64,000 bases of DNA, taken from NCBI GenBank assembly GCA_029258885.1, contig JAPDJW010000002.1, positions 352,001 to 416,000 of the forward strand, given 5' to 3'. The notes beneath the pieces were generated by a model. It was not told the DNA's origin. It saw only the letters and a program-made list of their open reading frames with translations, and searched no databases. Of the stretch, positions 1 through 64,000 are shown piece by piece. Source of the stretch: Thermoproteota archaeon. GTDB lineage: Archaea > Thermoproteota > Thermoprotei > Thermofilales > B9-G17. Positions within the stretch are counted from its first letter, which is position 1. Each line of letters opens with the position of its first letter. Both the position numbers and the translations under genes were made by a program.

Positions 1-485
1 ATATAGGCGTAAAAGGCGTTAAAGGGAGCTATAGCTGGATGAGTCCGTCTAGCTCCAAAGGATATAACTGGAGTATCCCTACCAGCCGCTTTCTTACACC
101 TAGCCGCCTTAGTAGCTATACCCGATCCAGTAGCTAGGAACCCTAAAAGCGGCGTCTCGTACTCGATAAACTCGCCGTACGGCCCTTCAATAGCCATTAT
201 GGGAATCTTAACTCCATAGTAATCCCTTTTATATATCACCGATCCCTCTGGGAAAGAATATACATTAATCTTTAGTCCCTCCAGTAGCTTAGCTGCATCT
301 CTAACTCCTCCAAGAATTCCCCAGTAGTAATCCTCAGGCATAGAGCTTATCGTAAGCTCGGCATATACCTCCGTCCTATCCAGCTTATCGTCCTCAAGAA
401 TTCTCCTAGTCCTCAAGAAGTAGACGTCGGTTACAGCAGCGTGTTTCACCTCATCGAAGCTAGCGTAAATAAAGGAATTAGTCAA
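1..485 (-). CDS. pncB: Nicotinate phosphoribosyltransferase, 5' part (runs off the window edge)
   Basis: Not in the ORF track. Manual translation from TTG 485 (GGTGA RBS 5 nt upstream) gives MTNSFIYASFDEVKHAAVTDVYFLRT...IEGPYGEFIEYETPLLG...ATKAARC...ISFGARRTHP, which are archaeal NAPRTase motifs. Confidence 0.85.
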   Translation of the reverse strand, partial: MTNSFIYASFDEVKHAAVTDVYFLRTRRILEDDKLDRTEVYAELTISSMPEDYYWGILGGVRDAAKLLEGLKINVYSFPEGSVIYKRDYYGVKIPIMAIEGPYGEFIEYETPLLGFLATGSGIATKAARCKKAAGRDTPVISFGARRTHPAIAPFNAFYAY

Positions 486-579
486 ATAAATCACCAATAT
501 GCGTAGAAAGTAAGCTTGCTTATATTGTTTATTATTCCATATTGAAATTTTTCACGAAACATTTTAGGTAGCATAATCT

Positions 580-822
580 TTACTCTTCAGTAAGCAGTTT
601 TTCATTCAAAAATAGCATTAATCTTCCATTATATCGTTGGATAGATACTAGGCCAACCCTGCTTAAAATAAGAAGGTGGCTCGATATTTTGCCAGGGCTT
701 ATGTTTAAATCCTTAGCCAGCTTTTTAATCGAAATTCCGGGGTTTTCCATTAGATATAGGATTATTTCCCTCCGCTCCGGATTTCCGAGGGCGTCGCTAA
801 TCGAAAGAACTTTTCTAGGCAA
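580..822 (-). CDS. ArsR-like winged-helix transcriptional regulator
   Basis: ALGNPERREIILYL...PGISIKKLAKDLNISPGKISSHLLILSRVGLV wHTH pattern. Confidence 0.75.
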   Translation of the reverse strand: MPRKVLSISDALGNPERREIILYLMENPGISIKKLAKDLNISPGKISSHLLILSRVGLVSIQRYNGRLMLFLNEKLLTEE

Positions 823-943
823 TGCAGTTCACCGCCAACGTTACAACGCGTTGTTGTATACCTTATACCGGACTTCTGATATAAGGCTTTATACGTTCAA
901 GGTTATAGAATATTTACTTCTACTGTTTTATCCCATCACTATC

Positions 944-1615
944 TCAGAATGTTATAAATACTTTAACTAGGCTACCATCACTTAATCCAAGTTTTTCCCT
1001 CAGGTTATAGGGCGATATTATCTCTATAACATCAGGGCCATAATGTGTTCTCTCTATTAGCAGAACGGCTCCCTCAATTTCCCCCTCAATTGAAGCCTTA
1101 AAACACTTTACGCCGCCATATCTCCTAAACTTGTTCCTGTAGCCCGGTATGCCTATACCCTCCATAACCTCGAGCATCTTTCTAACTTTAATGCTATCTG
1201 GGGTAAGCCTTAAGTTGAGCGTCCCCGGATACGGCTCGAAGCCCAGCACCTCCTTAAACTTCCTCATATAGTATGGTATCGACACGTAGTAACGGCCCTC
1301 GCCAAACCCAGTGAATACTCTGCCCTTCAACATAAGTATTTCTATCTCACCTTTAAAGCACCTATTAAGGTCAAAATACACCTTATATAGATAGTCCCTG
1401 CCCTTCTGAGTTAACAGAATATACTGCCCTCTATTGGTAACTCTCCTTTCAATATAGCCCAGCTTTTCAAGCTCTATAAGCCTCCTAGAGGCATTTTGCT
1501 GTGACATCTTTAATAATAGGGCAAGATCCTTCGAGCTTACCAGCTTCTTATCGTTTATACATCCTAGACAGGCTAGCTTATACAGCGTAAATAGTATACT
1601 CTCCTCCTTCACCAT
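944..1615 (-). CDS. ribK: CTP-dependent riboflavin kinase with N-terminal wHTH (RbkR type)
   Basis: N-terminal SQQNASRRLIELEKLGYIER wHTH; C-terminal GRVFTGFGEGRYY, GFEPYPGTLNL, ERTHYGPDVIEII motifs. Confidence 0.92.
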   Translation of the reverse strand: MVKEESILFTLYKLACLGCINDKKLVSSKDLALLLKMSQQNASRRLIELEKLGYIERRVTNRGQYILLTQKGRDYLYKVYFDLNRCFKGEIEILMLKGRVFTGFGEGRYYVSIPYYMRKFKEVLGFEPYPGTLNLRLTPDSIKVRKMLEVMEGIGIPGYRNKFRRYGGVKCFKASIEGEIEGAVLLIERTHYGPDVIEIISPYNLREKLGLSDGSLVKVFITF

Positions 1616-1635
1616 GTTTCTAATTACGTATTGCC

Positions 1636-2112
1636 TTATGAAATAATTATCTCCTCATCGTCTTCGCTTGACCTAAGTATTCTAATGGATTGTACTCCAA
1701 CTATTCCAAGGGCGAAAAGCACTACGGGGTTGTTTTTAAGGGATGCTAGGGACGCGCTTACTCCGCAGGCAGCTATCTCCGTTATACACGTTACTATAAG
1801 GTTCAGGTTATTGACTATGGCTAGCGTAATTATGAGCGCCAGCATTATTGAGAATGGATGCAATGGTTTCACGTTAAGCTTATACAGTATCCAGGAGTAG
1901 AGTAGCGCTATAAACGCTATAGCATGGATTATTCCCGATATGAACGCTATCCATATTGGCAGGAAAATATTTGAAATTCTTCCAGTGAAGAAGAGCTCTA
2001 GCAGCAGATATGCGAGGCTTACATTAATAGCCGTTATAGTAGCGTTCAGGCTAAATCTAAATAATTTCGTTGTTCTCTCGTCTTCGAAAGGCTCCCTTAT
2101 AAACTCCAGCAT
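1636..2112 (-). CDS. Hypothetical integral membrane protein
   Basis: About 4-5 hydrophobic segments; directly upstream of and co-oriented with ribK. Confidence 0.6.
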   Translation of the reverse strand: MLEFIREPFEDERTTKLFRFSLNATITAINVSLAYLLLELFFTGRISNIFLPIWIAFISGIIHAIAFIALLYSWILYKLNVKPLHPFSIMLALIITLAIVNNLNLIVTCITEIAACGVSASLASLKNNPVVLFALGIVGVQSIRILRSSEDDEEIIIS

Positions 2113-2225
2113 AAATTCTGCACCAGAATTAAAGCTCCTAATAACAACCTATTTATTTTCTCAACACGATTAATGAGATATATTAAAGTATTATCCATAG
2201 ATATATAGCTTGAGAGTGTGTACAT

Positions 2226-2777
2226 ATGAATCGACCGCTAATATTGCTCCAGCCGTTAGGTACTGTGGATGTAAACCTGTTAAAATATCTGAAGGAGGGC
2301 ATAGAGGAGAGGCTTGACGTACGCGTAGTATTATCAGCCATGAAGATGGATGTTCCGGAGGATGCCTACGTTAAATCTAGGAGGCAGTATGTTTCAGAGA
2401 AAATAATCATGTATCTGCGTGATAAAACGATAAAACTTAACTACGATAGGGTGCTTGGAGTAGCAGATGTGGATGCTTTTTCTCCAGGTCTAAACTTCGT
2501 CTTCGGGCAGGCGTGGAGAAGCTATGCTGTAATATATCTGCCTAGATTAAGGCAGGAGTTCTATAAAATAAAGCCCAATCCTGAGCTGTTTAAGTTGAGG
2601 GCTTTAAAGGAGGCTCTACACGAACTCGGCCATACGTTCGGCTTAATGCATTGTCCAAACAGCTACTGCGTAATGCACTTCAGCAACAGCATAGTTGACA
2701 CAGATATGAAGAAGGCCGAATACTGCTTCAACTGTAGGTTTAAGTTGGCAGTAACGGGCATAAGAGTTAAGACTTGA
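2226..2777 (+). CDS. amzA: Archaemetzincin Zn metalloprotease (M54)
   Basis: HELGHTFGLMHC...CVMHFSNS...DxK...C..C signature; GLNFVFG motif. Confidence 0.92.
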   Translation: MNRPLILLQPLGTVDVNLLKYLKEGIEERLDVRVVLSAMKMDVPEDAYVKSRRQYVSEKIIMYLRDKTIKLNYDRVLGVADVDAFSPGLNFVFGQAWRSYAVIYLPRLRQEFYKIKPNPELFKLRALKEALHELGHTFGLMHCPNSYCVMHFSNSIVDTDMKKAEYCFNCRFKLAVTGIRVKT

Positions 2778-3651
2778 GGGTAAAGTACCTCAATGCATCC
2801 GTTATATTGGCGACTTCTCTTACCGTTATATTATAGCCCATGCTTCGTAGCTCCTCTTCAAGGCTAACAGTCCTGCTCTTATAAGTTATAAGAACTACTC
2901 CAGGGGCAATGTTCTTCTTCACAGGAATATATTTGACTATCTTCGACTGCCCCTTTGGTACCAGAAATAGCGTTATGTTTCTTTTAGCTGCAGCAAGCGC
3001 TTTTTCATATACTCCTCCAACGGGACCTATACTTCCATCGGATAGTATGGTTCCTGTTATAGCTACGTCCTTTCTAATTGTAATGTTTCCCAGGAGGGAT
3101 ATTAGGAGCACTGTTATAGCTGCGCCAGCGGATGGGCCATCAACCACGTTAATCGACCTATTAGCCACGATGACTAGCATTACATCGAAGTCGTTTCCAA
3201 CACCGACGTAGTTTCTGGCAACCATATAGGCTATTTCAGCCGACCTCTGGAGGTCTATTCCTATTTTAGGAGTAGTTGATACGAAGACTCTCCCTGAGCC
3301 GGGAACTATCTTAGCGTAAGCCCACATAACCTCTCCAACTAACTCCTTTTCGAAGAAGCTGACGTACCTTACGTATACTCCAACTATAGGTATCCAACCG
3401 TATCCTGCTAGCGAGACGTTTCCAGCATATGGATGCTGGTAGCTCGTGTTTAAAAGCTCAATAGTCTTCTTTAGAACAATAATCTCTTTCTTAAGCTTCT
3501 CATTCTCCTCACTCAAGTACCTAGTATAGTTGAGTAGCTCATTTATCGCCTTATCCTTTTCCTCCAACTTAATGTACATATAGGTATAAGTGAATACGTT
3601 TAATATCAGGGAGATAGCCAGGGCTAAAGCTAGAGCCTTATTCAGCTCCAT
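2767..3651 (-). CDS. Membrane-anchored S16 (Lon C-terminal-like) serine protease
   Basis: N-terminal TM helix and coiled coil; VDGPSAG catalytic Ser; TGTILSDGSIGPVGGVYEK catalytic Lys region. Confidence 0.88.
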   Translation of the reverse strand: MELNKALALALAISLILNVFTYTYMYIKLEEKDKAINELLNYTRYLSEENEKLKKEIIVLKKTIELLNTSYQHPYAGNVSLAGYGWIPIVGVYVRYVSFFEKELVGEVMWAYAKIVPGSGRVFVSTTPKIGIDLQRSAEIAYMVARNYVGVGNDFDVMLVIVANRSINVVDGPSAGAAITVLLISLLGNITIRKDVAITGTILSDGSIGPVGGVYEKALAAAKRNITLFLVPKGQSKIVKYIPVKKNIAPGVVLITYKSRTVSLEEELRSMGYNITVREVANITDALRYFTLKS

Positions 3652-4372
3652 GTCCAGCGCCCCGACTTAAGTACATCCTCTTTAAAATTGGTATACTCTC
3701 AATCTTATCCTTATCGAGCTTATCCCAGTATATCCCCCTAGGCTTCGGATACTTACCCAACGTCTTAATGTATCTATTAGGAGTAAATATTGCGTCCACG
3801 GGAACATCGTGTACATCCATTGGAATATATTCGACTATCTGTATCTCATGCACGCTGGTAACGACTGGAGTATTTTCACCTATAGCTCCGATCTCCCGCA
3901 GAATAGCGTATTCTAAATCGGAGTATCCACCACCTTTACCGAGCTTTGCTCCCTCGATAGTCACAGCAACACAACCAGTAACCTTCAAATCTATAGTTAA
4001 GCCGCTCAGGTCGTCCGTAACCTTACCGTATTTAAACGCTCCAGCTATTGTGGAGGCATATCTTTCCTTCCCCCTCGGAACGTCCCCCCTCCTAATTACT
4101 ATGAATCCCTGCCTTAGCCTAGGGGATGCCATAATCAAAGTTTTTCCACCTAGAATTACATGCTCCCTAACTATGCGTTGGGGGGAGTCAGGGTTGCAGA
4201 ACACCACCTTAGCTTCATCGAAGTATTTGGATCTCACCAGCCTCAGGCCAGCTCTATTACTGCCCCTAAAGTTCGGGATCCTATGGTAGACTGGCCTAGG
4301 GAATATTGCTATGTTTTTCTCCTCCATGGTTTTCCATATATATTTGCGTATATCTTCCTTGTTCACGTACAT
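3638..4372 (-). CDS. 5-formyltetrahydrofolate cyclo-ligase family protein (MTHFSD-like)
   Basis: FPRPVYHRIPNF, NPDSPQ, KLGKGGGYSDLEY, VHEIQ, HDVPVD motifs. Confidence 0.88.
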   Translation of the reverse strand: MYVNKEDIRKYIWKTMEEKNIAIFPRPVYHRIPNFRGSNRAGLRLVRSKYFDEAKVVFCNPDSPQRIVREHVILGGKTLIMASPRLRQGFIVIRRGDVPRGKERYASTIAGAFKYGKVTDDLSGLTIDLKVTGCVAVTIEGAKLGKGGGYSDLEYAILREIGAIGENTPVVTSVHEIQIVEYIPMDVHDVPVDAIFTPNRYIKTLGKYPKPRGIYWDKLDKDKIESIPILKRMYLSRGAGHGAE

Positions 4373-4531
4373 ACCCTATACTTCATTTAAACGATAATGT
4401 ACATAACGCTCCCGTATATATTTTTTGAGCATATAACTGAAAGAAAAGATGATTGATGTTCAATTTTATTTTAAAATAATCATACAAGAATATTGGATGT
4501 GGGGATTAGTTTCCTATAATTAAGATAATAG

Positions 4532-4780
4532 GTGTATATTGTTCGGGTGATATGGATGGTGAGGAAGAGGTATGGGAAAAACATGATATTAATAACTGTT
4601 CATATAACGGAGCAGCAGCTAAGGGCGCTGGATAAGCTGGTGCAGATGAGAATATTCCCCAGCAGAAGCGAGGCAATAAGGACAGCTATCAGGGAGCTAA
4701 TAGACAGGTATCTGTCAGGGTATAGGGAGACTCCGGTGACGATGGGCGGCTTTGGTTCATATTTAACTCCTGGTCCTTAG
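4532..4780 (+). CDS. Ribbon-helix-helix (CopG/MetJ) regulator; true start probably the internal ATG (MILITVHIT...)
   Basis: ITVHITEQQLRALDKLV...FPSRSEAIRTAIRELI RHH pattern. Confidence 0.8.
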   Translation: MYIVRVIWMVRKRYGKNMILITVHITEQQLRALDKLVQMRIFPSRSEAIRTAIRELIDRYLSGYRETPVTMGGFGSYLTPGP

Positions 4781-4834
4781 TTCGCCATAACTTTTAGGCT
4801 AAACTTAATTTTCTCTATTTTCTATTTTTTATTT

Positions 4835-6355
4835 ATGTTTACATATGATTCTATACTATCCAGCCACATGAGGGCTATTGAGGATAACTGTGAATGGCTT
4901 GGCATATCTAAGCTCATTTTAATGGAGAATGCTGGTAAATCCATATTCAACGAGGTTTCCCGGAGATTTAAGAGCCTAAAAGGGCTAGGGGTACTCATTG
5001 TCTGTGGAACAGGAAACAACGGTGGAGACGGATTTGTAGCTGCTAGACATCTATCCGCATCAGGAGCCAGCGTTACTGTAATTCTAGTTGGATCAGGTAA
5101 GGATATTAGGACGCATGAAGCAAGAACAAACTTCAATATATTGAGGAATATGGAGCATACGGTGAGAATACTCGAGGTAAAGAGCATCAATGATCTAAGT
5201 AAGGTCGAGGAATTCTTTGCCGGGGCGCAGGTTATTATTGACGCTATATTTGGAACAGGATTAAAGGGCGAGGTTAGAGAGCCGTATAGGTCGGCTATAA
5301 ACCTTATAAACTCAAGTAAAGCTGTTAAGATAGCTGTAGATGTGCCATCAGGCCTTAATCCGGATACGGGAGAGGTTCACGGGGTATGTGTAAAGGCTGA
5401 TGTAACAGTAACTTTCCATAGAGTTAAGCATGGATTAACTTTAAACAGGGAGTATGCTGGCGAGATAGTGGTTGCCAACATAGGGATACCGCTGGAAGCG
5501 GAGCTTTTCGTGGGGCCTGGAGACCTAAAATCCATATACAGGCCTAGAAGCCCGTATTCAAAGAAGGGCGATAACGGGAGAATACTGGTGGTTGGGGGAT
5601 CCGAGGACTACGCCGGTGCTCCAGCGCTTGTAGCATTAGCTTCACTTAGAGCTGGCGCTGATCTAGCTATCGTAGCGGCTCCGGTATCGGTTGCGAATGT
5701 TATTAGGAGCTATTCGCCTAATCTCATAGTTAGGGAGCTATGCGACAAGAATCTCTGTCCCGCCGATATATCATATGTACTGAATTTGGCTGAAAAATGT
5801 GATGTAATGGTTATAGGGCCTGGGCTTGGATTAAGGGAGGAAACAGTGGTAGCTGTATCCGAAATAATTAAACGATCTAGAAAGCCGATGGTCATAGACG
5901 CCGATGCACTGAAAGTTCTATCCCAAGATCTTAATATGGTTAAGGGTAAGAGCGCCGTATTGACGCCGCATGCGGGCGAGTTTGCAAAGCTGACGGGAGT
6001 CACTCTGGGGCCAGAGTATAGAGAGAGGATGGAGCCTGTGAGGAGCCTAGCTCAAGAGCTCAATGTAGTTGTTTTATTGAAGGGACACTACGATGTAATA
6101 TCTGACGGCAGGAGGATAAAGGTTAATAGGACGGGCACTTCTGCAATGACTGTTGGAGGCACAGGGGACGTATTATCCGGGTTAACTGCAACCTTAATTG
6201 CACAGACGGGGGACCTATTTGGATCAGCCTGTGTTGCGGCCTTTATTAACGGTATTGCTGGTGAGCTGGCCGAGGAGAGATATGGAGCACGTATACTAGC
6301 TACCGATGTTATAGATATGATACCTTATGCCTTTAAGAAGATCCTAGAGGGGTAG
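4835..6355 (+). CDS. nnr: Bifunctional NAD(P)HX epimerase/dehydratase (YjeF family)
   Basis: LMENAG, GTGNNGGDG, DAIFGTG, VDVPSG; C-domain KGDNG, GPGLG, TPHAGEF, GGTGDVLSG. Confidence 0.95.
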   Translation: MFTYDSILSSHMRAIEDNCEWLGISKLILMENAGKSIFNEVSRRFKSLKGLGVLIVCGTGNNGGDGFVAARHLSASGASVTVILVGSGKDIRTHEARTNFNILRNMEHTVRILEVKSINDLSKVEEFFAGAQVIIDAIFGTGLKGEVREPYRSAINLINSSKAVKIAVDVPSGLNPDTGEVHGVCVKADVTVTFHRVKHGLTLNREYAGEIVVANIGIPLEAELFVGPGDLKSIYRPRSPYSKKGDNGRILVVGGSEDYAGAPALVALASLRAGADLAIVAAPVSVANVIRSYSPNLIVRELCDKNLCPADISYVLNLAEKCDVMVIGPGLGLREETVVAVSEIIKRSRKPMVIDADALKVLSQDLNMVKGKSAVLTPHAGEFAKLTGVTLGPEYRERMEPVRSLAQELNVVVLLKGHYDVISDGRRIKVNRTGTSAMTVGGTGDVLSGLTATLIAQTGDLFGSACVAAFINGIAGELAEERYGARILATDVIDMIPYAFKKILEG

Positions 6356-7537
6356 GTATTCCCTATATATCCATCCTCTATTAGGGTCGAAGTTATCCTT
6401 TGGTAGAGGCTTCCACGTATAGCTTTCAGGCGGCAGAAACATTACCATGAATTTCTCTATGCCAAAGCTCTCTGATAAATCGCTTGCCGTAAACTTAAGT
6501 AGTTTTCCCAGATCATCTACTGGAACATCGAGTACTGCGAAGAGGACGTTTCTCCTAAGTTCCTTAGCCATAGATACGACGTACGGCGTCTCCCTAAGAA
6601 CTCCAGCGAATGTTGCTAGGTCGTCGAATCTCCTAAAGTTATATACAAATAATAGCCTATTAGATGTTCCAGGCATAAACCTCGGGAAATCCACCATATA
6701 CTCCTTAACGAGTGTTTCATCAACGTGTTCATCATAGTGATATTTAATGAGCGATCTGCTTACCCCCTCTCTTTTAGCTATCTTCGCCAGCCTCGTGGTG
6801 GCATCAACCTCCAGTGCCCATATGATAGCTATATCCAGGTAGTCTGCCTGTATCCTGAAGTATTCTGGCTCCTCAAACTCCTCCTCAACTATCTTTTCCT
6901 CCCTAATCCTTGATACGAACCTCTCTAAGTTAAATCTCCAATTCCTTTTTCTAACACTGAAGTACCTAAAGTTCGGTAGATAATACTTAAAATTTGAAGT
7001 ATAGTATATTCTGTAGTCCTCTATAATCCCTCGTTCGCTTATAGTTGCAATAAATTTCTCAAAATACTTTATTCGATCAATGGGTATAGTAAACCAAGCA
7101 TATAGCCCGTTGATAGCGCCGTAGCACTCCATAATCTCATGAAGATAGTCATGTTTAGCTAAGACTTCCTTAGCCTTATTCATACTTCTTAGGGGAGAAG
7201 TTGATAGAACTACGACATTTATGAGGCCGAGTAGATGGTATTCAGGAACTGCCCTAACGGTCAGTAATTTATCTTTTCTAAGCCTAACGTATCTTGAATG
7301 TACAGTTCTCTTTGGAGCATTAATGTTCCTAGCTATAGCCGATAGATTCCTGGGACCTATAATCTTAATCTCCTTAATAATTTTAATATTAAGTTCATCA
7401 AGGTGGCCCATAACCTTAGCGAAAATGCCGGGTTCAAGAGTTAGGGTCTTCTTCCTCCTCATGAGAACACCAGCACACTTTAAGATATTCATCTTAAGAA
7501 TATAAAACTTTCCAAAAGAAAGAATCGTTTGTATCAA
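6344..7537 (-). CDS. Large Lrp/AsnC-like regulator with two wHTH-effector repeats; start probably MRRKKT (~7462)
   Basis: Two HTH segments (GPRNLSAIARNINAPKRTVHSRY; DATTRLAKIAKREGVSRSLIKYHY), each followed by a beta-alpha domain. Confidence 0.6.
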   Translation of the reverse strand: MIQTILSFGKFYILKMNILKCAGVLMRRKKTLTLEPGIFAKVMGHLDELNIKIIKEIKIIGPRNLSAIARNINAPKRTVHSRYVRLRKDKLLTVRAVPEYHLLGLINVVVLSTSPLRSMNKAKEVLAKHDYLHEIMECYGAINGLYAWFTIPIDRIKYFEKFIATISERGIIEDYRIYYTSNFKYYLPNFRYFSVRKRNWRFNLERFVSRIREEKIVEEEFEEPEYFRIQADYLDIAIIWALEVDATTRLAKIAKREGVSRSLIKYHYDEHVDETLVKEYMVDFPRFMPGTSNRLLFVYNFRRFDDLATFAGVLRETPYVVSMAKELRRNVLFAVLDVPVDDLGKLLKFTASDLSESFGIEKFMVMFLPPESYTWKPLPKDNFDPNRGWIYREYLPL

Positions 7538-7564
7538 TAGCAGGATACTAGGAGCAATATTTTC

Positions 7565-7891
7565 TTATTCAACAGGAGTGCCTGGCGGGACTTCACTATC
7601 GGTTGTTAGGAGAACCGGTTTACCGTCAGCAACTGCCGCTAAAAGCATACCGTGGGACACTATCCCCCTAATCACTTTAGGCTTAAGGTTAGTCACCACA
7701 ACTATATTCTTGCCAATTAATTCCTCAGGCTTATAGTATTCAGCTATACCGGCGACAAGCTGTCTAGTTTCAGCGCCTAAATCCACCTCAATTCTAAGTA
7801 ACTTAGATGTTCCCGGTATTCTCTCAGCAGAAACCACTTTACCAACTTTAAGCTCCACCTTTTTAAACTCGTCAAAGGATATATAGCTCAT
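7565..7891 (-). CDS. Stand-alone tRNA-binding OB-fold protein (Trbp111/CsaA/MetRS C-terminal-like)
   Basis: ISFDEFKKVELKVGKV, RQLVAGIA, NLKPKVIRGIVSHGMLLAA. Confidence 0.92.
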   Translation of the reverse strand: MSYISFDEFKKVELKVGKVVSAERIPGTSKLLRIEVDLGAETRQLVAGIAEYYKPEELIGKNIVVVTNLKPKVIRGIVSHGMLLAAVADGKPVLLTTDSEVPPGTPVE

Positions 7892-7987
7892 CCAATCACC
7901 ATAGAAAATAATGTCCAGGTTATACCCTTAAAACTTTAATCATATTCTTCGCCATAAACGAAGCCTTAACTGAGGCTGTTAATTACG

Positions 7988-8854
7988 CTAGCTCCATATT
8001 GATTCATAGTCTTCCTTAAGCCTTTTTCTTGTAATATGAGTATATACCTGCGTAGTCTTAAGACTTGCATGGCCCAGAAGTTCCTGAATTTCTCTAACAT
8101 CCATACCGCGGCTTAGAGCAAAAGTTGCAAAACTATGTCTCAAAATGTGAGGGGTAACTTTCTTCTTTAGGCCAGCTTTTAAGGCTATCCGCTTAAGCCT
8201 CCTTTCAATGGTAACATAGTTTAGCTTCCCCTTCCTCCCCTTCAGCAAGTATTCATCCTGATCTCTCCTCCTTATCATCTTCCTGAGGAATTTCTCGGTT
8301 CTCCTATTGAAGAAGACCTCCCTCTCCTTTCCTCCCTTACCGTAAACTCTAATGCTCCTCTCTCTTAGATCTATATCCTTGATCTTTATGTTAACCAGCT
8401 CGCTTACACGGATACCCGTAGAGTAGAGGAGCAAAATAATGAGCTTATCCTCCAGGCTTTCAGCCGCCTCGAGAAGCTTCAAAACCTCCTCATAAGTGAG
8501 GAACCTCGGCAGAACCTTAGGTCTACGCGGATACTCAAACTTCTTAAGCGGCTCAGTTATCTCATGGTACTCGAGAAACCTCTTAATCGCGACAGCAGCA
8601 GTATAGAGGCTCTTCTCACTGTAGCCGTTTTTCCTTAAGTAAGCTAGAAATCCATCAATATCCTGTATAGTCACCCTCCTAACATCTTTTCCATTTAAGT
8701 ATCTTAAAAATCTACTAATAATGCTCCTAAAAGTTCTTATAGTTTTAATAGATTTATTTCTAGCCAATAAGTGATCGATATACTTCTCTAAAAGCTTCTC
8801 ATTAGCATCCATAGCTGTTCCTATACCACTAGACTTAGAACTCATACCTAACAC
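7988..8854 (-). CDS. xerA: Chromosomal tyrosine recombinase XerA
   Basis: N-terminal SAM domain; STGIRVSEL, GKGGKER, TPHILRHSFAT, IQELLGHASLKTTQVYTH. Confidence 0.88.
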   Translation of the reverse strand: MLGMSSKSSGIGTAMDANEKLLEKYIDHLLARNKSIKTIRTFRSIISRFLRYLNGKDVRRVTIQDIDGFLAYLRKNGYSEKSLYTAAVAIKRFLEYHEITEPLKKFEYPRRPKVLPRFLTYEEVLKLLEAAESLEDKLIILLLYSTGIRVSELVNIKIKDIDLRERSIRVYGKGGKEREVFFNRRTEKFLRKMIRRRDQDEYLLKGRKGKLNYVTIERRLKRIALKAGLKKKVTPHILRHSFATFALSRGMDVREIQELLGHASLKTTQVYTHITRKRLKEDYESIWS

Positions 8855-9316
8855 TATGAAGGGAATGAAGTTTATTAATTTTCTCCAAATTCACATCAAT
8901 ATACGTTCCTATCCTAACGTAGGAGACTAGGGGAAATACGAATTTAAGTTTCCCTTCAAACACCTTAAATACTATATGACCACTTTTCTCTAAGATGAGG
9001 TCCATCCACCTAACGTGTAGCCTAGGAGGACGCATAATTGAATTAACGGTTAAAAGCCTTAGCGAAAATGTTTTCCTGATAGTAGTGGCGGTGTGATAAT
9101 ATTCATAGCCTTAAGAGCTAGAAGAAAGGCTCATCCCTCACTGCCACCTCCTTATCTTCCTAAAGTATATAATATTCTCTTCTCTGAAAAGATAATTTAT
9201 TTTTATATCAGCTCCCTTATTTTCTAAAGGCAATTAACGTATTTATTAAGGTGTAAATCAATTAGTGTAGAAAACATCTAGGGAAAGATATCTAATACAT
9301 TTGGAGGTGCTAAGCT

Positions 9317-10324
9317 ATTGCAGACTATGACCTAGAGATAAGCAAGATAGAGAAATTTGTACAGGAGAATAGGCCAGAAAAAGTATTAATTCAAGCCTCC
9401 GATGGGCTAAAACAGTATCTCCATGATGTTGTGGATACTTTGGAAGGCCTCGGAGTTGAAGCCATACTATATCAGGGACATACCTGGGGCGGATGCGATA
9501 TAGCGTTACATGAAGCTAGAGTATTGGGCATAAAACACATAATTCACGTAGGTCACCACGGCCCCGTAAGAGTAAAAATACCAGACGACATCAAAGTACT
9601 TTTCATACCAGCCTTCTCCAACCTAAGCGTTGAAAAATGCGTCTCTAACGCCATTCAACCTCTATCCGGATACAGGAAAATCGGTCTACTCACATCAATC
9701 CAGCACTACAGGGAGCTGAATAAAGCTAAATCCATACTAGAGGGGGAGGGATTCACAGTAGAAATAGGTTGCAGCAAAAGCATGCCTAGAGGCTTAGTTA
9801 TAGGATGCGACTTAACCACAGCATTAAGTATAAGGGATGAAGTTGAGGCATACCTAGTTATCTCCGGTGGAGTATTCCATCCCTTAGGCGTAGCTATAGC
9901 AACAGAAAAGCCCGTAATAAGGGCAGATCCCTATACGGGTAAAGCAGAGAATATAGCACGAGAGGCTGAGAAGGTTATCAGGCTTAGATTATCCAGCATA
10001 GTTAAGGCAATTGACGCGGAAAACTTCGCTATACTCGTATCAACTAAGCCAGGCCAATACCTCCTATCGAAGGCTATTGAAATCAAAAAGAGGCTAACTG
10101 ATAATGGTAAGAAAGCCTCCATTCTACTGCTCAACGATATAGACCCACTGCAGCTGGAGAACTTCCCTCAATTCGAAGCCTACATTAACACAGCGTGCCC
10201 ACGTGTCCCAATAGATGACTACCAGCTATTCCGCAAGCCGATAATAAACCTTCATGAGGTAGAGTATATCATAAGGGAGAAAATTGAAGATTACATAGGC
10301 TATAAATCCATAAAATACCCCTAG
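9317..10324 (+). CDS. dph2: Diphthamide biosynthesis enzyme Dph2; apparent ATT start
   Basis: WGGCD, HVGH, IGCD, NTACPR Fe-S motifs. The frame is open upstream of track start 9431 to ATT 9317 and encodes the conserved YDLE...VLIQASDGLK N-terminus; GGAGGTG RBS at 9303-9309. Confidence 0.9.
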   Translation: MADYDLEISKIEKFVQENRPEKVLIQASDGLKQYLHDVVDTLEGLGVEAILYQGHTWGGCDIALHEARVLGIKHIIHVGHHGPVRVKIPDDIKVLFIPAFSNLSVEKCVSNAIQPLSGYRKIGLLTSIQHYRELNKAKSILEGEGFTVEIGCSKSMPRGLVIGCDLTTALSIRDEVEAYLVISGGVFHPLGVAIATEKPVIRADPYTGKAENIAREAEKVIRLRLSSIVKAIDAENFAILVSTKPGQYLLSKAIEIKKRLTDNGKKASILLLNDIDPLQLENFPQFEAYINTACPRVPIDDYQLFRKPIINLHEVEYIIREKIEDYIGYKSIKYP

Positions 10325-10430
10325 ATATTTGAATAAATCCACAGCCTATAGGCTCTCGCCTATTCTTCTGGATAGCTGTTACCGTTTAACGAGGGAATTT
10401 AGAGTTCGAACTACATGTATGATAGATTAG

Positions 10431-10835
10431 CTACAGCCAAAGCCTAGTTATCTCTTTTATTTTATCGTATTCTTTATCTTCTGAGGCTATTCTCGTAATA
10501 TTGTGTAGGAGCATAGCTGCTGTATGTAAGGCATCCGAGGGTTTAATCTTATACTTCTGGATTATTTCAACGGATTTCTTATACTCCGGTTCACCTAGGG
10601 GTAATATTTCAACAAAGGGCAGGACTATCGTATCTATAAAATCCGTTGTTACATCATACGGGACTCTATACTTTTTCCTAGAAATATAGATTACTTCATC
10701 TAACACCAAGACGTCAGTATATGCCTTATACTTTGACAGCAGATTTAGATAAAAATCCTCATATATTCTCCTTATGCTCGGCGTCTTTACGGCGTTTAAG
10801 TATACCAGTAAGTTTGCATTCACAAAAATTTTCAT
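10431..10835 (-). CDS. vapC: VapC PIN-domain toxin
   Basis: IFVNANLLVY, VLDEV, SDALHTAA, IASEDKEYD PIN motifs (first Asp replaced by Asn). Confidence 0.88.
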   Translation of the reverse strand: MKIFVNANLLVYLNAVKTPSIRRIYEDFYLNLLSKYKAYTDVLVLDEVIYISRKKYRVPYDVTTDFIDTIVLPFVEILPLGEPEYKKSVEIIQKYKIKPSDALHTAAMLLHNITRIASEDKEYDKIKEITRLWL

Positions 10836-11134
10836 TCTTCAAATTCCTCCTCTAAGTATACTGCAGTTAGATCCCCAGGTTTAGGCTCAACTATCTCTGA
10901 AATTCCTCTTATCCTCTCTGCATGCTTCTTAAGGGCTTCTCTAAGCTTTTTCTCATCAAATTTTCTAACAGGCTTCAAGAGAATGCCATCTCTAATCTCA
11001 ACTATAACTTCATCTCCCTCCTCTATGCCAACAGCCTCCCTCACCGCCTTAGGAAGGATAATATAGCCTTTCTTACCGACTTTAAGCTTAAGAGTCAAAC
11101 CTGATCCACCTACAGTTAAACTAGGTTTAACCAA
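10832..11134 (-). CDS. AbrB/MazE-type antitoxin (VapB); likely TTG start at MTLKLKVG
   Basis: KVGKKGYIILPKAVREAVGIEEGD swapped-hairpin motif; overlaps vapC by 4 nt. Confidence 0.88.
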   Translation of the reverse strand: MVKPSLTVGGSGLTLKLKVGKKGYIILPKAVREAVGIEEGDEVIVEIRDGILLKPVRKFDEKKLREALKKHAERIRGISEIVEPKPGDLTAVYLEEEFEE

Positions 11135-11447
11135 TATAAAAGTTATGCTCTAACGGAGAGTTTCATAATTAATTGTGTTAAGGTAAACTCTTCTATTCAT
11201 TACAGCTTATAGGAAGGCCTTAGAGGAGGAAGTTGAAGACGAGTTAAATAAGCAAGGTTTCAGCATGTAATGAATTATTTGAGTACTGCTATACTGCTTC
11301 TGAAAAGTTCTAGAAAATATTGAAGAAGAGTTAGTGAAAATAAAGGCTAAGTCCTAAGTCATTCTATGGGCTCCACTTAGTATACGCGTTTAAAATATAA
11401 AAATTTTTCTGAGTAAAAATAAATATTAGTAAAATAAGTTAAATTAT

Positions 11448-12461
11448 ATGAAAGAAAGCTTTCTTGAATATTCTCTTAGAGAATCATTAGCCTGCCCTAT
11501 ATGCAGAGGATCTCTTGAAATTAGGAAAGCTACTAGACGTAACAGTGTTATTCAGAGAGCTATTTTATCTTGTGTTTCATGTAGTACCTTGTTTAAAGTT
11601 TACGCGAGAATTCCAGTTCTACTTAAGCCAGGCCAGTACGCTTGCTGGAATCATCCCCATGTAGAGGCTGTTTTCGGCTTTACTCTAGAGTCCTACGAAG
11701 AACTCTTAAGGAAATATGGTGTAGAAGAAGTTAGAAGAAGAGCTTTCAGAATACTCAGAGGAGAGTACTCTCCTCCTAAAGTATTTTTTAAAGAACCTGT
11801 TGATAGAAGACTTTTAGCTATAGGCGGCTGGCGTATTAGAAAATGCTATGTTGAAAGGCATTTAAGAAGAATTAAGGAGCAAACAAAGAGCTCCACGTCT
11901 CTCAGGAGAATGGTCGGTATTGCTAGAGAATATTCTCCATGTAAAATACTTGATATGTGTTCTGGCGGCGGATTCTTTTTAACTTGTCTTATCGAAAAAT
12001 ATAGGGACTTTAAAGAATTCTATAGCTTTGACATAGATTATAAATGTGCTAAAAGAGTTGAAGGAACTTTAACTTATTACAAGCTCTTAGACAGGTCTCT
12101 ACCCATGGTCGCTGACGCTAGAGCTATGCCGTTTAAAGAGAACTACTTTGATATAATTACCAATAATTGTGGCTTTAACCAGATTCTCGGATATACTAAA
12201 GCTGTTAAAGAAGCTTACCGCGTGCTTAAGCCCGGAGGAAAACTTATCGTAAGGGAATTCTACGGTATTACTACGTGGGACAGCGGCTTAACTCGAAGAA
12301 ATCTCGGATTTACTGTAGACGAGCTAGTAGAGCTTTACAGACACTATGACATCTATGTTAATAAAGAATCTTTTATTAAAATTTTAGAAAAAACCGGTTT
12401 TACTATAGAGCTAGTAGAAGATATTAACGATAAATACTACTTACTAGTATGTACAAAGTAG
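11448..12461 (+). CDS. Class I SAM-dependent methyltransferase with N-terminal Trm112-like Zn-ribbon
   Basis: LACPICRGSL...LSCVSC...IPVLL; ILDMCSGGG, VADARAMPF, YRVLKPGG. Confidence 0.8.
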   Translation: MKESFLEYSLRESLACPICRGSLEIRKATRRNSVIQRAILSCVSCSTLFKVYARIPVLLKPGQYACWNHPHVEAVFGFTLESYEELLRKYGVEEVRRRAFRILRGEYSPPKVFFKEPVDRRLLAIGGWRIRKCYVERHLRRIKEQTKSSTSLRRMVGIAREYSPCKILDMCSGGGFFLTCLIEKYRDFKEFYSFDIDYKCAKRVEGTLTYYKLLDRSLPMVADARAMPFKENYFDIITNNCGFNQILGYTKAVKEAYRVLKPGGKLIVREFYGITTWDSGLTRRNLGFTVDELVELYRHYDIYVNKESFIKILEKTGFTIELVEDINDKYYLLVCTK

Positions 12462-12506
12462 TTAACTCTGCCAGCGAGCTAGTTACTGTAAACGTTGTTT
12501 CGGAGC

Positions 12507-12894
12507 TTAGAGAGTAAGCGGAGCTTTTTCGGTTTTTCCGTCTAGCTCCAGTACTATTACTGTGTCGTAGGGATCTGATGCTAGCCTCGGTCGTCCTTTG
12601 AGAAATACTCTATCCTTTTTCTGCTCTACTTTTAATTCTTCTCCACTCTCCTATAGCTTCTAGTCTTTCTAGTGCTTCTGGCGGAAATGTTCCGTCGGCT
12701 CGAGGCCCTACATTCAAGAGAAGATTACCCTCGTTATTCGCACATGTTACTAGAATCTGTATTAACTGCTTAACAGACTTCCAGTTTCTGTCAGCCTCAA
12801 AGTACCCCCCAGTTATCGTTCATAGTCATACATGTTTCCCAAAGCCTTTGGGCTTAGAGGGCTTTATTACTTGCTCAGGTGTATCAAAGTCTTC
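12507..12894 (-). pseudogene. GH29 alpha-L-fucosidase remnant (C-terminal part; two frameshifts, internal deletion)
   Basis: Manual translation across frames: EDFDTPEQVI / WETCMTMNDNWG / YFEADRNWKS...LV.CA...GNLLLNVGPRADGTFP.EALERL..IGEW / DPYDTVIVLELDG. Confidence 0.85.
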
Positions 12895-12972
12895 TAGTCG
12901 CTGGACGCTTTTTCGGACAAAACCCGGACAAAATTTGTCTGATTTTCAAGATAATTTATTTGATGTAACTAT

Positions 12973-13797
12973 CTACTTTCCAGAAATTTTATCAAGAATA
13001 GCTGGCCTAACTATATCTCCGGTGGCCTTTAAAACCCAAATCCCTTCCTCTCTAGCCCTTTCTATCAGATCATGCATAGCAAGCGATACATAGATAACGG
13101 GAATAATAGTCTTCCTCACCTTTTCCGGATAATTAAGCTTAAGCTTTTCGATCTTCCTTATAAGCTCATCGACAAGAGACCTACCAGCTCTAACACTCAC
13201 CTCACCTATAATGCAAACGTCATCGGATACTCCATAAATGTTTATCTCAATTCCGGGAAGTACAAGCCTATACAAATTAACGTCTAGACCAAGCTCCCTA
13301 AGCCTATACTTGACAACCGACAACCCCTCATCCTCAATATCCAACGTAAGCTTCTCAAGCGTACGCTCAACCCTAGACAACCTATTACTGAGACTCTCAA
13401 TCATCCTATTGAAGTCTTCTCTCAGTCTTATCTGCTCTTTCCTCATTTCATTGAATTCCTCTCTTAGCCTTATTTGCTCCTTTCTCATCTCGTTGAAGTC
13501 TTCTCTCAGCTTTATCTGCTCCTTTCTTAGCTCTTCAAAGCTTTTCCTCATTTCATTGAAGTCTTCCCTTAGCTTTATCTGCTCTTTCCTCATCTCCTCA
13601 AAGCTCCTCCATAGCTTTATCTGCTCTTTCCTCATTTCGTTGAATTCTTCCCTTAGCCTTATCTGCTCCTCCATTAGATCGTCTAGTCTCTCAAGTATCT
13701 CTCTCATACCGATGTATCCGGCTACCGCATACCTAAATTCCTTATCCTCCTCAAGTAACCTTAGTATTTTTTCCTTAAGCTGACGCATACCTCCCAA
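12973..13797 (-). CDS. Archaeal heptad-repeat coiled-coil protein with C-terminal PD-(D/E)XK-like domain (DUF3782-like family)
   Basis: DKEFRYAVAGYIG N-terminus, (EQIxLRE[DE]FNEMRK)n repeats, C-terminal EINIYG...IGEVS nuclease-like motif. Confidence 0.7.
   Translation of the reverse strand: MGGMRQLKEKILRLLEEDKEFRYAVAGYIGMREILERLDDLMEEQIRLREEFNEMRKEQIKLWRSFEEMRKEQIKLREDFNEMRKSFEELRKEQIKLREDFNEMRKEQIRLREEFNEMRKEQIRLREDFNRMIESLSNRLSRVERTLEKLTLDIEDEGLSVVKYRLRELGLDVNLYRLVLPGIEINIYGVSDDVCIIGEVSVRAGRSLVDELIRKIEKLKLNYPEKVRKTIIPVIYVSLAMHDLIERAREEGIWVLKATGDIVRPAILDKISGK
13408..13668 (-). repeat. Coding tandem repeat, about six 42-bp (14 aa) units plus one 21-bp half unit
   Basis: Residues 44-130 of the 274-aa ORF; near-identical DNA units such as tttatctgctctttcctcat. 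Confidence 0.85.
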
Positions 13798-13993
13798 TTA
13801 TAGGTTAAAGAAATTAGTATTTAAAAATATATGTTATTAAAACAGACAAATCTATACCGTACCTAACGATAAGCTTCAGGTTTAAGTAGCTAAAAAGAAT
13901 TATGTTAACAATAATCTATGTTCCTATTAGAGGTAGCATCGGCAGATTTAAATTACACCTAGTGCTTATCTCTCTAAATATAGGGAGTTCTAT

Positions 13994-14779
13994 ATGAAAA
14001 GAATACTTGTAACAAATGACGACGGTATAGGTAGCATAGGATTAAGAATACTATTCAACTCCGTTAGAAGCCTTGGAACAGTATATGTTGTTGCACCAGA
14101 AGGACCTAAAAGCGCCGTGGGATTAAGCCTAACCTTACACAAGCCTTTAAGGGTTCTCCATAGGATAAAGTATGCAGAGAGAGCTTGGGTTGTAAGCGGT
14201 ACTCCATCGGACTGCATACATATAGGAATAGAGAAGATAATAGGCAGAAAACCTGACCTAGTATTATCAGGGATAAACCTAGGGGATAATACAAGCATAC
14301 AGGTTATCCTAGCCTCCGGAACAGTTGGAGCGGCCATGCAGTCGGCAATAATAGGTATACCCTCAATAGCATTCTCAACAGCCATAGATGATCCGGATAG
14401 GCTTGAAAGAAGCAGGGAATACGTTAGAATAATGAGTAGGTTTGTAAGGAGAATAGTTGAATGGGTACTGGAAAACGGCATGCCTGAGGATGTAAAGCTA
14501 CTAAACGTAAACTTCCCGCCAAAGCTAAGCGAGGATACTAAAGCAATGCTGACTAGACCAGCATTAATGAGGTTTAAGGAGAGAATAATCGAGAGAAGAG
14601 ATCCTAGAGGAAGACCATACTACTGGATATATGGAACAGTACTAGATAATCCGCAGCCTGGAACGGATGTATATGCGGTATGGGTAGAAAATAAGATATC
14701 CATTACACCAATATCAATAAATCTACAGGCGGCAAATACAGAATTCTTTAAACCTTTAGAAAAAAGATTAAACGAATAA
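13994..14779 (+). CDS. surE: 5'/3'-nucleotidase SurE
   Basis: ILVTNDDG, SGTPSDC, SGINLG, SGTVGAA, RRDPRGRPYYW. Confidence 0.95.
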   Translation: MKRILVTNDDGIGSIGLRILFNSVRSLGTVYVVAPEGPKSAVGLSLTLHKPLRVLHRIKYAERAWVVSGTPSDCIHIGIEKIIGRKPDLVLSGINLGDNTSIQVILASGTVGAAMQSAIIGIPSIAFSTAIDDPDRLERSREYVRIMSRFVRRIVEWVLENGMPEDVKLLNVNFPPKLSEDTKAMLTRPALMRFKERIIERRDPRGRPYYWIYGTVLDNPQPGTDVYAVWVENKISITPISINLQAANTEFFKPLEKRLNE

Positions 14780-15144
14780 TGACAGTAAAATTTATAATAT
14801 AAAAATCAGATATTTATTCTAAAATAAAGGCAGAAAACAATCGTGTATCTAATATCATCAAAAGTAAGGTATAAATATTGTATTGTTAGAACCGAATAGA
14901 AAATGAAATACTAATTGAATAAAAATAGAGAACTTTTTTCTAATTAAAATTATAAAATTATCCGATATATAATTAACGTATTCATGTCAAATATTTGTTT
15001 CAATAAAATATTGATTAGAATTAACATTAGAAAATTATAGATATTTGCAGTGGAAATGTTTTTGAAATATTCGTTATCGGTGAAAGTCGAAGTTAAAAGG
15101 CCTTAAAACAACGCTTTAGGAGATAGTGTTTTAAAGCTAATTTT

Positions 15145-15168
15145 GCAGTTTTGCGTCCACAAAACTGC
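15145..15168. other. Perfect 9-bp inverted repeat (GCAGTTTTG-cgtcca-CAAAACTGC)
   Basis: Read directly from the sequence; lies in a 550-bp AT-rich intergenic region. Confidence 0.7.
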
Positions 15169-15268
15169 TACAAAAAATATATGAAGTTATATCAAATATT
15201 TTTTCATAGAATGGTCGAAATTAATGTTGTATATTTTATTGAATTTAATATCCTTATAGATTTTTTGG

Positions 15269-15296
15269 TAACGTTACGTAACGTTATATAACGTTA
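15269..15296. promoter_or_regulatory. Three copies of the palindrome TAACGTTA at 10-bp period; probable operator overlapping a TATA-like TTATATAA
   Basis: Copies at 15269, 15279 and 15289; 35 nt upstream of ATG 15332. Confidence 0.55.
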
Positions 15297-15331
15297 TGCA
15301 TATTAACTTGTAACGGCATACTGTTATTATT

Positions 15332-15430
15332 ATGGCTAGCATTGCAGAGCTGATAAGGAAGGGTGAGGGAGAAACCATAGAGTTTAAGAGAAGCCTAGCC
15401 GAGCTTAGAGAGATAGTTGAGACTAAGTAA
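15332..15430 (+). pseudogene. 5' fragment of a Schlafen/AlbA_2-HATPase-wHTH gene, cut by the integrated element
   Basis: MASIAELIRKGEGETIEFKRSLAELREIVET(K*); ExxxxEFK is the AlbA_2 N-terminal motif; continues in frame at 24454. Confidence 0.9.
15413..15425 (+). repeat. attL core ATAGTTGAGACTA
   Basis: Identical 13-mer at 24454-24466; encodes IVET in both halves of the split gene. Confidence 0.92.
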
Positions 15431-15481
15431 ACGGATGTGTTGAGATAGCTTTTTATAGAACCGGATGCGAAAACTTAGCTC

Positions 15482-16864
15482 GTGATGGGGGCTACGAAAT
15501 CTCAGGTTTTAGAGGACTTCCTGAAGCTCTATTCGGATAAGACTAGTACTCCAAAGACGTACAGGTACCTCCTAGAGATATTTTTCAAGATGGCGGGAAC
15601 TACGCCTGACGATTTTGCTGAGATGGTGAAGCAAGATCCCGAGAAAGCAAAGAACTTATGCTACGATGTCCTTCACAGGATGCAGGTGGAGAAGGTGAGG
15701 GATAAGCAGAAACTGAGGGGAGGGGGATATTCCCCGAAAACTATAACGAACGCTATGGTGGCATTAAACCAGTTTCTCAGCTTCCTCAACGCTGGGTTCA
15801 GGGTCAAGGTGAGGGGGATTAAGCCTATTCCTGTAAATCTAGACTACATCCCCTCCATCGAAGAGATCGAGATATTAATCTCTAAGGCTAGGTTCGAGGT
15901 TAAGCCTATAATAGCATTGATAGCTTTCTCTGGAATGAGAATAGGAGACATCTTAAAGCTGAGGTATAAGAATATAGCTGGCGACATAGAATACATTCCC
16001 GAGGAGAAAAAGTATAGGGCTAAGAGGCTGCCTGCTAAGATCATAGTATTTCAGGAAAAGACTGGGAGACCGTACGTTACCTTCATGGGCTCGAAGTGTT
16101 GTGGAATTCTCACTACTTACCTCAACGACCTCGTTGTAAGGAGGGGGAGACCTCTCGAGGACGAGGATAAGCTGTTCAAGCTAACCTACCAAGCTTTCAT
16201 TATGGCCTTTATGAGGCTCGTCAAGAGGTGTAGCATTCAAGTTCCTTCGATCAAGAGGCTCCGTCCATACTCTCTTAGGAAATACTTTAGGCTACACGTC
16301 TCTAAGCTAGGCGAGGAGACGGCTGAGTATTTGATGGGGCATGTCCGGGGGATAAATTCACTTACCGCTACCTACACGGGGCTACGTGACTTAGATCGCC
16401 GCGCGGTAGAGGAGCTCAGGAAGAGGTTTGCTGAAATACTCCCTGAACTTGAAGGAACTGCGTTCATGTTCAAGGAGGAAGTAGAGAAGCTACATCGGCA
16501 ACAGCAGGAAGAGCTGGAGAGGCTACGAAGGGAGGTCGAGTACTTGAGGGAGGCTCATAACAAGCTCCTCAAAATTCTCACGTGGGATGTCTTAGAGCCC
16601 CACGACCTGAAGAAGATATTCAGCTTCGCCTACGAGATAGCTGGCAAGAGGCTCCGTGAAACGTACTTGAAAGAGGACGAGGAACGGGTGAAAAGGGATT
16701 TTGAGGATGCGGCTAGGGTCGTAGCTAGGAGTATTGAAACTATGAAGGAGAGGAAATACGTTATTGCAAGAGGGGAAGCAGATCTCCTCAACTACCTCGA
16801 AATAGGCTACGAGCTAGTGAAGGAGCTGTCTGGAAACAGGTTTCTGCTCAGGAGACCAAAGTAG
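15482..16864 (+). CDS. Tyrosine integrase (intact, not SSV-type split) with C-terminal coiled-coil extension
   Basis: FSGMRIGD (R), QEKTG (K), PYSLRKYF (HxxR variant), YLMGH, TATY (Y); TTTTATAG box at 15451. Confidence 0.9.
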   Translation: MMGATKSQVLEDFLKLYSDKTSTPKTYRYLLEIFFKMAGTTPDDFAEMVKQDPEKAKNLCYDVLHRMQVEKVRDKQKLRGGGYSPKTITNAMVALNQFLSFLNAGFRVKVRGIKPIPVNLDYIPSIEEIEILISKARFEVKPIIALIAFSGMRIGDILKLRYKNIAGDIEYIPEEKKYRAKRLPAKIIVFQEKTGRPYVTFMGSKCCGILTTYLNDLVVRRGRPLEDEDKLFKLTYQAFIMAFMRLVKRCSIQVPSIKRLRPYSLRKYFRLHVSKLGEETAEYLMGHVRGINSLTATYTGLRDLDRRAVEELRKRFAEILPELEGTAFMFKEEVEKLHRQQQEELERLRREVEYLREAHNKLLKILTWDVLEPHDLKKIFSFAYEIAGKRLRETYLKEDEERVKRDFEDAARVVARSIETMKERKYVIARGEADLLNYLEIGYELVKELSGNRFLLRRPK

Positions 16865-16942
16865 CTGGCTAGCAGAACCGAGACAAACATAAGCGTCAGG
16901 CATTCCAGAAAATGGAATTTTGGAGGATTTGAGCTAAGTAAA

Positions 16943-17393
16943 ATGCGAATTCACGAGGCATTAAAGGAAACAGCTCATGGAGAGGAAGGGGATGTATGCT
17001 TTCAGGATCCCCGTCTCCGGATCGAGGGATCTCCCCGACGTCTTTGCAGTAGACAGCTACGGGAAAGCCGTCTACGCCTTCGAAATAAAATCTACCACGA
17101 GGCGGGTGGTGAAGGTGAAGAGGAAGCAGATCACTAGACTGCTCCGCTTCTGCAAAGCTTTCGAGAGGATAGCTAAGACTGCCGCCCTCCTCGCAGTGTA
17201 CAGCTACAGGCTGAGGCGCTGGTTCGTCTGGGAGGTAGACAAGTCGGCTCCATACTACTCTGAGGCGGTGATAGTGCTAGATTTCCAGAACTCGGGGGCA
17301 GTAGTGAGGAAAGGCGATTTTTTAAATCGGGGGATCTATAGCGAAATGTTCACGAAGCTCCTGAATCCCAAGCGTGGGAGTTTTCAGCGGTAA
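16943..17393 (+). CDS. Hjc-like Holliday junction resolvase (PD-(D/E)XK); probable +1 frameshift near 16963-16965
   Basis: G-MYAFR-IPVSG...LPDVFA...FEIKST. Removing one A joins MRIHEAL from ATG 16943 and restores the E-x10-G spacing of Hjc. Confidence 0.75.
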
Positions 17394-17458
17394 TACAGAC
17401 AGAATTCTAAAACTTGGTTTTCGGCTGAAAATTCCCCTTCCTTCAAATCCTCTAAAAC

Positions 17459-17740
17459 TCAGCGGCGGTAGTAGTATTCCTCGCTCTCGGGTTGCCTCCC
17501 GAAGATAGCTGAGAGAACTACCCAGAGGAAGAGGAAGATGAACAGGTACGGGAGCCCGGTGTAGACGAAGGAGTCGACGATGCTCTTTATGCTGTTGGCG
17601 CTCGCCTCCCAGCGGGTTCCGCTGACGTTGAAGAGCGGGAGGATCTGCGTGTCGATGACGTTGTAGTACACCATGTCGATGAGGTAGTAGAGCACTGAAA
17701 ACATCAGCACGACGAACATTAGGACGGCGATGATCCTCAC
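17459..17740 (-). CDS. Two-TM hydrophobic protein; putative minor capsid protein, paralogue of 20725-20991
   Basis: Hydrophobic helix - NVSGTRW loop (N-x-S sequon) - hydrophobic helix; AGGTGA RBS. Confidence 0.6.
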   Translation of the reverse strand: MRIIAVLMFVVLMFSVLYYLIDMVYYNVIDTQILPLFNVSGTRWEASANSIKSIVDSFVYTGLPYLFIFLFLWVVLSAIFGRQPESEEYYYRR

Positions 17741-17749
17741 CTAAATCAC

Positions 17750-20623
17750 CTATTTGCCCCTCTTCTTCCTCTTCTTCCTCCTCGAAGCTTTCTTCAGCCT
17801 CCTCGCTTCGCTCCTTATGATCTTCTCGGGAGTCAGCCACTTGCTGAGCCACTTGTCCCACTTCTTCAGCAGTGAGAAGCTGAAAACTGCTCCCCCTCTC
17901 CTGAGCTTGAAGGGCGGAGGGGGTAGCTTGAACGATGGAGGAGGCTCGAAGTCTCCTAAGTCTCCAACAGAGATTAGCTCCTCTACTTGAGCTTCTACTT
18001 CTCCCACCACCTCGTCTATTTCAGCAAACACGTTAGTTTCGAGTTCAGTTTTCTGAAGCGAGGTGAGGCTAACTTTAGGAGTTGGGAAAAAGGCGTATTC
18101 CTCTGCGCTCACGCCTCTAACAGCAGGTACGGGTCTCCTAACTTTCTTCTTCCTCTTCTTCAGCTCTAGCTCTAGCTTAGGTATGGAGGAAATAACATCC
18201 CTAAAACTAATTTCGGGTATTTCAGCGCTTATCTCAACCTGAATAGGCGGTATTTGTAGAGATAGAGCCTCCTTTGCCTCCCCCACTTCTACGCCTGATA
18301 TGGAGGGCAGAGCTACGACTGGAATTAAAGTTAGTTCTTTGGCCGCCTTAACCGATATAGGCTTTGCGCTAACTGGGAGGGGGAAGGTTACTTCCTTACC
18401 TAGCTCTGCGTACTTTGAGACAGGAAGTCCTCCAGTTAGCATTTGGGCGTATTCGTCTAGCTGTGCTAACGCCCACTTAGGTTTGAATGCAGTTTTGAAC
18501 GTAGTCTTCACTCCCTCCTCAGCTCCCAAGCCAGCAATCATAGTTTTAAATTCGAAGCTGTATCCTGGCAGAACTCCTTTCTCGAACTTAATCACATATC
18601 TAACGTCCTTTACCGCATCGTCTACATACTCTAAGAATCTGAGGGCGTCGACAGGCGTACCTCCTACCTTCCCCACTCCGGTGTAAATACCCTTTCCTCC
18701 CTCCCTCACGTACCTGTAGAAGCTCTTCCAAAAGTCTTCGCCCATCCAGACCTCTCCCACAGCGAGACACTTGCCGCTAAAGTACTTGTCGTAGGCTAGT
18801 TGAAGCTCAAGTGGAGAATATATCTTTTGAGCGGAAGCAAATTCTTCCGTTGGGAGACGAGACACCCTCCACAGCTTAACTTCTCCCTTGACGATGTCGT
18901 CTATTTCTCCACCTAACTTGATCACTCCCTCGTTGTCTTTTAAGAACTGCTTGTACACGTCTTCGGCTATGTCGTCCCAGTAGGTATATATTCTCCCCTC
19001 TGCTTCGACTAATATGTCTCCCCCTCCTGAGAGCACCCTACCCTTCATCCTAACCTCAGACGGGAACTCTCCGTAATATTTTGTCTCCCTGAGCAGTTTA
19101 TCTGTAATCTCGCCAACTTTCTCCTTAACGAAGGAAAAAACGCTCCTCCTACCGACAAAATAGCTTCCAATCCCCGGGAGCTCTCCCGTTTCAACGTAGT
19201 ACTGGTAGGTACTTGGGAAGACTTTTTTAGCGATTTTTCCTCCAACTTCTTTAGCCTTCCTCACTCCCTTCTCTACCATCGGGATTATTGGGTTCAGGAG
19301 CTCAGCTAGGAGTTCGCCTTGCACGTATTCTCCTAACGCTATTCCGGGAGCCATCCCCGGGTGTTCGACGAATATCGTGCCTAAGTCTAGCGGAACGTTA
19401 TAGCCGAATATAGTTCCCCACGACTCAAAGCTCCTGATAAATCCAGCAGGTATGTTAATGTAGGTGGACACAGGCTTCGGCTCATATCCCGCAAGAACCC
19501 TCGGGAGGTTCCACCAAGTTGCTAACGGAAGAGCAAACGTTAGACCCCATTTTGCTTCACTTCCAAAGGTCTCTCCAATCCAGGCGTCTATGCTTGCTCC
19601 AATGCTTGCTAGTAAACCGCTTATCGTCCTGTCCTGCGTGCTCTCCCGATATTTCTCTTCTAGCCATCGGTTGTATTCGTTTATTTCATTGTTTAAATTG
19701 TTTATGAAATTGTTGAACTCCTCTACCTCCTTATTGAAGGAAGAAGCTATCGCCTCATACTCGCTAACGTGTCTCTGTAGACTGCCAGCGACGTCTTCGT
19801 ACTCGCCCCTTATCTCCCTCATCCTGTTTATTATCCTCCTGTATTCTCTGACGTACTTCTCGTATTTCCTGCCGTATTTTGCGTTTAACTGCCGTAGCCT
19901 CGCTTCATATTCCTCCCTAGTTATCTCTCCGTTCTCGTACATGTCTTTAAGCCTCTCGTATTCATCCACTATAGACATTATCTTCTTCCTGAGAGACATC
20001 GCCTTATTGTATAGCCTCTCGTACTCCTTTCCTAAGCCTTCGAGCCTCTCCTTTTCACGCTTTATATTCTCCTCAAGAGGCTTGAGCTTAAACTCTGTCT
20101 CAGCTTTCTTGCTGACCAGCTCCCCGTACCATTCCATAGCCTTCCTCTTCTTTTCTTCTATCTCCTCAGGCGTAACTGGAGGCTCCTCTACGCCGGAAGG
20201 TATCTCTACTCTACTCCCTCCTCTAATCCTCAGACCCTCTTCCCTATATAAGTCCTCCTCAACCAAATCCTCTATCAAGTCTTCGGGCAGTTCTCCACCA
20301 ATTCCTGCCTCAGTTCCGCCGCCAACTTCACCGGAGCTTGCCTCCTCCTTTCCTCCAAATTGAGGCATCGTAGATGGAACAGGGGGAACGATATCGGACG
20401 GCACCTCGAAGCCCAACATATAGCTAGGAATGAAATCAACCGTAGAAACGTCTCCACTTTCCTTACGTCCTCCCCCGCCTTCCTCAGTCGCAGACGTAGT
20501 TGGATGCACAGTCACTTCTTCGTCTGGAAGGGGAACTTCCTCCTCCTTCCTCTTTTTCTCTTCTTCCTCTTCGCCTGCTCCCGCTGACTCCGCGCCTAAA
20601 GAGAAATATTCTTCGACGGGAAT
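17750..20623 (-). CDS. Large virion-associated-like protein (921 aa from GTG 20515; frame open to ATT 20623)
   Basis: Acidic N-terminus, ~180-aa coiled coil, apolar segment, Pro-rich then Lys/Arg-rich C-terminus; lies between the two capsid-like genes. Confidence 0.7.
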   Translation of the reverse strand: MPVEEYFSLGAESAGAGEEEEEKKRKEEEVPLPDEEVTVHPTTSATEEGGGGRKESGDVSTVDFIPSYMLGFEVPSDIVPPVPSTMPQFGGKEEASSGEVGGGTEAGIGGELPEDLIEDLVEEDLYREEGLRIRGGSRVEIPSGVEEPPVTPEEIEEKKRKAMEWYGELVSKKAETEFKLKPLEENIKREKERLEGLGKEYERLYNKAMSLRKKIMSIVDEYERLKDMYENGEITREEYEARLRQLNAKYGRKYEKYVREYRRIINRMREIRGEYEDVAGSLQRHVSEYEAIASSFNKEVEEFNNFINNLNNEINEYNRWLEEKYRESTQDRTISGLLASIGASIDAWIGETFGSEAKWGLTFALPLATWWNLPRVLAGYEPKPVSTYINIPAGFIRSFESWGTIFGYNVPLDLGTIFVEHPGMAPGIALGEYVQGELLAELLNPIIPMVEKGVRKAKEVGGKIAKKVFPSTYQYYVETGELPGIGSYFVGRRSVFSFVKEKVGEITDKLLRETKYYGEFPSEVRMKGRVLSGGGDILVEAEGRIYTYWDDIAEDVYKQFLKDNEGVIKLGGEIDDIVKGEVKLWRVSRLPTEEFASAQKIYSPLELQLAYDKYFSGKCLAVGEVWMGEDFWKSFYRYVREGGKGIYTGVGKVGGTPVDALRFLEYVDDAVKDVRYVIKFEKGVLPGYSFEFKTMIAGLGAEEGVKTTFKTAFKPKWALAQLDEYAQMLTGGLPVSKYAELGKEVTFPLPVSAKPISVKAAKELTLIPVVALPSISGVEVGEAKEALSLQIPPIQVEISAEIPEISFRDVISSIPKLELELKKRKKKVRRPVPAVRGVSAEEYAFFPTPKVSLTSLQKTELETNVFAEIDEVVGEVEAQVEELISVGDLGDFEPPPSFKLPPPPFKLRRGGAVFSFSLLKKWDKWLSKWLTPEKIIRSEARRLKKASRRKKRKKRGK

Positions 20624-20724
20624 CTACCTCACCCCCACAGGAGCTTCAAAAACACCACCTTAAATTGGAGAGAATTGTTCAAGGGAAAAAATGAAGTTAA
20701 CTCTTCCTGCTGGCTTACTCTTAC

Positions 20725-20991
20725 TTACTCCCTGCCTCCTCCGCCGGCGAGACCCATTAGAAGCCTAAGCATGAATGCCGCAATGATCACCATGAAGGCT
20801 ACGCCTAACAGCGTGAATCCCGTTTGAACGGCGGTTACGAAGTTGTTGTAGGGAGTAGCCCAGTTAGTCCCCGTCAGGTTCATCGAGCTCTCGACTTGTG
20901 CGGCGATGTAGAGGCCGATGACTACTGTACATATTAGTACTACGGCGGCAATCGCTATACCGGCAAGCCCAACCTGACCCTTCCTGTTCAT
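20725..20991 (-). CDS. Putative major capsid protein, spindle-shaped-virus-like helical hairpin
   Basis: MNRKGQ + hydrophobic helix - NLTGTNW loop (N-x-T sequon) - hydrophobic helix - GGGGRE; GAGGTG RBS. Confidence 0.62.
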   Translation of the reverse strand: MNRKGQVGLAGIAIAAVVLICTVVIGLYIAAQVESSMNLTGTNWATPYNNFVTAVQTGFTLLGVAFMVIIAAFMLRLLMGLAGGGGRE

Positions 20992-21325
20992 ACGCTCACA
21001 CCTCTATCTAATGAAAGAGGAAGAAGTATATCAGGGAAATTACATTCACGGCCTATTAGGAGCTAGCTTTGCGGATGCATAACGTTGATTATAATTATAT
21101 TATATTGCTGGGAGGGGTTTGTTATACAACGATCCAACGCCGCCCGCTTCCCCGTCGCCACAGCGGAAGAGGCGCAGAGCACAGAGGGGGAAGGTTTAGC
21201 GGAGAGGTCAGTCATCATCGTAGACTCAGGGAGGGGGTCGAAGTCATCGGTATGATACATCAAATCCCCTACGTTGCGGCGAAAGTGAAATTATCCCTTC
21301 CTCATCGGAGGAAATCCGCCGAGTT

Positions 21326-21697
21326 CTAGAACTCCATCAGCCTCTTAAACTCGTTAGCTGGCAGAATTATAAAATCTTTACCAGCATATTCTGGCGGTAG
21401 ATACTTAAGTACTTCTGCATACTTGTACTTACCTTTCTTTGTAACGAGCTTCGCCCTCACCCTCCAGACTTTCATCGAGCCATCCTTCACTTTCAGCCCA
21501 ATAGGCTTCTTTATCCACTCCTTAACTTCCACTAAAATCTGGTCAGTCCCCTTAACCTCCTTCACGGTGGCATTTACCGCTTTGAACTTATCCTCAAGCA
21601 CTTCATAGACCTCTCTATCCATTATCAGAACTACGGGATCATGTGTGTAACTTATGTAACGTGTGTAACGTTGAAGTAAATGTTTTCTATTTCTCAT
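21326..21697 (-). CDS. Element hypothetical protein; C-terminus weakly resembles a DUF2080/swapped-hairpin domain; real start may be MDREV
   Basis: KLVTKKGKYKYAEVLKYLPPEYAGKDFIIL pattern; downstream of and co-oriented with the helicase. Confidence 0.5.
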   Translation of the reverse strand: MRNRKHLLQRYTRYISYTHDPVVLIMDREVYEVLEDKFKAVNATVKEVKGTDQILVEVKEWIKKPIGLKVKDGSMKVWRVRAKLVTKKGKYKYAEVLKYLPPEYAGKDFIILPANEFKRLMEF

Positions 21698-21742
21698 CTT
21701 ATTTCCTCCTTCAAGCCATATCTACGTCCAAATCAGCCCAAT

Positions 21743-22315
21743 AAATTTGCATTAATTTGTATTGCAAATTTTCTATTTGCATTAATTTGTATTGCAAATT
21801 TTCTTATCTCTTTTTACGTATTTCAGCTCCGATTCTAGCTGGTATGGAAATTTGCAAATTTGCATAGAGGTAGTAGTTAAAGTCCTTCCACGCCGCTGGC
21901 GGTGCGGTAGCGGCCTCACAGTTAAATGAATAATATACTCTCCTCCCTGCTTCTCAATTTTGAAGCGGCTACCTCTGTATTTCTCTAAGAACTCTTTTAT
22001 ATCGGGCTTACTAAATCCAAATTCACTCTCCAGAAACTGGACGAACTCCTTTCCGCTAATTCTCCCTCCCCGCTCTCTAATAAACGCTTCAACCTCTTCA
22101 GCCACAACCTCATAAACAAGATCGTTAAAGGACACCTTTTCTCCCGTTATGGGGTCTACGTATTCTCCTCCAGCCATCTCCCTAACTTTACTTATATCTC
22201 TATGCAAATTTGCAAATTTCCTAATCAGCCCTTTAATGTACTGAATAACGCCTGATACGTCATCTAAATTTGCATTACAACCAAATGCGAATTTTTCTTT
22301 CTCTTTTTGCAAATT
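21743..22315. repeat. Iteron-like cluster (12 exact ATTTGCA/TGCAAAT hits, a perfect 30-bp tandem duplication); putative replication origin
   Basis: 30-mer ATTTGCATTAATTTGTATTGCAAATTTTCT at 21745 and 21775; further hits at 21850-21864, 22203-22217, 22268 and 22308. Confidence 0.7.
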
Positions 22316-23581
22316 GCTCGGAAACTCAGAGACTAGTTTATATGCGGGTCTGTATATGTTTCCCCTCCTACCTCCTCTACCCTCTTTAATCAGGTACCCT
22401 TTATCCACTAAGTCTTCCAGCTTACCGTAGATCGTTCTCCTGCTGTATCCCAGCTTCTCTCCTACAACGTCGAAGACCTGGTTGACGGTAACTCCTTCTC
22501 CGTTTTCGGAACATAAATCTAGGACGACTTGAAGTATGTATCTTTCCTGTTTGGTTAGCTCGAAAATTGAGTGCTCCAGTGCATTATAGCCCAGCCTTAA
22601 AGCAATAGCCAAATCCACCAAATCCGCTCTATCCCTTAAACTCTCTGGCTTCTGGAAGTATCTGCAAATAGCTATTTGCTTTATTAATCCTCCAAGTTTC
22701 AGCGGATACCTCCTGCTCTCAGATCTTTCAGAGGGGATCAAATCCTTCAACTCAGTTGCATAGGGAATTATTGGGTCAACGTCAACCGTAGCTATAATCC
22801 TGAAAGCCTCCTGCCAAACCTTCAGCTCCTTTGCGTCGTGTGGGAGTACATCTTTCTTTCCCTCTAAATGTTTGAGCCACACCTCGATGACCTCCTCTGT
22901 GAATTTGGGGTCGCTAGACAGTTCAATTCTCCACATCCCGCTTTTGAGAGCTGAGCTAATTCTACGTACGTTCGTTGTGGTTATTATCCCTTTAACTGGC
23001 ATTTTCACGACGGCTGTCTCCATCTGCTTTGTTTTCGGGTTCATGTAGGCGTACTCTGAGATGATTCCTCCATCGCTAGTCCTCATCAGTCTGAACTGTC
23101 TCTCCATCTCTCCTACAACTAAATCTATATCAGGGATATACAGTATATCTGCCTCCTTGAGTTCCTCTGAATATCTCATCGCGGCTGGCGTAAAGTAGCC
23201 TCTCTCTATACACTTCACAGCTTTCTTCAAGAGGAACAGAGACATCCTAACCATGCTGTCCTTTCCAGTTCCAGGCTCACCCACAACCTGGATTAAGGTG
23301 ACATAGCCCCTCTTGACAGCCATCAAGAGTATTGGAAGTAATCTCTTGTTGGCCTCCTCTCCTAATATGAAGCGTGGTTTATTCAGCTCTGGAAGTACAA
23401 AGCCATAGCTAAATATTTTTCCCAACTTATAGAAGAAGTCTGGAGACTTAAGCAACTCCTTCGCCTCAGATTCGAGTTCCTTCGCCTCAGATTCGAGTTC
23501 ATACTCAGTCATAAATTCTTCTAGGTCTCCCTCTAACTCCTTACTCTCCTCGCCGTCCTCTACAACCTTACCTCTCTTCAA
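21782..23581 (-). CDS. MCM-like AAA+ ATPase with wHTH; putative replicative helicase/initiator
   Basis: ILGEEANK, Walker A GEPGTGKD, IITTTN sensor-1, ESRRYP region, wHTH LGYSRRTIYGKLEDLVDKGYL. Confidence 0.72.
   Translation of the reverse strand: MKRGKVVEDGEESKELEGDLEEFMTEYELESEAKELESEAKELLKSPDFFYKLGKIFSYGFVLPELNKPRFILGEEANKRLLPILLMAVKRGYVTLIQVVGEPGTGKDSMVRMSLFLLKKAVKCIERGYFTPAAMRYSEELKEADILYIPDIDLVVGEMERQFRLMRTSDGGIISEYAYMNPKTKQMETAVVKMPVKGIITTTNVRRISSALKSGMWRIELSSDPKFTEEVIEVWLKHLEGKKDVLPHDAKELKVWQEAFRIIATVDVDPIIPYATELKDLIPSERSESRRYPLKLGGLIKQIAICRYFQKPESLRDRADLVDLAIALRLGYNALEHSIFELTKQERYILQVVLDLCSENGEGVTVNQVFDVVGEKLGYSRRTIYGKLEDLVDKGYLIKEGRGGRRGNIYRPAYKLVSEFPSNLQKEKEKFAFGCNANLDDVSGVIQYIKGLIRKFANLHRDISKVREMAGGEYVDPITGEKVSFNDLVYEVVAEEVEAFIRERGGRISGKEFVQFLESEFGFSKPDIKEFLEKYRGSRFKIEKQGGEYIIHLTVRPLPHRQRRGRTLTTTSMQICKFPYQLESELKYVKRDKKICNTN
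23457..23500 (-). repeat. 21-bp tandem duplication encoding ELESEAK twice
   Basis: ttcgcctcagattcgagttc at 23460 and 23481. Confidence 0.85.
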
Positions 23582-23888
23582 TCAAATTCACCTCCACAGA
23601 GAACTTCTGACGGAGAAATCGGACGACCTCCACTCCCCTCTCAGTTAAATAATTATAGGTGGCAGGAACCCTTAAGCTCGGATGCATTCTCCGAACCCTA
23701 AACACAAGCCCAGCTTTCTCTAACTGCTTTAGGTAATAGCTTACTTCCCGTCCGCCGAGGAGATTACTTATCTCGCAGGTGTAGAGCGGCTTGTTGGTGA
23801 AGTATAGACAGAGCAGTATCTCTAAGTTCCGCTTACAAAAAACTTTATTAACACGCTCAGCGAACTTCTTTATAAAGTAAGTATTCAT
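23568..23888 (-). CDS. Winged-helix DNA-binding protein of the element
   Basis: EISNLLGGREVSYYLKQLEKAGLV...YNYLTERG wHTH pattern. Confidence 0.75.
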   Translation of the reverse strand: MNTYFIKKFAERVNKVFCKRNLEILLCLYFTNKPLYTCEISNLLGGREVSYYLKQLEKAGLVFRVRRMHPSLRVPATYNYLTERGVEVVRFLRQKFSVEVNLIEER

Positions 23889-23967
23889 ACTATCACCTCC
23901 TGAAGTTCTTCTTTCAATTGGTTAGAATTTGTTCAAATACGGGAAAATTGAAACTTAAACTGCCTTC

Positions 23968-24237
23968 TTATTCCCCTTCCTCACCTTCGCCTTGATTTCC
24001 AGCCACCCTTTTCGCAAGTTCCTCGAACTTCAAGATGGAAATTTTGATGTTCCTCTCCTTCGGCTCACATCTAATGATGGCGAGGTCTCCCTTTTCAAGG
24101 TTTAGAGCTTTCGCTACCTCCATAGGAATTGTAACAGCGTAGCAGGTTCGCAAATACAATATCCGCCTGACGTGTAGCACTTTACCACCTTTAACACAGC
24201 CTTTCAATTGGAATAAATCTCGACTTAACTTCCTCAT
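23968..24237 (-). CDS. AbrB/MazE-like swapped-hairpin regulator of the element
   Basis: YAVTIPMEVAKALNLEKGD motif. Confidence 0.8.
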   Translation of the reverse strand: MRKLSRDLFQLKGCVKGGKVLHVRRILYLRTCYAVTIPMEVAKALNLEKGDLAIIRCEPKERNIKISILKFEELAKRVAGNQGEGEEGE

Positions 24238-24265
24238 AACTTAGTTATTAGTTTACTAAACGGGA

Positions 24266-24273
24266 TATATAAA
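24266..24273 (-). promoter_or_regulatory. TATA box (TTTATATA) of the leftward regulator-helicase operon
   Basis: About 30 nt upstream of ATG 24237; a TTAGT-tt-ACTAA dyad (24248-24259) lies between the box and the start. Confidence 0.55.
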
Positions 24274-24453
24274 ATTAGCGGTGGATGGCAAAAGTGAAAT
24301 TGTATTTAAATTTTCTGGTTCGTGAATTTCCCCTCCGTTTCTCTGGATATTGGATGTTTCCCTCGTTGAAAGCGGCTTGGATCAGCTTTATTTCTGCCGC
24401 GTCCTGTTCTTGTTTCTGGTTAATTCTAAAACTAGCTTTACGTTTTTGAACGC

Positions 24454-24466
24454 ATAGTTGAGACTA
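24454..24466 (+). repeat. attR core ATAGTTGAGACTA
   Basis: Identical to 15413-15425. Confidence 0.92.
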
Positions 24467-25686
24467 TATGTGCATTTTCTAATACACGTGGAGGGATAGT
24501 TCTTGTTGGAGTTAACGATAAGGGTGAAGTCGTAGGAGTCGATGTTAGCAGGAGTACTATAGAGAATCTGGTTTCCAGGATAGCTAGGGAGACAAACCCT
24601 AGGATATATCCTGAGGTGGAGGTTGTAGAGTTTAACGGCAGAAAAGTTATTGTTATAAGGGTTTCCGAATGAACGGATAAGCCAGTATTTGCCTTCGGCG
24701 TAGCCTACAAGAGGGTTGGGAAAAGCAATCTTAAAATGGATAGGGATGAGATACTTAGGCTTTTCAGAGAGTCCCGAAGGATAAGCTTTGAAGACGAGAA
24801 AATATGTACTATAAGTGAGCTCGACTACGGGAAAATTAAAAGCTTTATTGAGAGAGCTTCCGCGTATAGAAGAGCTGTGCTACCCAGCGACCCGAAATCG
24901 GTTCTAGATAACCTCGGCATGTTGCTAAATGATCACATTAATATCGCTGGTCTCCTAGCTTTCGGCAGAAATCCTCAGAAGTATTTTCCGTATGCGTGCA
25001 TAAAGATAGGGAAGTTTGTATCGGGGAGTATTATTTTTGAAAAGGAAATTAAGGGAGATATTATCGAACAGATCGAAAGGGCATATGCTGAGGTATTGAG
25101 TCTTATAAAACGAGAAATTAAGGTTAAAGGATTAAAAAGAGAGGAGGTCTACGAGTATCCGCCTAAGGCTTTGAGGGAAGCCGTAGTTAACGCTGTAGCG
25201 CACAGGGATTACTCGATTAAATCACCTATCTATATAAGGATATACGAGGACAGGATAGAGTTTGAAAATCCCGGAGGATTAATTGATTTAACAGTTGAAG
25301 ACTTAAAGAAGCCTCATAAATCAATACTAAGGAACCCTAAGATAGCGGAAGTACTATATTACTTGGGCTTCATAGAGAAGTGGGGCATAGGTACACTAAT
25401 GATTATTAAAGAGTGTATTTTAAACGGAAACGGCGAGCCAGTATTCGAGTCCAATGGTAGCTTTAAACTTACAATCTTCTCAAGGTACTTTAGCTCATTA
25501 GATCCTGTGGAGCGGAAAATAATTGATTACATTGGGGAGAAGGGCGTAGTTGAAAGAAGGGAAATTCAGGAGCATCTTAAGCTAGCTGAAAGCACGGTTA
25601 GGAAATACCTAATTAAGCTTAGGCTAAGAGGCTTAATAGTTAAAATTGGAAGGGGAAAGAGGACGGTTTATAAGCTTGCGCTTTAA
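24454..25686 (+). pseudogene. 3' part of the Schlafen/AlbA_2 + HATPase_c_4 + wHTH gene, with in-frame TGA at 24670-24672
   Basis: IVETICAFSNTRGGIVLVGVNDKG...VSE*TDKP...YKRVG runs in frame into ORF 24736-25686 (ALREAVVNAVAHRDYS, ENPGG, RNPKIA, EKWGIG, C-terminal wHTH). Confidence 0.9.
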
Positions 25687-25770
25687 AATTTTAAATTGCT
25701 TGCTGTATTTTGTCCTTTTTCGTTTAACGTTTAGCAGATATTTATTAACTAGTTTTATAATAGTTTTCTC

Positions 25771-27645
25771 ATGAATTTAGATCCATACGAGTGGATGGAG
25801 AATCTAGATAACCCTAAGCTTCTCGAATGGATTGAAGTTGAGGATAGAAAATTTAGAGAATACGTCCATAGTTTATCTCAACGATTAAGGGAGAGAATTA
25901 GAAGGTATTATTTTGTAAAAAACTTAATCAGTGTAAGGATATCGGAGAAAGGGTATTATGCTCTTTTCCAGGATAGGGATGTATTTAAACTTAAGCTGCT
26001 CGATAGAGAGGGCGAGTGGATAGACGTAATCGATTCGAGGGAGCTGGGAGAACATGTTATACTTAAGGACTTCTACCCTGACCCTACTGGTCAGTACCTA
26101 GCGTACAACTATTCGTTTAAGGGAGCCGATGTAGGCTTTACACATTTTATAGACGTGGAGACTGGCGAGCTTTTAGATAAGCTTGAGGGAATTGTAGGGT
26201 CGATAATATGGCTGGATAAGGAGGCATACTACTACGTGAGATTCTTCAGTAAAAGTAAGTCTCCGGACGGTGTCGATCCACCTACAACTAGAATGTTCCT
26301 GAGGCGTCAGCAGGAGGAGGAAATGGTTTTCGGAGAAGGCTTGCCGCAAGCTCATTTTATACTAGCTAAGCCGTCAACAGATTATAAGAATATTCTCATA
26401 GCCGTTAGCCTCGGATGGAGTAAAAGTGACACGTTCGTGGGACCTCTTAAGGATCCATCTAGATGGAGGAAAATCTTTGGCGGCGATTTCATAACGTTCC
26501 CCATAGATGCAGTGGATAATTCATACCTAATAGCCGCTTTCGACCGTGGGGGATACGGCAGGATAATATTGGCATCAGTCAAAGGGGAAGTAAAAGAGCT
26601 GGTTAGAGAATGGAGATATCCGCTAAAGGAGGCAGCACTAGTTGGGGATAAGTTGCTGATACATTACTTGGTGGATGCATCATCTATTCTAAGGGTATTT
26701 GACCTTAAAGGTAAAATACTGGATGAAATAAAGTTTGACGGAGCGGGAACAGTATCCATTACGGACTTTAACTCGAGTGAAGCTGTCCTAAAATACACGT
26801 CGTTCTTAACCCCATACAGGTTCTATAAGTTTAGCGGAAGGGGACTTGAAGTAATCGAATCAAAGGACTTTAAACTCGAAATTACGGTCGAGGAGCGCTG
26901 GGCGGAGTCATTCGATGGAACAAGAATACACATGTTTATCGTTAAAAGGAAGAACTGTAAGGCAGATAAGGTGCTCCTCTATGGATACGGTGGGTTCAAT
27001 GTATCTATAACGCCGCACTATTTATCATACCTTATACCCTTCATAGAGGACTGTGGAACATACGTTATAGCTAACATAAGAGGTGGAGGCGAATACGGGG
27101 AGAAGTGGCATAGAGATGGAATGAGGGAGAAGAAGGAAAACGTTTTCATGGACTTCATAGCTGCAGCAAAGTACCTGAAAAATATGGGAGCTAAAGTCGT
27201 GGCAATGGGTTCAAGCAACGGCGGTCTACTAGTAGGCGCGGTCCTAACTAAAGAGCCTGAGCTACTCGATGGAGCTGTGATAGGATACCCAGTATTGGAT
27301 ATGCTGAAGTTCCATAAACTATACATAGGCAAGAGCTGGGTACCGGAGTACGGAGATCCTGATAATCCGAAGGATGCAGAGTTCCTAATCAAGTATTCGC
27401 CGTATCACAACGTTAAGTCAGCCAAATACCCGCCGACACTCGTCTACACAGGGTTACACGATGATAGGGTGCATCCAGCCCACGCCTTCAAGTTCGTAGC
27501 CAAGTTAAAGGAGGTAAACGCACCAGTCTACCTAAGAGTTGAAAAAGCAAGCGGGCACTCGGGAGCAACGCCCAAAATAAAGCTAAATGAACTATCAGAC
27601 ATATTAGCCTTCATATACAAGGTGCTTGGTCTATCCATGGCATAA
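25771..27645 (+). CDS. Prolyl oligopeptidase (S9A)
   Basis: LLYGYGGFN, NIRGGGEYG, GSSNGG nucleophile, HDDRV, SGHSG. Confidence 0.95.
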   Translation: MNLDPYEWMENLDNPKLLEWIEVEDRKFREYVHSLSQRLRERIRRYYFVKNLISVRISEKGYYALFQDRDVFKLKLLDREGEWIDVIDSRELGEHVILKDFYPDPTGQYLAYNYSFKGADVGFTHFIDVETGELLDKLEGIVGSIIWLDKEAYYYVRFFSKSKSPDGVDPPTTRMFLRRQQEEEMVFGEGLPQAHFILAKPSTDYKNILIAVSLGWSKSDTFVGPLKDPSRWRKIFGGDFITFPIDAVDNSYLIAAFDRGGYGRIILASVKGEVKELVREWRYPLKEAALVGDKLLIHYLVDASSILRVFDLKGKILDEIKFDGAGTVSITDFNSSEAVLKYTSFLTPYRFYKFSGRGLEVIESKDFKLEITVEERWAESFDGTRIHMFIVKRKNCKADKVLLYGYGGFNVSITPHYLSYLIPFIEDCGTYVIANIRGGGEYGEKWHRDGMREKKENVFMDFIAAAKYLKNMGAKVVAMGSSNGGLLVGAVLTKEPELLDGAVIGYPVLDMLKFHKLYIGKSWVPEYGDPDNPKDAEFLIKYSPYHNVKSAKYPPTLVYTGLHDDRVHPAHAFKFVAKLKEVNAPVYLRVEKASGHSGATPKIKLNELSDILAFIYKVLGLSMA

Positions 27646-28105
27646 CCTAAGGCTAAAGTTCCCTCGGATTATCCTTAAGTAGCGCTAAAAATAGCGGAGC
27701 TGGAATCCGAGGCTATTTACTGCTGTTATCATACAGGCAATATACCCTTGTTATAATATCAATATCCTCTCGCTCGTTTAAGAGTCTTCACACCATATCT
27801 AACCCCTAAATATAGGGGTTACGCCATCTATGTTTATACACGAGATATACTTCATATTCTACTAAGATAGTCGGTAGAAAACTTGAAGGTCCTAATATAT
27901 TCATAAATGTTTAATTACAAGGCAATCATAATGCTCTTAACAATTTTTCGGTAGAAGATCATAAACACATAATCTATAGTTACACCCGCGTGTACTCTAA
28001 TTCTTGTATAATTAAGGGATCATAGAGGTAAAAAACAAGAGCGTATAAAATCTGATGGAGGATAAGCCCCAACACTGATATATTGGATTATCATTAACCA
28101 AATAT

Positions 28106-28371
28106 GGTAGCGAAATACTGGACAAGACAATGAGATCGCTTCACAGGCTCGATAGAAGGCTGGCTAACGATGCGCTATCTAAAGTTAAGAAAGCAGTTGA
28201 TATTGAATGTAAGGCTACTAAAGCTTTGGTGGAGTGTCCAGCCTATCGCCAACTATCATTTTACATGTGAAGATAGCTCTTGAGAGTTTGAGAAGGCTAT
28301 GTGAGTACGGTGCTGATGTGGCTGAGATCGTAATAGACCTCTCAATCGGTAGGAAAAAAGCTTTTCTATAG
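28106..28371 (+). pseudogene. C-terminal remnant of an archaeal PhoU-domain phosphate uptake regulator
   Basis: ILDKTMRSLHRLDRRLAND... then, after a frameshift, IALESLRRLCEYGADVAEIVIDL* (PhoU C-terminal motif). Confidence 0.65.
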
Positions 28372-28377
28372 AGAAAG

Positions 28378-28560
28378 CTAAAATGAATAAAATGTGTTTA
28401 TTAATTGAGCATAGCTTGCGATGGGAACTCTATCGTATGAAATATACAGAATGCTTGATGGCTCCGTCCCTTCCTCAATAAGATGTTTAACGTAAAGCTT
28501 CAATCAAACAGTCTTGCCACCAAGAATTCCGACGGATGGTATTTTTCGAAAGCATTAGAA
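28378..28560 (-). pseudogene. N-terminal remnant of an AAA_14-type archaeal ATPase
   Basis: VGILGGKTV*LKLYVKHLIEEGTEPSSILYISYD: shortened Walker A with an in-frame TGA. Confidence 0.45.
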
Positions 28561-28669
28561 ACACCTATATATACTAAATTCGAATATAGTCGAGAAATAT
28601 ATAAGAGTTTTCAACAATATCGGCTTACCTATATTGCCAGGGAATTCCGTGATAGATTTACGTATATGG

Positions 28670-29662
28670 CTATTCTTCATCAACATGTTTCAGATGACTA
28701 ACCACGTTTTCGGGAAAGTTTATGTGTAACATTATACATGAATCGATGAATTTACTCTTCACTTTACTAAGCACCATATTTAATGGAAGCAAATGTACGC
28801 CAACATTATCCTCTATAAACTTAACCATATAGATGACCTCCCGCTGAATATACCTTTCCCTCAAAAGGTAGTTAATAACACCTCTATATATAGAGTCACT
28901 GGAGTACGAATTAAATAAAATCCACTCAATCACGCCCACTCCACTATTCTTCACGTAATCATCTAGTCTCCTTAAAAGTCTCTCAAGAATATCGCTAACT
29001 TTATACCTCGACGAAACCCACAAACCAGTAACAGCTAAAACCTTAACTTCCCTAGAACTTAAATCCTCTATCCTAAAGCCTTTATCGTCTCTGGGAAAGT
29101 ATCTAAAAGGCTTCTCTCTGTATATTATTCCCGTAAGAAGTCCCACAATACTATTCTCATAGATGGCAAGGATAGAAAAACGCTCCTCATCCCCACTCCA
29201 TACCGTACGCAACCTCTCAATAAGCCTACTCCTATAATCATGCCTCCTCCCGCTGACGAGAGCCTTCAACCTATGAACGATCGAATCAAGAACCCTACCG
29301 GAAAACTTCCTCGAAAACAACTCCCTCAATAAATTAACATGGCTACCCTTAAAGAAGTCGATAATTAGAGAATCAACATTGACAGATCTACCATTATCTA
29401 AACGCTCAGAAACCTCCTCATCAAAAGCAGTAATATAGCTTAATCCTCTATCAGTTAAACGATAGACACCATCCGAGCTATCTATCAAGCCAGAAGCCTT
29501 AAGCTTCTTCAAATGATAGTCAAGTAGCCCACAGTCCTTTTCAATATTAAGCCCAAGCCGCCTTAGAATCTCAGTAAAGGACATGCCGCTGGAATCTCTT
29601 AAAAGCCTCAAAATATTCACCCTTAAGGGATGGGATAACGCCTTAACAGCTTCAAGATCCAT
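28670..29662 (-). CDS. ArsR-like wHTH fused to a GNAT-like domain
   Basis: ALSHPLRVNILRLL...LDYHLKKL...YRLTDRG; C-terminal LAIYENSIVGLL and GLWVSSRYK resemble GNAT strands. Confidence 0.6.
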   Translation of the reverse strand: MDLEAVKALSHPLRVNILRLLRDSSGMSFTEILRRLGLNIEKDCGLLDYHLKKLKASGLIDSSDGVYRLTDRGLSYITAFDEEVSERLDNGRSVNVDSLIIDFFKGSHVNLLRELFSRKFSGRVLDSIVHRLKALVSGRRHDYRSRLIERLRTVWSGDEERFSILAIYENSIVGLLTGIIYREKPFRYFPRDDKGFRIEDLSSREVKVLAVTGLWVSSRYKVSDILERLLRRLDDYVKNSGVGVIEWILFNSYSSDSIYRGVINYLLRERYIQREVIYMVKFIEDNVGVHLLPLNMVLSKVKSKFIDSCIMLHINFPENVVSHLKHVDEE

Positions 29663-29700
29663 ACAACCACCAGATAATTAATAACAATTTAAATAATATA

Positions 29701-29734
29701 AATTTTATTAACAAAAAATTTTGTTAATAAAATT
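29701..29734. promoter_or_regulatory. Perfect 16-bp inverted repeat (AATTTTATTAACAAAA-aa-TTTTGTTAATAAAATT); probable operator
   Basis: Adjacent to the TTTATATT box upstream of 29662, in the gap after the methyltransferase. Confidence 0.6.
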
Positions 29735-29750
29735 CACAACCACTCAGCAG

Positions 29751-30542
29751 CTAATCAATCTTTTCGAATATAAATAGCATACTTGAATCAACATACTCAT
29801 TAAACTCCCTAAAATCAGTTAGAGAGTTACGTATAGAAATGAGCTTAAACCCTTGCTTCTTCACATCTTCAAGAACTTCATCAACATAAAACCACTTCAT
29901 TAAATGACGCCTATGTACAACTTCAAACTCATTCCCATTATAAATTATATAAAAGGCACGCCAGAGAAAGACATCATCCCTATCAGTCCTATACATGGAA
30001 TATATTGGGACAATCTTAATTCCATCGCATTTTATAGCTCTATCAAACACAGGGCTACCAAGTCTGTTTACATCAAGGCGCCTAATATTTCTAGCATCGA
30101 AAACGAATAGACCGCCATGTCTAAGGACGGAGTAGGCGGAACCTGAGAATTTAGATAAATCGTTTTCACCAGTCAAATGATGCGTAGTAAAACCTAGACA
30201 GTAAACAGCGTCAAAAACACATAACCTAAAGGGGAGCCTACGCATGTCTCCAACAACAAAATCAATATCCACTCTCCTATCCTTAGCCTTAGAAAGAGCC
30301 TTCCTAACCATGTTGAAACTGACATCCAAGCCAACAACAAAATACCCCAAGCCACCGAGAGTTAAGGCATGACCACCAGTACCACACCCAATATCCAAAA
30401 CCCTTCGAACACCAAAGCCACGGAAAATCTCAACAAGCCTTTTAACTTCAGCTGAATAATCCTTAGACCCCCAAAGATAGTCGTAGATCTCAGCCTCAAA
30501 GGAAAACTTGTCAATAATCATAAGCTTTACCTCATATCTCAT
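29751..30542 (-). CDS. Class I SAM-dependent methyltransferase
   Basis: VLDIGCGTGGH, GLDVSFNM, GDMRRL, LRHGGLFVFD. Confidence 0.88.
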   Translation of the reverse strand: MRYEVKLMIIDKFSFEAEIYDYLWGSKDYSAEVKRLVEIFRGFGVRRVLDIGCGTGGHALTLGGLGYFVVGLDVSFNMVRKALSKAKDRRVDIDFVVGDMRRLPFRLCVFDAVYCLGFTTHHLTGENDLSKFSGSAYSVLRHGGLFVFDARNIRRLDVNRLGSPVFDRAIKCDGIKIVPIYSMYRTDRDDVFLWRAFYIIYNGNEFEVVHRRHLMKWFYVDEVLEDVKKQGFKLISIRNSLTDFREFNEYVDSSMLFIFEKID

Positions 30543-30686
30543 ACTATAAGAGCAAACTATAATTTAAACGCTATTCATCTAAAAGTTATGTTAATATAGT
30601 AAGAAATCCATTAACATGGTCGAGTTCATGTAGAAGCTTATGACCTACCAAAAACCTAATTTGCTAATATATTAATATATTAACAC

Positions 30687-30905
30687 ATGAAAACACTAAC
30701 CATACGAGACGACGTCTATGAAAAACTAGTTAAACTGAAGAAGGAAGGAGAAAGCTTTTCAGACCTACTAGAACGTCTCCTTTCACGAGAAAAAGTCAGC
30801 CTACGCGAGTTCTATGGTTCGTTAAAGGATAGTAAATTCCTGGAGGAACTGGAAAAGGAGATCCTAGAATTTAGGAAAAAAGCAAAAGCAAGGGAGATTC
30901 CATGA
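30687..30905 (+). CDS. VapB-type antitoxin (DUF217-like)
   Basis: MKTLTIRDDVYEKLVKLKKEGESFSDLLERL; overlaps the downstream PIN gene. Confidence 0.88.
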   Translation: MKTLTIRDDVYEKLVKLKKEGESFSDLLERLLSREKVSLREFYGSLKDSKFLEELEKEILEFRKKAKAREIP

Positions 30906-31294
30906 TACTAATGGATACCTCCTACCTGATTCTTCTTGCCAGAGGTTCACCTAAAGCAGAAAGCCTAATTGATTTGATCGACAATGAAGGAGGTGTTTTA
31001 ACGACCATATCGTACTTTGAAATATTTCGTAGCGGAAACAAAATGAGCAAGAAAGAGCAAAGATACTTTACTAGATTATTTTCTACATATCCAGTACTAT
31101 CTCTCGATGTGAGAGCTGCCCATAAAGCCTCAGAGTTATGGTATAAGCTGGAGCGTCTCGGCAGAATGACTAATGTTCTAGATGTCCTTATTGGTGGAAT
31201 AATGATCGCTAATGGCATAGATAAAATAGTAACATCCGATAAAGACTTCCTAGAAATCGGGAAGATATCTGAAATAGAAGTAATCTTAATATAA
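30902..31294 (+). CDS. vapC: VapC PIN-domain toxin
   Basis: ILMDTSYL, SYFE, DVLIG, VTSDKDF. Confidence 0.9.
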   Translation: MILMDTSYLILLARGSPKAESLIDLIDNEGGVLTTISYFEIFRSGNKMSKKEQRYFTRLFSTYPVLSLDVRAAHKASELWYKLERLGRMTNVLDVLIGGIMIANGIDKIVTSDKDFLEIGKISEIEVILI

Positions 31295-31474
31295 AAATTA
31301 TTACCTAAATAAGTAGCTATATTTTTATCATAACTATTAATGAAATTGTTTAAAGAATTTGGTTACAATTTTCATTGCTGCCTTTTTCCATTAAATGAGA
31401 TGGATTACATGACCCAAAAACGTAAAATTTTCGTTTCGTTTACGGCTTATATTGTCCACCACTCTAGGGCTATG

Positions 31475-33307
31475 TTATTCCAGGATAACAGTCTTGCCAT
31501 TGAAATTCAACAGTATCCTGCTAAGCCGTAAATCAAGTAGCAGGGGCCTATAAGGCTCCCCGCCGCCATGATAAAACTTGCTAAAGAACTCATAGAAATG
31601 TAGCCTAAGGGATTGGATAAAGGCCAGCAATCCTTCTAAGGCAATAATCCCAACATTACCTATAACCACTATCGGTAAACCAGCAAACCCAAGAGCTAAA
31701 GCCATATTAACCGCTGACGTTAAAAAGACGTGAACCATGTATAATATAATTAATCTTGCATACGAGATAGTGTTTGATGCTAACTCAAGTGCACTAATAA
31801 AGAACTCTAAAAGGTTAAAGAAGATCTTTGAGGGCTGACCAAAGATCATAAGTAGAATACATGCGACCATAATATATTGTGCTATTGTCCCCATATCTCG
31901 GCTTATTACCCTACCAGCGTATTCGGTAGATCCTACGAAGATCACCGCCGAGAGATAGGTTATAACTAAAGGCACGTAAAAGAGTAATGCTTCTCTAGTC
32001 TCTCCCTCGCGCATTAAATTTATGATCTTAAATGCATAGCCTATTGTAATATGCATCACTCCGATTAGCATGGATAGACCAAGGAGGAAGAGCAATTTTT
32101 CACTACTAACTTCACCGTGGTTATGTTCCGAGAATATACTTATAACAGGTTTATAGAACGGTACATGAATGCCGAACATTTCTCCTGAGAGAATCCCAAA
32201 GAATACAGCGGAGATTCCCATTAAAACAAGTATTAATCCCCACTCCCTTTTGCTTCTAGAGGGTGATAATTTCCTCAGTAACAATCCAACAATAGCTAAA
32301 ACGAGGCCATGTCCTATATCACCAAACATTATACCAAAGAACAGCGGGAAGGTTATAGTGAATATCAGTGATGGATCTGCTTCACCATGTCTTGGTAGCC
32401 CTGCCATAGCCATAATGTTTCTTGTGGGGGATTTTATATATACTGGTGCTATACCGAATTTACGTCTTACTTGAATAATCGTAGCATTAGGAAATTCTTC
32501 AATTATTTTATCCTCAAAATCCTTAAGCTTCTCAGAGGGTATATATCCCCTAATTCGAACCCTATTGTTCTTATCCTCGAAATTCAAAGATGCAATAAGT
32601 ATTTTCCTAATGTTCTGAAGCGCTTCCTCTAGCCCTCTTATCGCTAACACAAATCCATCAAAGTTTGCATAATAAATTATATCTAGAATTCTTATATAGT
32701 CTCCCAGCGGTGTAATGTCCATGTCATCGAATATTTCCCTCAACTTATGTTCATCGTCTTTTCCCGCAACAAACAGAGCCAACTTATATTCAGGCAGTAA
32801 ATCACTTAATGTTACATATACATTTTTTTCCTTGGCAATATTCATTAGCTGATTAGCATTTTCGTGAAAGATCAACCCAAAATTAACACTGAAAAACTCG
32901 AACTTAAAATCTGGCCTCATCTCTAAAATTTCATTTTTTCTTTTTATAATACTCTTTAAAAGATCTAATTTATCTTGGAAAAACGTGGCTGTAGTATAAA
33001 AGTCATTCACTAATATGTCCGTTTTCTTTACAATTTCGTCTAAGCTCCCCTCTAAAAATACCCTCCCTTTATCATCCTTAATGGGTAGCTCTACTAGGGG
33101 TTCTTTAATTTCAATATTAAGCAAGGAACATGCTTCGCTTAGCATTTTCAGCTGTCTCTCAATCTCAACAAGATACTTTCTCGGTTCTTCAAACTCCCTA
33201 TTTACCTCTTTAACGTGAAAATATCCCATCCTAGCAATATTTACGGCAAGCTTAAACCATTCGTCTCGATCCACCTCAACTATAACCTCAATCATTTTCT
33301 CGGTCAA
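31475..33307 (-). CDS. atpI: A1Ao ATP synthase subunit I (a)
   Basis: FGIMFGDIGHG, NTISYARL, QSLRLHFYEFFSKFY. Confidence 0.92.
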   Translation of the reverse strand: MTEKMIEVIVEVDRDEWFKLAVNIARMGYFHVKEVNREFEEPRKYLVEIERQLKMLSEACSLLNIEIKEPLVELPIKDDKGRVFLEGSLDEIVKKTDILVNDFYTTATFFQDKLDLLKSIIKRKNEILEMRPDFKFEFFSVNFGLIFHENANQLMNIAKEKNVYVTLSDLLPEYKLALFVAGKDDEHKLREIFDDMDITPLGDYIRILDIIYYANFDGFVLAIRGLEEALQNIRKILIASLNFEDKNNRVRIRGYIPSEKLKDFEDKIIEEFPNATIIQVRRKFGIAPVYIKSPTRNIMAMAGLPRHGEADPSLIFTITFPLFFGIMFGDIGHGLVLAIVGLLLRKLSPSRSKREWGLILVLMGISAVFFGILSGEMFGIHVPFYKPVISIFSEHNHGEVSSEKLLFLLGLSMLIGVMHITIGYAFKIINLMREGETREALLFYVPLVITYLSAVIFVGSTEYAGRVISRDMGTIAQYIMVACILLMIFGQPSKIFFNLLEFFISALELASNTISYARLIILYMVHVFLTSAVNMALALGFAGLPIVVIGNVGIIALEGLLAFIQSLRLHFYEFFSKFYHGGGEPYRPLLLDLRLSRILLNFNGKTVILE

Positions 33308-34285
33308 CTAATCACCTAAAACTATATATTTAACTTTATGGGGTATCCCCTTTTCAATAAGAAATGCCAAAAGAGATAGATTTCTAATTTCATTTTCTAC
33401 CAACAGTATTATACCAAAGAGAGGACCTAAACTAAATACATCCTTAACAAACAAACGTTTAGCTTTCATAATGATCATTGTAGCTATTAAATTGTCCAGC
33501 CTAAATATGCTATCAGATGTAGGTTTCTCGATTAAGCTGTCAAAATTACTAATACTCTGTCGCATGAGCTTCATGTATTTCCTTCTATCCTGAGCTAAGC
33601 GAGCAAGTACTATATCCATTAATCTCTCTACATTAATATTCCATAATTTACCTCTTGCAAGCATAACTGCGAGTCTTTTATAGACTAACAGATTAAAAAC
33701 ATCTCTAATCATTAGTCTATCATCATAATCAAGACCGAAGTAGGAATCTATAAGCTTAAGTAAAAACCCTAAATCAACACATGTATCTTTAACATAAGTA
33801 TAATTAGCCTTAAAATATTCACATACGTCCGTAAGATTTAACAGTGAGATAACATTGACTTCCCCACCAGCCAATATTCTTGAAACTATATGTTCACTAA
33901 AATCATCCACTACCATTTGTTCTAGAAGTTCCCTATTGGGCATAACATCAGCTTTACCCCCATGCAGATATAATTTTAGGACATTAAACAAATGTCTATG
34001 AAAGTAACTTACTAAAAATTCTCTCCACCTATTCAAGCTATAATTAATTATCATTTTTTCAAAATCAATCATAGATCTATAGAAAATATTCTTCAAAATA
34101 TTGGCGTTCACATTTTTCGGAAGCTGACTGATGTATCTATCGTAGTATGTATCACGTAAAGTATTTATAAAGCTCCCTAGATCCCTATAATTGCACATTT
34201 CGATAAGTTTATCTTTCGATATAAGCATACCTTTTCTATAAAAAATTTTAGGCAGAATATATGACAATGGAGTCTCAAGACTCAT
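33308..34285 (-). CDS. atpC: A1Ao ATP synthase subunit C
   Basis: INTLRDTYY, ENEIRNL motifs and operon position. Confidence 0.8.
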   Translation of the reverse strand: MSLETPLSYILPKIFYRKGMLISKDKLIEMCNYRDLGSFINTLRDTYYDRYISQLPKNVNANILKNIFYRSMIDFEKMIINYSLNRWREFLVSYFHRHLFNVLKLYLHGGKADVMPNRELLEQMVVDDFSEHIVSRILAGGEVNVISLLNLTDVCEYFKANYTYVKDTCVDLGFLLKLIDSYFGLDYDDRLMIRDVFNLLVYKRLAVMLARGKLWNINVERLMDIVLARLAQDRRKYMKLMRQSISNFDSLIEKPTSDSIFRLDNLIATMIIMKAKRLFVKDVFSLGPLFGIILLVENEIRNLSLLAFLIEKGIPHKVKYIVLGD

Positions 34286-34614
34286 AGTATTTCTTCACCC
34301 ACTAACTCATTCACTATCAATGCTATAGCATCATCCTTCCTACTTTCAGCTTCCTTTATCTTCTCTAAGATGTCATTAGGGATCGACTTAATCTTATCGT
34401 TAATTTTAATTAGCTCCTTCTTTAAGGTATCCTTCTCTTTTTCATATAGCGTCAGAAGCTCTTTCTCTATACTTTCTTTGATATGATTAATGGTTTCATT
34501 TAATAAGTCATCCATTTCTTTCAATTTTTCTACTGTTTCATGCCTTAATATGCTTAATTTCTCGTCAATTTCTACTATTATTTCAATAATTTTTCTAGTT
34601 TTCTTCTCTGACAT
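34282..34614 (-). CDS. A1Ao ATP synthase peripheral-stalk subunit H/G
   Basis: Charged helical protein between subunits K and C. Confidence 0.65.
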   Translation of the reverse strand: MSEKKTRKIIEIIVEIDEKLSILRHETVEKLKEMDDLLNETINHIKESIEKELLTLYEKEKDTLKKELIKINDKIKSIPNDILEKIKEAESRKDDAIALIVNELVGEEIL

Positions 34615-34638
34615 TTTTTATCCCTTAGTCTTCCGTCT

Positions 34639-35004
34639 CTATATTTTACCAAGCATCATTATAACTACAACTAGACCGTAAATTGCAATAGCCTCTGCAA
34701 GCGCCGTAATAATCATCGCAAGCGTTGATAACTCAGGTTTTTCAGTTGCAGCACTAATAGCAGCACTACCAGCAACCGCAATACCTATACCAGCAGCTAG
34801 TGAAGCTAAACCAAACGCTATTCCTATAGAAAGCATAGTAATAGCCTTATAGAGAAAATCTAGTGAATTTCCAGTAGTTTCAGCAGTCGACGAAGTTGTT
34901 ATTTCAGTTGTAAGATACACTAGGGCTGTAACGGATATAGCTGCTAATATTAGTAGCCAAATTACTAGCATTATGAATATTCTCGGTATTTTTCCGTTTC
35001 CCAT
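34639..35004 (-). CDS. atpK: A1Ao ATP synthase proteolipid subunit K (c), single hairpin with N-terminal extension
   Basis: AAGIGIAVAGSAA...EKPE...ALAEAIAIYG with ion-binding Glu. Confidence 0.92.
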   Translation of the reverse strand: MGNGKIPRIFIMLVIWLLILAAISVTALVYLTTEITTSSTAETTGNSLDFLYKAITMLSIGIAFGLASLAAGIGIAVAGSAAISAATEKPELSTLAMIITALAEAIAIYGLVVVIMMLGKI

Positions 35005-35276
35005 CTCTTTTCACCTTTGTGTTTATCAAGTAATCTACAATTATTTTAGTTTTATTCTCTGATATTTTTCTCTATGATAGAATTTAATTTAACTAGCTAT
35101 AATTCAGGTGTCATTAGGGATACATATTGTTAACAATAAGTAACATTTAAGTTTCATTTTTATAATAGCATATAAAATAAGCAAGTTTGTATATTCGTAT
35201 TTTCCATTAGAAATATAAGCAGTATATTATTTCAAGTTAATAAATATTAACCGAATTTTTACAATAGGAGACACTT

Positions 35277-35441
35277 TCATGTTTCTTTATTGTTAATAGA
35301 AAAATACTTTTTTCTAATTTCGTCAATTTTCTCATCTATTGACCTTCTAATCAGATCTATATTATATGAAATCTGCTTACAGGCTTCGTTAATAAGTTTA
35401 TCAAGTTTTTCCTTAGCTTTATTTTCAAGTTTCTCATTCAT
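35277..35441 (-). CDS. 54-aa charged helical protein coupled to atpD; possible small ATP synthase subunit
   Basis: Below the ORF-track cut-off; ATG overlaps the atpD stop (ATGA); [54 protein letters not shown]. Confidence 0.6.
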   Translation of the reverse strand: MNEKLENKAKEKLDKLINEACKQISYNIDLIRRSIDEKIDEIRKKYFSINNKET

Positions 35442-36067
35442 CTACCTCGCCTCTTACCCAATATAACTTCCTTAAAGTATTTAAGCCTGACAAATTCCTC
35501 CCTATCTCTTTCTTCAAGTATTGACTTTATAGTCTTAATATTTTTCTCAAGATTGGGTATTATGACGTTCTTTAAAGCGTTGATCTGCCTCTGAACCTGC
35601 TCTAGCTCCTTAGCCAGCCTAAATATGGCATTCTCTATATTAGCTATCAAAATTATGTTTTCTATAGCTTTTTCAATATGGACCATTTCGGCGTCGAGGA
35701 ATGTCGCTCTAAAGAGGCTGCCGATAGGCATTATCTCCTTTCGCAGTATGCTTAGCTCCGAGGATTTTATGCCAGCTATGTGTACGATTGACGCATCCAC
35801 TTCAATCCTGTTGTTCGCCGACATTACTGCACTCCTAAGGTACTCCCTACCCATTTCAGCTTCAGCTAAATCCATGTACATGTACGCTTTCTCAAGGTTC
35901 TCAAAGAGCTGGGACTGTATCTTTTTCGCCTCCTTTACAAGTCTATTTATCTCATACAGAAGAATATCCCGTCTATCCTCTAGGATCTTCCGTACCTTTT
36001 TTGCTGCAGCAAGCGTTTTCCTTAATCTAATAAGGTTTATTTTCGTGGGAATAACGCGTCGGCTCAT
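35438..36067 (-). CDS. atpD: A1Ao ATP synthase subunit D
   Basis: [34 protein letters not shown]. Confidence 0.95.
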
Positions 36068-37482
36068 CTGCCCATCCTATACGGGCTCTTCTCAAGTAGC
36101 GGCCGCTTTTCCTCCAGTGTCTCCTTCTTTATCCTCGTTAGTTCCTCATCCGGCAGAATTGCAAGTATCTCCCACGCTAGATCTAACGTCTCATCTATGT
36201 CCCTGTTCTCGTATTCTCCCTGATTAATAAACCTATTCTCAAACTCCTCAGCGAACTTTAGGTATCGCCTATCTATAGGAGATAGGTTCTCCTCACCGAT
36301 TATTAATGCCAACGCTCTTATGTCCTGTGCTCTCGCATACGAGCTATATAGCTGATTACTAACCTCTGCGTGATCCTTCCTAGTTTTCCCAGGACCTATA
36401 CCCTTTGGCATAAGCCTAGATAGGCTATCTAAAACGTATACCGGCGGATATATACCCTTAGCATGCAGTACTCTGCTGAGCACTATTTGCCCCTCGGTGA
36501 TATATCCCGTTAGATCCGGTATTGGGTGAGTTATATCATCGCCCGGCATCGTCAGTATGGGGAGCTGTGTTATACTGCCCTTCCTACCCTTTATCCTGCC
36601 AGCCCTCTCATATATGCTAGCTAGATCAGTATACATGTATCCCGGATACCCCTTCCTGCTGGGAACTTCCTCTCTTGCTGCGCTTAATTCTCTTAGTGCC
36701 TCACAGTAGTTAGTCATGTCTACGAGAATAACGAGCACATGGAGGTCGTATGTAAATGCTAGGAACTCGGCTACAGTTAAAGCTATTCTGGGAGTAATTA
36801 TTCTCTCAATGGTCGGATCACTCGCCAGGTTTAGGAAAAGTACCGACCTATTTATTGCACCGCTTTCCTCAAGCGATTTCCTGAAGAATAATGCATCGTC
36901 ATACTTAACACCCAATGCAGCAAATATTACCGCGAAGTCTTCATGACCGCTGATAGTCCTAGCCTGCCTAGCTATTTGGGCAGCAATTCTATTGTGCGGA
37001 AGACCTGAACAGGAGAATAGGGGCAGCTTCTGTCCCCTAACCAGCGAGTTCATTCCATCTATAACCGATATCCCTGTTTGAATGAAGTCTGTCGGATAAT
37101 CCCTCATATAGGGGTTTATAGGCATCCCATTAACATCCAGAAAATCTTCAGGTATCGGCATGGGGAGCCCATCTAAGGGCTCTCCTCTGCCGTTGAATAT
37201 TCTTCCCAACATATCGTAGGATACCGGGATCTCTAACGTTCTACCCAGCATCCTCACCCTAGTGCCTTTAAGGGGCAGGCCGGACGTGCCCTCGAAAACC
37301 TGAACCACTGCATAGTCAGTCGCTACTTCTATAACTTGGCCCAACCTAGGCCTGCCGTCGGGACCGTATACCTCCACTAGTTCTCTATATCCAACGTCCT
37401 TAGTCTTCTCAATTATTAGCAGGGGACCTCTAATCTCCTTAATGCTCGAATACTCAACCTCTCCCAGATACCTACGTGACAT
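36064..37482 (-). CDS. atpB: A1Ao ATP synthase subunit B
   Basis: [38 protein letters not shown]. Confidence 0.97.
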
Positions 37483-39256
37483 AAGTTTTCACCCTATTCT
37501 CTCTAATTAAAACCTTAAATTGTTCCTCAAGCTTCCTCGCCCATTCGTCCATTTTATCAGCTTCCTCATTACCTATATTCTCCTTTAGCCTAATGAGCTC
37601 ACTTATCATCTTTAGTGAACTTATTTTCTCGAATGGAACGCCCGCCTTTAGAGCCTTCACAGAATTTTCATAGAACATCAAGCACAGCTTAAGAAGTTTA
37701 ACCTGTCTCCAATCAACACAATAGCTATCTATTTTACTGAAGGCATCCTGTTGCAGAAATCCCTCCCTCAATATTCTAGCTACAAGTAGGACAAGCCGCT
37801 CCTCTGGTGGAAGAACCTCCGGACCCAGCAGTTTAACTATCTCCTTAAGCTCATCCTCTTTCTGTAACAGCTTTAATGCAGTATCCCTGTTCCTCCTCCA
37901 TTCGGGATCTATTTTAGACCACCACTTCTCAACCGAGTCCACGTAAGCTGAGTAGCTTATCATCCAGTTTATGGCAGGATAATGTCTAGCATAGGCTAGA
38001 GCGGTATCTAGGCCCCAAAACACCTTAGTAAACCTTAATGTATGGGTGGTTACTGGCTCAGTGAAGTCTCCACCAGGCGGTGAGACGGCTCCTATGACTG
38101 TAACCGATCCTATTCTCCCAGGATTACCTAAACACTTAACTCTTCCCGCTCTCTCATAGAACTCAGCTATCCTCGATGCAAGATAGGATGGATAGCCCTC
38201 CTCAGCTGGCATTTCTTCAAGCCTTCCAGAGACTTCTCTTAAAGCCTCAGCCCACCTACTGGTTGAGTCAGCGACCAATACGACGTCGTAACCCATATCC
38301 CTAAAGTATTCGGCAATTGTCACGCCGGTATATATGCTAGCCTCCCTCGCGGCCACAGGCATGTTTGAGGTATTAGCTATAAGCACGGTTCTATCCATCA
38401 GTGGCTTTCCTGAGTATGGGTCTTTAAGCTTCGGAAACTTTATCAGTATCTCAGTCATCTCGTTGCCTCTTTCGCCGCATCCAACATATATAACGATGTT
38501 TGCATCAGACCAAGCAGCTATCTGATGCAGAAGAACTGTTTTACCGGTGCCGAAGCCTCCTGGAATACATGCTGAACCCCCCTTTGCTACCGGAAAGAAC
38601 GTATCTATAACCCTAGTTCCAGTAATTAAGGGTACTTCGGGGGGCACCTTATACGTAAATGGCCTAGGTATTCTGACAGGCCACGACTGAACCATTGTGA
38701 GGGGGTGTTTAACTCCCTCCGCCTCCACGACAGCTATTGGCTCATTAATAGCGTATTCGCCCTCGTCAACTATTTCAACTATCCTTCCACGGACTCCCGG
38801 GGGAACCATTATCTTATGTAGAACTAGCTCGGTCTCCTTAACAGTACCTATTACGTCGCCCGGAGAGACCCTATCATCCCTTTTTAATCTGGGCTTAAAG
38901 TGCCATTTCTTATCCTTAGGTAAGGGGTCAACCTTAACTCCCCTAGAAATGAAGGCTCCTGTTTTAAGTGCTATAAGGTTTAGCGGACGCTGTATTCCAT
39001 CGAATATGCTTCCTATTAAACCGGGGCCAAGCTTAACTGAAAGCGGTTTTCCGGTGCTTACAACCGGTTCTCCGGGCTTTATGCCCGTCGTATCCTCGTA
39101 AACCTGTATATACGCATTGTCCCCCTCTATTCTGATAACCTCGCCTATAAGCCCTTCTTCACCGACCATTACAAGCTCGTACATCTTTGATCTAGCCATT
39201 CCCAAGGCCTTAACTACTGGACCGCTTATCCAGATTATTTTACCTTTTACCGACAT
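37472..39256 (-). CDS. atpA: A1Ao ATP synthase subunit A (no intein)
   Basis: [23 protein letters not shown]. Confidence 0.97.
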
Positions 39257-39861
39257 TAATTCTCACCAAAGAGAACCTTATAGACTCTAGGTCTGAGTAG
39301 ATGTTTAATTTTCTTCAGCCTAGTTTCAAACGTGTTATCAATGATTATCGTCTTATCAGGGTTATATATGATAACTCCGCCTACGCTATCTATTCTCCGC
39401 TTAACTTCAATCCTTATTCCATGCTTCTCCTCAAGTTTACCCTTTATATCCATCAGTAGGTCGACATCCCTTATGCTAACATCCACATGAACTACCTTAG
39501 TATCCATAAAAGCTATACCTTCCTCTACAAGTTTCTCCAGAATCCTACCATATTTTTCATCTCTCTTCAAGCTAGATATTCTAGTTAATGCCTCATCAAA
39601 TATACTTTCTAAATACTCATTATACCTCATGCTCCATTCCTTCCTAAACTTCATATCATATTTGCTTTTAGCCTCTCTAACTTTACTTTCCAGCTCAGAA
39701 AGCTCGGCTTTATAGTGCATTACAGCTTCTTCATATATCCTTCTACACTCGCTATTAAGCCTGAAGAGGATATTCTTCTCCTTCTCATCTATCTCTCTAA
39801 CTATTTCATTCCTAAAGCGTTCCAGAACTTGATCAATTATATTCCTCAACACCTCGTCCAT
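39256..39861 (-). CDS. atpE: A1Ao ATP synthase subunit E
   Basis: GGVII...[10 protein letters not shown]-terminal motif. Confidence 0.85.
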
Positions 39862-39869
39862 ACTCTCCC

Positions 39870-40175
39870 CTACGTTCTAAATCCTATAACCTTCTTGAGT
39901 ATACGACTATAATCCAGAACTACTCGCTCCCGCTCCTTTCTAGACGGAATTCTAATGACTGCAGGATAGGGCTTCTTCAGCCTATACGAATTTATAGTAT
40001 CCTCTATATCCTTTGCATAGTTCTCAGTTAATATTATTAAGCCAATGTCTCTCTCAGTCATATACTTTTCAAACTGTTTAAGCATTTCAGAACTACTGTT
40101 GACTGGCACGGGAGTTACTCCAAGAACTGAAAATGCTAAAACTGTATCTTCATCGCCTATTACCACAATTTTCAT
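39870..40175 (-). CDS. atpF: A1Ao ATP synthase subunit F
   Basis: MKIVVIGDEDTVLAF...GLIILTE. Confidence 0.9.
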   Translation of the reverse strand: MKIVVIGDEDTVLAFSVLGVTPVPVNSSSEMLKQFEKYMTERDIGLIILTENYAKDIEDTINSYRLKKPYPAVIRIPSRKERERVVLDYSRILKKVIGFRT

Positions 40176-40256
40176 TTTTAAATCCCTATTATCCTTTGGC
40201 GAGTTTATTATGTTAAGTTAAATATATAAATGCTACTTGATGGGATATTTAACTAA

Positions 40257-40784
40257 ATGATGAATTCATCTAGGCAGGAAAAAGGCTGGTTGAATTTAGT
40301 CAAACATATATATGAATTAGTTAAAGGGAAAAAAGTCCTTTTTGTGTGTATGGGAAACGAGCTCATGGGCGACGATGGGGTGGGAGTTTATATTGCCGAG
40401 AGGCTTCGCGAAAAAGGGCTTGAAGATAAGGTATTAAACGTGGGAATATACCTTGAAAACTACTTAGGCAAGATATGTATGGCTAAACCAGATGTAGTGA
40501 TATTCATTGACGCTATAGATGCTAAAAGGAGGCCGGGGGATATCGTTATAGGCAGGCTCCCCGATATTGAAAGAGAAGTAACGTTGATATCTACTCATGG
40601 AATGCCCCTCTCAACAGCATTAAAAATATTACGTAATACCATAGGTTTCATTGAGGCGTACATAATTGGGATACAGATAGAACGTGCAAGAATAGGCGAA
40701 AAAATGTCTAAAAATATTGAAAGTGTAGGGATTTTAGTAGCTGAAGCCTTATATAACGCTATAGTTTTTCATAGAGTGAAATAA
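40257..40784 (+). CDS. hycI: Hydrogenase maturation endopeptidase (HycI type)
   Basis: MGNELMGDDGVG, FIDAID, STHGMPL. Confidence 0.9.
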   Translation: MMNSSRQEKGWLNLVKHIYELVKGKKVLFVCMGNELMGDDGVGVYIAERLREKGLEDKVLNVGIYLENYLGKICMAKPDVVIFIDAIDAKRRPGDIVIGRLPDIEREVTLISTHGMPLSTALKILRNTIGFIEAYIIGIQIERARIGEKMSKNIESVGILVAEALYNAIVFHRVK

Positions 40785-40863
40785 TTAAACTGTTTTATTA
40801 TTTATATAAATATTTCTCATTTTATTCTTAAATAAAATAAATAATAAAATAAATTAAATTCTT

Positions 40864-42387
40864 TTAAGTATGAATCGAGGATGGAGCGGTTCTAAGGATG
40901 TAATGTAAGAACTTATTGATTTGATTAACGATGGATGTTGGATAAATCCCTAGTAATACTAAGATTATAACTAAAGTTATAATTGGTATTAGCATCTCAT
41001 AGGGTTCTCTTTCTATTTTCTTTAGTTTTTCAAAGGGTTCACCGTAGAATATTCTTTTTATGGTCCATAACCCATAGCCCGCTGTTAATACTGACATAAT
41101 GACGGCAATAGCTGTTATTATAATTCTATAGATGTCGAATCCTCCAGCGATAGCTTTATACATAGAGCCAGCAAATATAAATATCTCGCTCCAAAAGCCA
41201 AGTAGAGGAGGTACTCCGGCAAGGCTAAGGAAGCTAATTAATGTAGCTGTAGTAGTAGTTGGCATTAAACTAGCTAATCCTCTGAGTTCTGAGATATCCC
41301 TGGTTTTAAATTCATGAATAAATATTCCAGAAATCATAAATAGGACTGCCTTTGCTAAGCCATGACTTATGTAGAGAAGAACTGCTCCTAATATCCCTAG
41401 TGTTGAAGCTGAAGATATTCCAAATAACATGTAACCCATCTGACTTATACTGGAATAGGCTAATAAACGCTTTATGTCATTTTGTGCTAAGGCCATTAAT
41501 CCGCCGTAAACCATAGTAATTAAGGCTAACAATGATAGTCCTATCATGAACGGCCATAGTTCTATCAAGCTTGGAAAAGCTTCGTAAATTATCCTTATGG
41601 ATGCATAACCGCCTATTCCTATCATAGCGGGTGAAAGTAGTGCACTAATTGGCGTGGGTGCTTCGGCATGCGCATCGGGTAACCAGCTATGCAATGGAAA
41701 TATCGCCATTTTTATGAAAAACCCGACTAAGATTGCTATGACTGTTGGAATTATTGCTTCGTAGCTCAAATTTTTCGTAATATCTGCTATTTGTGTGATA
41801 TCCAGTGTACCTGTCATGGAGTACGTTGAGGCTATGCCTGCGAGTAAAAAGAGAGCTCCTATTTCTGTAAACATGAAGTATTTAAATGCTACTAATTCCT
41901 TTTTCCCTGTTCCCCAGATACCTATTAAAGCCCAGGATGGCAGTAGCATAAATTCAAAGAATATAAAGAATGCCACTAAGTTAATGGCTAATACTGTACC
42001 GATCATTCCTGAAGAGTACATTAAATAAAGGCTGAAGTATATGTTCAATTTTTCTTTCCCTTTCATGTAATACATTGAATAGATAGCTAGTACTGTTGAG
42101 AGAAGCGCTATAGTTAATGCTATGGGTGCACTTAAACCATCCGCTAATAAGACAAATTTTCCTAGATAGGGAGTCCAGTTATAAGATGCTTTTAGCTCTC
42201 CATTCCAAGATTCGAGGCTAAGGTTAACATACAACAATAGTATAGTAGAGTATAGCAATGGAGCAAAGCTAAGCCATCCAGTTTTTTCTTTAAGTTTTCT
42301 ACCTGCTAGCAATGTTATAATGGAAAATACTAAGGGTACAAATAATACTTGGATTAATATTCCATACCTATCTTCCATCTTTATCAC
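40864..42387 (-). CDS. Antiporter-like subunit (NuoM-like) of group 4 hydrogenase
   Basis: FFEFMLLP, KMAIFPLHSWLPDAHAEAP, LLAYSSISQMG. Confidence 0.88.
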   Translation of the reverse strand: MIKMEDRYGILIQVLFVPLVFSIITLLAGRKLKEKTGWLSFAPLLYSTILLLYVNLSLESWNGELKASYNWTPYLGKFVLLADGLSAPIALTIALLSTVLAIYSMYYMKGKEKLNIYFSLYLMYSSGMIGTVLAINLVAFFIFFEFMLLPSWALIGIWGTGKKELVAFKYFMFTEIGALFLLAGIASTYSMTGTLDITQIADITKNLSYEAIIPTVIAILVGFFIKMAIFPLHSWLPDAHAEAPTPISALLSPAMIGIGGYASIRIIYEAFPSLIELWPFMIGLSLLALITMVYGGLMALAQNDIKRLLAYSSISQMGYMLFGISSASTLGILGAVLLYISHGLAKAVLFMISGIFIHEFKTRDISELRGLASLMPTTTTATLISFLSLAGVPPLLGFWSEIFIFAGSMYKAIAGGFDIYRIIITAIAVIMSVLTAGYGLWTIKRIFYGEPFEKLKKIEREPYEMLIPIITLVIILVLLGIYPTSIVNQINKFLHYILRTAPSSIHT

Positions 42388-42392
42388 CCCCG

Positions 42393-44507
42393 TTATTTAA
42401 AACCTATAAGTATGAAAACTAAAATTAAAATACCTATTATTATTCCAATGACGTTATGATTTAATACTCCAGTATGGGTTTTCCTAAATATCCTGCTGAA
42501 GTCGATTATAAGCGAGGCAGTTAGATAGTTCGCTTTATCTATTATATTTATTTCGAGATTTTTGAACATAGTATCACTAATAAAGGTTACTTTTTTGGCT
42601 AAAACATAATTGAATCTATCTATAGTGGCGATTTCCAAGTCTTTAAATACTCTACGACTTGCAATAATTACGGGATTTACAACTAACTTGTAGTAAGCTT
42701 TATTGAGGAACCAGCGTTTATAGAAGAAAAAGTGGAGTGATCTTAGTAATGCATTTTTTGATATAAGTTCATAATGATTTATCCACCTTTTAACATAAGT
42801 AATATAGGAGAGGGTCGAGCCAATGATAAGAGCAGCAGTAGAGGATGCTAATGTCACAAAAGTTTTTGACTCAATTTCTCCAATTTTGTCTATAGTGTGG
42901 TTTATTGTTATATAGTGAGATAGATATTCTGAAAAGAGATGTTCAAGGAAAATTTTTGAGAAAATTCCTGTTATGCCTAGACCTATTGTTCCAACGACTA
43001 ATAATGCAATTGGTATTAACATAATGGTTGATACTTCATGAATATGATGTCCTTGTCTCTTTAGTTCTCTTATATGATCGCTTTCTTGACCCAAAAATGT
43101 GAGACTAATCATTCTCACACTATAGAATGATGTTAAAGCGGCAGTTATTACACCTATTATAAATACTAGATATTGGTCTGACACTAAAGCTGATTCAAGA
43201 ATCATATCTTTACTCCAAAATCCACTAAATAACAATGGAACGCCCATAAGAGAAAATGATGCAAGAGTCATTAATAAGAATGTTATAGGCATATATTTTC
43301 TTAAGCCTCCAAAGTCCCTTAGGAATCTAGACTCAGCTGAATGAAGCACGGCACCAGCTGACAGGAATAATGCTGCTTTAAACAAAGCATGGCTAACTAG
43401 GTGAAACACACTTCCAACATATCCAATTATGAATTCGTGTGCTAAACCGCTAGTTCCGAGAGCCATCATCATGTATCCCAGCTGGCTGAGTGTTGAATAT
43501 GCTAATACCTTTTTTAATTCTGTTGAGACTAGAGCTTGGGTAGCAGCTATGAATGATGTTAAAGTACCTATCCACATAACTATAATGAAGAATAAAATTA
43601 GTTCGGAATAATGTAGTGACCATGAATAAACTATGGGAAATAATCTTGCGACAAGATATACCCCTGCTTTAACCATTGTCGCCGCGTGTATAAGCGCGCT
43701 AACGGTTGTTGGACCAGCCATCGCATCTGGAAGCCACTCCATTAAGGGCAGTTGGGCAGATTTTCCTATCGGACCTACAAATATGAGAACTAAGCCTATT
43801 ACAACAAGCCACGTTAAGTTCTCAGGTGGCACTAGCTCTGCTATCTCAGTAAAGCTTAATGTACCTAAAATAGAGAGGATTATAAATGCGCCAACAAGCA
43901 TAAATACATCACCGAGCCTAGTGACTATAAACGCTTTTAATCCACAGTGGGATGGAGGATAAGCTTCATCGCCCTCTCCAACCCAGCATTTAAGCCAATC
44001 CTCTTTAGAATCCCTATACCAGAATCCTATGAGTGCATAGCTACATAATCCCACGCCCTCCCATCCAAACAGCATCTGAATAAGGTTCTCCGAAAACACT
44101 AGCAGTAGCATATTTCCTATGAAGAAGTTCATGAAGAACCAGTACCTCGTTAAGCCTGGATCGCCGTGCATGTAGTCAAGCGAGTACACCATTATTAGGA
44201 AGCTGATAATCGCAATTACGTTAGCCATTATAATGCTCAATGGATCCACCAATACCCCGACCTTAAGTTCCGACAATATAGGTGTGTCGAGCTTTATCCA
44301 AGTATAGGATTTATGTAGCGGCCACCTATTTTCAGTAAACAGCAGTGGTAGGAGCGTTATTGTGGAGATTGCAGCTAGCATCGAGAAAAATACCGCTAAG
44401 TAATCCCTAAGCTTACTATTTATCCTCGCCGCAATCGGCGTGAGTAGTGCGCCTAAAAGGGGGAATATCCAGCTTAACCAAGCCGAAATCTCCCAATACT
44501 CCATCAT
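42393..44507 (-). CDS. Antiporter-like subunit (NuoL/MrpA-like)
   Basis: GWEGVG, GKSAQLPL..WLPDAMAGPT, IHAATMV, AYST.SQLG; C-terminal lateral helix. Confidence 0.9.
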   Translation of the reverse strand: MMEYWEISAWLSWIFPLLGALLTPIAARINSKLRDYLAVFFSMLAAISTITLLPLLFTENRWPLHKSYTWIKLDTPILSELKVGVLVDPLSIIMANVIAIISFLIMVYSLDYMHGDPGLTRYWFFMNFFIGNMLLLVFSENLIQMLFGWEGVGLCSYALIGFWYRDSKEDWLKCWVGEGDEAYPPSHCGLKAFIVTRLGDVFMLVGAFIILSILGTLSFTEIAELVPPENLTWLVVIGLVLIFVGPIGKSAQLPLMEWLPDAMAGPTTVSALIHAATMVKAGVYLVARLFPIVYSWSLHYSELILFFIIVMWIGTLTSFIAATQALVSTELKKVLAYSTLSQLGYMMMALGTSGLAHEFIIGYVGSVFHLVSHALFKAALFLSAGAVLHSAESRFLRDFGGLRKYMPITFLLMTLASFSLMGVPLLFSGFWSKDMILESALVSDQYLVFIIGVITAALTSFYSVRMISLTFLGQESDHIRELKRQGHHIHEVSTIMLIPIALLVVGTIGLGITGIFSKIFLEHLFSEYLSHYITINHTIDKIGEIESKTFVTLASSTAALIIGSTLSYITYVKRWINHYELISKNALLRSLHFFFYKRWFLNKAYYKLVVNPVIIASRRVFKDLEIATIDRFNYVLAKKVTFISDTMFKNLEINIIDKANYLTASLIIDFSRIFRKTHTGVLNHNVIGIIIGILILVFILIGFK

Positions 44508-46054
44508 CCATCACCCATAATTTTAAGTTTATACGTATAACCTATAAGTGTTTTAACAGATTCATTAATTAGGTCTAGAACCGGAGCTATAAACAGCGTT
44601 AGCAGTATGCATATACAGGCCAAAATAGCAACAGGGATGACCATCGACGGGCTAACTTCCCTTATCTTTGACAGCTGTTCTCCGGGTTTTCTTAGCGTTA
44701 TTCTCTGAAGTAGCCAGAGGTAATAGCCAGCCGCCACTAGAATATTTACGACGAATACGATGGTTGAGGTATGTAGTAGGGTATCCTTAGGATGCGATAA
44801 CATTGCTATAATTATAAAGAACTTACTCCAGAACCCACTCATCGGTGGAACGCCTGCTAGGTTTAGGAGACCTACCGAAAACGATACAGCTGATACGGGC
44901 ATTTTACGGCCGATACCCTCCAGCTTAGCAATATTCCTGGTTTTAGCCTGCTTTATAAAACATCCAGCGCCGAGGAAGAGAAGTCCCTTACCGACAGCGT
45001 GGTTTAACACGTGGAATAGTGAACCCAGTAGAGCGAGGGAAACAGCAGCAATATCGCTTGGGTAGAAGTGCGCTATATATGTGGATACACCCAGTCCAAG
45101 TATGATGTAGCCCATGTTAGCTATGCTCGAGTACGCTAGAAACCTCTTTATGTCCTTCTGCAGTATCACCATAATGTTTGCAACGCTCATGGTAAGAAGG
45201 CCGAATAATATGAGTATATGCCCGTAAAGGAACCCTGTCGGGAAGAAAACGGCGTATAGCGACCTAAATATTACGTATGCTCCTGTCTTAATGACCACCC
45301 CAGAGAGCATAGCACTTATGGAGCTTGGAGCAGCGGGATGAGCATCCGGAAGCCATGTATGAAACGGTACAATGGCGGCAGTAACGCCAAATCCAGCTAT
45401 GATCATAGCTATAATGAAGTACAGCGTAGATGTAGAGATAGATTCTGTACCTGAGGATATTATCTGTGAAAGCTCCGAGAAGTTTAGGGTTCCAGCTATC
45501 CCGTAGAGAAGCGATATGCTGTATAGAGCTATGAGCGATCCAATAGTACTCATAACTAGGTACTTAAATCCGGCCTCAACCGCCTCCCACCTATGCTTTC
45601 TGAACGAAACCAGAGTATAGGATGATATACACATTAGTTCCCAGAAGACATAGAGTGTGAAGAGGTCGTTAGCCATCGTTACTCCTATCATGCCAGCGAC
45701 GAGGGTTAAGAGTAGTGCATAGTATTCATCGAGCCCCGTTTCTCCACTCATGTAGCCTACCGAATATATAGACACCATTAAGCCGAGGAAACTGAATATT
45801 AACGACATATAGGCGCTGAAGCTATCTATCCTAATCTCAATCGAGGCCCAGGATGGCTCCAGCTTCACAGCATAGTATAGAGGAAGTTTCCCGGAGTATA
45901 TGAGATAGCTGAAGTAGCAGGTAGTGACTAGGAAAGCTAGAATTGCCCATGCATCGCGTATCTTTTCAAATCTTATTTTTCTGGAAAACATACCAACTAG
46001 CGGCGTAGCTACGCTACCTCCTAAAAGTGTAAGTAATGGTAACATGGGATTCAT
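44504..46054 (-). CDS. Antiporter-like subunit (NuoN/MrpD-like)
   Basis: VFWELM, PFHTWLPDAHPAAP, LAYSSIANMG. Confidence 0.88.
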   Translation of the reverse strand: MNPMLPLLTLLGGSVATPLVGMFSRKIRFEKIRDAWAILAFLVTTCYFSYLIYSGKLPLYYAVKLEPSWASIEIRIDSFSAYMSLIFSFLGLMVSIYSVGYMSGETGLDEYYALLLTLVAGMIGVTMANDLFTLYVFWELMCISSYTLVSFRKHRWEAVEAGFKYLVMSTIGSLIALYSISLLYGIAGTLNFSELSQIISSGTESISTSTLYFIIAMIIAGFGVTAAIVPFHTWLPDAHPAAPSSISAMLSGVVIKTGAYVIFRSLYAVFFPTGFLYGHILILFGLLTMSVANIMVILQKDIKRFLAYSSIANMGYIILGLGVSTYIAHFYPSDIAAVSLALLGSLFHVLNHAVGKGLLFLGAGCFIKQAKTRNIAKLEGIGRKMPVSAVSFSVGLLNLAGVPPMSGFWSKFFIIIAMLSHPKDTLLHTSTIVFVVNILVAAGYYLWLLQRITLRKPGEQLSKIREVSPSMVIPVAILACICILLTLFIAPVLDLINESVKTLIGYTYKLKIMGDG

Positions 46055-46057
46055 ATG

Positions 46058-46366
46058 CTACCACCTCAACCTCCTAAGCTTTCTAGTATCGAGGGTCTTA
46101 TAGTGCCTATAGACATTAATTAAAATAGATAGGGAGACTGCAGCCACAGCGGCTCCAATGGCTATAGATACTATAGCCATCTCCTGAGCCAATGGCTCCA
46201 CCGAGTTTTCCATGAGCCCCATTGCCAGGATATTCAGGTTTACTCCTATTGTAATTATCTCAATTCCAATGACTATCTTAAGCAGGTTTCTCTTAGAGGC
46301 TATACAGTAGAATCCTATCAAAATCATTACTAACGCTACATTTGCATAAAACACCTGAAGGAACAC
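46058..46366 (-). CDS. NuoK/MrpC-like subunit
   Basis: RNLLKIVIGIEI...AIGAAVAAV. Confidence 0.88.
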   Translation of the reverse strand: MFLQVFYANVALVMILIGFYCIASKRNLLKIVIGIEIITIGVNLNILAMGLMENSVEPLAQEMAIVSIAIGAAVAAVSLSILINVYRHYKTLDTRKLRRLRW

Positions 46367-46656
46367 TATCCCTCACCCCCCTCTACCACAACCTCCTCCT
46401 CGGCCTCCTCCACCTTTTCCTCCCTAAAGAGGGCAGACACTGCGGTAGCTGTTGCAAAGAGCATGAAGGCCTGAATTGCGACGTCAACCCACCTATTAGT
46501 CCATATAAAGTAGGTCTTCTCCTCGAATTTGAATTCAATGCTATAGCCTACCCTAGATATCCTAAATATATCCGGATTTATAGCTACGACGTATATCAAC
46601 AGTAGTGCTAGCAGAATTCCGGCAACTACCTCTTCAGCCTTCACTCTTCTCACCAC
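46366..46656 (-). CDS. NuoJ C-terminal-half-like membrane subunit
   Basis: IWTNRWVDVAIQAFML; operon position. Confidence 0.7.
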   Translation of the reverse strand: MVRRVKAEEVVAGILLALLLIYVVAINPDIFRISRVGYSIEFKFEEKTYFIWTNRWVDVAIQAFMLFATATAVSALFREEKVEEAEEEVVVEGGEG

Positions 46657-46885
46657 CTCTCACATGCATAAATGCTAGAAGAAGAACTGTAACTCCGCCA
46701 GCATACACGGAAAGCTGGAAGACGGCAACGTAAGGAGCTCCCATAAGGTAGAATACCACTGAAACAAAGATGTTCATTACTGCAAACGCTAGGATAGATT
46801 TTAGCAAATCCTTTAGCTCGACGGTTATTAATGCAAATATTATCGTTAAAACCGAGAATAAATAGTGAAATATAACCATATCCAT
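46634..46885 (-). CDS. NuoJ N-terminal-half-like membrane subunit
   Basis: MGAPYVAVFQLSVYAGG motif. Confidence 0.8.
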   Translation of the reverse strand: MDMVIFHYLFSVLTIIFALITVELKDLLKSILAFAVMNIFVSVVFYLMGAPYVAVFQLSVYAGGVTVLLLAFMHVRGGEKSEG

Positions 46886-47236
46886 CTACTTCACCACCAG
46901 GGTTTTCTTATCAAAAGCTATATTCTCAAAAATATCAGACATTTCAATAGCCTTCCTCGGGCAGTTTTCGGCGCACTGGCCACAGTATATGCACCTGTAG
47001 ATGTGGAATACAGGCCTCAGTCCTTTCTCGTCCTTAACCATTTCGATGGCTCTAGCTGGACAGACCATGAAGCATATTCTACATCCTATACACTTATCCC
47101 TATGGAATACTATCCTGCCCCTAAATCCCTCCGGGAGATGTACCAGTTCTCTCTCCTTAAAGGGGTAAAGTATGGTGGCGCGTTTCCTAAACAAGTTCCT
47201 GTAGACTTCACTCACCATAAATCCGGGCTTAGGCAT
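46886..47236 (-). CDS. NuoI-like 2x[4Fe-4S] subunit
   Basis: CIGCRICFMVCP and CIYCGQCAENCP. Confidence 0.92.
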   Translation of the reverse strand: MPKPGFMVSEVYRNLFRKRATILYPFKERELVHLPEGFRGRIVFHRDKCIGCRICFMVCPARAIEMVKDEKGLRPVFHIYRCIYCGQCAENCPRKAIEMSDIFENIAFDKKTLVVK

Positions 47237-48204
47237 CAGTATATCACCCTCGCTAGGAGCACGGATATTAGAGCTAAGGGTATGAGGTACTTCCAGGATA
47301 TGTTAATCATCTGGTCGATCCTCATTCTAGCAAATATAGCCCTTAAAGTAGTGAGAATCAGTAGGATCACTATAGACTTTAACACAAAGTACAGTGTATA
47401 TAGTAGTGGCTCTAGTCCCGGTATGACTGGTCCAGCCGGGCCTCCGAGGAATAGGGCGGCACCTAAACCACATAGCAGTAATGTTTCAATATCTCTACCA
47501 ATTCTAAATAAGGCTAGTTTCTTCCCTGAGAACTCGACGAGCCAGCCAGCCACTATCTCCTGTTCGGCTTCAGGGATGTCGAATGGAACTCTCTCCAGTT
47601 CTGCCTGAGCCGTAATAACAAAGATTATAAATGATAGGATGTGGGGTCCGAAGACGTACCATAGCCCGCTCTGCTTTTCAACTATATTTCTTATCGTAAG
47701 TGAGTTAGCCGTTAAAGCTACGCTGATAATTGATAACATAAACGGTATTTCGTATCCTATGAGCTGGAGCATAGCTCTTTCAGCACCTATCGTAGCAAAC
47801 CTATTTACGGAGGCTATACCCGCCGTGTACACAATTATCGAAATTATAGTTAACGATGCAACGAAGAATATCAAGTCCCCGGTGAACGATATAACTCCAG
47901 ATGTGCTGTAAATCGGCAGCAGGAGTGTCAACAATAGATTTAATGTAAAGAATATTATCGGCGTTAACGTGAACAAGAGCTTGTCAGCAGCTTGGGGTGT
48001 GATATCCTCTTTAGCTACCAATTTTATAAAGTCGGCTAGAGGTTGGAGTATTCCATGAGGTCCTGCGTAGAGTGGCCCCACTCTATTTTGGAGCCTAGCA
48101 TAAAACTTCCTATCTATCCACTCGTATAGGAGCGAAAGCAGACCTATGAACGTGAAGCCTGGAAATACCAGTATCTCCAGTATCTTATACAGGATTTCAA
48201 TCAT
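47236..48204 (-). CDS. NuoH-like membrane subunit (start revised to ATG 48204)
   Basis: RLQNRVGP, LQPLADFIKL, PFDIPEAEQE..AG...EFSG, R.R.DQ. Confidence 0.92.
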   Translation of the reverse strand: MIEILYKILEILVFPGFTFIGLLSLLYEWIDRKFYARLQNRVGPLYAGPHGILQPLADFIKLVAKEDITPQAADKLLFTLTPIIFFTLNLLLTLLLPIYSTSGVISFTGDLIFFVASLTIISIIVYTAGIASVNRFATIGAERAMLQLIGYEIPFMLSIISVALTANSLTIRNIVEKQSGLWYVFGPHILSFIIFVITAQAELERVPFDIPEAEQEIVAGWLVEFSGKKLALFRIGRDIETLLLCGLGAALFLGGPAGPVIPGLEPLLYTLYFVLKSIVILLILTTLRAIFARMRIDQMINISWKYLIPLALISVLLARVIY

Positions 48205-49390
48205 GCCTCTCAAACCTCTCACGGGAATATTTAATAAGTTGACTATAGCTCCAAACCCAACTCCTACCTTTCTCGATATCCACAAAGGAGACTCTGCCAG
48301 TACAGCAGAGGCATGGATCAATAGACCCAAAGATAATGGGTATGTCAGCAATATAAACCACGTAATTCTTTCTTGATGTAAGCATTCTAGCGGCAGCTGG
48401 GATATTTGCTAGGGTCGGTGTCCTAACCTTATACCTATAGGGCTTCTCAGTACCATCGGACATAACGTAATGCAGTAGTTCTCCACGCGGCGCCTCAACC
48501 CTACTTACAGATTCCCCAGGAGGAGGCCTTATGATTATGGGCAGTTTGAGCCTGTATGGTCCCGAGGGCAGATGATCTAAGCTATACCTAATCATGTTAA
48601 TGCATTCGAGAACTTCATCTATTCTTACCAGTATCCTAGCGTAGACGTCACATGTATCGTAAGTTGCAACGTTAAATGGAACTTCATCATGTGCAATATA
48701 GGGATCGTCAGCCCTGACATCATGCTTTATTCCCGAGGCCCTCAAAACTGGTCCGACCGCAAACAGCTCTATGGCTTCCCTGGGCTTAAGTATTCCAACG
48801 TTCTGAGTCCTCATAAGCACCGTCGGTTCCTCCATAATAACCTTCTTAAAGTACTTCGTTCTCTTCTCCAAATAGTCCATGGCTTTTCTAATCTTATGCT
48901 CAATTTGCGGGTTTATATCCCTCCTAACTCCGCCAATAGTATTATACGATGTAACAACACGATTGCCAGTAATAGCCTCTATGACGTCTAGAACCCTCTC
49001 CCTATCCCTCCAGACGTACATGAATAGCGTTTCAAACCCTATTTGGTGAGCCGCTAAGCCGAGCCATAGTAGGTGGCTATGTATTCTACTTAATTCCTCA
49101 ACGATGAGTCTAAGGTATTTAGCTCTAGGAGGTATTTCCTTACCCAGTAGCTGCTCTATGTTCTGAGTATAGCATACCGTGTGAGCAGCATTACAGATGC
49201 CGCATATTCTCTCAGCAAGATATATGCCCTTTAGATAATCCCTATATTCAAATCCCTTTTCAATTCCTCTATGAGTATAGCTAACGTTTATCTCGACGTC
49301 GACAACCTGTTCTCCCTCAACTTTAAACTTCATTAACAGGGGCTCTGGATGAACGGGGTGCTGTGGACCTATAGGTATATAGAAGCTCAT
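48197..49390 (-). CDS. Group 4 [NiFe]-hydrogenase large subunit
   Basis: GPQHP; both Ni-binding motifs (ERICGIC, DPCLCCTGR); 31-aa C-terminal extension. Confidence 0.93.
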   Translation of the reverse strand: MSFYIPIGPQHPVHPEPLLMKFKVEGEQVVDVEINVSYTHRGIEKGFEYRDYLKGIYLAERICGICNAAHTVCYTQNIEQLLGKEIPPRAKYLRLIVEELSRIHSHLLWLGLAAHQIGFETLFMYVWRDRERVLDVIEAITGNRVVTSYNTIGGVRRDINPQIEHKIRKAMDYLEKRTKYFKKVIMEEPTVLMRTQNVGILKPREAIELFAVGPVLRASGIKHDVRADDPYIAHDEVPFNVATYDTCDVYARILVRIDEVLECINMIRYSLDHLPSGPYRLKLPIIIRPPPGESVSRVEAPRGELLHYVMSDGTEKPYRYKVRTPTLANIPAAARMLTSRKNYVVYIADIPIIFGSIDPCLCCTGRVSFVDIEKGRSWVWSYSQLIKYSRERFERHD

Positions 49391-49394
49391 ACGA

Positions 49395-49850
49395 TCACCT
49401 CAACGGCTTGGGGTGTTTGGCTTCATAATCCTTCCTCAGGGGGTATACTCCTTCGGGCCAATTCTCGGGGAGTATAAATCGCTTCAAATTAGGATGACCC
49501 TTAAATACTATCCCAACTAGATCGTGCGCTTCCCTTTCATATAGGTCAACTCCCGGCGCTATATCATACAAGCTATCAATCGAAGGATCCTCGCGGGGTA
49601 TCTTCGCCTTAACAGAGACAGATACGCTGTATCCTACATGAGCTATAACTTCAAAGTGATCCTTTCCATCAAGAGCTGTAATAGCCTCAACAAACTTTAA
49701 ATCCAGATCCTTCAGCAGAAACCTTACCACTTCCTTATAGTCTTCTCTTCTAACCTCAACGAACACTCTCCTCCTCATTGGTATCTCACACTTAATAATT
49801 TTATCTCCAAACTTTTTCTTCAACGCCTCAGCAATCTCCTTTTCATTCAA
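49395..49850 (-). CDS. NuoC-like subunit
   Basis: ERE.HDLVGIVFKGHP, YPLRKD. Confidence 0.9.
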   Translation of the reverse strand: MNEKEIAEALKKKFGDKIIKCEIPMRRRVFVEVRREDYKEVVRFLLKDLDLKFVEAITALDGKDHFEVIAHVGYSVSVSVKAKIPREDPSIDSLYDIAPGVDLYEREAHDLVGIVFKGHPNLKRFILPENWPEGVYPLRKDYEAKHPKPLR

Positions 49851-49856
49851 GCTACC

Positions 49857-50297
49857 TCACCCTTTCATAATCTTCCGAGCTAGGATATTTACGGCCTGAA
49901 CTACTGCCTCGGGCTTAACAGGGCATCCTGAAATATAGGCGTCAACAGGTATTACTTTATCCAAGCTCTCATACACGTTGTAGCATTTCCAGAAGACTCC
50001 ACCGCTTGTGGCACAGGTTCCAGCCGCTACCACAAACTTCGGGTCAGGCATCTGATTATATATTCTTATAAGCCTATCTCTAACCTGCCTAGTGACGGGG
50101 CCTGTGACGATGAGTATATCTGCATGTCTAGGGCTACCCTTAAGAAGCACTCCAAACCTCTCTAAGTCGAACCTCGGCGTTAACGCTGCAACAACTTCTA
50201 TATCGCATGCATTACATGCGCCAGTATTTATGAACAGTATCCAGGGACTTCTTCCCCTAGCCCACCTAATCAGTCTTGCCGTAAACCCCATATCCAA
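49857..50297 (-). CDS. Group 4 hydrogenase small subunit (NuoB-like)
   Basis: GACNACDIE, PRHAD, GTCATSGG, ISGCP. Confidence 0.92.
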   Translation of the reverse strand: MDMGFTARLIRWARGRSPWILFINTGACNACDIEVVAALTPRFDLERFGVLLKGSPRHADILIVTGPVTRQVRDRLIRIYNQMPDPKFVVAAGTCATSGGVFWKCYNVYESLDKVIPVDAYISGCPVKPEAVVQAVNILARKIMKG

Positions 50298-50649
50298 GCC
50301 TCCTCCTCATGAGCACATATAGGGTTAAAAGAACGACTGCAATGTAGAGCACAACCATATATACTACGTTCATTCTAAGGGGATCTTCTCGGGGGATACC
50401 CATTGAAAACACTAGAAGCATGGCCACTATGTCAAAGACCAGGAATAGCGTGGCATACTGGAAGAAGATTATTTTCATCGGAACTTTCTCTGGCGGAAAG
50501 TATTCTCCGCAGGCGTAGGGCGCCACTTTATCCTTGTTTGGTCTAAATGGAGGCGCTATCTTTCTGCCAAGGTAATATATTGAAAGCGTAGTTAATAGAG
50601 CGAGGAAAAAGGCGAAGACTGGTGAGGCAATAATTTCTAGAAAGTCCAT
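50266..50649 (-). CDS. NuoA-like subunit
   Basis: KVAPYACGE, LFLVFDI. Confidence 0.85.
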   Translation of the reverse strand: MDFLEIIASPVFAFFLALLTTLSIYYLGRKIAPPFRPNKDKVAPYACGEYFPPEKVPMKIIFFQYATLFLVFDIVAMLLVFSMGIPREDPLRMNVVYMVVLYIAVVLLTLYVLMRRRLGYGVYGKTD

Positions 50650-50816
50650 GTATAGCCACCTACATTAATCGCTAATTTATATGTTTATATATAAGTTTTC
50701 TCTCTTTATAGATACTACTTTGCATAAAGTTTTAAATATCATAACTTCTTTCACGTTTACATAGTTGATCATAGTAGAATGATTATATAAAATCTAGGAT
50801 ATATTACTGTAAAGAG

Positions 50817-51845
50817 TCAGCATATTCTCGGAACTATTTCTCCGAATGGTCTTTCAATCACCCTTACGCCACCTACCACTGTTTTAAGAAATACTTTTCC
50901 AATAGGCTCTCTCCTGACTTCACCGATGATTTCAGCATGTTTATATCCATTATTCCTAAGCTCCTCTACAAGATCCTTAGCATCCTCACTGCTTACACAG
51001 AGTACGGCCACCCCTTCAGAAGCGAGAACTAACGGATCTATTCCCATCATCTCTCCATACGCTTTAACGGACTCCCTTATAGGGATTTTATCCTCATACA
51101 CTATTATGGAGGTACCCGATTTCCTAGCCATCTCATTTAAAGCCATGGCTAGTCCTCCCCTAGTGGGATCCTTGGCGGCAACTACGTTATATTTTAAGGC
51201 TATATCCATAACTTTGGTTAACGTAGCTACATCGGACTTCAGCTCCCCGCTAACGCCGAGTCCAAGCTGGCAGGCCATTATAGTTGCGCCGTGATCGCCT
51301 ACATAGCCTGATACAACAATAGAGTATCCAGGCCTTAAGTTCGAGTCCTTCAACAGTTTATTAGCTATTCCTATACCGGTAGTGGATATAACTATCCCAT
51401 CTACAGAGCCCTTAGGCATAACTTTAAAGTCTCCACCTATCAGTGCTACGCTCTCCTTTTCAAGTACTCGTGTAAAGGAGGTCATTATTTTCTCAAAATC
51501 GTCTATGCTAAATCCCTCCTCAACAACTATCGAATCCATCACTGCGATAGGTTTGGCACCCATTACAGCAACGTCATTTATTGATCCGGCAGCTGCAAGC
51601 TTGCCTATATCGCCTCCCGGAAAAAATATGGGCTTTACGGTGTATACGTCGGTGGATACTACTAGGTGTCTCTCTTCGCCGCCTATTTTTAACGGTATGG
51701 TTGAGCCATCATCAAGTTCGTCTAAACCTATTCCATCCGGAACCTTCCATAGCTTAGCCTTAGGCCTAATGATATTCTCTATAATCTCTTGAGTCTCAAC
51801 GCCGCCAGAACCGTGGGCGAGGGTAAATCTTTCCATAGTATACAT
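50817..51845 (-). CDS. hypE: Hydrogenase maturation protein HypE
   Basis: LAHGSGG, FFPGGDIGKL, DPTRGG, C-terminal PRIC. Confidence 0.95.
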   Translation of the reverse strand: MYTMERFTLAHGSGGVETQEIIENIIRPKAKLWKVPDGIGLDELDDGSTIPLKIGGEERHLVVSTDVYTVKPIFFPGGDIGKLAAAGSINDVAVMGAKPIAVMDSIVVEEGFSIDDFEKIMTSFTRVLEKESVALIGGDFKVMPKGSVDGIVISTTGIGIANKLLKDSNLRPGYSIVVSGYVGDHGATIMACQLGLGVSGELKSDVATLTKVMDIALKYNVVAAKDPTRGGLAMALNEMARKSGTSIIVYEDKIPIRESVKAYGEMMGIDPLVLASEGVAVLCVSSEDAKDLVEELRNNGYKHAEIIGEVRREPIGKVFLKTVVGGVRVIERPFGEIVPRIC

Positions 51846-51935
51846 AGGCGTTTATCCCTAATATTAAAGTACTGGAGGGTTATGCTTAAGGGTATACTTA
51901 TTTATTGCAGGCATATAATTTGATGAGGTGAATGC

Positions 51936-52334
51936 GTGGTTCACGAGTGGGCTCTAGCTGAAGCTATTATAAAAACTCTTGAGCAACATATTCCCAATAG
52001 CTGTGGAAGGAAAATATCTTACGTTGAGATAGTTGTGGGGAGCCTACAGGCCATAGATATCGACATATTAAAGTTCGCCGTAAACGAGCTGGCTAGAAAT
52101 AGGCAGATGAAGATAGCTAAAATCAACTATGTATCCGAGGATGCAAAATTTAAATGTAGGCGATGCGGCAACACCTGGAGTTTGAGCGAGATGAGTCTAA
52201 GCGATGAAGATAGAGAGTTGATACATTTCATTCCCGAAGCAGTATACGCTATAGTTTCCTGTGGTAAATGTGGTAGTCGGGATTTCGACATTATCAGTGG
52301 AAGGGGAGTCTATATATCGAGAATAGAGGTGTAG
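51936..52334 (+). CDS. hypA: Ni insertion protein HypA
   Basis: MVHE..LA, CRRC / CGKC. Confidence 0.93.
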   Translation: MVHEWALAEAIIKTLEQHIPNSCGRKISYVEIVVGSLQAIDIDILKFAVNELARNRQMKIAKINYVSEDAKFKCRRCGNTWSLSEMSLSDEDRELIHFIPEAVYAIVSCGKCGSRDFDIISGRGVYISRIEV

Positions 52335-52337
52335 ATC

Positions 52338-53084
52338 GTGATTGACCCGAGGATTAGCATTATAGAGGATAGGTTTAGGAATGTAAAATCAATATTATGT
52401 ATAGTAAGTAGCAAAGGCGGAGTTGGAAAAACCCTCTTCTCATGTGCTTCGGCGCTGGTCCTAGGTAAAATGAACTATAGCGTTGGTCTTCTGGATCTAG
52501 ATTTTACAAACCCTTCCTGTCACATAGTTTTAGGAGTAAACCTGGAGGACTATATGCCAGTTGAAGATAAAGGTATAGTCCCGAGAAAAATCCACGGGAT
52601 ATACTTCATAACCATGGCATTCTATACTCGAGACGAGCCGTTGCCGCTTAGGGGACAGTATGTGGATGAGGCATTTAAGGAGCTCCTAGCTATAACCAGG
52701 TGGCCGGATATAGATTTCCTTATAATAGACATGCCTCCTGGAATAAGGGACGAGATACTTAATGTTTTCAAATTTATACCTAAAGCCTCCTTTGTGGTTA
52801 TTTCAACGCCAGATATATTAAGCATAAAATCGGCTGAAAGGCTATTAAAGCTGTTGAAGGAGTCTGGAGTCGATGTTATAGGAATACTATGTAATATGTG
52901 TAGGGATAACGAGAAACCCATAGTTAATCTTGCACAAAAAATGGGCGTCATGTATCTGGGAAAAGTAGGTTTCTACGATGATATAGCAGCTAAGATAGGG
53001 GAACCCGCAGGGCTAGTTAATCACAAGTTCTCAGATGATGTAAAAAATATCATTATTAAGATTATTAATGGGAAAGCTACTTAA
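52338..53084 (+). CDS. Mrp/NBP35-family ATPase, probably ATPase-type HypB as in Thermococcales
   Basis: SKGGVGKT, LDLDF, IDMPPG; directly downstream of hypA. Confidence 0.82.
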   Translation: MIDPRISIIEDRFRNVKSILCIVSSKGGVGKTLFSCASALVLGKMNYSVGLLDLDFTNPSCHIVLGVNLEDYMPVEDKGIVPRKIHGIYFITMAFYTRDEPLPLRGQYVDEAFKELLAITRWPDIDFLIIDMPPGIRDEILNVFKFIPKASFVVISTPDILSIKSAERLLKLLKESGVDVIGILCNMCRDNEKPIVNLAQKMGVMYLGKVGFYDDIAAKIGEPAGLVNHKFSDDVKNIIIKIINGKAT

Positions 53085-53328
53085 GAGAGTATGTTTGATG
53101 CTTAACTAAAACATATTCCAGCATTTCACTCCAGTACTTTAAGGCATCCTCAACGTATTTTCTATCGACTCTTTCTATGGCTGCTCCAGCGTGGACTATA
53201 ACGTAGTCGCCTGGCTTAATGTCTGGAATAAGGCTTAAATCAACTTCTCTCGTTATACCGCCGAAGTCAACTATCCCTAATCCTTCCTCAAGTATCTTAA
53301 CAACTTTTCCCGGTACTCCTAGGCACAT
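53077..53328 (-). CDS. hypC: HypC/HupF hydrogenase chaperone
   Basis: MCLGVPGKV, GDYVIVHAG. Confidence 0.95.
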   Translation of the reverse strand: MCLGVPGKVVKILEEGLGIVDFGGITREVDLSLIPDIKPGDYVIVHAGAAIERVDRKYVEDALKYWSEMLEYVLVKHQTYSLK

Positions 53329-53330
53329 GG

Positions 53331-53807
53331 TTACTCCTGAGCCTGCTCCTCCACTTCTTTAGCCATTTCTTCAATTATTGGCTGTAGCATGGCAAGCGTC
53401 TTTATAACCTGGGCTACCAAGATATATTTTTTGGTGGCTAAATCCTTAATCGTCTTAATTGCAAACGCTTTCTTAAGAAGCTCAGCATCTCTCTCCGAAA
53501 CACCGCTTAAAGCTGAGACTGGAGCATTAACTAACTCCTTGGGACTTTTATCCTCAAAAGCCTTATCCAATGCAGCCTCCCATACATCAGCTAGAGCCAC
53601 TATGGCCTGGGCAAGCTTCACGTACTTATTATCTGCTAGATCTCTTATCGTTTTAATATTAAATGCTTCCTTAAGTAGTTCAGCGTCTTTTTCAGACACA
53701 CCCTTAATGGCTGAGACTGGAGCATCTAACAAATCTCTTGGAGGCAGATGTGCAAACTTCTTATCTACAAGCAATCCTAGGTTCCACTCCGTAGACATTA
53801 GCTTCAC
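53331..53807 (-). CDS. Conserved hypothetical protein made of two ~62-aa helix-hairpin-helix-like repeats
   Basis: APVSAIKGVSEKDAELLKEAFNIKTIRDLA vs APVSALSGVSERDAELLKKAFAIKTIKDLA. Confidence 0.8.
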   Translation of the reverse strand: MKLMSTEWNLGLLVDKKFAHLPPRDLLDAPVSAIKGVSEKDAELLKEAFNIKTIRDLADNKYVKLAQAIVALADVWEAALDKAFEDKSPKELVNAPVSALSGVSERDAELLKKAFAIKTIKDLATKKYILVAQVIKTLAMLQPIIEEMAKEVEEQAQE

Positions 53808-53911
53808 CTAAAATCTTAAAATGTTTTACGATTAAAAATGTTATGCTTTGAGCTAAACGATTAAATAATAAAATTCAAATAGTCTGTAGAATTGAAATAT
53901 TTGGGTGAAAA

Positions 53912-54553
53912 ATGCTCAGAACGTTCTACTTATTCAACATGTTTATGGATTGGCTCAGCGCCATAATTTTCTTTGCAGTTGGTTATCTAGCATATAGGGG
54001 GCTTAAGCTAACTAAAGCCAAGATATTTCTATTCCATACGAGTGGATTTATGCTTCAATTCCTAGGGTTGCTGACGCACGGCATAGTAATGCTAACAGTA
54101 TTTCTATACTACCCGTTAACGGGGACATTTCCTAAGTTAAAGCTTGTATTCTTAGTCTTCTCTATAGCTAAGATGGTGTACTATATATTGACGGCTGTTG
54201 GTTATCTAATAATAGCGCTCGGATACGCTCTTAGGAAAAGCGAGAAGTACCGTATTCTATCAACAGCGCCAATACTTCCGTTAATCCTAAATACGAACTT
54301 TGAGGCCTTTAACTCAGCCCTAACACTTGTGCTCGTGTTAGAAGCGGCAGCCGTTTATCTTGAGAATAGGGAGAGGGATTCGCTTAAGATACTGATGGCG
54401 TTTATTCTGATGTTTATAAGCCATGCTTTAAGCCTAATAGCTATCATAGGGACATTAGAATTAATCTTCATTGCCGCTAGGATTAGCAGGTACGTTGGGG
54501 CAATACTGTTCCTAATGTTCTTGAGAGGGGTGTTGAGGAGAGTTGAAGGCTAG
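53912..54553 (+). CDS. Multi-pass membrane protein (about 6-7 TM)
   Basis: Hydrophobic segments; overlaps the downstream wHTH gene. Confidence 0.7.
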   Translation: MLRTFYLFNMFMDWLSAIIFFAVGYLAYRGLKLTKAKIFLFHTSGFMLQFLGLLTHGIVMLTVFLYYPLTGTFPKLKLVFLVFSIAKMVYYILTAVGYLIIALGYALRKSEKYRILSTAPILPLILNTNFEAFNSALTLVLVLEAAAVYLENRERDSLKILMAFILMFISHALSLIAIIGTLELIFIAARISRYVGAILFLMFLRGVLRRVEG

Positions 54554-54830
54554 GAGAGTTGAAAGGAGGTCTCAGATAAAGATCATCGCAGATATCTTAG
54601 ATGCAATAGTTAAAGTGGGCGATGCCAGGGTAACCTATATTCTAACGGCGGCCAATTTGTCGTATGATAGGCTTCAAAGATATCTAAATTTATTGCTTAG
54701 GCAGGGATTAATTCTTGAACGCGTAGAAAACGACGTTAAAATATATAGCATAACTAAGAAAGGTTTGGATTTTCTAAGAGAGTTTAAGAGAATAGAGGAG
54801 TTCGCTAAGGCATTCGGAATACCTGTGTAA
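54543..54830 (+). CDS. Archaeal wHTH transcriptional regulator
   Basis: RRSQIKIIADIL...TYILTAANLSY..LQRYL...YSITKKG. Confidence 0.85.
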   Translation: MKARRVERRSQIKIIADILDAIVKVGDARVTYILTAANLSYDRLQRYLNLLLRQGLILERVENDVKIYSITKKGLDFLREFKRIEEFAKAFGIPV

Positions 54831-54902
54831 AAATCAATATAATAGTATGGTGTAATTAATCGAGTAACTGTTCTTCGAAGCTATCGGACGGGTTGATTAT
54901 CG

Positions 54903-55464
54903 ATGATCCCTTTGACCGATTTCCTTATGCCGTTTATCATCGTATGTTTAGCTGAACTAGGCGATAAGACCCAGTTAGCTATTTTCTGTCTATCGCTTAA
55001 GACTAGTAAAAGATTTCAGGTACTAGTTGGTTCAATCGCAGCATTTATAGTAAGTGATGGTATTGCGGTTGTTCTCGGCGACCTCGTATCCTCGGTTATA
55101 CCCATTTACTATATAAAGCTCTTTATAATCCTCGGCGGCGCTCTTTATAATCCTCGGAGCAACTTTAATTAGAGGGTGCGAGGAGGGGGACACAATAACT
55201 GAGTCTAAAAATCCTTTACTTACGAGCTTCACTGTCGTCTTCCTATCCGAACTAGGTGATAAGACTCAGCTGGCTTCAGGTCTACTTGCATCTATGTATA
55301 ACACATACTGTGTTTTCATCGGAGTTATCCTAGCATTGTCGCTACTAGCCTGCCTATCAGTCTTCATAGGGAAGGTTCTTGCGAATAAAGTTGCTATGAA
55401 AAAGCTTATGCTTATAGCTGGAATCACATTGATACTTGCTGGAATATATATCGTATTCACGTAA
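54903..55464 (+). pseudogene. TMEM165/GDT1 (UPF0016) Mn2+/Ca2+ transporter, frameshifted
   Basis: AELGDKTQL in the first frame and SELGDKTQL in the +1 frame; shift at an 18-bp direct repeat. Confidence 0.88.
55118..55157 (+). repeat. 18-bp direct repeat GCTCTTTATAATCCTCGG, 22-bp period
   Basis: Copies at 55118 and 55140. Confidence 0.85.
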
Positions 55465-55604
55465 GTAAGTGACGTCTCCAATTATAATCAAACAATGCTA
55501 TCAATATTCATTTTCTCTAGATACTACATTATATTTTAAAGTTTTCTTAGCATAAAACTAAAATTCCTGCGTTTCCCCATAACGGTAGATACTAAAAGCG
55601 ATAG

Positions 55605-57383
55605 GTGAGCTCCTTGAGACAGAGCATGAGAGACGTGTTCAGGACGATCAGTATGCAAATTACCGAGCGTTTGACGTACCTTTATAAGTGGGTTATATTA
55701 GCGTCTGCTGTCGGCATAGTCTCAGGAGTTGGCGCAATAATCTTTAAAGAGCTAGTCGAATTTTCAACATACTTCTTTCTAGGAACTATTATGGGGTATA
55801 GGGTCGATGCTGGGAGGGGAACCATAACTATCGAAAGAAGCTGGCTTATTCCAATCGTAGTGGGAGTAGGCGGGATACTATCGGGAATTATCACATATAC
55901 CTTAGCGCCTGAAACAGAGGGACATGGAACAGACTCAGTCATAAAGTCAATTCATAGGCTTGCTGGCGAAATAAGGAGCAGAGTTCCTATAGTAAAGGCT
56001 GTTTCTACTGCCTTCACGCTTGGATCAGGAGGAAGCGCAGGAAAGGAGGGGCCAATTGCCCAAATAGGAGCAGGCTTTGGTTCACTACTTGGAAGTCTGC
56101 TTAAGCTATCAAGTAGAGACAGAAAAATTCTGGTTGTCTGTGGTGTAGCTGGCGGTATAGGAAGCGTATTTAAAGCCCCCTTTGGAGCTGGAATCTTCTC
56201 AGTTGAAGTATTGTACCTACAGGATATAGAGGTTGAGGCAATTATTCCAGCCTTTATATCATCAATAATAGCATACGTAATTTTCGCTTCAGTATATGGA
56301 ACATCGCATATGTTTAGTCTCGGCAATGTATCATTCAATCCCATAGTGGAACTTCCTTTCTACTTCTTGCTTGGAATAGTGCTGGGAGTTTCCGCCATAG
56401 CCTACATTAAAGTGTTTTATGCAGTACACTTCTTCTTTAAGAAGCTACGTATTAAAGATCACGTGAAGCCAGCTATAGGTGGACTCATAGCTGGGCTTAT
56501 AGGCATAGCGTATCCACGAACATTAGGCTCAGGCTATGAACACATTCAACTAGCCCTAACTGATAAGCTACCCTACTTCGACTACCTTACTACACCTATT
56601 TTCAAGATACTAGCTACGGCGTTCACAATAGGTTCTGGCGGCAGCGGAGGAGTATTCGCCCCTTCACTCGTAATAGGCGGGCTACTGGGAGGAGCCTTCG
56701 CCAAGACTGTGGATGCATTGATTCCCGGCGCGAATCTAAATACCGCCGCCTTTATAATAATTGGAATGATGAGCTTCTTTGCTGCGGCTGGTAAGGTTCC
56801 TTTAGCTTCTATAATTATGGTTGCTGAAATGACTAGTGGATACGAGTTAATGGTTCCAGCTATAGTTTCATCGACCATCGCATACATAATATCTATGAAA
56901 ACCACGATATACATTAATCAAATACCCCATAGACTAGGCGAGAAGCTGGTTATGCTCGAGGACGTATATAATATCATAGTTAGGTCGGAACCCTACATCC
57001 TGCAAACAGAGGCTGAAAAGATGATGGTAAAGCCTATAGCTGTACTCAAGGAGAATATGAAGATTAAGGACGTCCTAAAAATGGTTAGTAAGTATAATTA
57101 TAGAGTATATCCGGTAGTTGATGGGAATGGAATCTTTACAGGATACATCTGCCTTGAGGAGTTGATAACGGTAAGTAGGAGAGCCCGCAACCTAAGCTTA
57201 GAGTACATGAGGATACATTCAGGGCTTGCGTTCAGCAAACATACGCCGCTGAAGAAGATTATAGATGAAATGATAAACCACGGGGTTGACAAGGTTTTCA
57301 TAACGGATGATAATGGAAAGTTGATAGGAATTATAACGATTAAGGATATCCTAAGATTTCTTACATATAAAGAAATTAAGTAA
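55605..57383 (+). CDS. CLC-family chloride channel/transporter with two CBS domains
   Basis: GHGTD, GKEGP, GGVFAP, TIY motifs; C-terminal CBS pair. Confidence 0.92.
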   Translation: MSSLRQSMRDVFRTISMQITERLTYLYKWVILASAVGIVSGVGAIIFKELVEFSTYFFLGTIMGYRVDAGRGTITIERSWLIPIVVGVGGILSGIITYTLAPETEGHGTDSVIKSIHRLAGEIRSRVPIVKAVSTAFTLGSGGSAGKEGPIAQIGAGFGSLLGSLLKLSSRDRKILVVCGVAGGIGSVFKAPFGAGIFSVEVLYLQDIEVEAIIPAFISSIIAYVIFASVYGTSHMFSLGNVSFNPIVELPFYFLLGIVLGVSAIAYIKVFYAVHFFFKKLRIKDHVKPAIGGLIAGLIGIAYPRTLGSGYEHIQLALTDKLPYFDYLTTPIFKILATAFTIGSGGSGGVFAPSLVIGGLLGGAFAKTVDALIPGANLNTAAFIIIGMMSFFAAAGKVPLASIIMVAEMTSGYELMVPAIVSSTIAYIISMKTTIYINQIPHRLGEKLVMLEDVYNIIVRSEPYILQTEAEKMMVKPIAVLKENMKIKDVLKMVSKYNYRVYPVVDGNGIFTGYICLEELITVSRRARNLSLEYMRIHSGLAFSKHTPLKKIIDEMINHGVDKVFITDDNGKLIGIITIKDILRFLTYKEIK

Positions 57384-57597
57384 ATGGTAGGATCCGTAAA
57401 TATTTTAAGTAAATCACCTACCTCTAGTTTTAGGCAGCGTCTGCAGTACTAGGCAGAGGACATAGATAAAACTTAGACTTGTTATTCGCCAAAATATAGT
57501 AGTTAGCGATGATACATACGCAATATATTCTTAGCGGATGTGAAGGCAGGTAGATAAAGCTATATATGAGGATTTAATTGAGGAGAATAGGTGAATA

Positions 57598-57876
57598 ATG
57601 GAGACAATAGATACTCATGTTAAATGTCCTTCCTGCGGCCGTGTAGTTCCTAAGGGAACTTACTGTATATATTGTGGATCTCCCCTAGATAGGGCGACAC
57701 CTGTTGAAATAGTTAAAGAAGCCAGAGGTGAGGTAGAGGAGAAGAGCTTTAATGAAATAGTTATAAACAGACTTGAGAAATTAGAGAAGCTTCTCGAAGG
57801 AGTAAAGGTTTGCCCTAAGTGCGGCACGCTAGTTAAAGGAAGTAAGTGTAGTGTTTGCGGTACTGAGCTGGAATAA
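57598..57876 (+). CDS. Double zinc-ribbon protein
   Basis: CPSC...CIYC and CPKC...CSVC separated by a helical linker. Confidence 0.75.
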   Translation: METIDTHVKCPSCGRVVPKGTYCIYCGSPLDRATPVEIVKEARGEVEEKSFNEIVINRLEKLEKLLEGVKVCPKCGTLVKGSKCSVCGTELE

Positions 57877-57908
57877 GACTTATTAGCTTGGTAAACTAGT
57901 AAACTCTC

Positions 57909-58121
57909 ATGAAGAAAAAACCTTTTGTAGTTTCAATCAAGAACGTAGATCCTATTCTCTGGTCTAAATTCAAAGCTGAAGCTAGCTTGCTTGGAATACC
58001 TATGGGTGAGGCATTTAATCAAGCAATCAGGCTGTGGCTTTTTAAGGTAACGGATGCTTCTGTTAAAGATAAACTTAGAAAAATATTTGGAGAGGGTATA
58101 GAAGTTGGAGCAAGCATTTAA
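57909..58121 (+). CDS. RHH-like protein, probable antitoxin
   Basis: VSIKNVDPILWSKFKAEA...MGEAFNQAIRLW; overlaps the next gene. Confidence 0.7.
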   Translation: MKKKPFVVSIKNVDPILWSKFKAEASLLGIPMGEAFNQAIRLWLFKVTDASVKDKLRKIFGEGIEVGASI

Positions 58122-58614
58122 TAGATACAGCAGGTTTATAGGCAGGATAGTTGAAAGAGGCTTTTCTGTAGTAATTTCACATGAAGTAATTGCTCTTGCA
58201 TTAGATAAACATAACCCCTATAGGGATTATGGATTAAAGCTTGTTAATATGATGCTGAGCGAGGAGATCGATTATCATATTCCAGCATGCTTCTTCCATT
58301 ACCTATATTGGTATAGCGTCAATGAGCTCGGCCTTAATAAATTTAAAGTACACGATGCAGTTTCATGCATATTCAAATACATTCCTTCGACTAGAATTCA
58401 CTCAATAGACTTAAGGGTTGAGCTGGAATCTATAAATATATATCACAAAACGAGCCTAGATATCAGTGAGATAGTTTATGTCGCCTTAGCTAAAGTACTT
58501 AATACTAAGTTTATTATCTCTTGTAAACAATCCCTAGATATACCAGATATACTCCGCCTGAACCCGTACCCTGCTTCTGAGAATGAGCTACTGAAGAATA
58601 GGAAGCTACCTTAA
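58105..58614 (+). CDS. Divergent PIN-like protein
   Basis: PIN-like spacing (VVISHEVI, ISEIVYVALAKVL, FIIS) with acidic catalytic residues partly lost. Confidence 0.5.
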   Translation: MEQAFNRYSRFIGRIVERGFSVVISHEVIALALDKHNPYRDYGLKLVNMMLSEEIDYHIPACFFHYLYWYSVNELGLNKFKVHDAVSCIFKYIPSTRIHSIDLRVELESINIYHKTSLDISEIVYVALAKVLNTKFIISCKQSLDIPDILRLNPYPASENELLKNRKLP

Positions 58615-59360
58615 ATTTCAATATATTGTGATCGCAGATATTTCAGCTTGCCGAAGTCGTATATACCTACCTCCGGGTCGACGACATATACTTCGAAGTC
58701 ACTAATATCTATCCTTCTCAGATACGGCGATAACAGTTGCCCGCTATCTAGCTCATTCACACTGGATCCGGGCATTAGCGGCGATAGTGCTGGTAGGATG
58801 ACGACTACTTGATCATTAACCTTACCTTCAAGAATACATTTAAACTTATATTTAATGCCTAGTTCATCTCTAATCGATACTGCTGGATGCTCGTGGCCGA
58901 GAATTATGTATTCATAGTTAGCTGCATCAATAGTTAAATCCTTATGTCCATGAGTGAAGTAATAATTTTCGATAGCATAGAAGGGGTCATATAACTCTAT
59001 TCCTTTACGTTTAAGTATTGGTATTAGAAAGTTATCGTGGTTTCCCCTTACCACAATGATCTCCTTGACGTTTTCCTGGAGAAACTCTATTAGGTCAAGT
59101 ACCTCCGACCACTCCTGTCTAGTTGCTGCGCCGAACTCGTGTTTCACGTCCCCATCTATTATTATCCTGCTGGGATTCGTCTTTTCAACCATCTCCTCTA
59201 CGGCTTCCTTAATCTTAAAGTACTGGCTTTGCGGGAGGTGAATACCCTGTTCTGCTAGCGTCTCCTCATACCCTATATGGAGATCTGCAATTACAAGGGA
59301 ATCTATATCCTCGAGAAATATACCTAACCCTACAATCTTACCATGCTTCATATATAACAT
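58611..59360 (-). CDS. Lhr-associated metallophosphoesterase (calcineurin-like)
   Basis: IADLHIG, DGDVKH, RGNHD, THGH, GHEHP. Confidence 0.9.
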   Translation of the reverse strand: MLYMKHGKIVGLGIFLEDIDSLVIADLHIGYEETLAEQGIHLPQSQYFKIKEAVEEMVEKTNPSRIIIDGDVKHEFGAATRQEWSEVLDLIEFLQENVKEIIVVRGNHDNFLIPILKRKGIELYDPFYAIENYYFTHGHKDLTIDAANYEYIILGHEHPAVSIRDELGIKYKFKCILEGKVNDQVVVILPALSPLMPGSSVNELDSGQLLSPYLRRIDISDFEVYVVDPEVGIYDFGKLKYLRSQYIEI

Positions 59361-59362
59361 GA

Positions 59363-59746
59363 CTATTCCCTAACGCTTTCAATCCATGAAGCATTTAACC
59401 TCAGCATACCATTCTTATATACCTCTTCTACTGCAATGATATATAAAAGCACCTTATGTCTACCTCTTACGGCAAAAAGGCCACGGCGGGTGATAATCCT
59501 CCATACTCCTGATATACCTTTCGACTCCCTGTCAACCAGCGCCGTAACAAATACATACCCTTTTTCAGCAAGTTCCATGGCCTTGCTACGTATGATACCT
59601 TTCTCCTCATCGCTCAACTCGCTTTCCTCTATTTCATCAATAACCTCCTCTAGTGCGTGGGTATATCTCAGTATTTCCTCGTCGCTTGGATTTTCACTAT
59701 TAATATGATTAAAAGGACAAATATATTCTCTAAATACTAAGCTCAT
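59363..59746 (-). CDS. Hypothetical protein
   Basis: Tightly packed between lhr and the phosphoesterase on the same strand. Confidence 0.6.
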   Translation of the reverse strand: MSLVFREYICPFNHINSENPSDEEILRYTHALEEVIDEIEESELSDEEKGIIRSKAMELAEKGYVFVTALVDRESKGISGVWRIITRRGLFAVRGRHKVLLYIIAVEEVYKNGMLRLNASWIESVRE

Positions 59747-59835
59747 ACTCTCAATAATTATATTTTGACATCAAGTTAATTACTCTTTCCGTAAACTCCT
59801 TTATGAATCAAGAATAATACCCTCCTAGCTTTCCT

Positions 59836-62526
59836 TTAAACATCTTTACGCGATCTAAAAGCCCTTGGTATTATGGCTTGACCCATACTTTTTGAGATTC
59901 TAGCCATAATGATTTCATGCAGTCTCTCGAGCACAAGCCGTTTATCTTCCATTAGCACCACATCCGATAGTCCTAGCAACACTATATTATGGCTGAACGG
60001 TGAAGGAACGTCGTTTTCCGGAAGAACAACCACCTTAATATCTCCCCTCTCTATTCTTCTTAGAACTTCCTTTGCATGACGTATATCCATGAAGTCCTCA
60101 AGAATCTCTCTAAAAGTCTCCTTGACTACAGGGAAATCCGGTATGTTTAAACATACCTGAAGCAGCGTTCTAGCCGACAATTGCTGCTTACTGACCTTAA
60201 TTTCATGACCCTTATAGTTTCTAAGTATCATTAGGCTCCTAACTGCAACGTGTCTAAATCTTCTCTGCATTAACTCGGTATTCTTAACAGCTTCCCTTAG
60301 TATACTATCGATGTTATCGGATGTAACGTCGGACAAATTTATTTTAGGCTTAACGTTAGGCGGAAAGATTAATGCGAAGCCGTGGTCGGTGACGGCTATA
60401 CCAACGTTTCTACCAACCTTCCTGCTAGCTACATAGGCATATGCTCTCGATAATGCATCGTTCGTCCTTCTGCCGTGGAGGGAGTGGAATACCACGTAGT
60501 GCCTACCATATTCATCGACATAATTCTCTATTAAAAGCACCTTATCCGATGGATAGTCCTTAATTCCCATGGACTTGAGAAATAGATATTCCTCAAGGAA
60601 GTACTCGTATATCGAGTTAGCGGCATTTAAATCGGTCCTGCAGTTCCTCATAATGTACTTCACTATGTAATCCCTATCCCTACCCTGCTTCAGCATTCTA
60701 AACATTTTCCTCCTAAACTTCCCTATCTCAACTGCTAGATCATAGCTTAACGGCAGCATTTCGGAGAACCAGCTGGGTACTGTAGGCTTGGAGTCGAATG
60801 CTGGTCTAACATAAGCCTTTACTCCACGTGCCTTAACGAATTCGTAGACCTTTCCTCCCAGGACAAACCTATCTCCAGGCATAAGCCTTTCAAGGAATTC
60901 TTCCTCGATATTGCCTACGTACCTGCCACTGAGTGTAAATACCTTTATAGCTACTTCGTCGGGTATGGTGCCCACGTTCAGGGAATATATAACCCTAGCA
61001 TACTTGCCTCGTCTACCGAAGACTCCATCCTCAGGGTCAAACCATATCTTGCCGTAAACCTTGTAGCTTTCAAGTTTCGAGTACCCGCCAGATAGGTATC
61101 TCAGTAGGTTTATGAAATCCTCTCTACTCAAATTACGGTAGCAGTAAGACCTCCTGATAAGCCTTAAAGCTTCATCCACAGTCCACTTCTTCTCTATAGC
61201 CATACCCATTACATGCTGTGCTAGGACGTCAAGGGCGTTCCTTGGGATCTGTATTTTATCAAGCCTACCCCTATATGCCTCCTTAACCATTACAGCACAT
61301 TCCACCAAGTCGTCTCTATCCATACAGATGAGCCTGCCTTTACTCGTAGCATGGAGCTTATGTCCACTTCTACCTATACGCTGAAGACATCTTATTATCG
61401 ACTTAGGTGAACCGAGCTGAGCAACTAAATCGATGTAGCCTATATCTATACCCAATTCAAGCGACGTTGAGCAGACGACACATTTAAGCTCTCCCCTCTT
61501 AAGTTTCTCCTCTACATCCAGCCTAATATTACGTGAAAGCGAACCATGGTGAGCAGCAATCTGGTCCTCATCTATATCTTTAACCTCCTTGGGCATAACC
61601 TGCTTCAAGTGGAAAACTACTCTCTCCGTACCGCTCCTAGTATTAGTAAATACCAGCGTTGTCCTGTGCTTCCTAATGAGATCTAGAAGCATCTCGTACA
61701 TTCTCCTAGACGTCTCAGCCGTCGGCGTATGTATTAGATCGGAGACCGGACATAGAACTTTAATATCCTTCCTCTTAATGTAGCTTGTATCAACGATTAT
61801 ACAGTCTCTAAGCCGTCCATCGTCCCTGTATCCCACAAGGAACTTAGCAACTTCCTCCAGTGGATTTATAGTGGCCGATAGACCTATTCTAACGAAATCT
61901 CTACCGATAAGGTTCACAAGCCTCTCCAGTGAAAGGGTTAAATGAACTCCCCTCTTATTTTCACAGAGCGAGTGTATTTCATCGACAATAACCCATTCAA
62001 TACTCTCGAGCTTCCGCCTAAATTTAGGTGCAACAAGCATTATGGCTAAGGATTCAGGCGTAGTAATGAGGATGTGTGGGGACTCCTTAAGCATCTTCTG
62101 ACGTACGTAAGATGGCGTATCACCCGTCCTAACAGCATGCCTAATCTCAGGCATTTCTATGCCTTTCCTCTCAGCGATTTCCCTAATCTCCCTAAGCGGA
62201 ACTTCAAGGTTCCTGTAGATATCGTTCGACAGCGCCCTGAGCGGTGAAATGTAGAGGGCATAGACCTTATTCTCAAGCTCCCCCCTAGAAGCCATATCGA
62301 AAAGCTTACTCAAAATACTGAGGAAGGCAGTAAGGGTCTTCCCTGTACCCGTGGGACTTGAAACAAGAACATTCTTATTCTCATATATGGGAACTATAGC
62401 ATACTCCTGAGGTGGAGTAAGCTTCTTAAACCTCCTCCCAAACCATTCTGCAACGAGAGGATTAAGTAGCCTTAAAACCTCATCCTTACTGTAACGCCTA
62501 GTAGCATAGGTAATCATTCCAATCAC
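59836..62526 (-). CDS. lhr: Archaeal Lhr SF2 helicase
   Basis: PTGTGKT, SPLRAL, DEIH, SAT, AHHGSL, LELGID, QRIGRSGH. Confidence 0.95.
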   Translation of the reverse strand: MIGMITYATRRYSKDEVLRLLNPLVAEWFGRRFKKLTPPQEYAIVPIYENKNVLVSSPTGTGKTLTAFLSILSKLFDMASRGELENKVYALYISPLRALSNDIYRNLEVPLREIREIAERKGIEMPEIRHAVRTGDTPSYVRQKMLKESPHILITTPESLAIMLVAPKFRRKLESIEWVIVDEIHSLCENKRGVHLTLSLERLVNLIGRDFVRIGLSATINPLEEVAKFLVGYRDDGRLRDCIIVDTSYIKRKDIKVLCPVSDLIHTPTAETSRRMYEMLLDLIRKHRTTLVFTNTRSGTERVVFHLKQVMPKEVKDIDEDQIAAHHGSLSRNIRLDVEEKLKRGELKCVVCSTSLELGIDIGYIDLVAQLGSPKSIIRCLQRIGRSGHKLHATSKGRLICMDRDDLVECAVMVKEAYRGRLDKIQIPRNALDVLAQHVMGMAIEKKWTVDEALRLIRRSYCYRNLSREDFINLLRYLSGGYSKLESYKVYGKIWFDPEDGVFGRRGKYARVIYSLNVGTIPDEVAIKVFTLSGRYVGNIEEEFLERLMPGDRFVLGGKVYEFVKARGVKAYVRPAFDSKPTVPSWFSEMLPLSYDLAVEIGKFRRKMFRMLKQGRDRDYIVKYIMRNCRTDLNAANSIYEYFLEEYLFLKSMGIKDYPSDKVLLIENYVDEYGRHYVVFHSLHGRRTNDALSRAYAYVASRKVGRNVGIAVTDHGFALIFPPNVKPKINLSDVTSDNIDSILREAVKNTELMQRRFRHVAVRSLMILRNYKGHEIKVSKQQLSARTLLQVCLNIPDFPVVKETFREILEDFMDIRHAKEVLRRIERGDIKVVVLPENDVPSPFSHNIVLLGLSDVVLMEDKRLVLERLHEIIMARISKSMGQAIIPRAFRSRKDV

Positions 62527-62590
62527 TATCTATACTACACTCCTAAATGTATCTAACCAGCAGAATAACCAGAGAAATACACCAGCAGAA

Positions 62591-63355
62591 CTATATTAAG
62601 CTTATGCGACGCACGACTTCATCACGCACCTCACTAAACGAAGGCAAAAACTTAACAAGCGGCTTCAGCTCAGAATACCATATACTCTCAATTATCTCTA
62701 TTCTCTTAAACAGTTGTTCTACGTTAAATTTTAAACCGTAGTATCTCAGTTTTTCCTCAATAAGCCATCTTCTAGGCTCAACTTCTCTTCTAAGCAGGAA
62801 CCATAGGTCGTATAGGTCTCTTGCTCTTGCTCGATACATTAAAGCTCTTACTTTCTCAGCTAAAATCTCCTCAGGATGCATAATAACAGCCAAATACGGC
62901 CTAAGATCCATATACAAAGGAACTATCTCCCTCACCACAGGCTTTAGAATAACCCTCTCCCTTAAACTTGCCTCAACCCTTATAGTTGATACCGAAGGTT
63001 CAGTACCGGTGTAAAGCGGTCCATTTATTTTAATGGTTATAGTCCTAGATACCTCGGTTCTCTTCACGGAAAATATCATGGATCGATAGCCGAATAAGGA
63101 TACGTCATCTACAACTTTTCCTAAAATATCCTCAACATCAACCTTGTTGTTCAAAGTAAAATCTAAGTCCAAGCTGAACCTATTTAATCCAAAAGCCTTC
63201 TGAAGTGCAGTACCGCCCTTCAATACAAGTTTTTCACTACCAGACTTACCGAATAAGAGCATGAGGATAAGATGCTGAAGATAATCCTTCTCAACCTGCC
63301 ATAGATTAAAGCCAATTACATCCACGTACCTCATGAGCTCTTTCCTGGTAAGCAT
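62591..63355 (-). CDS. AbiEii-family nucleotidyltransferase toxin (type IV TA)
   Basis: VEKDY, LKGGTAL, RFSLDLDF, EKVRAL, RARDLYDL. Confidence 0.9.
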   Translation of the reverse strand: MLTRKELMRYVDVIGFNLWQVEKDYLQHLILMLLFGKSGSEKLVLKGGTALQKAFGLNRFSLDLDFTLNNKVDVEDILGKVVDDVSLFGYRSMIFSVKRTEVSRTITIKINGPLYTGTEPSVSTIRVEASLRERVILKPVVREIVPLYMDLRPYLAVIMHPEEILAEKVRALMYRARARDLYDLWFLLRREVEPRRWLIEEKLRYYGLKFNVEQLFKRIEIIESIWYSELKPLVKFLPSFSEVRDEVVRRISLI

Positions 63356-64000
63356 TACTCTAGCACCTCATTAATTATAAGCTTCCATTTCTCATCCCTA
63401 CGTCCAACTGGCGGTAGCTGTGGATTCAGCAGACTATATCCCTTGAATTTCATAACCAGCCCTGATGCATCATATCCTGCAAGCTCTAATAGATATCCAA
63501 GTCTCCTAATGATGACCTGCGAGCTCATACGCCTAGCATAGTCAAATAGTTTATCCATATCTAGCTCAGCATTTTTAATAGCATAAAATGTCTCAGATAA
63601 TGGGCAGTATCTCGGTAGCCTAAGGCTATCAAGAATAGCCTTCTCTACTTCAGCAATAAACATAATTTTACTCTCAAGAAACTCCCGCTTATAGCCGAAG
63701 AATGCCTTATTCCCGAATTTAACGAATTTAATCAGGTAACCGGAGTATTCAATACTCCCCCTTCTTCTCAAACATACAACGTATATTATGTTAGGCATCT
63801 GTAGCGTTAAATTGTAGTAGCTTAGAGCTGAAATGAAGGAAATATATGAGGGAAAGACGATATTGCTTGCAACTAATAGAGGATTTGTATCTTTAAGAAC
63901 ATATCTATTCCTCTCGACCCTCACTAGTAAACCGGAGTTTACAGCCCTGGAAAGAAATACCTTAATATAGCTCCTCCTATGTCCCGTTATCTTGGATATA
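63355..64000 (-). CDS. AbiEi-family antitoxin (5' end beyond the window)
   Basis: PSYISFISALSYY, EKAILD, RRLGYLL; frame stays open from GTG 63924 to the window edge. Confidence 0.85.
   Translation of the reverse strand, partial: ISKITGHRRSYIKVFLSRAVNSGLLVRVERNRYVLKDTNPLLVASNIVFPSYISFISALSYYNLTLQMPNIIYVVCLRRRGSIEYSGYLIKFVKFGNKAFFGYKREFLESKIMFIAEVEKAILDSLRLPRYCPLSETFYAIKNAELDMDKLFDYARRMSSQVIIRRLGYLLELAGYDASGLVMKFKGYSLLNPQLPPVGRRDEKWKLIINEVLE

Follow-up and report, generated by a model that had tools for sequence, protein, structure and literature searches.

The 64-kb stretch of DNA analysed here (the window) holds a discrete, intact-looking integrated element of an uncultured hydrothermal-vent archaeon, and in nature this element is demonstrably mobile. 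Members of the same species from other samples have the precise empty site, and at least two mosaic alleles, this element being one of them, occupy the same att site. For one protein, the closest named records belong to uncultured 'Nitrososphaerota' and Bathyarchaeia MAGs (50-51%). We judge it about an even call that the element is a capsid-less, plasmid-like cryptic integrative element or a helper-dependent satellite. Its features and those of its target gene are as follows.

15332..15425, + strand: 5' fragment of the target gene (Schlafen/AlbA_2-HATPase_c_4-wHTH), recognised by in-frame rejoining
15413..15425, + strand: attL core, 13-bp direct repeat; exact repeat; the X2 empty-site contig runs from left flank and core straight into the right flank
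15482..16864, + strand: tyrosine recombinase (integrase), 460 aa, unsplit; PHROG_1 integrase E 3.6e-20, Pfam Phage_integrase E 6e-5, NCBIfam XerA E 5e-13
16977..17393, + strand: Hjc-like Holliday-junction resolvase, 138 aa, short N-terminus, C-terminal extension; Pfam Hjc E 2.6e-12, PHROG_6591 E 1.8e-14
17459..17740, - strand: two-helix membrane hairpin, 93 aa; two hydrophobic segments, one sequon (NVS) at residue 38
17750..20515, - strand: orphan protein, 921 aa; acidic Gly-rich N-terminus, coiled coil at about residues 115-300, large C-terminal region, polybasic tail
20725..20991, - strand: two-helix membrane hairpin, 88 aa, KGQ pilin-like N-terminus; two hydrophobic segments, NLT sequon at residue 38
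21326..21697, - strand: 123-aa ORF, remnant or stand-alone domain; homology to the last ~110 residues of SF2-helicase-like proteins from related elements
21743..22315, no strand: ATTTGCA/TGCAAAT dyads in a cluster, with a 30-bp tandem repeat, overlapping the Rep 3' end; repeat families D1, I1, I6, I7, I11
21782..23581, - strand: replication protein (Rep), 599 aa, MCM-like AAA+ core and winged helix; AF2 model (pLDDT 75.7) and Foldseek
23568..23888, - strand: winged-helix (ArsR-like) regulator, 106 aa; Pfam HTH_5 E 1.7e-4, PHROG_12817
23968..24237, - strand: AbrB/MazE-fold (SpoVT-like) DNA-binding protein, 89 aa; Pfam MazE_antitoxin E 2.2e-5, at the cut-off
24454..24466, + strand: attR core, 13-bp direct repeat; exact repeat, at the start of empty-site contigs in X2 and X5
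24454..25686, + strand: 3' part of the target gene, with in-frame TGA at 24670-24672; Pfam SLFN_AlbA_2 E 7e-18, HATPase_c_4 E 1e-19

The element is bounded by a 13-bp direct repeat, ATAGTTGAGACTA, of which the window contains two exact copies (15413-15425 and 24454-24466). The repeat-bounded segment spans 9,054 bp, the unit is 9,041 bp, and G+C content steps from 0.36-0.40 outside to 0.47-0.52 inside. The att repeats and unit length proposed in an earlier sequence-only reading are borne out, and all nine ORFs that it placed are present, with domain-profile support for the integrase, Hjc, AbrB/MazE-fold and winged-helix proteins. Its description of an unsplit integrase with a target other than a tRNA gene also holds: the integrase is intact next to attL, no tRNA genes were found within the window, and the target is protein-coding. 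Two look-alikes of the att core (10882 and 10993, one mismatch each) both fall within an unrelated VapB-type gene and were dismissed as chance. In metagenome run X5, unitig record 23 terminates at 15425, the end of the attL core.

When the element is removed in silico by joining 15425 to 24467, a Schlafen/AlbA_2 + HATPase_c_4 + wHTH gene (AlbA_2, PF04326, E 7e-18) comes back in frame, with one TGA at 24670. This position is A in runs X2 and X3, giving an AGA codon where the window has TGA. The empty site itself is present in X2, an independent sediment metagenome, where in a 2,255-nt contig the sequence from 24454 onward follows TAGCCGAGCTTAGAGAG, the left flank of attL; left flank and attR are joined there exactly as had been predicted. 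The depth of this contig is 35.5x, versus 4-7x for parts of the element in X2. In the source run the element stands at 12.9x and its flanks at 17.7x and 16.6x, so the element is not in excess copy number. The circular junction (24453 to 15426) was not found among metagenome contigs, which are assembled and drop rare forms. Paralogues of the target gene occur on contigs C4, C5 and C6.

A sister element, found in at least five assemblies, uses the same att site, measures 6,286 bp from att core to att core, and encodes an integrase 99% identical to that of the window. The two alleles have in common the integrase, the att site, the 88-aa membrane protein and the wHTH regulator, whose genes share 98.5% nucleotide identity. 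Exchange between them is block-wise: an SF2 helicase stands in place of the MCM-like Rep, and a serine resolvase stands where the genes for Hjc, the 93-aa protein and the 921-aa protein lie in the window. Because of this replacement, we consider the latter block probable swappable cargo. Reciprocal gene remnants show module exchange, and the 123-aa ORF gives BLASTP matches to a 650-aa protein of L014 (E 9e-7) and a 673-aa protein of L006 (7e-4). Window-type and resolvase-type alleles are both present in X2. In wild populations the site of this archaeal element is seen occupied, empty or filled by the alternative allele, a clean natural example of its kind. The resolvase allele is the commoner of the two.

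The proposal that Rep is an MCM-like AAA+ helicase is upheld at the level of fold, not by sequence profiles. The top 50 Foldseek matches of the Rep model are all MCM chains (best E 3.8e-10, 350-470 aligned columns), with TM-scores of just 0.33-0.37. No sequence-level match to Pfam MCM or NCBIfam was obtained, and a profile search of the PDB returned winged-helix proteins only, with no MCM entry. Judged by the model, Rep is MCM-like in fold, and its AAA+ core begins near residue 60, without the MCM N-terminal OB-fold/Zn domain and without a primase. Several of its 263 homologues carry an N-terminal Prim-Pol domain (PF09250). Rep resembles both the MCM helicases of archaeal mobile elements and Prim-Pol-helicase fusions (pRN1 ORF904-like) in having an AAA+ core with lid and a C-terminal winged helix. 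A fused Prim-Pol, as in the ORF904-like proteins, is found in relatives of Rep but not in Rep itself, and Rep differs from MCM helicases in the missing OB or Zn domain and in having no sequence match to MCM. The element defines an MCM-like Rep family lacking the N-terminal domain, with relatives that are often Prim-Pol-fused. None of 14 metagenomic loci with Rep relatives carries homologues of the 88-aa, 93-aa or 921-aa proteins.

The sequence-only reading had also described a capsid-like hairpin, a giant coiled-coil protein and a second hairpin. The large coiled-coil protein does lie between two paralogous hydrophobic proteins of two helices each, but identity of these as capsid proteins is not supported: hhalign comparison was negative against fusellovirus VP1/VP3 (probability 0.2%), and similarity to His1 VP21 stayed at noise level (5.6% for the 93-aa protein). 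The two hairpins are distant paralogues (Smith-Waterman score 48, equalled by 4 of 2000 segment shuffles). Database searches with the 88-aa protein returned near-identical matches only, and a joint profile of both hairpins gave weak matches only, inside larger membrane proteins, among 401 genomes. Compared with its L006 copy, the 88-aa gene shows third-position bias in its codon changes (12 synonymous, 7 conservative), and purifying selection maintains it in both alleles. One or two capsid paralogues of ~80 aa with two hydrophobic segments are found in known spindle viruses (10.1101/2021.07.29.453957). The only Pfam match of the 93-aa protein is His1_capsid (PF25665; E 0.15, 12.5 bits versus a cut-off of 27); in a six-frame genome search with this model, the 93-aa ORF (E 0.9) ranked behind a non-ORF stretch, and the model finds matches in 8 of 14 control genomes too. 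Aligned with VP21, the 93-aa protein scores 56 (Smith-Waterman), a value that 19 of 5000 segment shuffles attain and that exceeds the scores of all 128 natural small two-helix ORFs of the genome (maximum 54). PF06281 (VP1-like capsid) matches neither hairpin at E<=10 and nothing in the genome. The hairpin loop motifs, F/M-N-x-S/T-x-x-x-W, parallel IFNASTSSW of VP21, and most protein-language-model neighbours of both hairpins are from viral contigs, with a VP1_VP3 cluster at rank 63 (score 0.87). Fold searching, an approach proposed earlier for every ORF, matched Rep to MCM, whereas the 88-aa model (pLDDT 67) retrieved generic helical hairpins only from PDB, BFVD and pdb_via_wide; it is uninformative on hairpin identity because a bare helical hairpin allows no fold discrimination. 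Neither hairpin has a sequence match among PDB chains, a set that should include solved archaeal pili. The resemblance to spindle-virus capsid proteins is one of architecture plus noise-level signals.

The 921-aa protein has K or R at 14 of its last 21 residues. Profile searches returned coiled-coil-type matches only, and no homologues were found in 5.8 billion proteins, 61 related genomes, 401 phylum genomes or the PDB; the ESM Atlas gave nothing (best score 0.84), and there was no match to SSV1 VP4. A match in G044 was rejected as a homologue, being confined to the coiled coil. No signal peptide, membrane segment or sequon was found in the protein, which thus lacks the features of adhesins for secretion, anchoring and glycosylation.

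Relatives were also sought among viruses, as the sequence-only reading had advised. Searches by tblastn with the integrase, Rep, 921-aa and 88-aa proteins produced no match in 50,697 GenBank phage and archaeal virus records; the method is weak for hydrophobic proteins, and with SSV1 VP3 as query, other SSVs are found over only 41% of the protein. IMG/VR scans, run with Rep itself and with alignments of Rep and of the integrase, likewise gave no relatives, which is weak evidence because virus-detection pipelines would miss a truly new family. The advised search for CRISPR targeting came back empty: the 56 spacers of the host's own arrays match neither the element nor any related locus compared, and a DNA search of 120 class genomes found no spacer-like exact match. 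An AAA+ morphogenesis ATPase is reported in wyrdviruses and compared there with fusellovirus B251 (10.1101/2021.07.29.453957). No such ATPase is present in the element; the sole ATPase among the nine ORFs is the MCM-like Rep, which is unrelated by profile to the AAA+ ATPases SSV1 B251 and His1 ORF16 (hhalign probabilities 1-3%). The nine ORFs also include no VirB4/HerA-type ATPase, VirB6-like protein, relaxase or polytopic membrane channel.

We weighed three accounts of the element. As a capsid-less element, it has counterparts in archaeal cryptic integrated elements and integrative plasmids (pSSVi/pXZ1-type plasmids of the pRN family in Sulfolobales; Thaumarchaeota elements, PMC6563490), which are likewise 5-15 kb, have a tyrosine integrase adjoining att and one large replication protein of AAA+/primase-helicase type with a winged helix at its C-terminus, and carry small AbrB/CopG/wHTH regulators, orphan genes and signs of mosaic module exchange. 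It differs from them in its two membrane hairpins, its 921-aa orphan, and a protein-coding target gene that is not regenerated on insertion; no sequence relationship to pRN-family genes was detected in searches that lay outside plasmid collections. However, two hairpins with a single sequon at an equal loop position, flanking a large protein in one operon, make up a spindle-virus morphogenetic layout, and a plain plasmid has no obvious need for an 88-aa gene that purifying selection maintains in both alleles. The His1_capsid match, the VP21 score and the mostly viral language-model neighbours count in the same direction, as does Hjc, since Hjc genes are frequent in crenarchaeal viruses. These hairpin features, together with the VP21-like loop motif and the distant paralogy, instead favor an autonomous temperate virus, either minimal and spindle-shaped (His1/SSV-like) or of a small enveloped or rod type, which we regard as possible at less than even likelihood. 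The 88-aa protein would then be the major capsid protein, the 93-aa protein its minor paralogue and the 921-aa protein a terminal or internal DNA-binding virion protein, and the virus would package the resolvase-bearing alleles as its satellites or deletion derivatives; the presence of both allele types together in X2 is consistent with this. Fuselloviridae SSV1, Halspiviridae His1, Thaspiviridae and the Asgard 'wyrdviruses' similarly have one or two ~80-90-aa two-helix capsid-like proteins with a glycosylatable loop, a large protein encoded beside the hairpins, and a small circular dsDNA genome, to which the predicted excised form would correspond here. Fuselloviruses are also temperate by way of a tyrosine integrase, but the SSV-type enzyme is split by integration into a tRNA gene. 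At 9.04 kb the element is smaller than any described spindle-shaped virus (His1 14.5 kb; SSV 11-18 kb in the records compared).

Several results stand against a virus. The element has no significant VP1/VP3 or VP21 match and no B251/pI-like ATPase, and its 921-aa protein bears neither the signal nor the membrane anchor of spindle-virus adhesins. His1_capsid matches control genomes as well, the hairpin fold is non-discriminating, the source sample shows no depth excess, and the commoner allele has neither the 93-aa nor the 921-aa gene. The earlier suggestions of a complete provirus and of a new virus family are not supported: the structural candidates (both hairpins and the 921-aa protein) are orphans with no detectable homologues, the spindle-virus ATPase is missing, and that allele lacks the whole Hjc/93-aa/921-aa block. 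We think it doubtful that the element represents an undescribed family of 6-9 kb temperate viruses of hydrothermal-vent Thermoproteota, with extremely diverged His1/SSV-like capsid proteins, no usual ATPase, a novel polybasic 921-aa internal protein and resolvase-allele satellites. If the capsid interpretation were true, the element would rank with the smallest dsDNA viruses known from archaea and would extend spindle-type capsid proteins to a new lineage and genome size, without the ATPase thought universal there. A third account, which we find improbable, is a non-viral membrane module for conjugation or DNA uptake, in which the hairpins would be VirB2/CedA1/TedC-like pilins, exclusion proteins or toxins, the 921-aa protein would escort DNA or act in partition, and an integrative plasmid would exploit a host-encoded transfer apparatus. 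Conjugative pilins, such as those of the Ced/Ted pili of crenarchaea, are also ~70-90-aa two-helix hydrophobic hairpins; the short basic leader of the 88-aa protein ends in KGQ before the first hydrophobic helix, and the 921-aa protein looks cytoplasmic, with a basic tail of DNA-binding type. These are points of architecture only, and they are offset by the lack of VirB4/HerA-type, VirB6-like and relaxase genes in the element and of PDB matches to either hairpin.

For a capsid-less integrative element or satellite, the reading we prefer, a simple cycle can be proposed. The unsplit tyrosine recombinase (R-K-YxxR-H-Y) would carry out strand exchange inside the 13-bp core and in this way insert and excise a circular form. 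Its catalytic residues (R153, K193, Y263-x-x-R266, H287 and Y298) are invariant or nearly so across 14 homologues; 50 homologues were found in metagenomes, and no relatives in 120 class genomes (E<=1e-20) or by a pattern scan of the species genomes. The AbrB and wHTH proteins would regulate the leftward operon. Rep would replicate the episome, with host primase and polymerase supplying synthesis, perhaps at the ATTTGCA dyads of its own 3' end. Both exact window copies of ATTTGCAAAT lie inside 21743..22315, with a motif count across the window not above chance, and the dyad cluster is a possible origin or operator.

The element at 15413-24466 is sharply delimited. The sequence-only reading had described 13-bp att repeats around nine ORFs, and both observations were borne out: all nine ORFs were found, and the 64-kb window contains two exact copies of the 13-mer ATAGTTGAGACTA and no more, at 15413-15425 and 24454-24466 (shuffle expectation at up to one mismatch, 0.19 matches). 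G+C content steps from 0.36-0.40 in the flanks to 0.47-0.52 in the element interior. Joining position 15425 to 24467 in silico, which removes the element, gives back a single open frame (MASIAELIRK…REIVETICAFSN…), in which Pfam recognizes SLFN_AlbA_2 (E 7e-18) and HATPase_c_4 (E 1e-19), together with a C-terminal winged helix-turn-helix (wHTH). The restored frame is broken by one TGA codon at 24670-24672. No tRNA genes were found within the window, and the element is present as a single copy in the 2.1-Mb, 26-contig, 99.9%-complete genome. One-mismatch look-alikes of the att core at 10882 and 10993 are chance matches inside an unrelated VapB/MazE-type antitoxin gene adjoining a PIN gene:

10431-11134, minus strand: VapB (MazE/AbrB-fold) and VapC (PIN) toxin-antitoxin pair, containing both att look-alikes

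Sequence of the window is present in Logan contigs from 14 public runs belonging to 12 studies of hydrothermal-vent, sediment, and marine metagenomes. We compared the contigs and unitigs of four runs (X1, probably the source sample, X2, X3, and X5) over positions 13000-27000. The predicted empty site was found in X2 as a 2,255-nt contig at depth 35.5, which starts at 24454 and is preceded by TAGCCGAGCTTAGAGAG, identical to the sequence ahead of attL in the window. Host flanks in this run have a depth of 35-40x whereas element pieces have 4-7x; therefore, most X2 cells are unoccupied. The codon at 24670 is AGA (Arg) in X2 and X3, which carry base A, and X5 retains T, so the stop codon of the window is polymorphic. 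X2 and X3 have the empty site, and the nonsense allele of the target gene is not strictly linked to occupancy. In X1, the element unitig (15252-25004) has a depth of 12.9 and the flanks 17.7 and 16.6, with no excess of element over chromosome. The circular junction attP (…TTTGAACGC-ATAGTTGAGACTA-AGTAAACGG…) was not seen in contigs, which cannot show rare forms. It is thus firmly established that the integrative element is discrete, intact, and recently mobile, and that its att core, target gene, and alternative alleles are defined.

Two minor junctions were also observed. An 85-nt unitig in X1 (depth 6.6) links 15286 to 24975 via 20 other bases; we cautiously take it to be a minority haplotype missing both the element and the initial third of the target gene, although the AACGTTA palindrome at 15248-15297 may have produced an assembly-graph artefact. 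A depth-10.7 contig in X2, reported in one table only, runs from 22459 back to 17947 across 32 intervening bases; it may be another mosaic arrangement or a false match of low identity.

The genes for mobility and replication have recognizable relatives. The integrase matches PHROG_1 (E 4e-20), Pfam Phage_integrase, and NCBIfam XerA, and its residues R153, K193, Y263xxR266, H287, and Y298 are conserved across 14 homologues. The Holliday junction resolvase Hjc (Pfam E 2.6e-12; PHROG_6591 E 1.8e-14) contains the PD…E-x-K motif, with a shortened N-terminal helix and an added C-terminal extension. The 106-aa protein is an ArsR-like wHTH DNA binder and the 89-aa protein an AbrB/MazE-fold DNA binder. 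The 599-aa replication protein, Rep, has 263 homologues among 1.84 billion representatives, the best at 55% identity; many are longer, and 3 of 10 long ones tested have an N-terminal Pfam Prim-Pol domain. Sequence profiles of Rep matched only the winged helix against the PDB. In a Foldseek search with its AlphaFold model (30 sequences; pLDDT 75.7, pTM 0.72), all of the top 50 matches are MCM chains, with E-values down to 3.8e-10 and TM-scores of 0.33-0.37. The earlier designation of Rep as an MCM-like AAA+ helicase therefore holds at the level of fold, and not as sequence-level MCM membership or in an MCM N-terminal domain, both of which Rep lacks. We infer, with good support, that the tyrosine recombinase would integrate and excise the element and that the MCM-like protein would replicate it as an episome under AbrB and wHTH control. 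ATTTGCA/TGCAAAT dyads, clustered together with a 30-bp tandem repeat over the 3' end of the Rep gene, may form an origin or operator.

The alternative alleles were recognized through the integrase, which has 50 metagenomic homologues. A sister allele with a 99%-identical integrase is carried by contigs L005-L008 and L061, which come from at least five assemblies; its host neighbours (SurE and others) and att cores are those of the window element. In the 6,414-nt contig L006, the att cores start at 65 and 6338, and the distance from att core to att core is 6,286 bp. The two alleles have in common the integrase (99.3% nucleotide identity), the 88-aa gene with its upstream region (92%), the wHTH gene (98.5%), and the right end. 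In place of Hjc, the 93-aa gene, and the 921-aa gene, the sister allele has a 216-aa serine resolvase; a 673-aa DEAD/ResIII-type SF2 helicase with Cys clusters replaces Rep, and a different 109-aa orphan protein replaces AbrB. A 36-aa ORF in L006 is a Rep remnant with sequence context identical to the N-terminus of the window Rep, and a 123-aa ORF in the window is a homologue of the C-terminal ~110 residues of SF2 helicases (L006, E 7e-4; metagenomic contig L014, E 9e-7). Each allele thus retains a scar of the module found in the other. Moreover, in X2, X3, and X5 the 17.7-20.5-kb interval that holds the 921-aa gene is nearly uncovered, with the integrase, 88-aa gene, and window-type Rep present. 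Based on the allele differences, reciprocal scars, and coverage, the family is mosaic, and Hjc, the 93-aa gene, and the 921-aa gene form a swappable block.

In both the 88-aa and the 93-aa protein, two long hydrophobic helices are joined by a loop with a single N-x-S/T sequon, located at residue 38. BLASTP detects no similarity between them; their Smith-Waterman score of 48 was equalled in 4 of 2000 segment-preserving shuffles, and distant paralogy is therefore plausible. Between the 88-aa gene and its L006 copy, 19 codons differ (12 synonymous, 7 conservative) and 14 of the 21 base changes are at third positions, a pattern indicating a real gene under purifying selection. The 921-aa protein begins with an acidic, Gly-rich head, followed by a coiled coil with matches of tape-measure, SMC, and SHOCT type; the large C-terminal region is unmatched, and 14 of the protein's last 21 residues are K or R. 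A scan of this protein for a hydrophobic segment, signal, or sequon found none. Unlike a secreted adhesin, it looks cytoplasmic or internal and DNA-binding. No homologues of the three proteins outside the species were detectable in 5.8 billion clustered proteins, nor were any found in 61 related and 401 phylum genomes, the PDB, GenBank phage and archaeal virus records, or the 14 metagenomic loci with Rep relatives. In the 5.8-billion-protein collection, the 921-aa product is missing even as a self-hit. The same collection did contain the 88-aa protein itself and, for the integrase, a copy with 99% identity; the 921-aa gene was perhaps uncalled in the source annotation.

The hairpins had been called capsid-like, which holds for their two-helix architecture and not for profile comparison, which is negative for VP1/VP3 and insignificant for VP21. 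The virus collection searched includes SSV1, other SSVs, and His1. The hairpin profile gave an hhalign probability of 0.2% against nine fusellovirus VP1/VP3 sequences and 5.6% against His1 VP21, the latter alignment running over the loops (SSMNLTGTNW versus IFNASTSSW). The Smith-Waterman score of the 93-aa protein with VP21 (56) was equalled by 19 of 5000 segment shuffles and exceeds that of every one of the 128 natural small two-helix ORFs in the host genome, although the highest of these reaches 54. With a limit of E<=10, Pfam offers a single match for the 93-aa protein, PF25665 His1_capsid (E 0.15; 12.5 bits versus a cut-off of 27). In a six-frame search of the whole genome with that model, the 93-aa ORF ranks second (E 0.9) behind a non-ORF stretch, and 8 of 14 control genomes give sub-threshold matches. 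PF06281 (VP1_VP3) matched neither the hairpins nor the genome. Both hairpins have language-model neighbours that are unnamed clusters of ~90 aa, drawn mostly from viral contigs, and a VP1_VP3 cluster appears at rank 63 (score 0.87); small two-helix phage proteins are common, so these neighbours serve as a lead and no more. For the 88-aa protein, AF2 gives a plain helical hairpin (pLDDT 67), for which the PDB, BFVD, and a wide PDB search yielded no discriminating fold match.

A study of Asgard viruses describes the capsid proteins of spindle-shaped viruses (His1-like) as ~80 aa long, with two hydrophobic segments, and as encoded in one or two paralogues; it reports that all wyrdviruses share a morphogenetic module of capsid protein and receptor-binding adhesin, and also have an AAA+ ATPase that its authors compare with fusellovirus B251 (10.1101/2021.07.29.453957). 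The element, in contrast, has only hairpins that are capsid-like by architecture, with neither adhesin nor B251-type ATPase. It encodes no ATPase other than Rep, to which B251 (SSV1) and ORF16 (His1) show no relation beyond P-loop or wHTH. An autonomous spindle-type provirus is a possible but somewhat doubtful reading. In its favour are the hairpin pair, which has a conserved sequon and flanks a large gene, the evidence of selection on the 88-aa gene, the presence of Hjc, and His1-like signals that are consistent although individually insignificant. However, the putative capsid genes and the large gene are all orphans, the commoner allele lacks two of these three, the 921-aa protein has no adhesin feature, the family-wide ATPase is missing, depth shows no excess, and no relatives occur among predicted viral contigs. 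We give about even chances to a capsid-less plasmid-like or satellite element, and consider a transfer, exclusion, or other membrane module improbable. Membership tests for Fuselloviridae were negative, as were the ATPase and adhesin tests for spindle viruses generally, for which the His1_capsid match is sub-threshold. No described virus or plasmid family claims the element. Its general type is familiar, that of small archaeal integrative elements that combine an integrase and an AAA+ replication protein with small DNA-binding regulators and orphan genes. Evidence of particles would make it of high interest.

None of the 56 spacers in the two CRISPR arrays of the host genome matches the element or any related locus compared. 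The arrays lie outside the window:

Genome contig C1:546697-550109 and C1:563066-564153: CRISPR arrays with 33-nt repeat CTCAATTCTCTTTTTTGAGAGTATTTCTGTAGC

Two related metagenomic elements (L011:1018-2408 and L016:10609-12013) have in common a C2H2 zinc-finger/coiled-coil protein (343 and 317 aa) followed by a ~120-150-aa protein. One has a Rep of 55% identity; in the other, the integrase is 35% identical and the contig has Roadblock/LC7 and Arf-GTPase genes. This pair is another conserved module of the element network, absent from the window. Related integrases occur elsewhere in small elements whose replication genes differ; one such element is an ~8-kb island with a DUF3987 protein, on a contig whose Roadblock/LC7-domain and Arf-type small-GTPase genes suggest an Asgard-like host.

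Follow-up and report, generated by a model that had tools for sequence, protein, structure and literature searches.

The locus described here raises the question of why a small, virus-like element of a hydrothermal-vent archaeon lies within a protein-coding gene, and whether this gene is the primary target of its integrase. The element comprises 9,041 bp and is bounded by 13-bp direct repeats, ATAGTTGAGACTA, at positions 15413-15425 (attL) and 24454-24466 (attR), both on the forward strand of the window, i.e. the whole 64,000-nucleotide stretch of DNA that was analysed. Neither the window nor the 2.1-Mb genome has another exact pair; random pairs of 60-bp windows had a 13-mer in common in 17 of 200,000 cases. 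The insertion point is codon 28 of a 437-codon gene for a Schlafen-GHKL-wHTH protein, which is flanked in this genome by surE and a peptidase gene. No tRNA gene was found in the window, and an intact natural allele (L060) encodes SLFN_AlbA_2, HATPase_c_4 and wHTH domains, which confirms the proposal of a first-pass annotation that the target is a Schlafen-family gene and not a tRNA gene.

The insertion divides the gene into a 5' piece (15332-15430, forward strand), which has 27 codons before the core and reads as a 32-aa stub, and a 3' piece (24454-25686, forward strand) comprising codons 28-437. The catalytic motif Ex4ExK (as defined in PMC13056530) is confined to the stub, as E12-x4-E17-x-K19, and is thereby severed from the rest of the gene, so integration is disruptive, as had been supposed. 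The gene receives no substitute 5' end from the element, again as previously read: a TAG lies in frame with the 3' piece at 24433-24435 (forward strand), and no start codon follows it before attR. Three 8-bp palindromes with 10-bp spacing (15269-15296), which also occur in three copies before the orthologue in L057, precede the Schlafen gene and are a probable operator.

In silico excision of 15413-24453 produced an in-frame join of 437 codons. The earlier claim that this removal restores the gene holds for the join, which is matched by the natural allele, but not for the reading frame, which is closed by a TGA at codon 100 (24670-24672, forward strand). The same codon is AGA (Arg) in L054-L056, L060 and the orthologue, and the attR-linked allele L055 and the other sister alleles read have an uninterrupted 3' piece. 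Because of this TGA, excision could not restore the gene of this genome as assembled, although an assembly error may account for the codon. Selenocysteine insertion or programmed readthrough was considered and rejected, since homologues have R, G or S at this position.

The natural empty allele, L060, carries a single copy of the core exactly at the predicted join and differs from the in silico joined gene at 5 of 1,314 nt. It encodes the full 437-aa protein, with SLFN_AlbA_2 + GHKL (PF13749) + HTH architecture and the motif Ex4(E/D)xK as E12, E17 and K19. The same site is filled by sister elements whose integrases are at least 99% identical and which carry three different cargoes; one of these elements is complete (6,273 bp), with another cargo at the same site, and a third cargo variant was also recovered. 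The site is thus not a one-off. In run SRR6823442 and assembly ERZ584659, contigs stop at the points where empty and filled alleles occurring side by side would interrupt an assembly graph, implying that both are present in one sample. Together with the site shared by the sister elements, this argues for a primary site and not an accident. A further filled allele, L061, has a truncated integrase, and its remaining locus has been lost or rearranged. It shares with the empty allele L060 six left-flank differences from this genome, which indicates an interleaving of haplotypes with and without the element. The number of independent insertions could not be counted because the host flanks look recombined.

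The core lies 72 bp upstream of the integrase gene (15485-16864, forward strand), which encodes an intact 459-aa tyrosine integrase (phrog_1, E 4e-20; R152, K192, Y262-x-x-R265, H286, Y297). The att layout is that of an 11-6-11 site, and a small dyad previously noted in the core is better read as the centre of this site. In the chromosome, the matching site spans codons 28-32. The genome has 1,723 sites with this 6-bp spacer, and none of them matches the attP arms better than attB, which shares first place with a chromosomal site at C2:207685. The ranking is circular in part, since the two att sites evolve together irrespective of what drove target choice. The attB pattern had no match in genome contigs, nor had the attP pattern in viral contigs. 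The 11-6-11 site resembles dif sites, by the layout given in PMC8371274; it is unlikely to be the same as the host's dif, because it sits inside a patchy gene. A 23-nt identical run covers the att site in a comparison of the host gene with its orthologue; exceptional conservation of att was rejected as its explanation, since two other runs are of equal or greater length.

Besides the integrase, the forward strand encodes a Hjc-type Holliday junction resolvase (16977-17393; PF01870, E 3e-12), present only in this cargo variant. The remaining genes lie on the reverse strand. They encode a 93-aa hydrophobic protein of no family (17459-17740); a 921-aa protein with a coiled coil, a SHOCT motif and a hydrophobic stretch (17750-20515), for whose residues 290-900 no relatives were found; an 88-aa two-helix hydrophobic protein common to all variants (20725-20991); a 123-aa protein of no family (21326-21697); a 599-aa P-loop ATPase with a wHTH, probably the replication protein (21782-23581); a 106-aa wHTH regulator, also present in variant L002 (23568-23888); and an 89-aa AbrB/MazE-type DNA-binding protein (23968-24237). 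The ATPase clusters with PF27228 at 0.97-0.98, a family found on 10-35% of members.

The 88-aa protein is a candidate spindle-virus-type capsid protein, and should be taken as a lead only. In tests for homology to fusellovirus VP1 or the His1 MCP, it scored 0.87 and 0.83 in the Atlas comparison, its profile match to VP1 (7xdi) had E 0.59, and fold searches with its model returned generic helical hairpins only; the capsid assignment stayed below significance throughout. No match to this protein or to the ATPase was found in the phage collection searched, and 179 recovered host CRISPR spacers gave only 13-18-nt chance matches to the element and its relatives. Direct att repeats, between which excision yields the empty allele, and an integrase with intact catalytic residues next to att mark a tyrosine-integrase integrative element. 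It is probably either a provirus resembling spindle viruses or a plasmid-like derivative.

We consider it most probable (roughly 60%) that the gene is a lineage-specific, sequence-driven target of a dispensable, defence-type kind, any loss of defence being a side effect or possible side benefit. The full-length integrase would recombine at the short 11-6-11 site that precedes its gene by about 72 bp, and in one lineage the matching chromosomal site would be that at codons 28-32. Integration would part the catalytic motif from the rest of the gene without a new 5' end, as is seen here, and the host would tolerate the split because the gene is accessory and intact paralogues are present. Elements with the same integrase and ends would swap replication and cargo modules and keep the site, in populations holding both empty and filled alleles, as the assemblies indicate. 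The silenced gene would later have gained its nonsense codon, assembly error aside, and the break would now be permanent. Target choice would then amount to sequence match plus dispensability. In keeping with this reading, a 36%-identical integrase in one complete element (L008) uses a 17-bp repeat that lies between genes, at an offset equal to that seen here, and more distant homologues are found beside tRNAs. The host has two intact and two broken paralogues, none with the core, and of 120 genomes of the class only 6 have the gene family. Ten copies of the gene were read at the DNA level; two contain the core, which is therefore not a family-wide target. A point against dispensability is that the intact gene and its orthologue differ by 155 synonymous codons against 55 changed ones, mostly conservative; such purifying selection suggests that loss may not be neutral.

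An alternative is that the element is sensed by the Schlafen protein, which would act as an abortive tRNA nuclease, so that lineages inserting in its gene, and leaving a lysogen without active nuclease, were selected. The Ex4ExK motif severed by the insertion is kept in 44-45 of 46 homologues, the fold matches the nuclease domains of SLFN11/12/13/14, an 86%-identical orthologue lies in a dense toxin-antitoxin cluster, the site is retained across cargo swaps, and a streptococcal phage integrating into a CRISPR locus (PMC13492144) provides a precedent. Against this, the gene is targeted by only one integrase lineage (99%) among the loci examined, the core is rare among gene copies, and the two intact paralogues remain in the host. 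Moreover, in one test panel DUF262 and Ig-like fusions protected and the tested kinase-like fusions did not (PMC13056530), and excision would presumably restore the gene just as the element replicates. The anti-defence explanation of att choice offered by the first-pass annotation is thus possible but unlikely, and found no support at more distant integrase loci: a Schlafen gene adjoined none of about 25 loci (29-55% identity and below) and none of 29 distant phylum-level loci, many of the closest, including those with 49-55%-identical integrases, RLE77526 and RLE89382 among them, being short contigs without readable att. Repeated targeting of AlbA_2 genes, which that annotation had proposed as a check, therefore stands within the 99% lineage and not beyond it. 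It is slightly less likely still that integrase specificity evolved to knock out a nuclease that would abort the element, a counter-defence via the attachment site, and that the locus is a natural knockout revealing that the largest Schlafen class yet to be assayed has an antiviral role.

It is more doubtful that a single ancestral insertion at a secondary site was inherited vertically, with cargo exchanged in place and the true primary target, such as a tRNA gene, elsewhere. The near-identity of the integrases in all filled alleles and the recombined host flanks are compatible with such a history, and distant homologues prefer tRNA genes, with tRNAs near 18 of the more distant integrase loci examined. 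The interleaving of L061 and L060 speaks against a single insertion, as do the lack of a second site for this integrase in any assembly fetched and the lack of a better attP match elsewhere in the genome. Single-protein scans for the integrase in the genome and viral contigs returned nothing, and no close homologue was found in 120 genomes of the class (E 1e-15). Finally, a regulated switch (active lysogeny), in which controlled excision would benefit the host by restoring the gene under some condition, is very improbable: excision would leave an exact join, sister alleles have an open 3' piece, both alleles coexist and comK, sigK and spsM are bacterial precedents (PMC13492144), but the nonsense codon excludes it in this genome, sister strains gave no positive evidence, L061 has decayed, the element retains replication and capsid-like genes and swaps cargo as autonomous elements do, and the gene is redundant and patchy.

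The sequence-driven target that we favour has parallels in known systems. Like the archaeal elements with non-tRNA targets (BJ1, Msmi-Pro1 and NitGar-E6; PMC8371274), the present one combines a tyrosine integrase with a short att repeat inside a protein gene and an empty site verifiable in relatives. In Thaumarchaeota, 14 of 68 integrated elements lie in protein genes (PMC6563490), at 3'-distal sites, whereas here codon 28 is hit, the catalytic motif is removed and no repaired copy is made; the 13-bp core is also shorter than the 29-69 bp of crenarchaeal elements (PMC6563490). As in pNOB8-type integrases, the protein remains whole after integration and has the active site R..YxxR..Y of the Sulfolobus NOB8H2 plasmid integrase (PMC5495485), a likeness judged by active-site pattern; the present element differs from that type in targeting no tRNA gene. 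Spindle-shaped archaeal viruses (fusellovirus VP1/VP3, His1-type) share with the element a small two-helix hydrophobic protein, an integrase, an ATPase, small regulators and a genome below 10 kb, but its integrase is not split as in the SSV type, the core lying outside the whole 459-aa gene, the sister variants are without the large membrane protein, and the capsid match is below significance.

A partial search of the literature on integration into defence genes found no case in a Schlafen-family gene. Phage AP1.1 in a CRISPR locus and the comK, sigK and spsM insertions (PMC13492144) are likewise site-specific, inactivate a host function and are reversible in principle; in those bacterial cases benefit or regulation was proven by experiment, whereas the present case is known from sequence and its allele is no longer restorable. 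If the gene does restrict the element, this would be a rare archaeal counter-defence by choice of integration site. According to a recent review (PMC8371274), intragenic archaeal sites of this sort have yet to be assayed for recombination. This cleanly mapped att site, which lies within a protein gene and is represented in nature by empty, filled, nonsense and truncated alleles, offers attP and attB partners with a short core, at hand for such work. The architecture of the interrupted protein, SLFN_AlbA_2 + GHKL (PF13749) + C-terminal HTH with Ex4ExK and a patchy spread, is the same as that of the Schlatpase-HTH or pSlfn kinase-HTH proteins, a very common class (19% of pSlfn) for which the papers cited report no stand-alone defence activity (PMC13056530; bioRxiv 10.64898/2026.05.29.728809), and the locus provides near-isogenic natural alleles of this class.

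The element is inserted precisely at a short core: a 13-bp repeat is present at 15413-15425 (attL) and 24454-24466 (attR), with no third exact copy in the 2.1-Mb genome, and the intervening 9,041 bp have a higher G+C content than the flanks. Removal of this segment fuses 27 codons in frame with 410 codons of a Schlafen-GHKL-wHTH gene. The first-pass annotation had predicted this fusion but overlooked an in-frame TGA (24670-24672), which is codon 100 of the joined gene. The in-frame TAG that it placed at 24433 was confirmed; the interval between attR and this TAG contains no start codon, and the element provides no replacement 5' end.

Occupancy of the site is polymorphic. A natural empty allele (L060, a contig of a public assembly) carries a single core copy exactly at the predicted join, within an open 437-codon gene. 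Relative to the joined sequence, it shows 5 differences over 1,314 bases, and the sole change at the protein level is Arg instead of the stop at codon 100. Arg was also found at this position in three other alleles (L054-L056) and in proteins P0051-P0053, P0173 and P0174; the 316-aa call P0175, known at the protein level only, lies outside this DNA-level comparison. Because the other alleles read have Arg, the nonsense codon is either private to the host genome among these alleles or an assembly error.

The intact product contains SLFN_AlbA_2, HATPase_c_4 and winged helix domains and belongs to the kinase-HTH class of prokaryotic Schlafens, named Schlatpase-HTH in bioRxiv 10.64898/2026.05.29.728809. 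Its predicted model (pLDDT 88) gave DIP2311 as the full-length match, and the separate domains match mammalian SLFN11/12/13/14 and histidine-kinase ATPase folds. The Ex4ExK motif, shown to be catalytic in PMC13056530, corresponds to E12, E17 and K19, conserved in 44-45 of 46 homologues; all three residues are encoded left of attL and are thereby cut off from the rest of the gene. Distribution of the family is patchy, with members in 6 of the 120 genomes from this class. The host itself has four additional Schlafen copies, of which two are intact and two broken; the core is absent from all four. Two Schlafen-GHKL-wHTH pseudogenes with frameshifts or deletions lie at 64972-66243 and 72876-73487 of host contig C6, and turnover of the family is fast in this host. 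An orthologue (86% identity) is under purifying selection and is surrounded by many toxin-antitoxin pairs; in L057:5279-17442 at least 10 pairs of this type (VapBC, HicAB) cluster around an intact orthologue in which the att core is present but unoccupied. Three 8-bp palindromes with 10-bp spacing (15269-15296), conserved in the 80%-identical orthologue, directly precede the Schlafen gene and, by analogy with toxin-antitoxin autoregulation, are likely an operator for its own wHTH.

The element encodes a whole tyrosine integrase with the active site R..K..YxxR..H..Y, resembling the one given in the literature for the integrase of plasmid pNOB8. Other genes of the element encode an Hjc resolvase, two proteins of 93 and 921 aa for which no relatives were found, a hydrophobic helical hairpin of 88 aa, a replication-like ATPase-wHTH protein and two small regulatory proteins. 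Among named clusters, those of fusellovirus VP1/VP3 and His1 capsid proteins are nearest to the 88-aa protein, all tests being below significance, and the element is likely a spindle-virus-like provirus. Near-identical proteins occur in public records under 'Thermoprotei archaeon'. A candidate replication origin of the element lies where the gene for the 599-aa ATPase ends (3' end), in a region with repeats and an inverted repeat of 43 nt (21743-21880 and 22187-22294). The window also contains a XerA-like tyrosine recombinase gene (7988-8854; PF00589, E 5e-42), 6.5 kb upstream of the att site, and a DUF8196 gene (12973-13797) with 21-bp coiled-coil repeats, whose number varies between strains (loci L001 and L061).

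A 36%-identical integrase (L008) is part of a complete 7.7-kb element (L008:6046-13752) with a 17-bp intergenic repeat that starts 73 bp upstream of the integrase gene, compared to 72 bp in the window element; this site adjoins a roadblock/small-GTPase gene cluster. The genes of two other integrases (33-41%) begin ~120-130 bp away from divergently oriented rfcS and ornithine carbamoyltransferase genes, both of which are intact. In a 55% homologue (L005, a contig beginning with sequencing-adapter sequence), an 11/13 core match was found at the same offset, with no Schlafen sequence beside it. The match overlaps a perfect 12-6-12 palindrome (L005:722-751) ~70 bp upstream of the integrase, possibly attP or a resolution site. 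Among 1,723 same-spacer sites, none matches the attP arms better than attB (read as 11-6-11), which shares first place; sequence alone can thus explain target choice. We consider it about 60% probable that the target is a sequence-driven, lineage-specific site in a dispensable defence-type gene. The integrase would recombine at the 6-bp spacer, the host would tolerate the insertion because the gene is redundant, and the silenced gene would then decay.

That the site was selected as an anti-defence measure, as the first-pass annotation suggested, is doubtful. The insertion does separate the catalytic motif, and the comparison proposed in that annotation, for repeated insertion of integrase homologues at AlbA_2 genes, lent this reading no support: in a Schlafen profile search of 33 integrase loci, the gene adjoined only those of the 99% lineage (a comparison limited by the many close loci on short contigs, where the att site is not readable), and all 29 distant loci lacked an adjacent copy. 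A tRNA gene was nearby in 4 of the 33 and 14 of the 29. The panel of PMC13056530 included kinase-like fusions, and protection came only from one DUF262 and one Ig-like fusion.

In sister strains the same site carries exchanged cargo. The complete element L002 (6,273 bp) has attL and attR identical to those in the window and a 99.3% identical integrase; it shares the 88-aa and wHTH genes, while genes for a serine resolvase and a helicase-like protein replace the window element's cargo. L062 represents a third cargo variant. In run SRR6823442 one contig begins 30 bases before the core end and another on its first base, as would be expected of a 31-mer graph break if empty and filled alleles coexist, and record names in ERZ584659 give a coverage of 22.5 for the flank versus 3.8 for the element. 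L061, whose host haplotype is nearer to the empty allele, shows attL, a truncated integrase and then an unrelated gene, possibly a misassembly near the contig end. These data indicate that integration, excision or homologous recombination altered site occupancy on more than one occasion, with a single integrase lineage using the site repeatedly. A single secondary insertion, inherited since, is improbable. A regulated switch would also produce changing occupancy and is very unlikely, the host copy carrying a nonsense codon.

In Thaumarchaeota, 14 of 68 elements lie in protein genes, in 3'-distal regions (PMC6563490). Several other archaeal elements in protein genes have been described, with recombination tested for none (PMC8371274), and bacterial examples exist of integration events that impair immunity or act as gene switches (PMC13492144). 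The literature searched contained no example of a Schlafen gene with a 5'-proximal, disruptive and repeatedly used integration site, and the att site should be useful as a test system. Whereas the thaumarchaeal elements occupy 3'-distal sites, the window element interrupts its Schlafen target near the 5' end, at a site used again and again.
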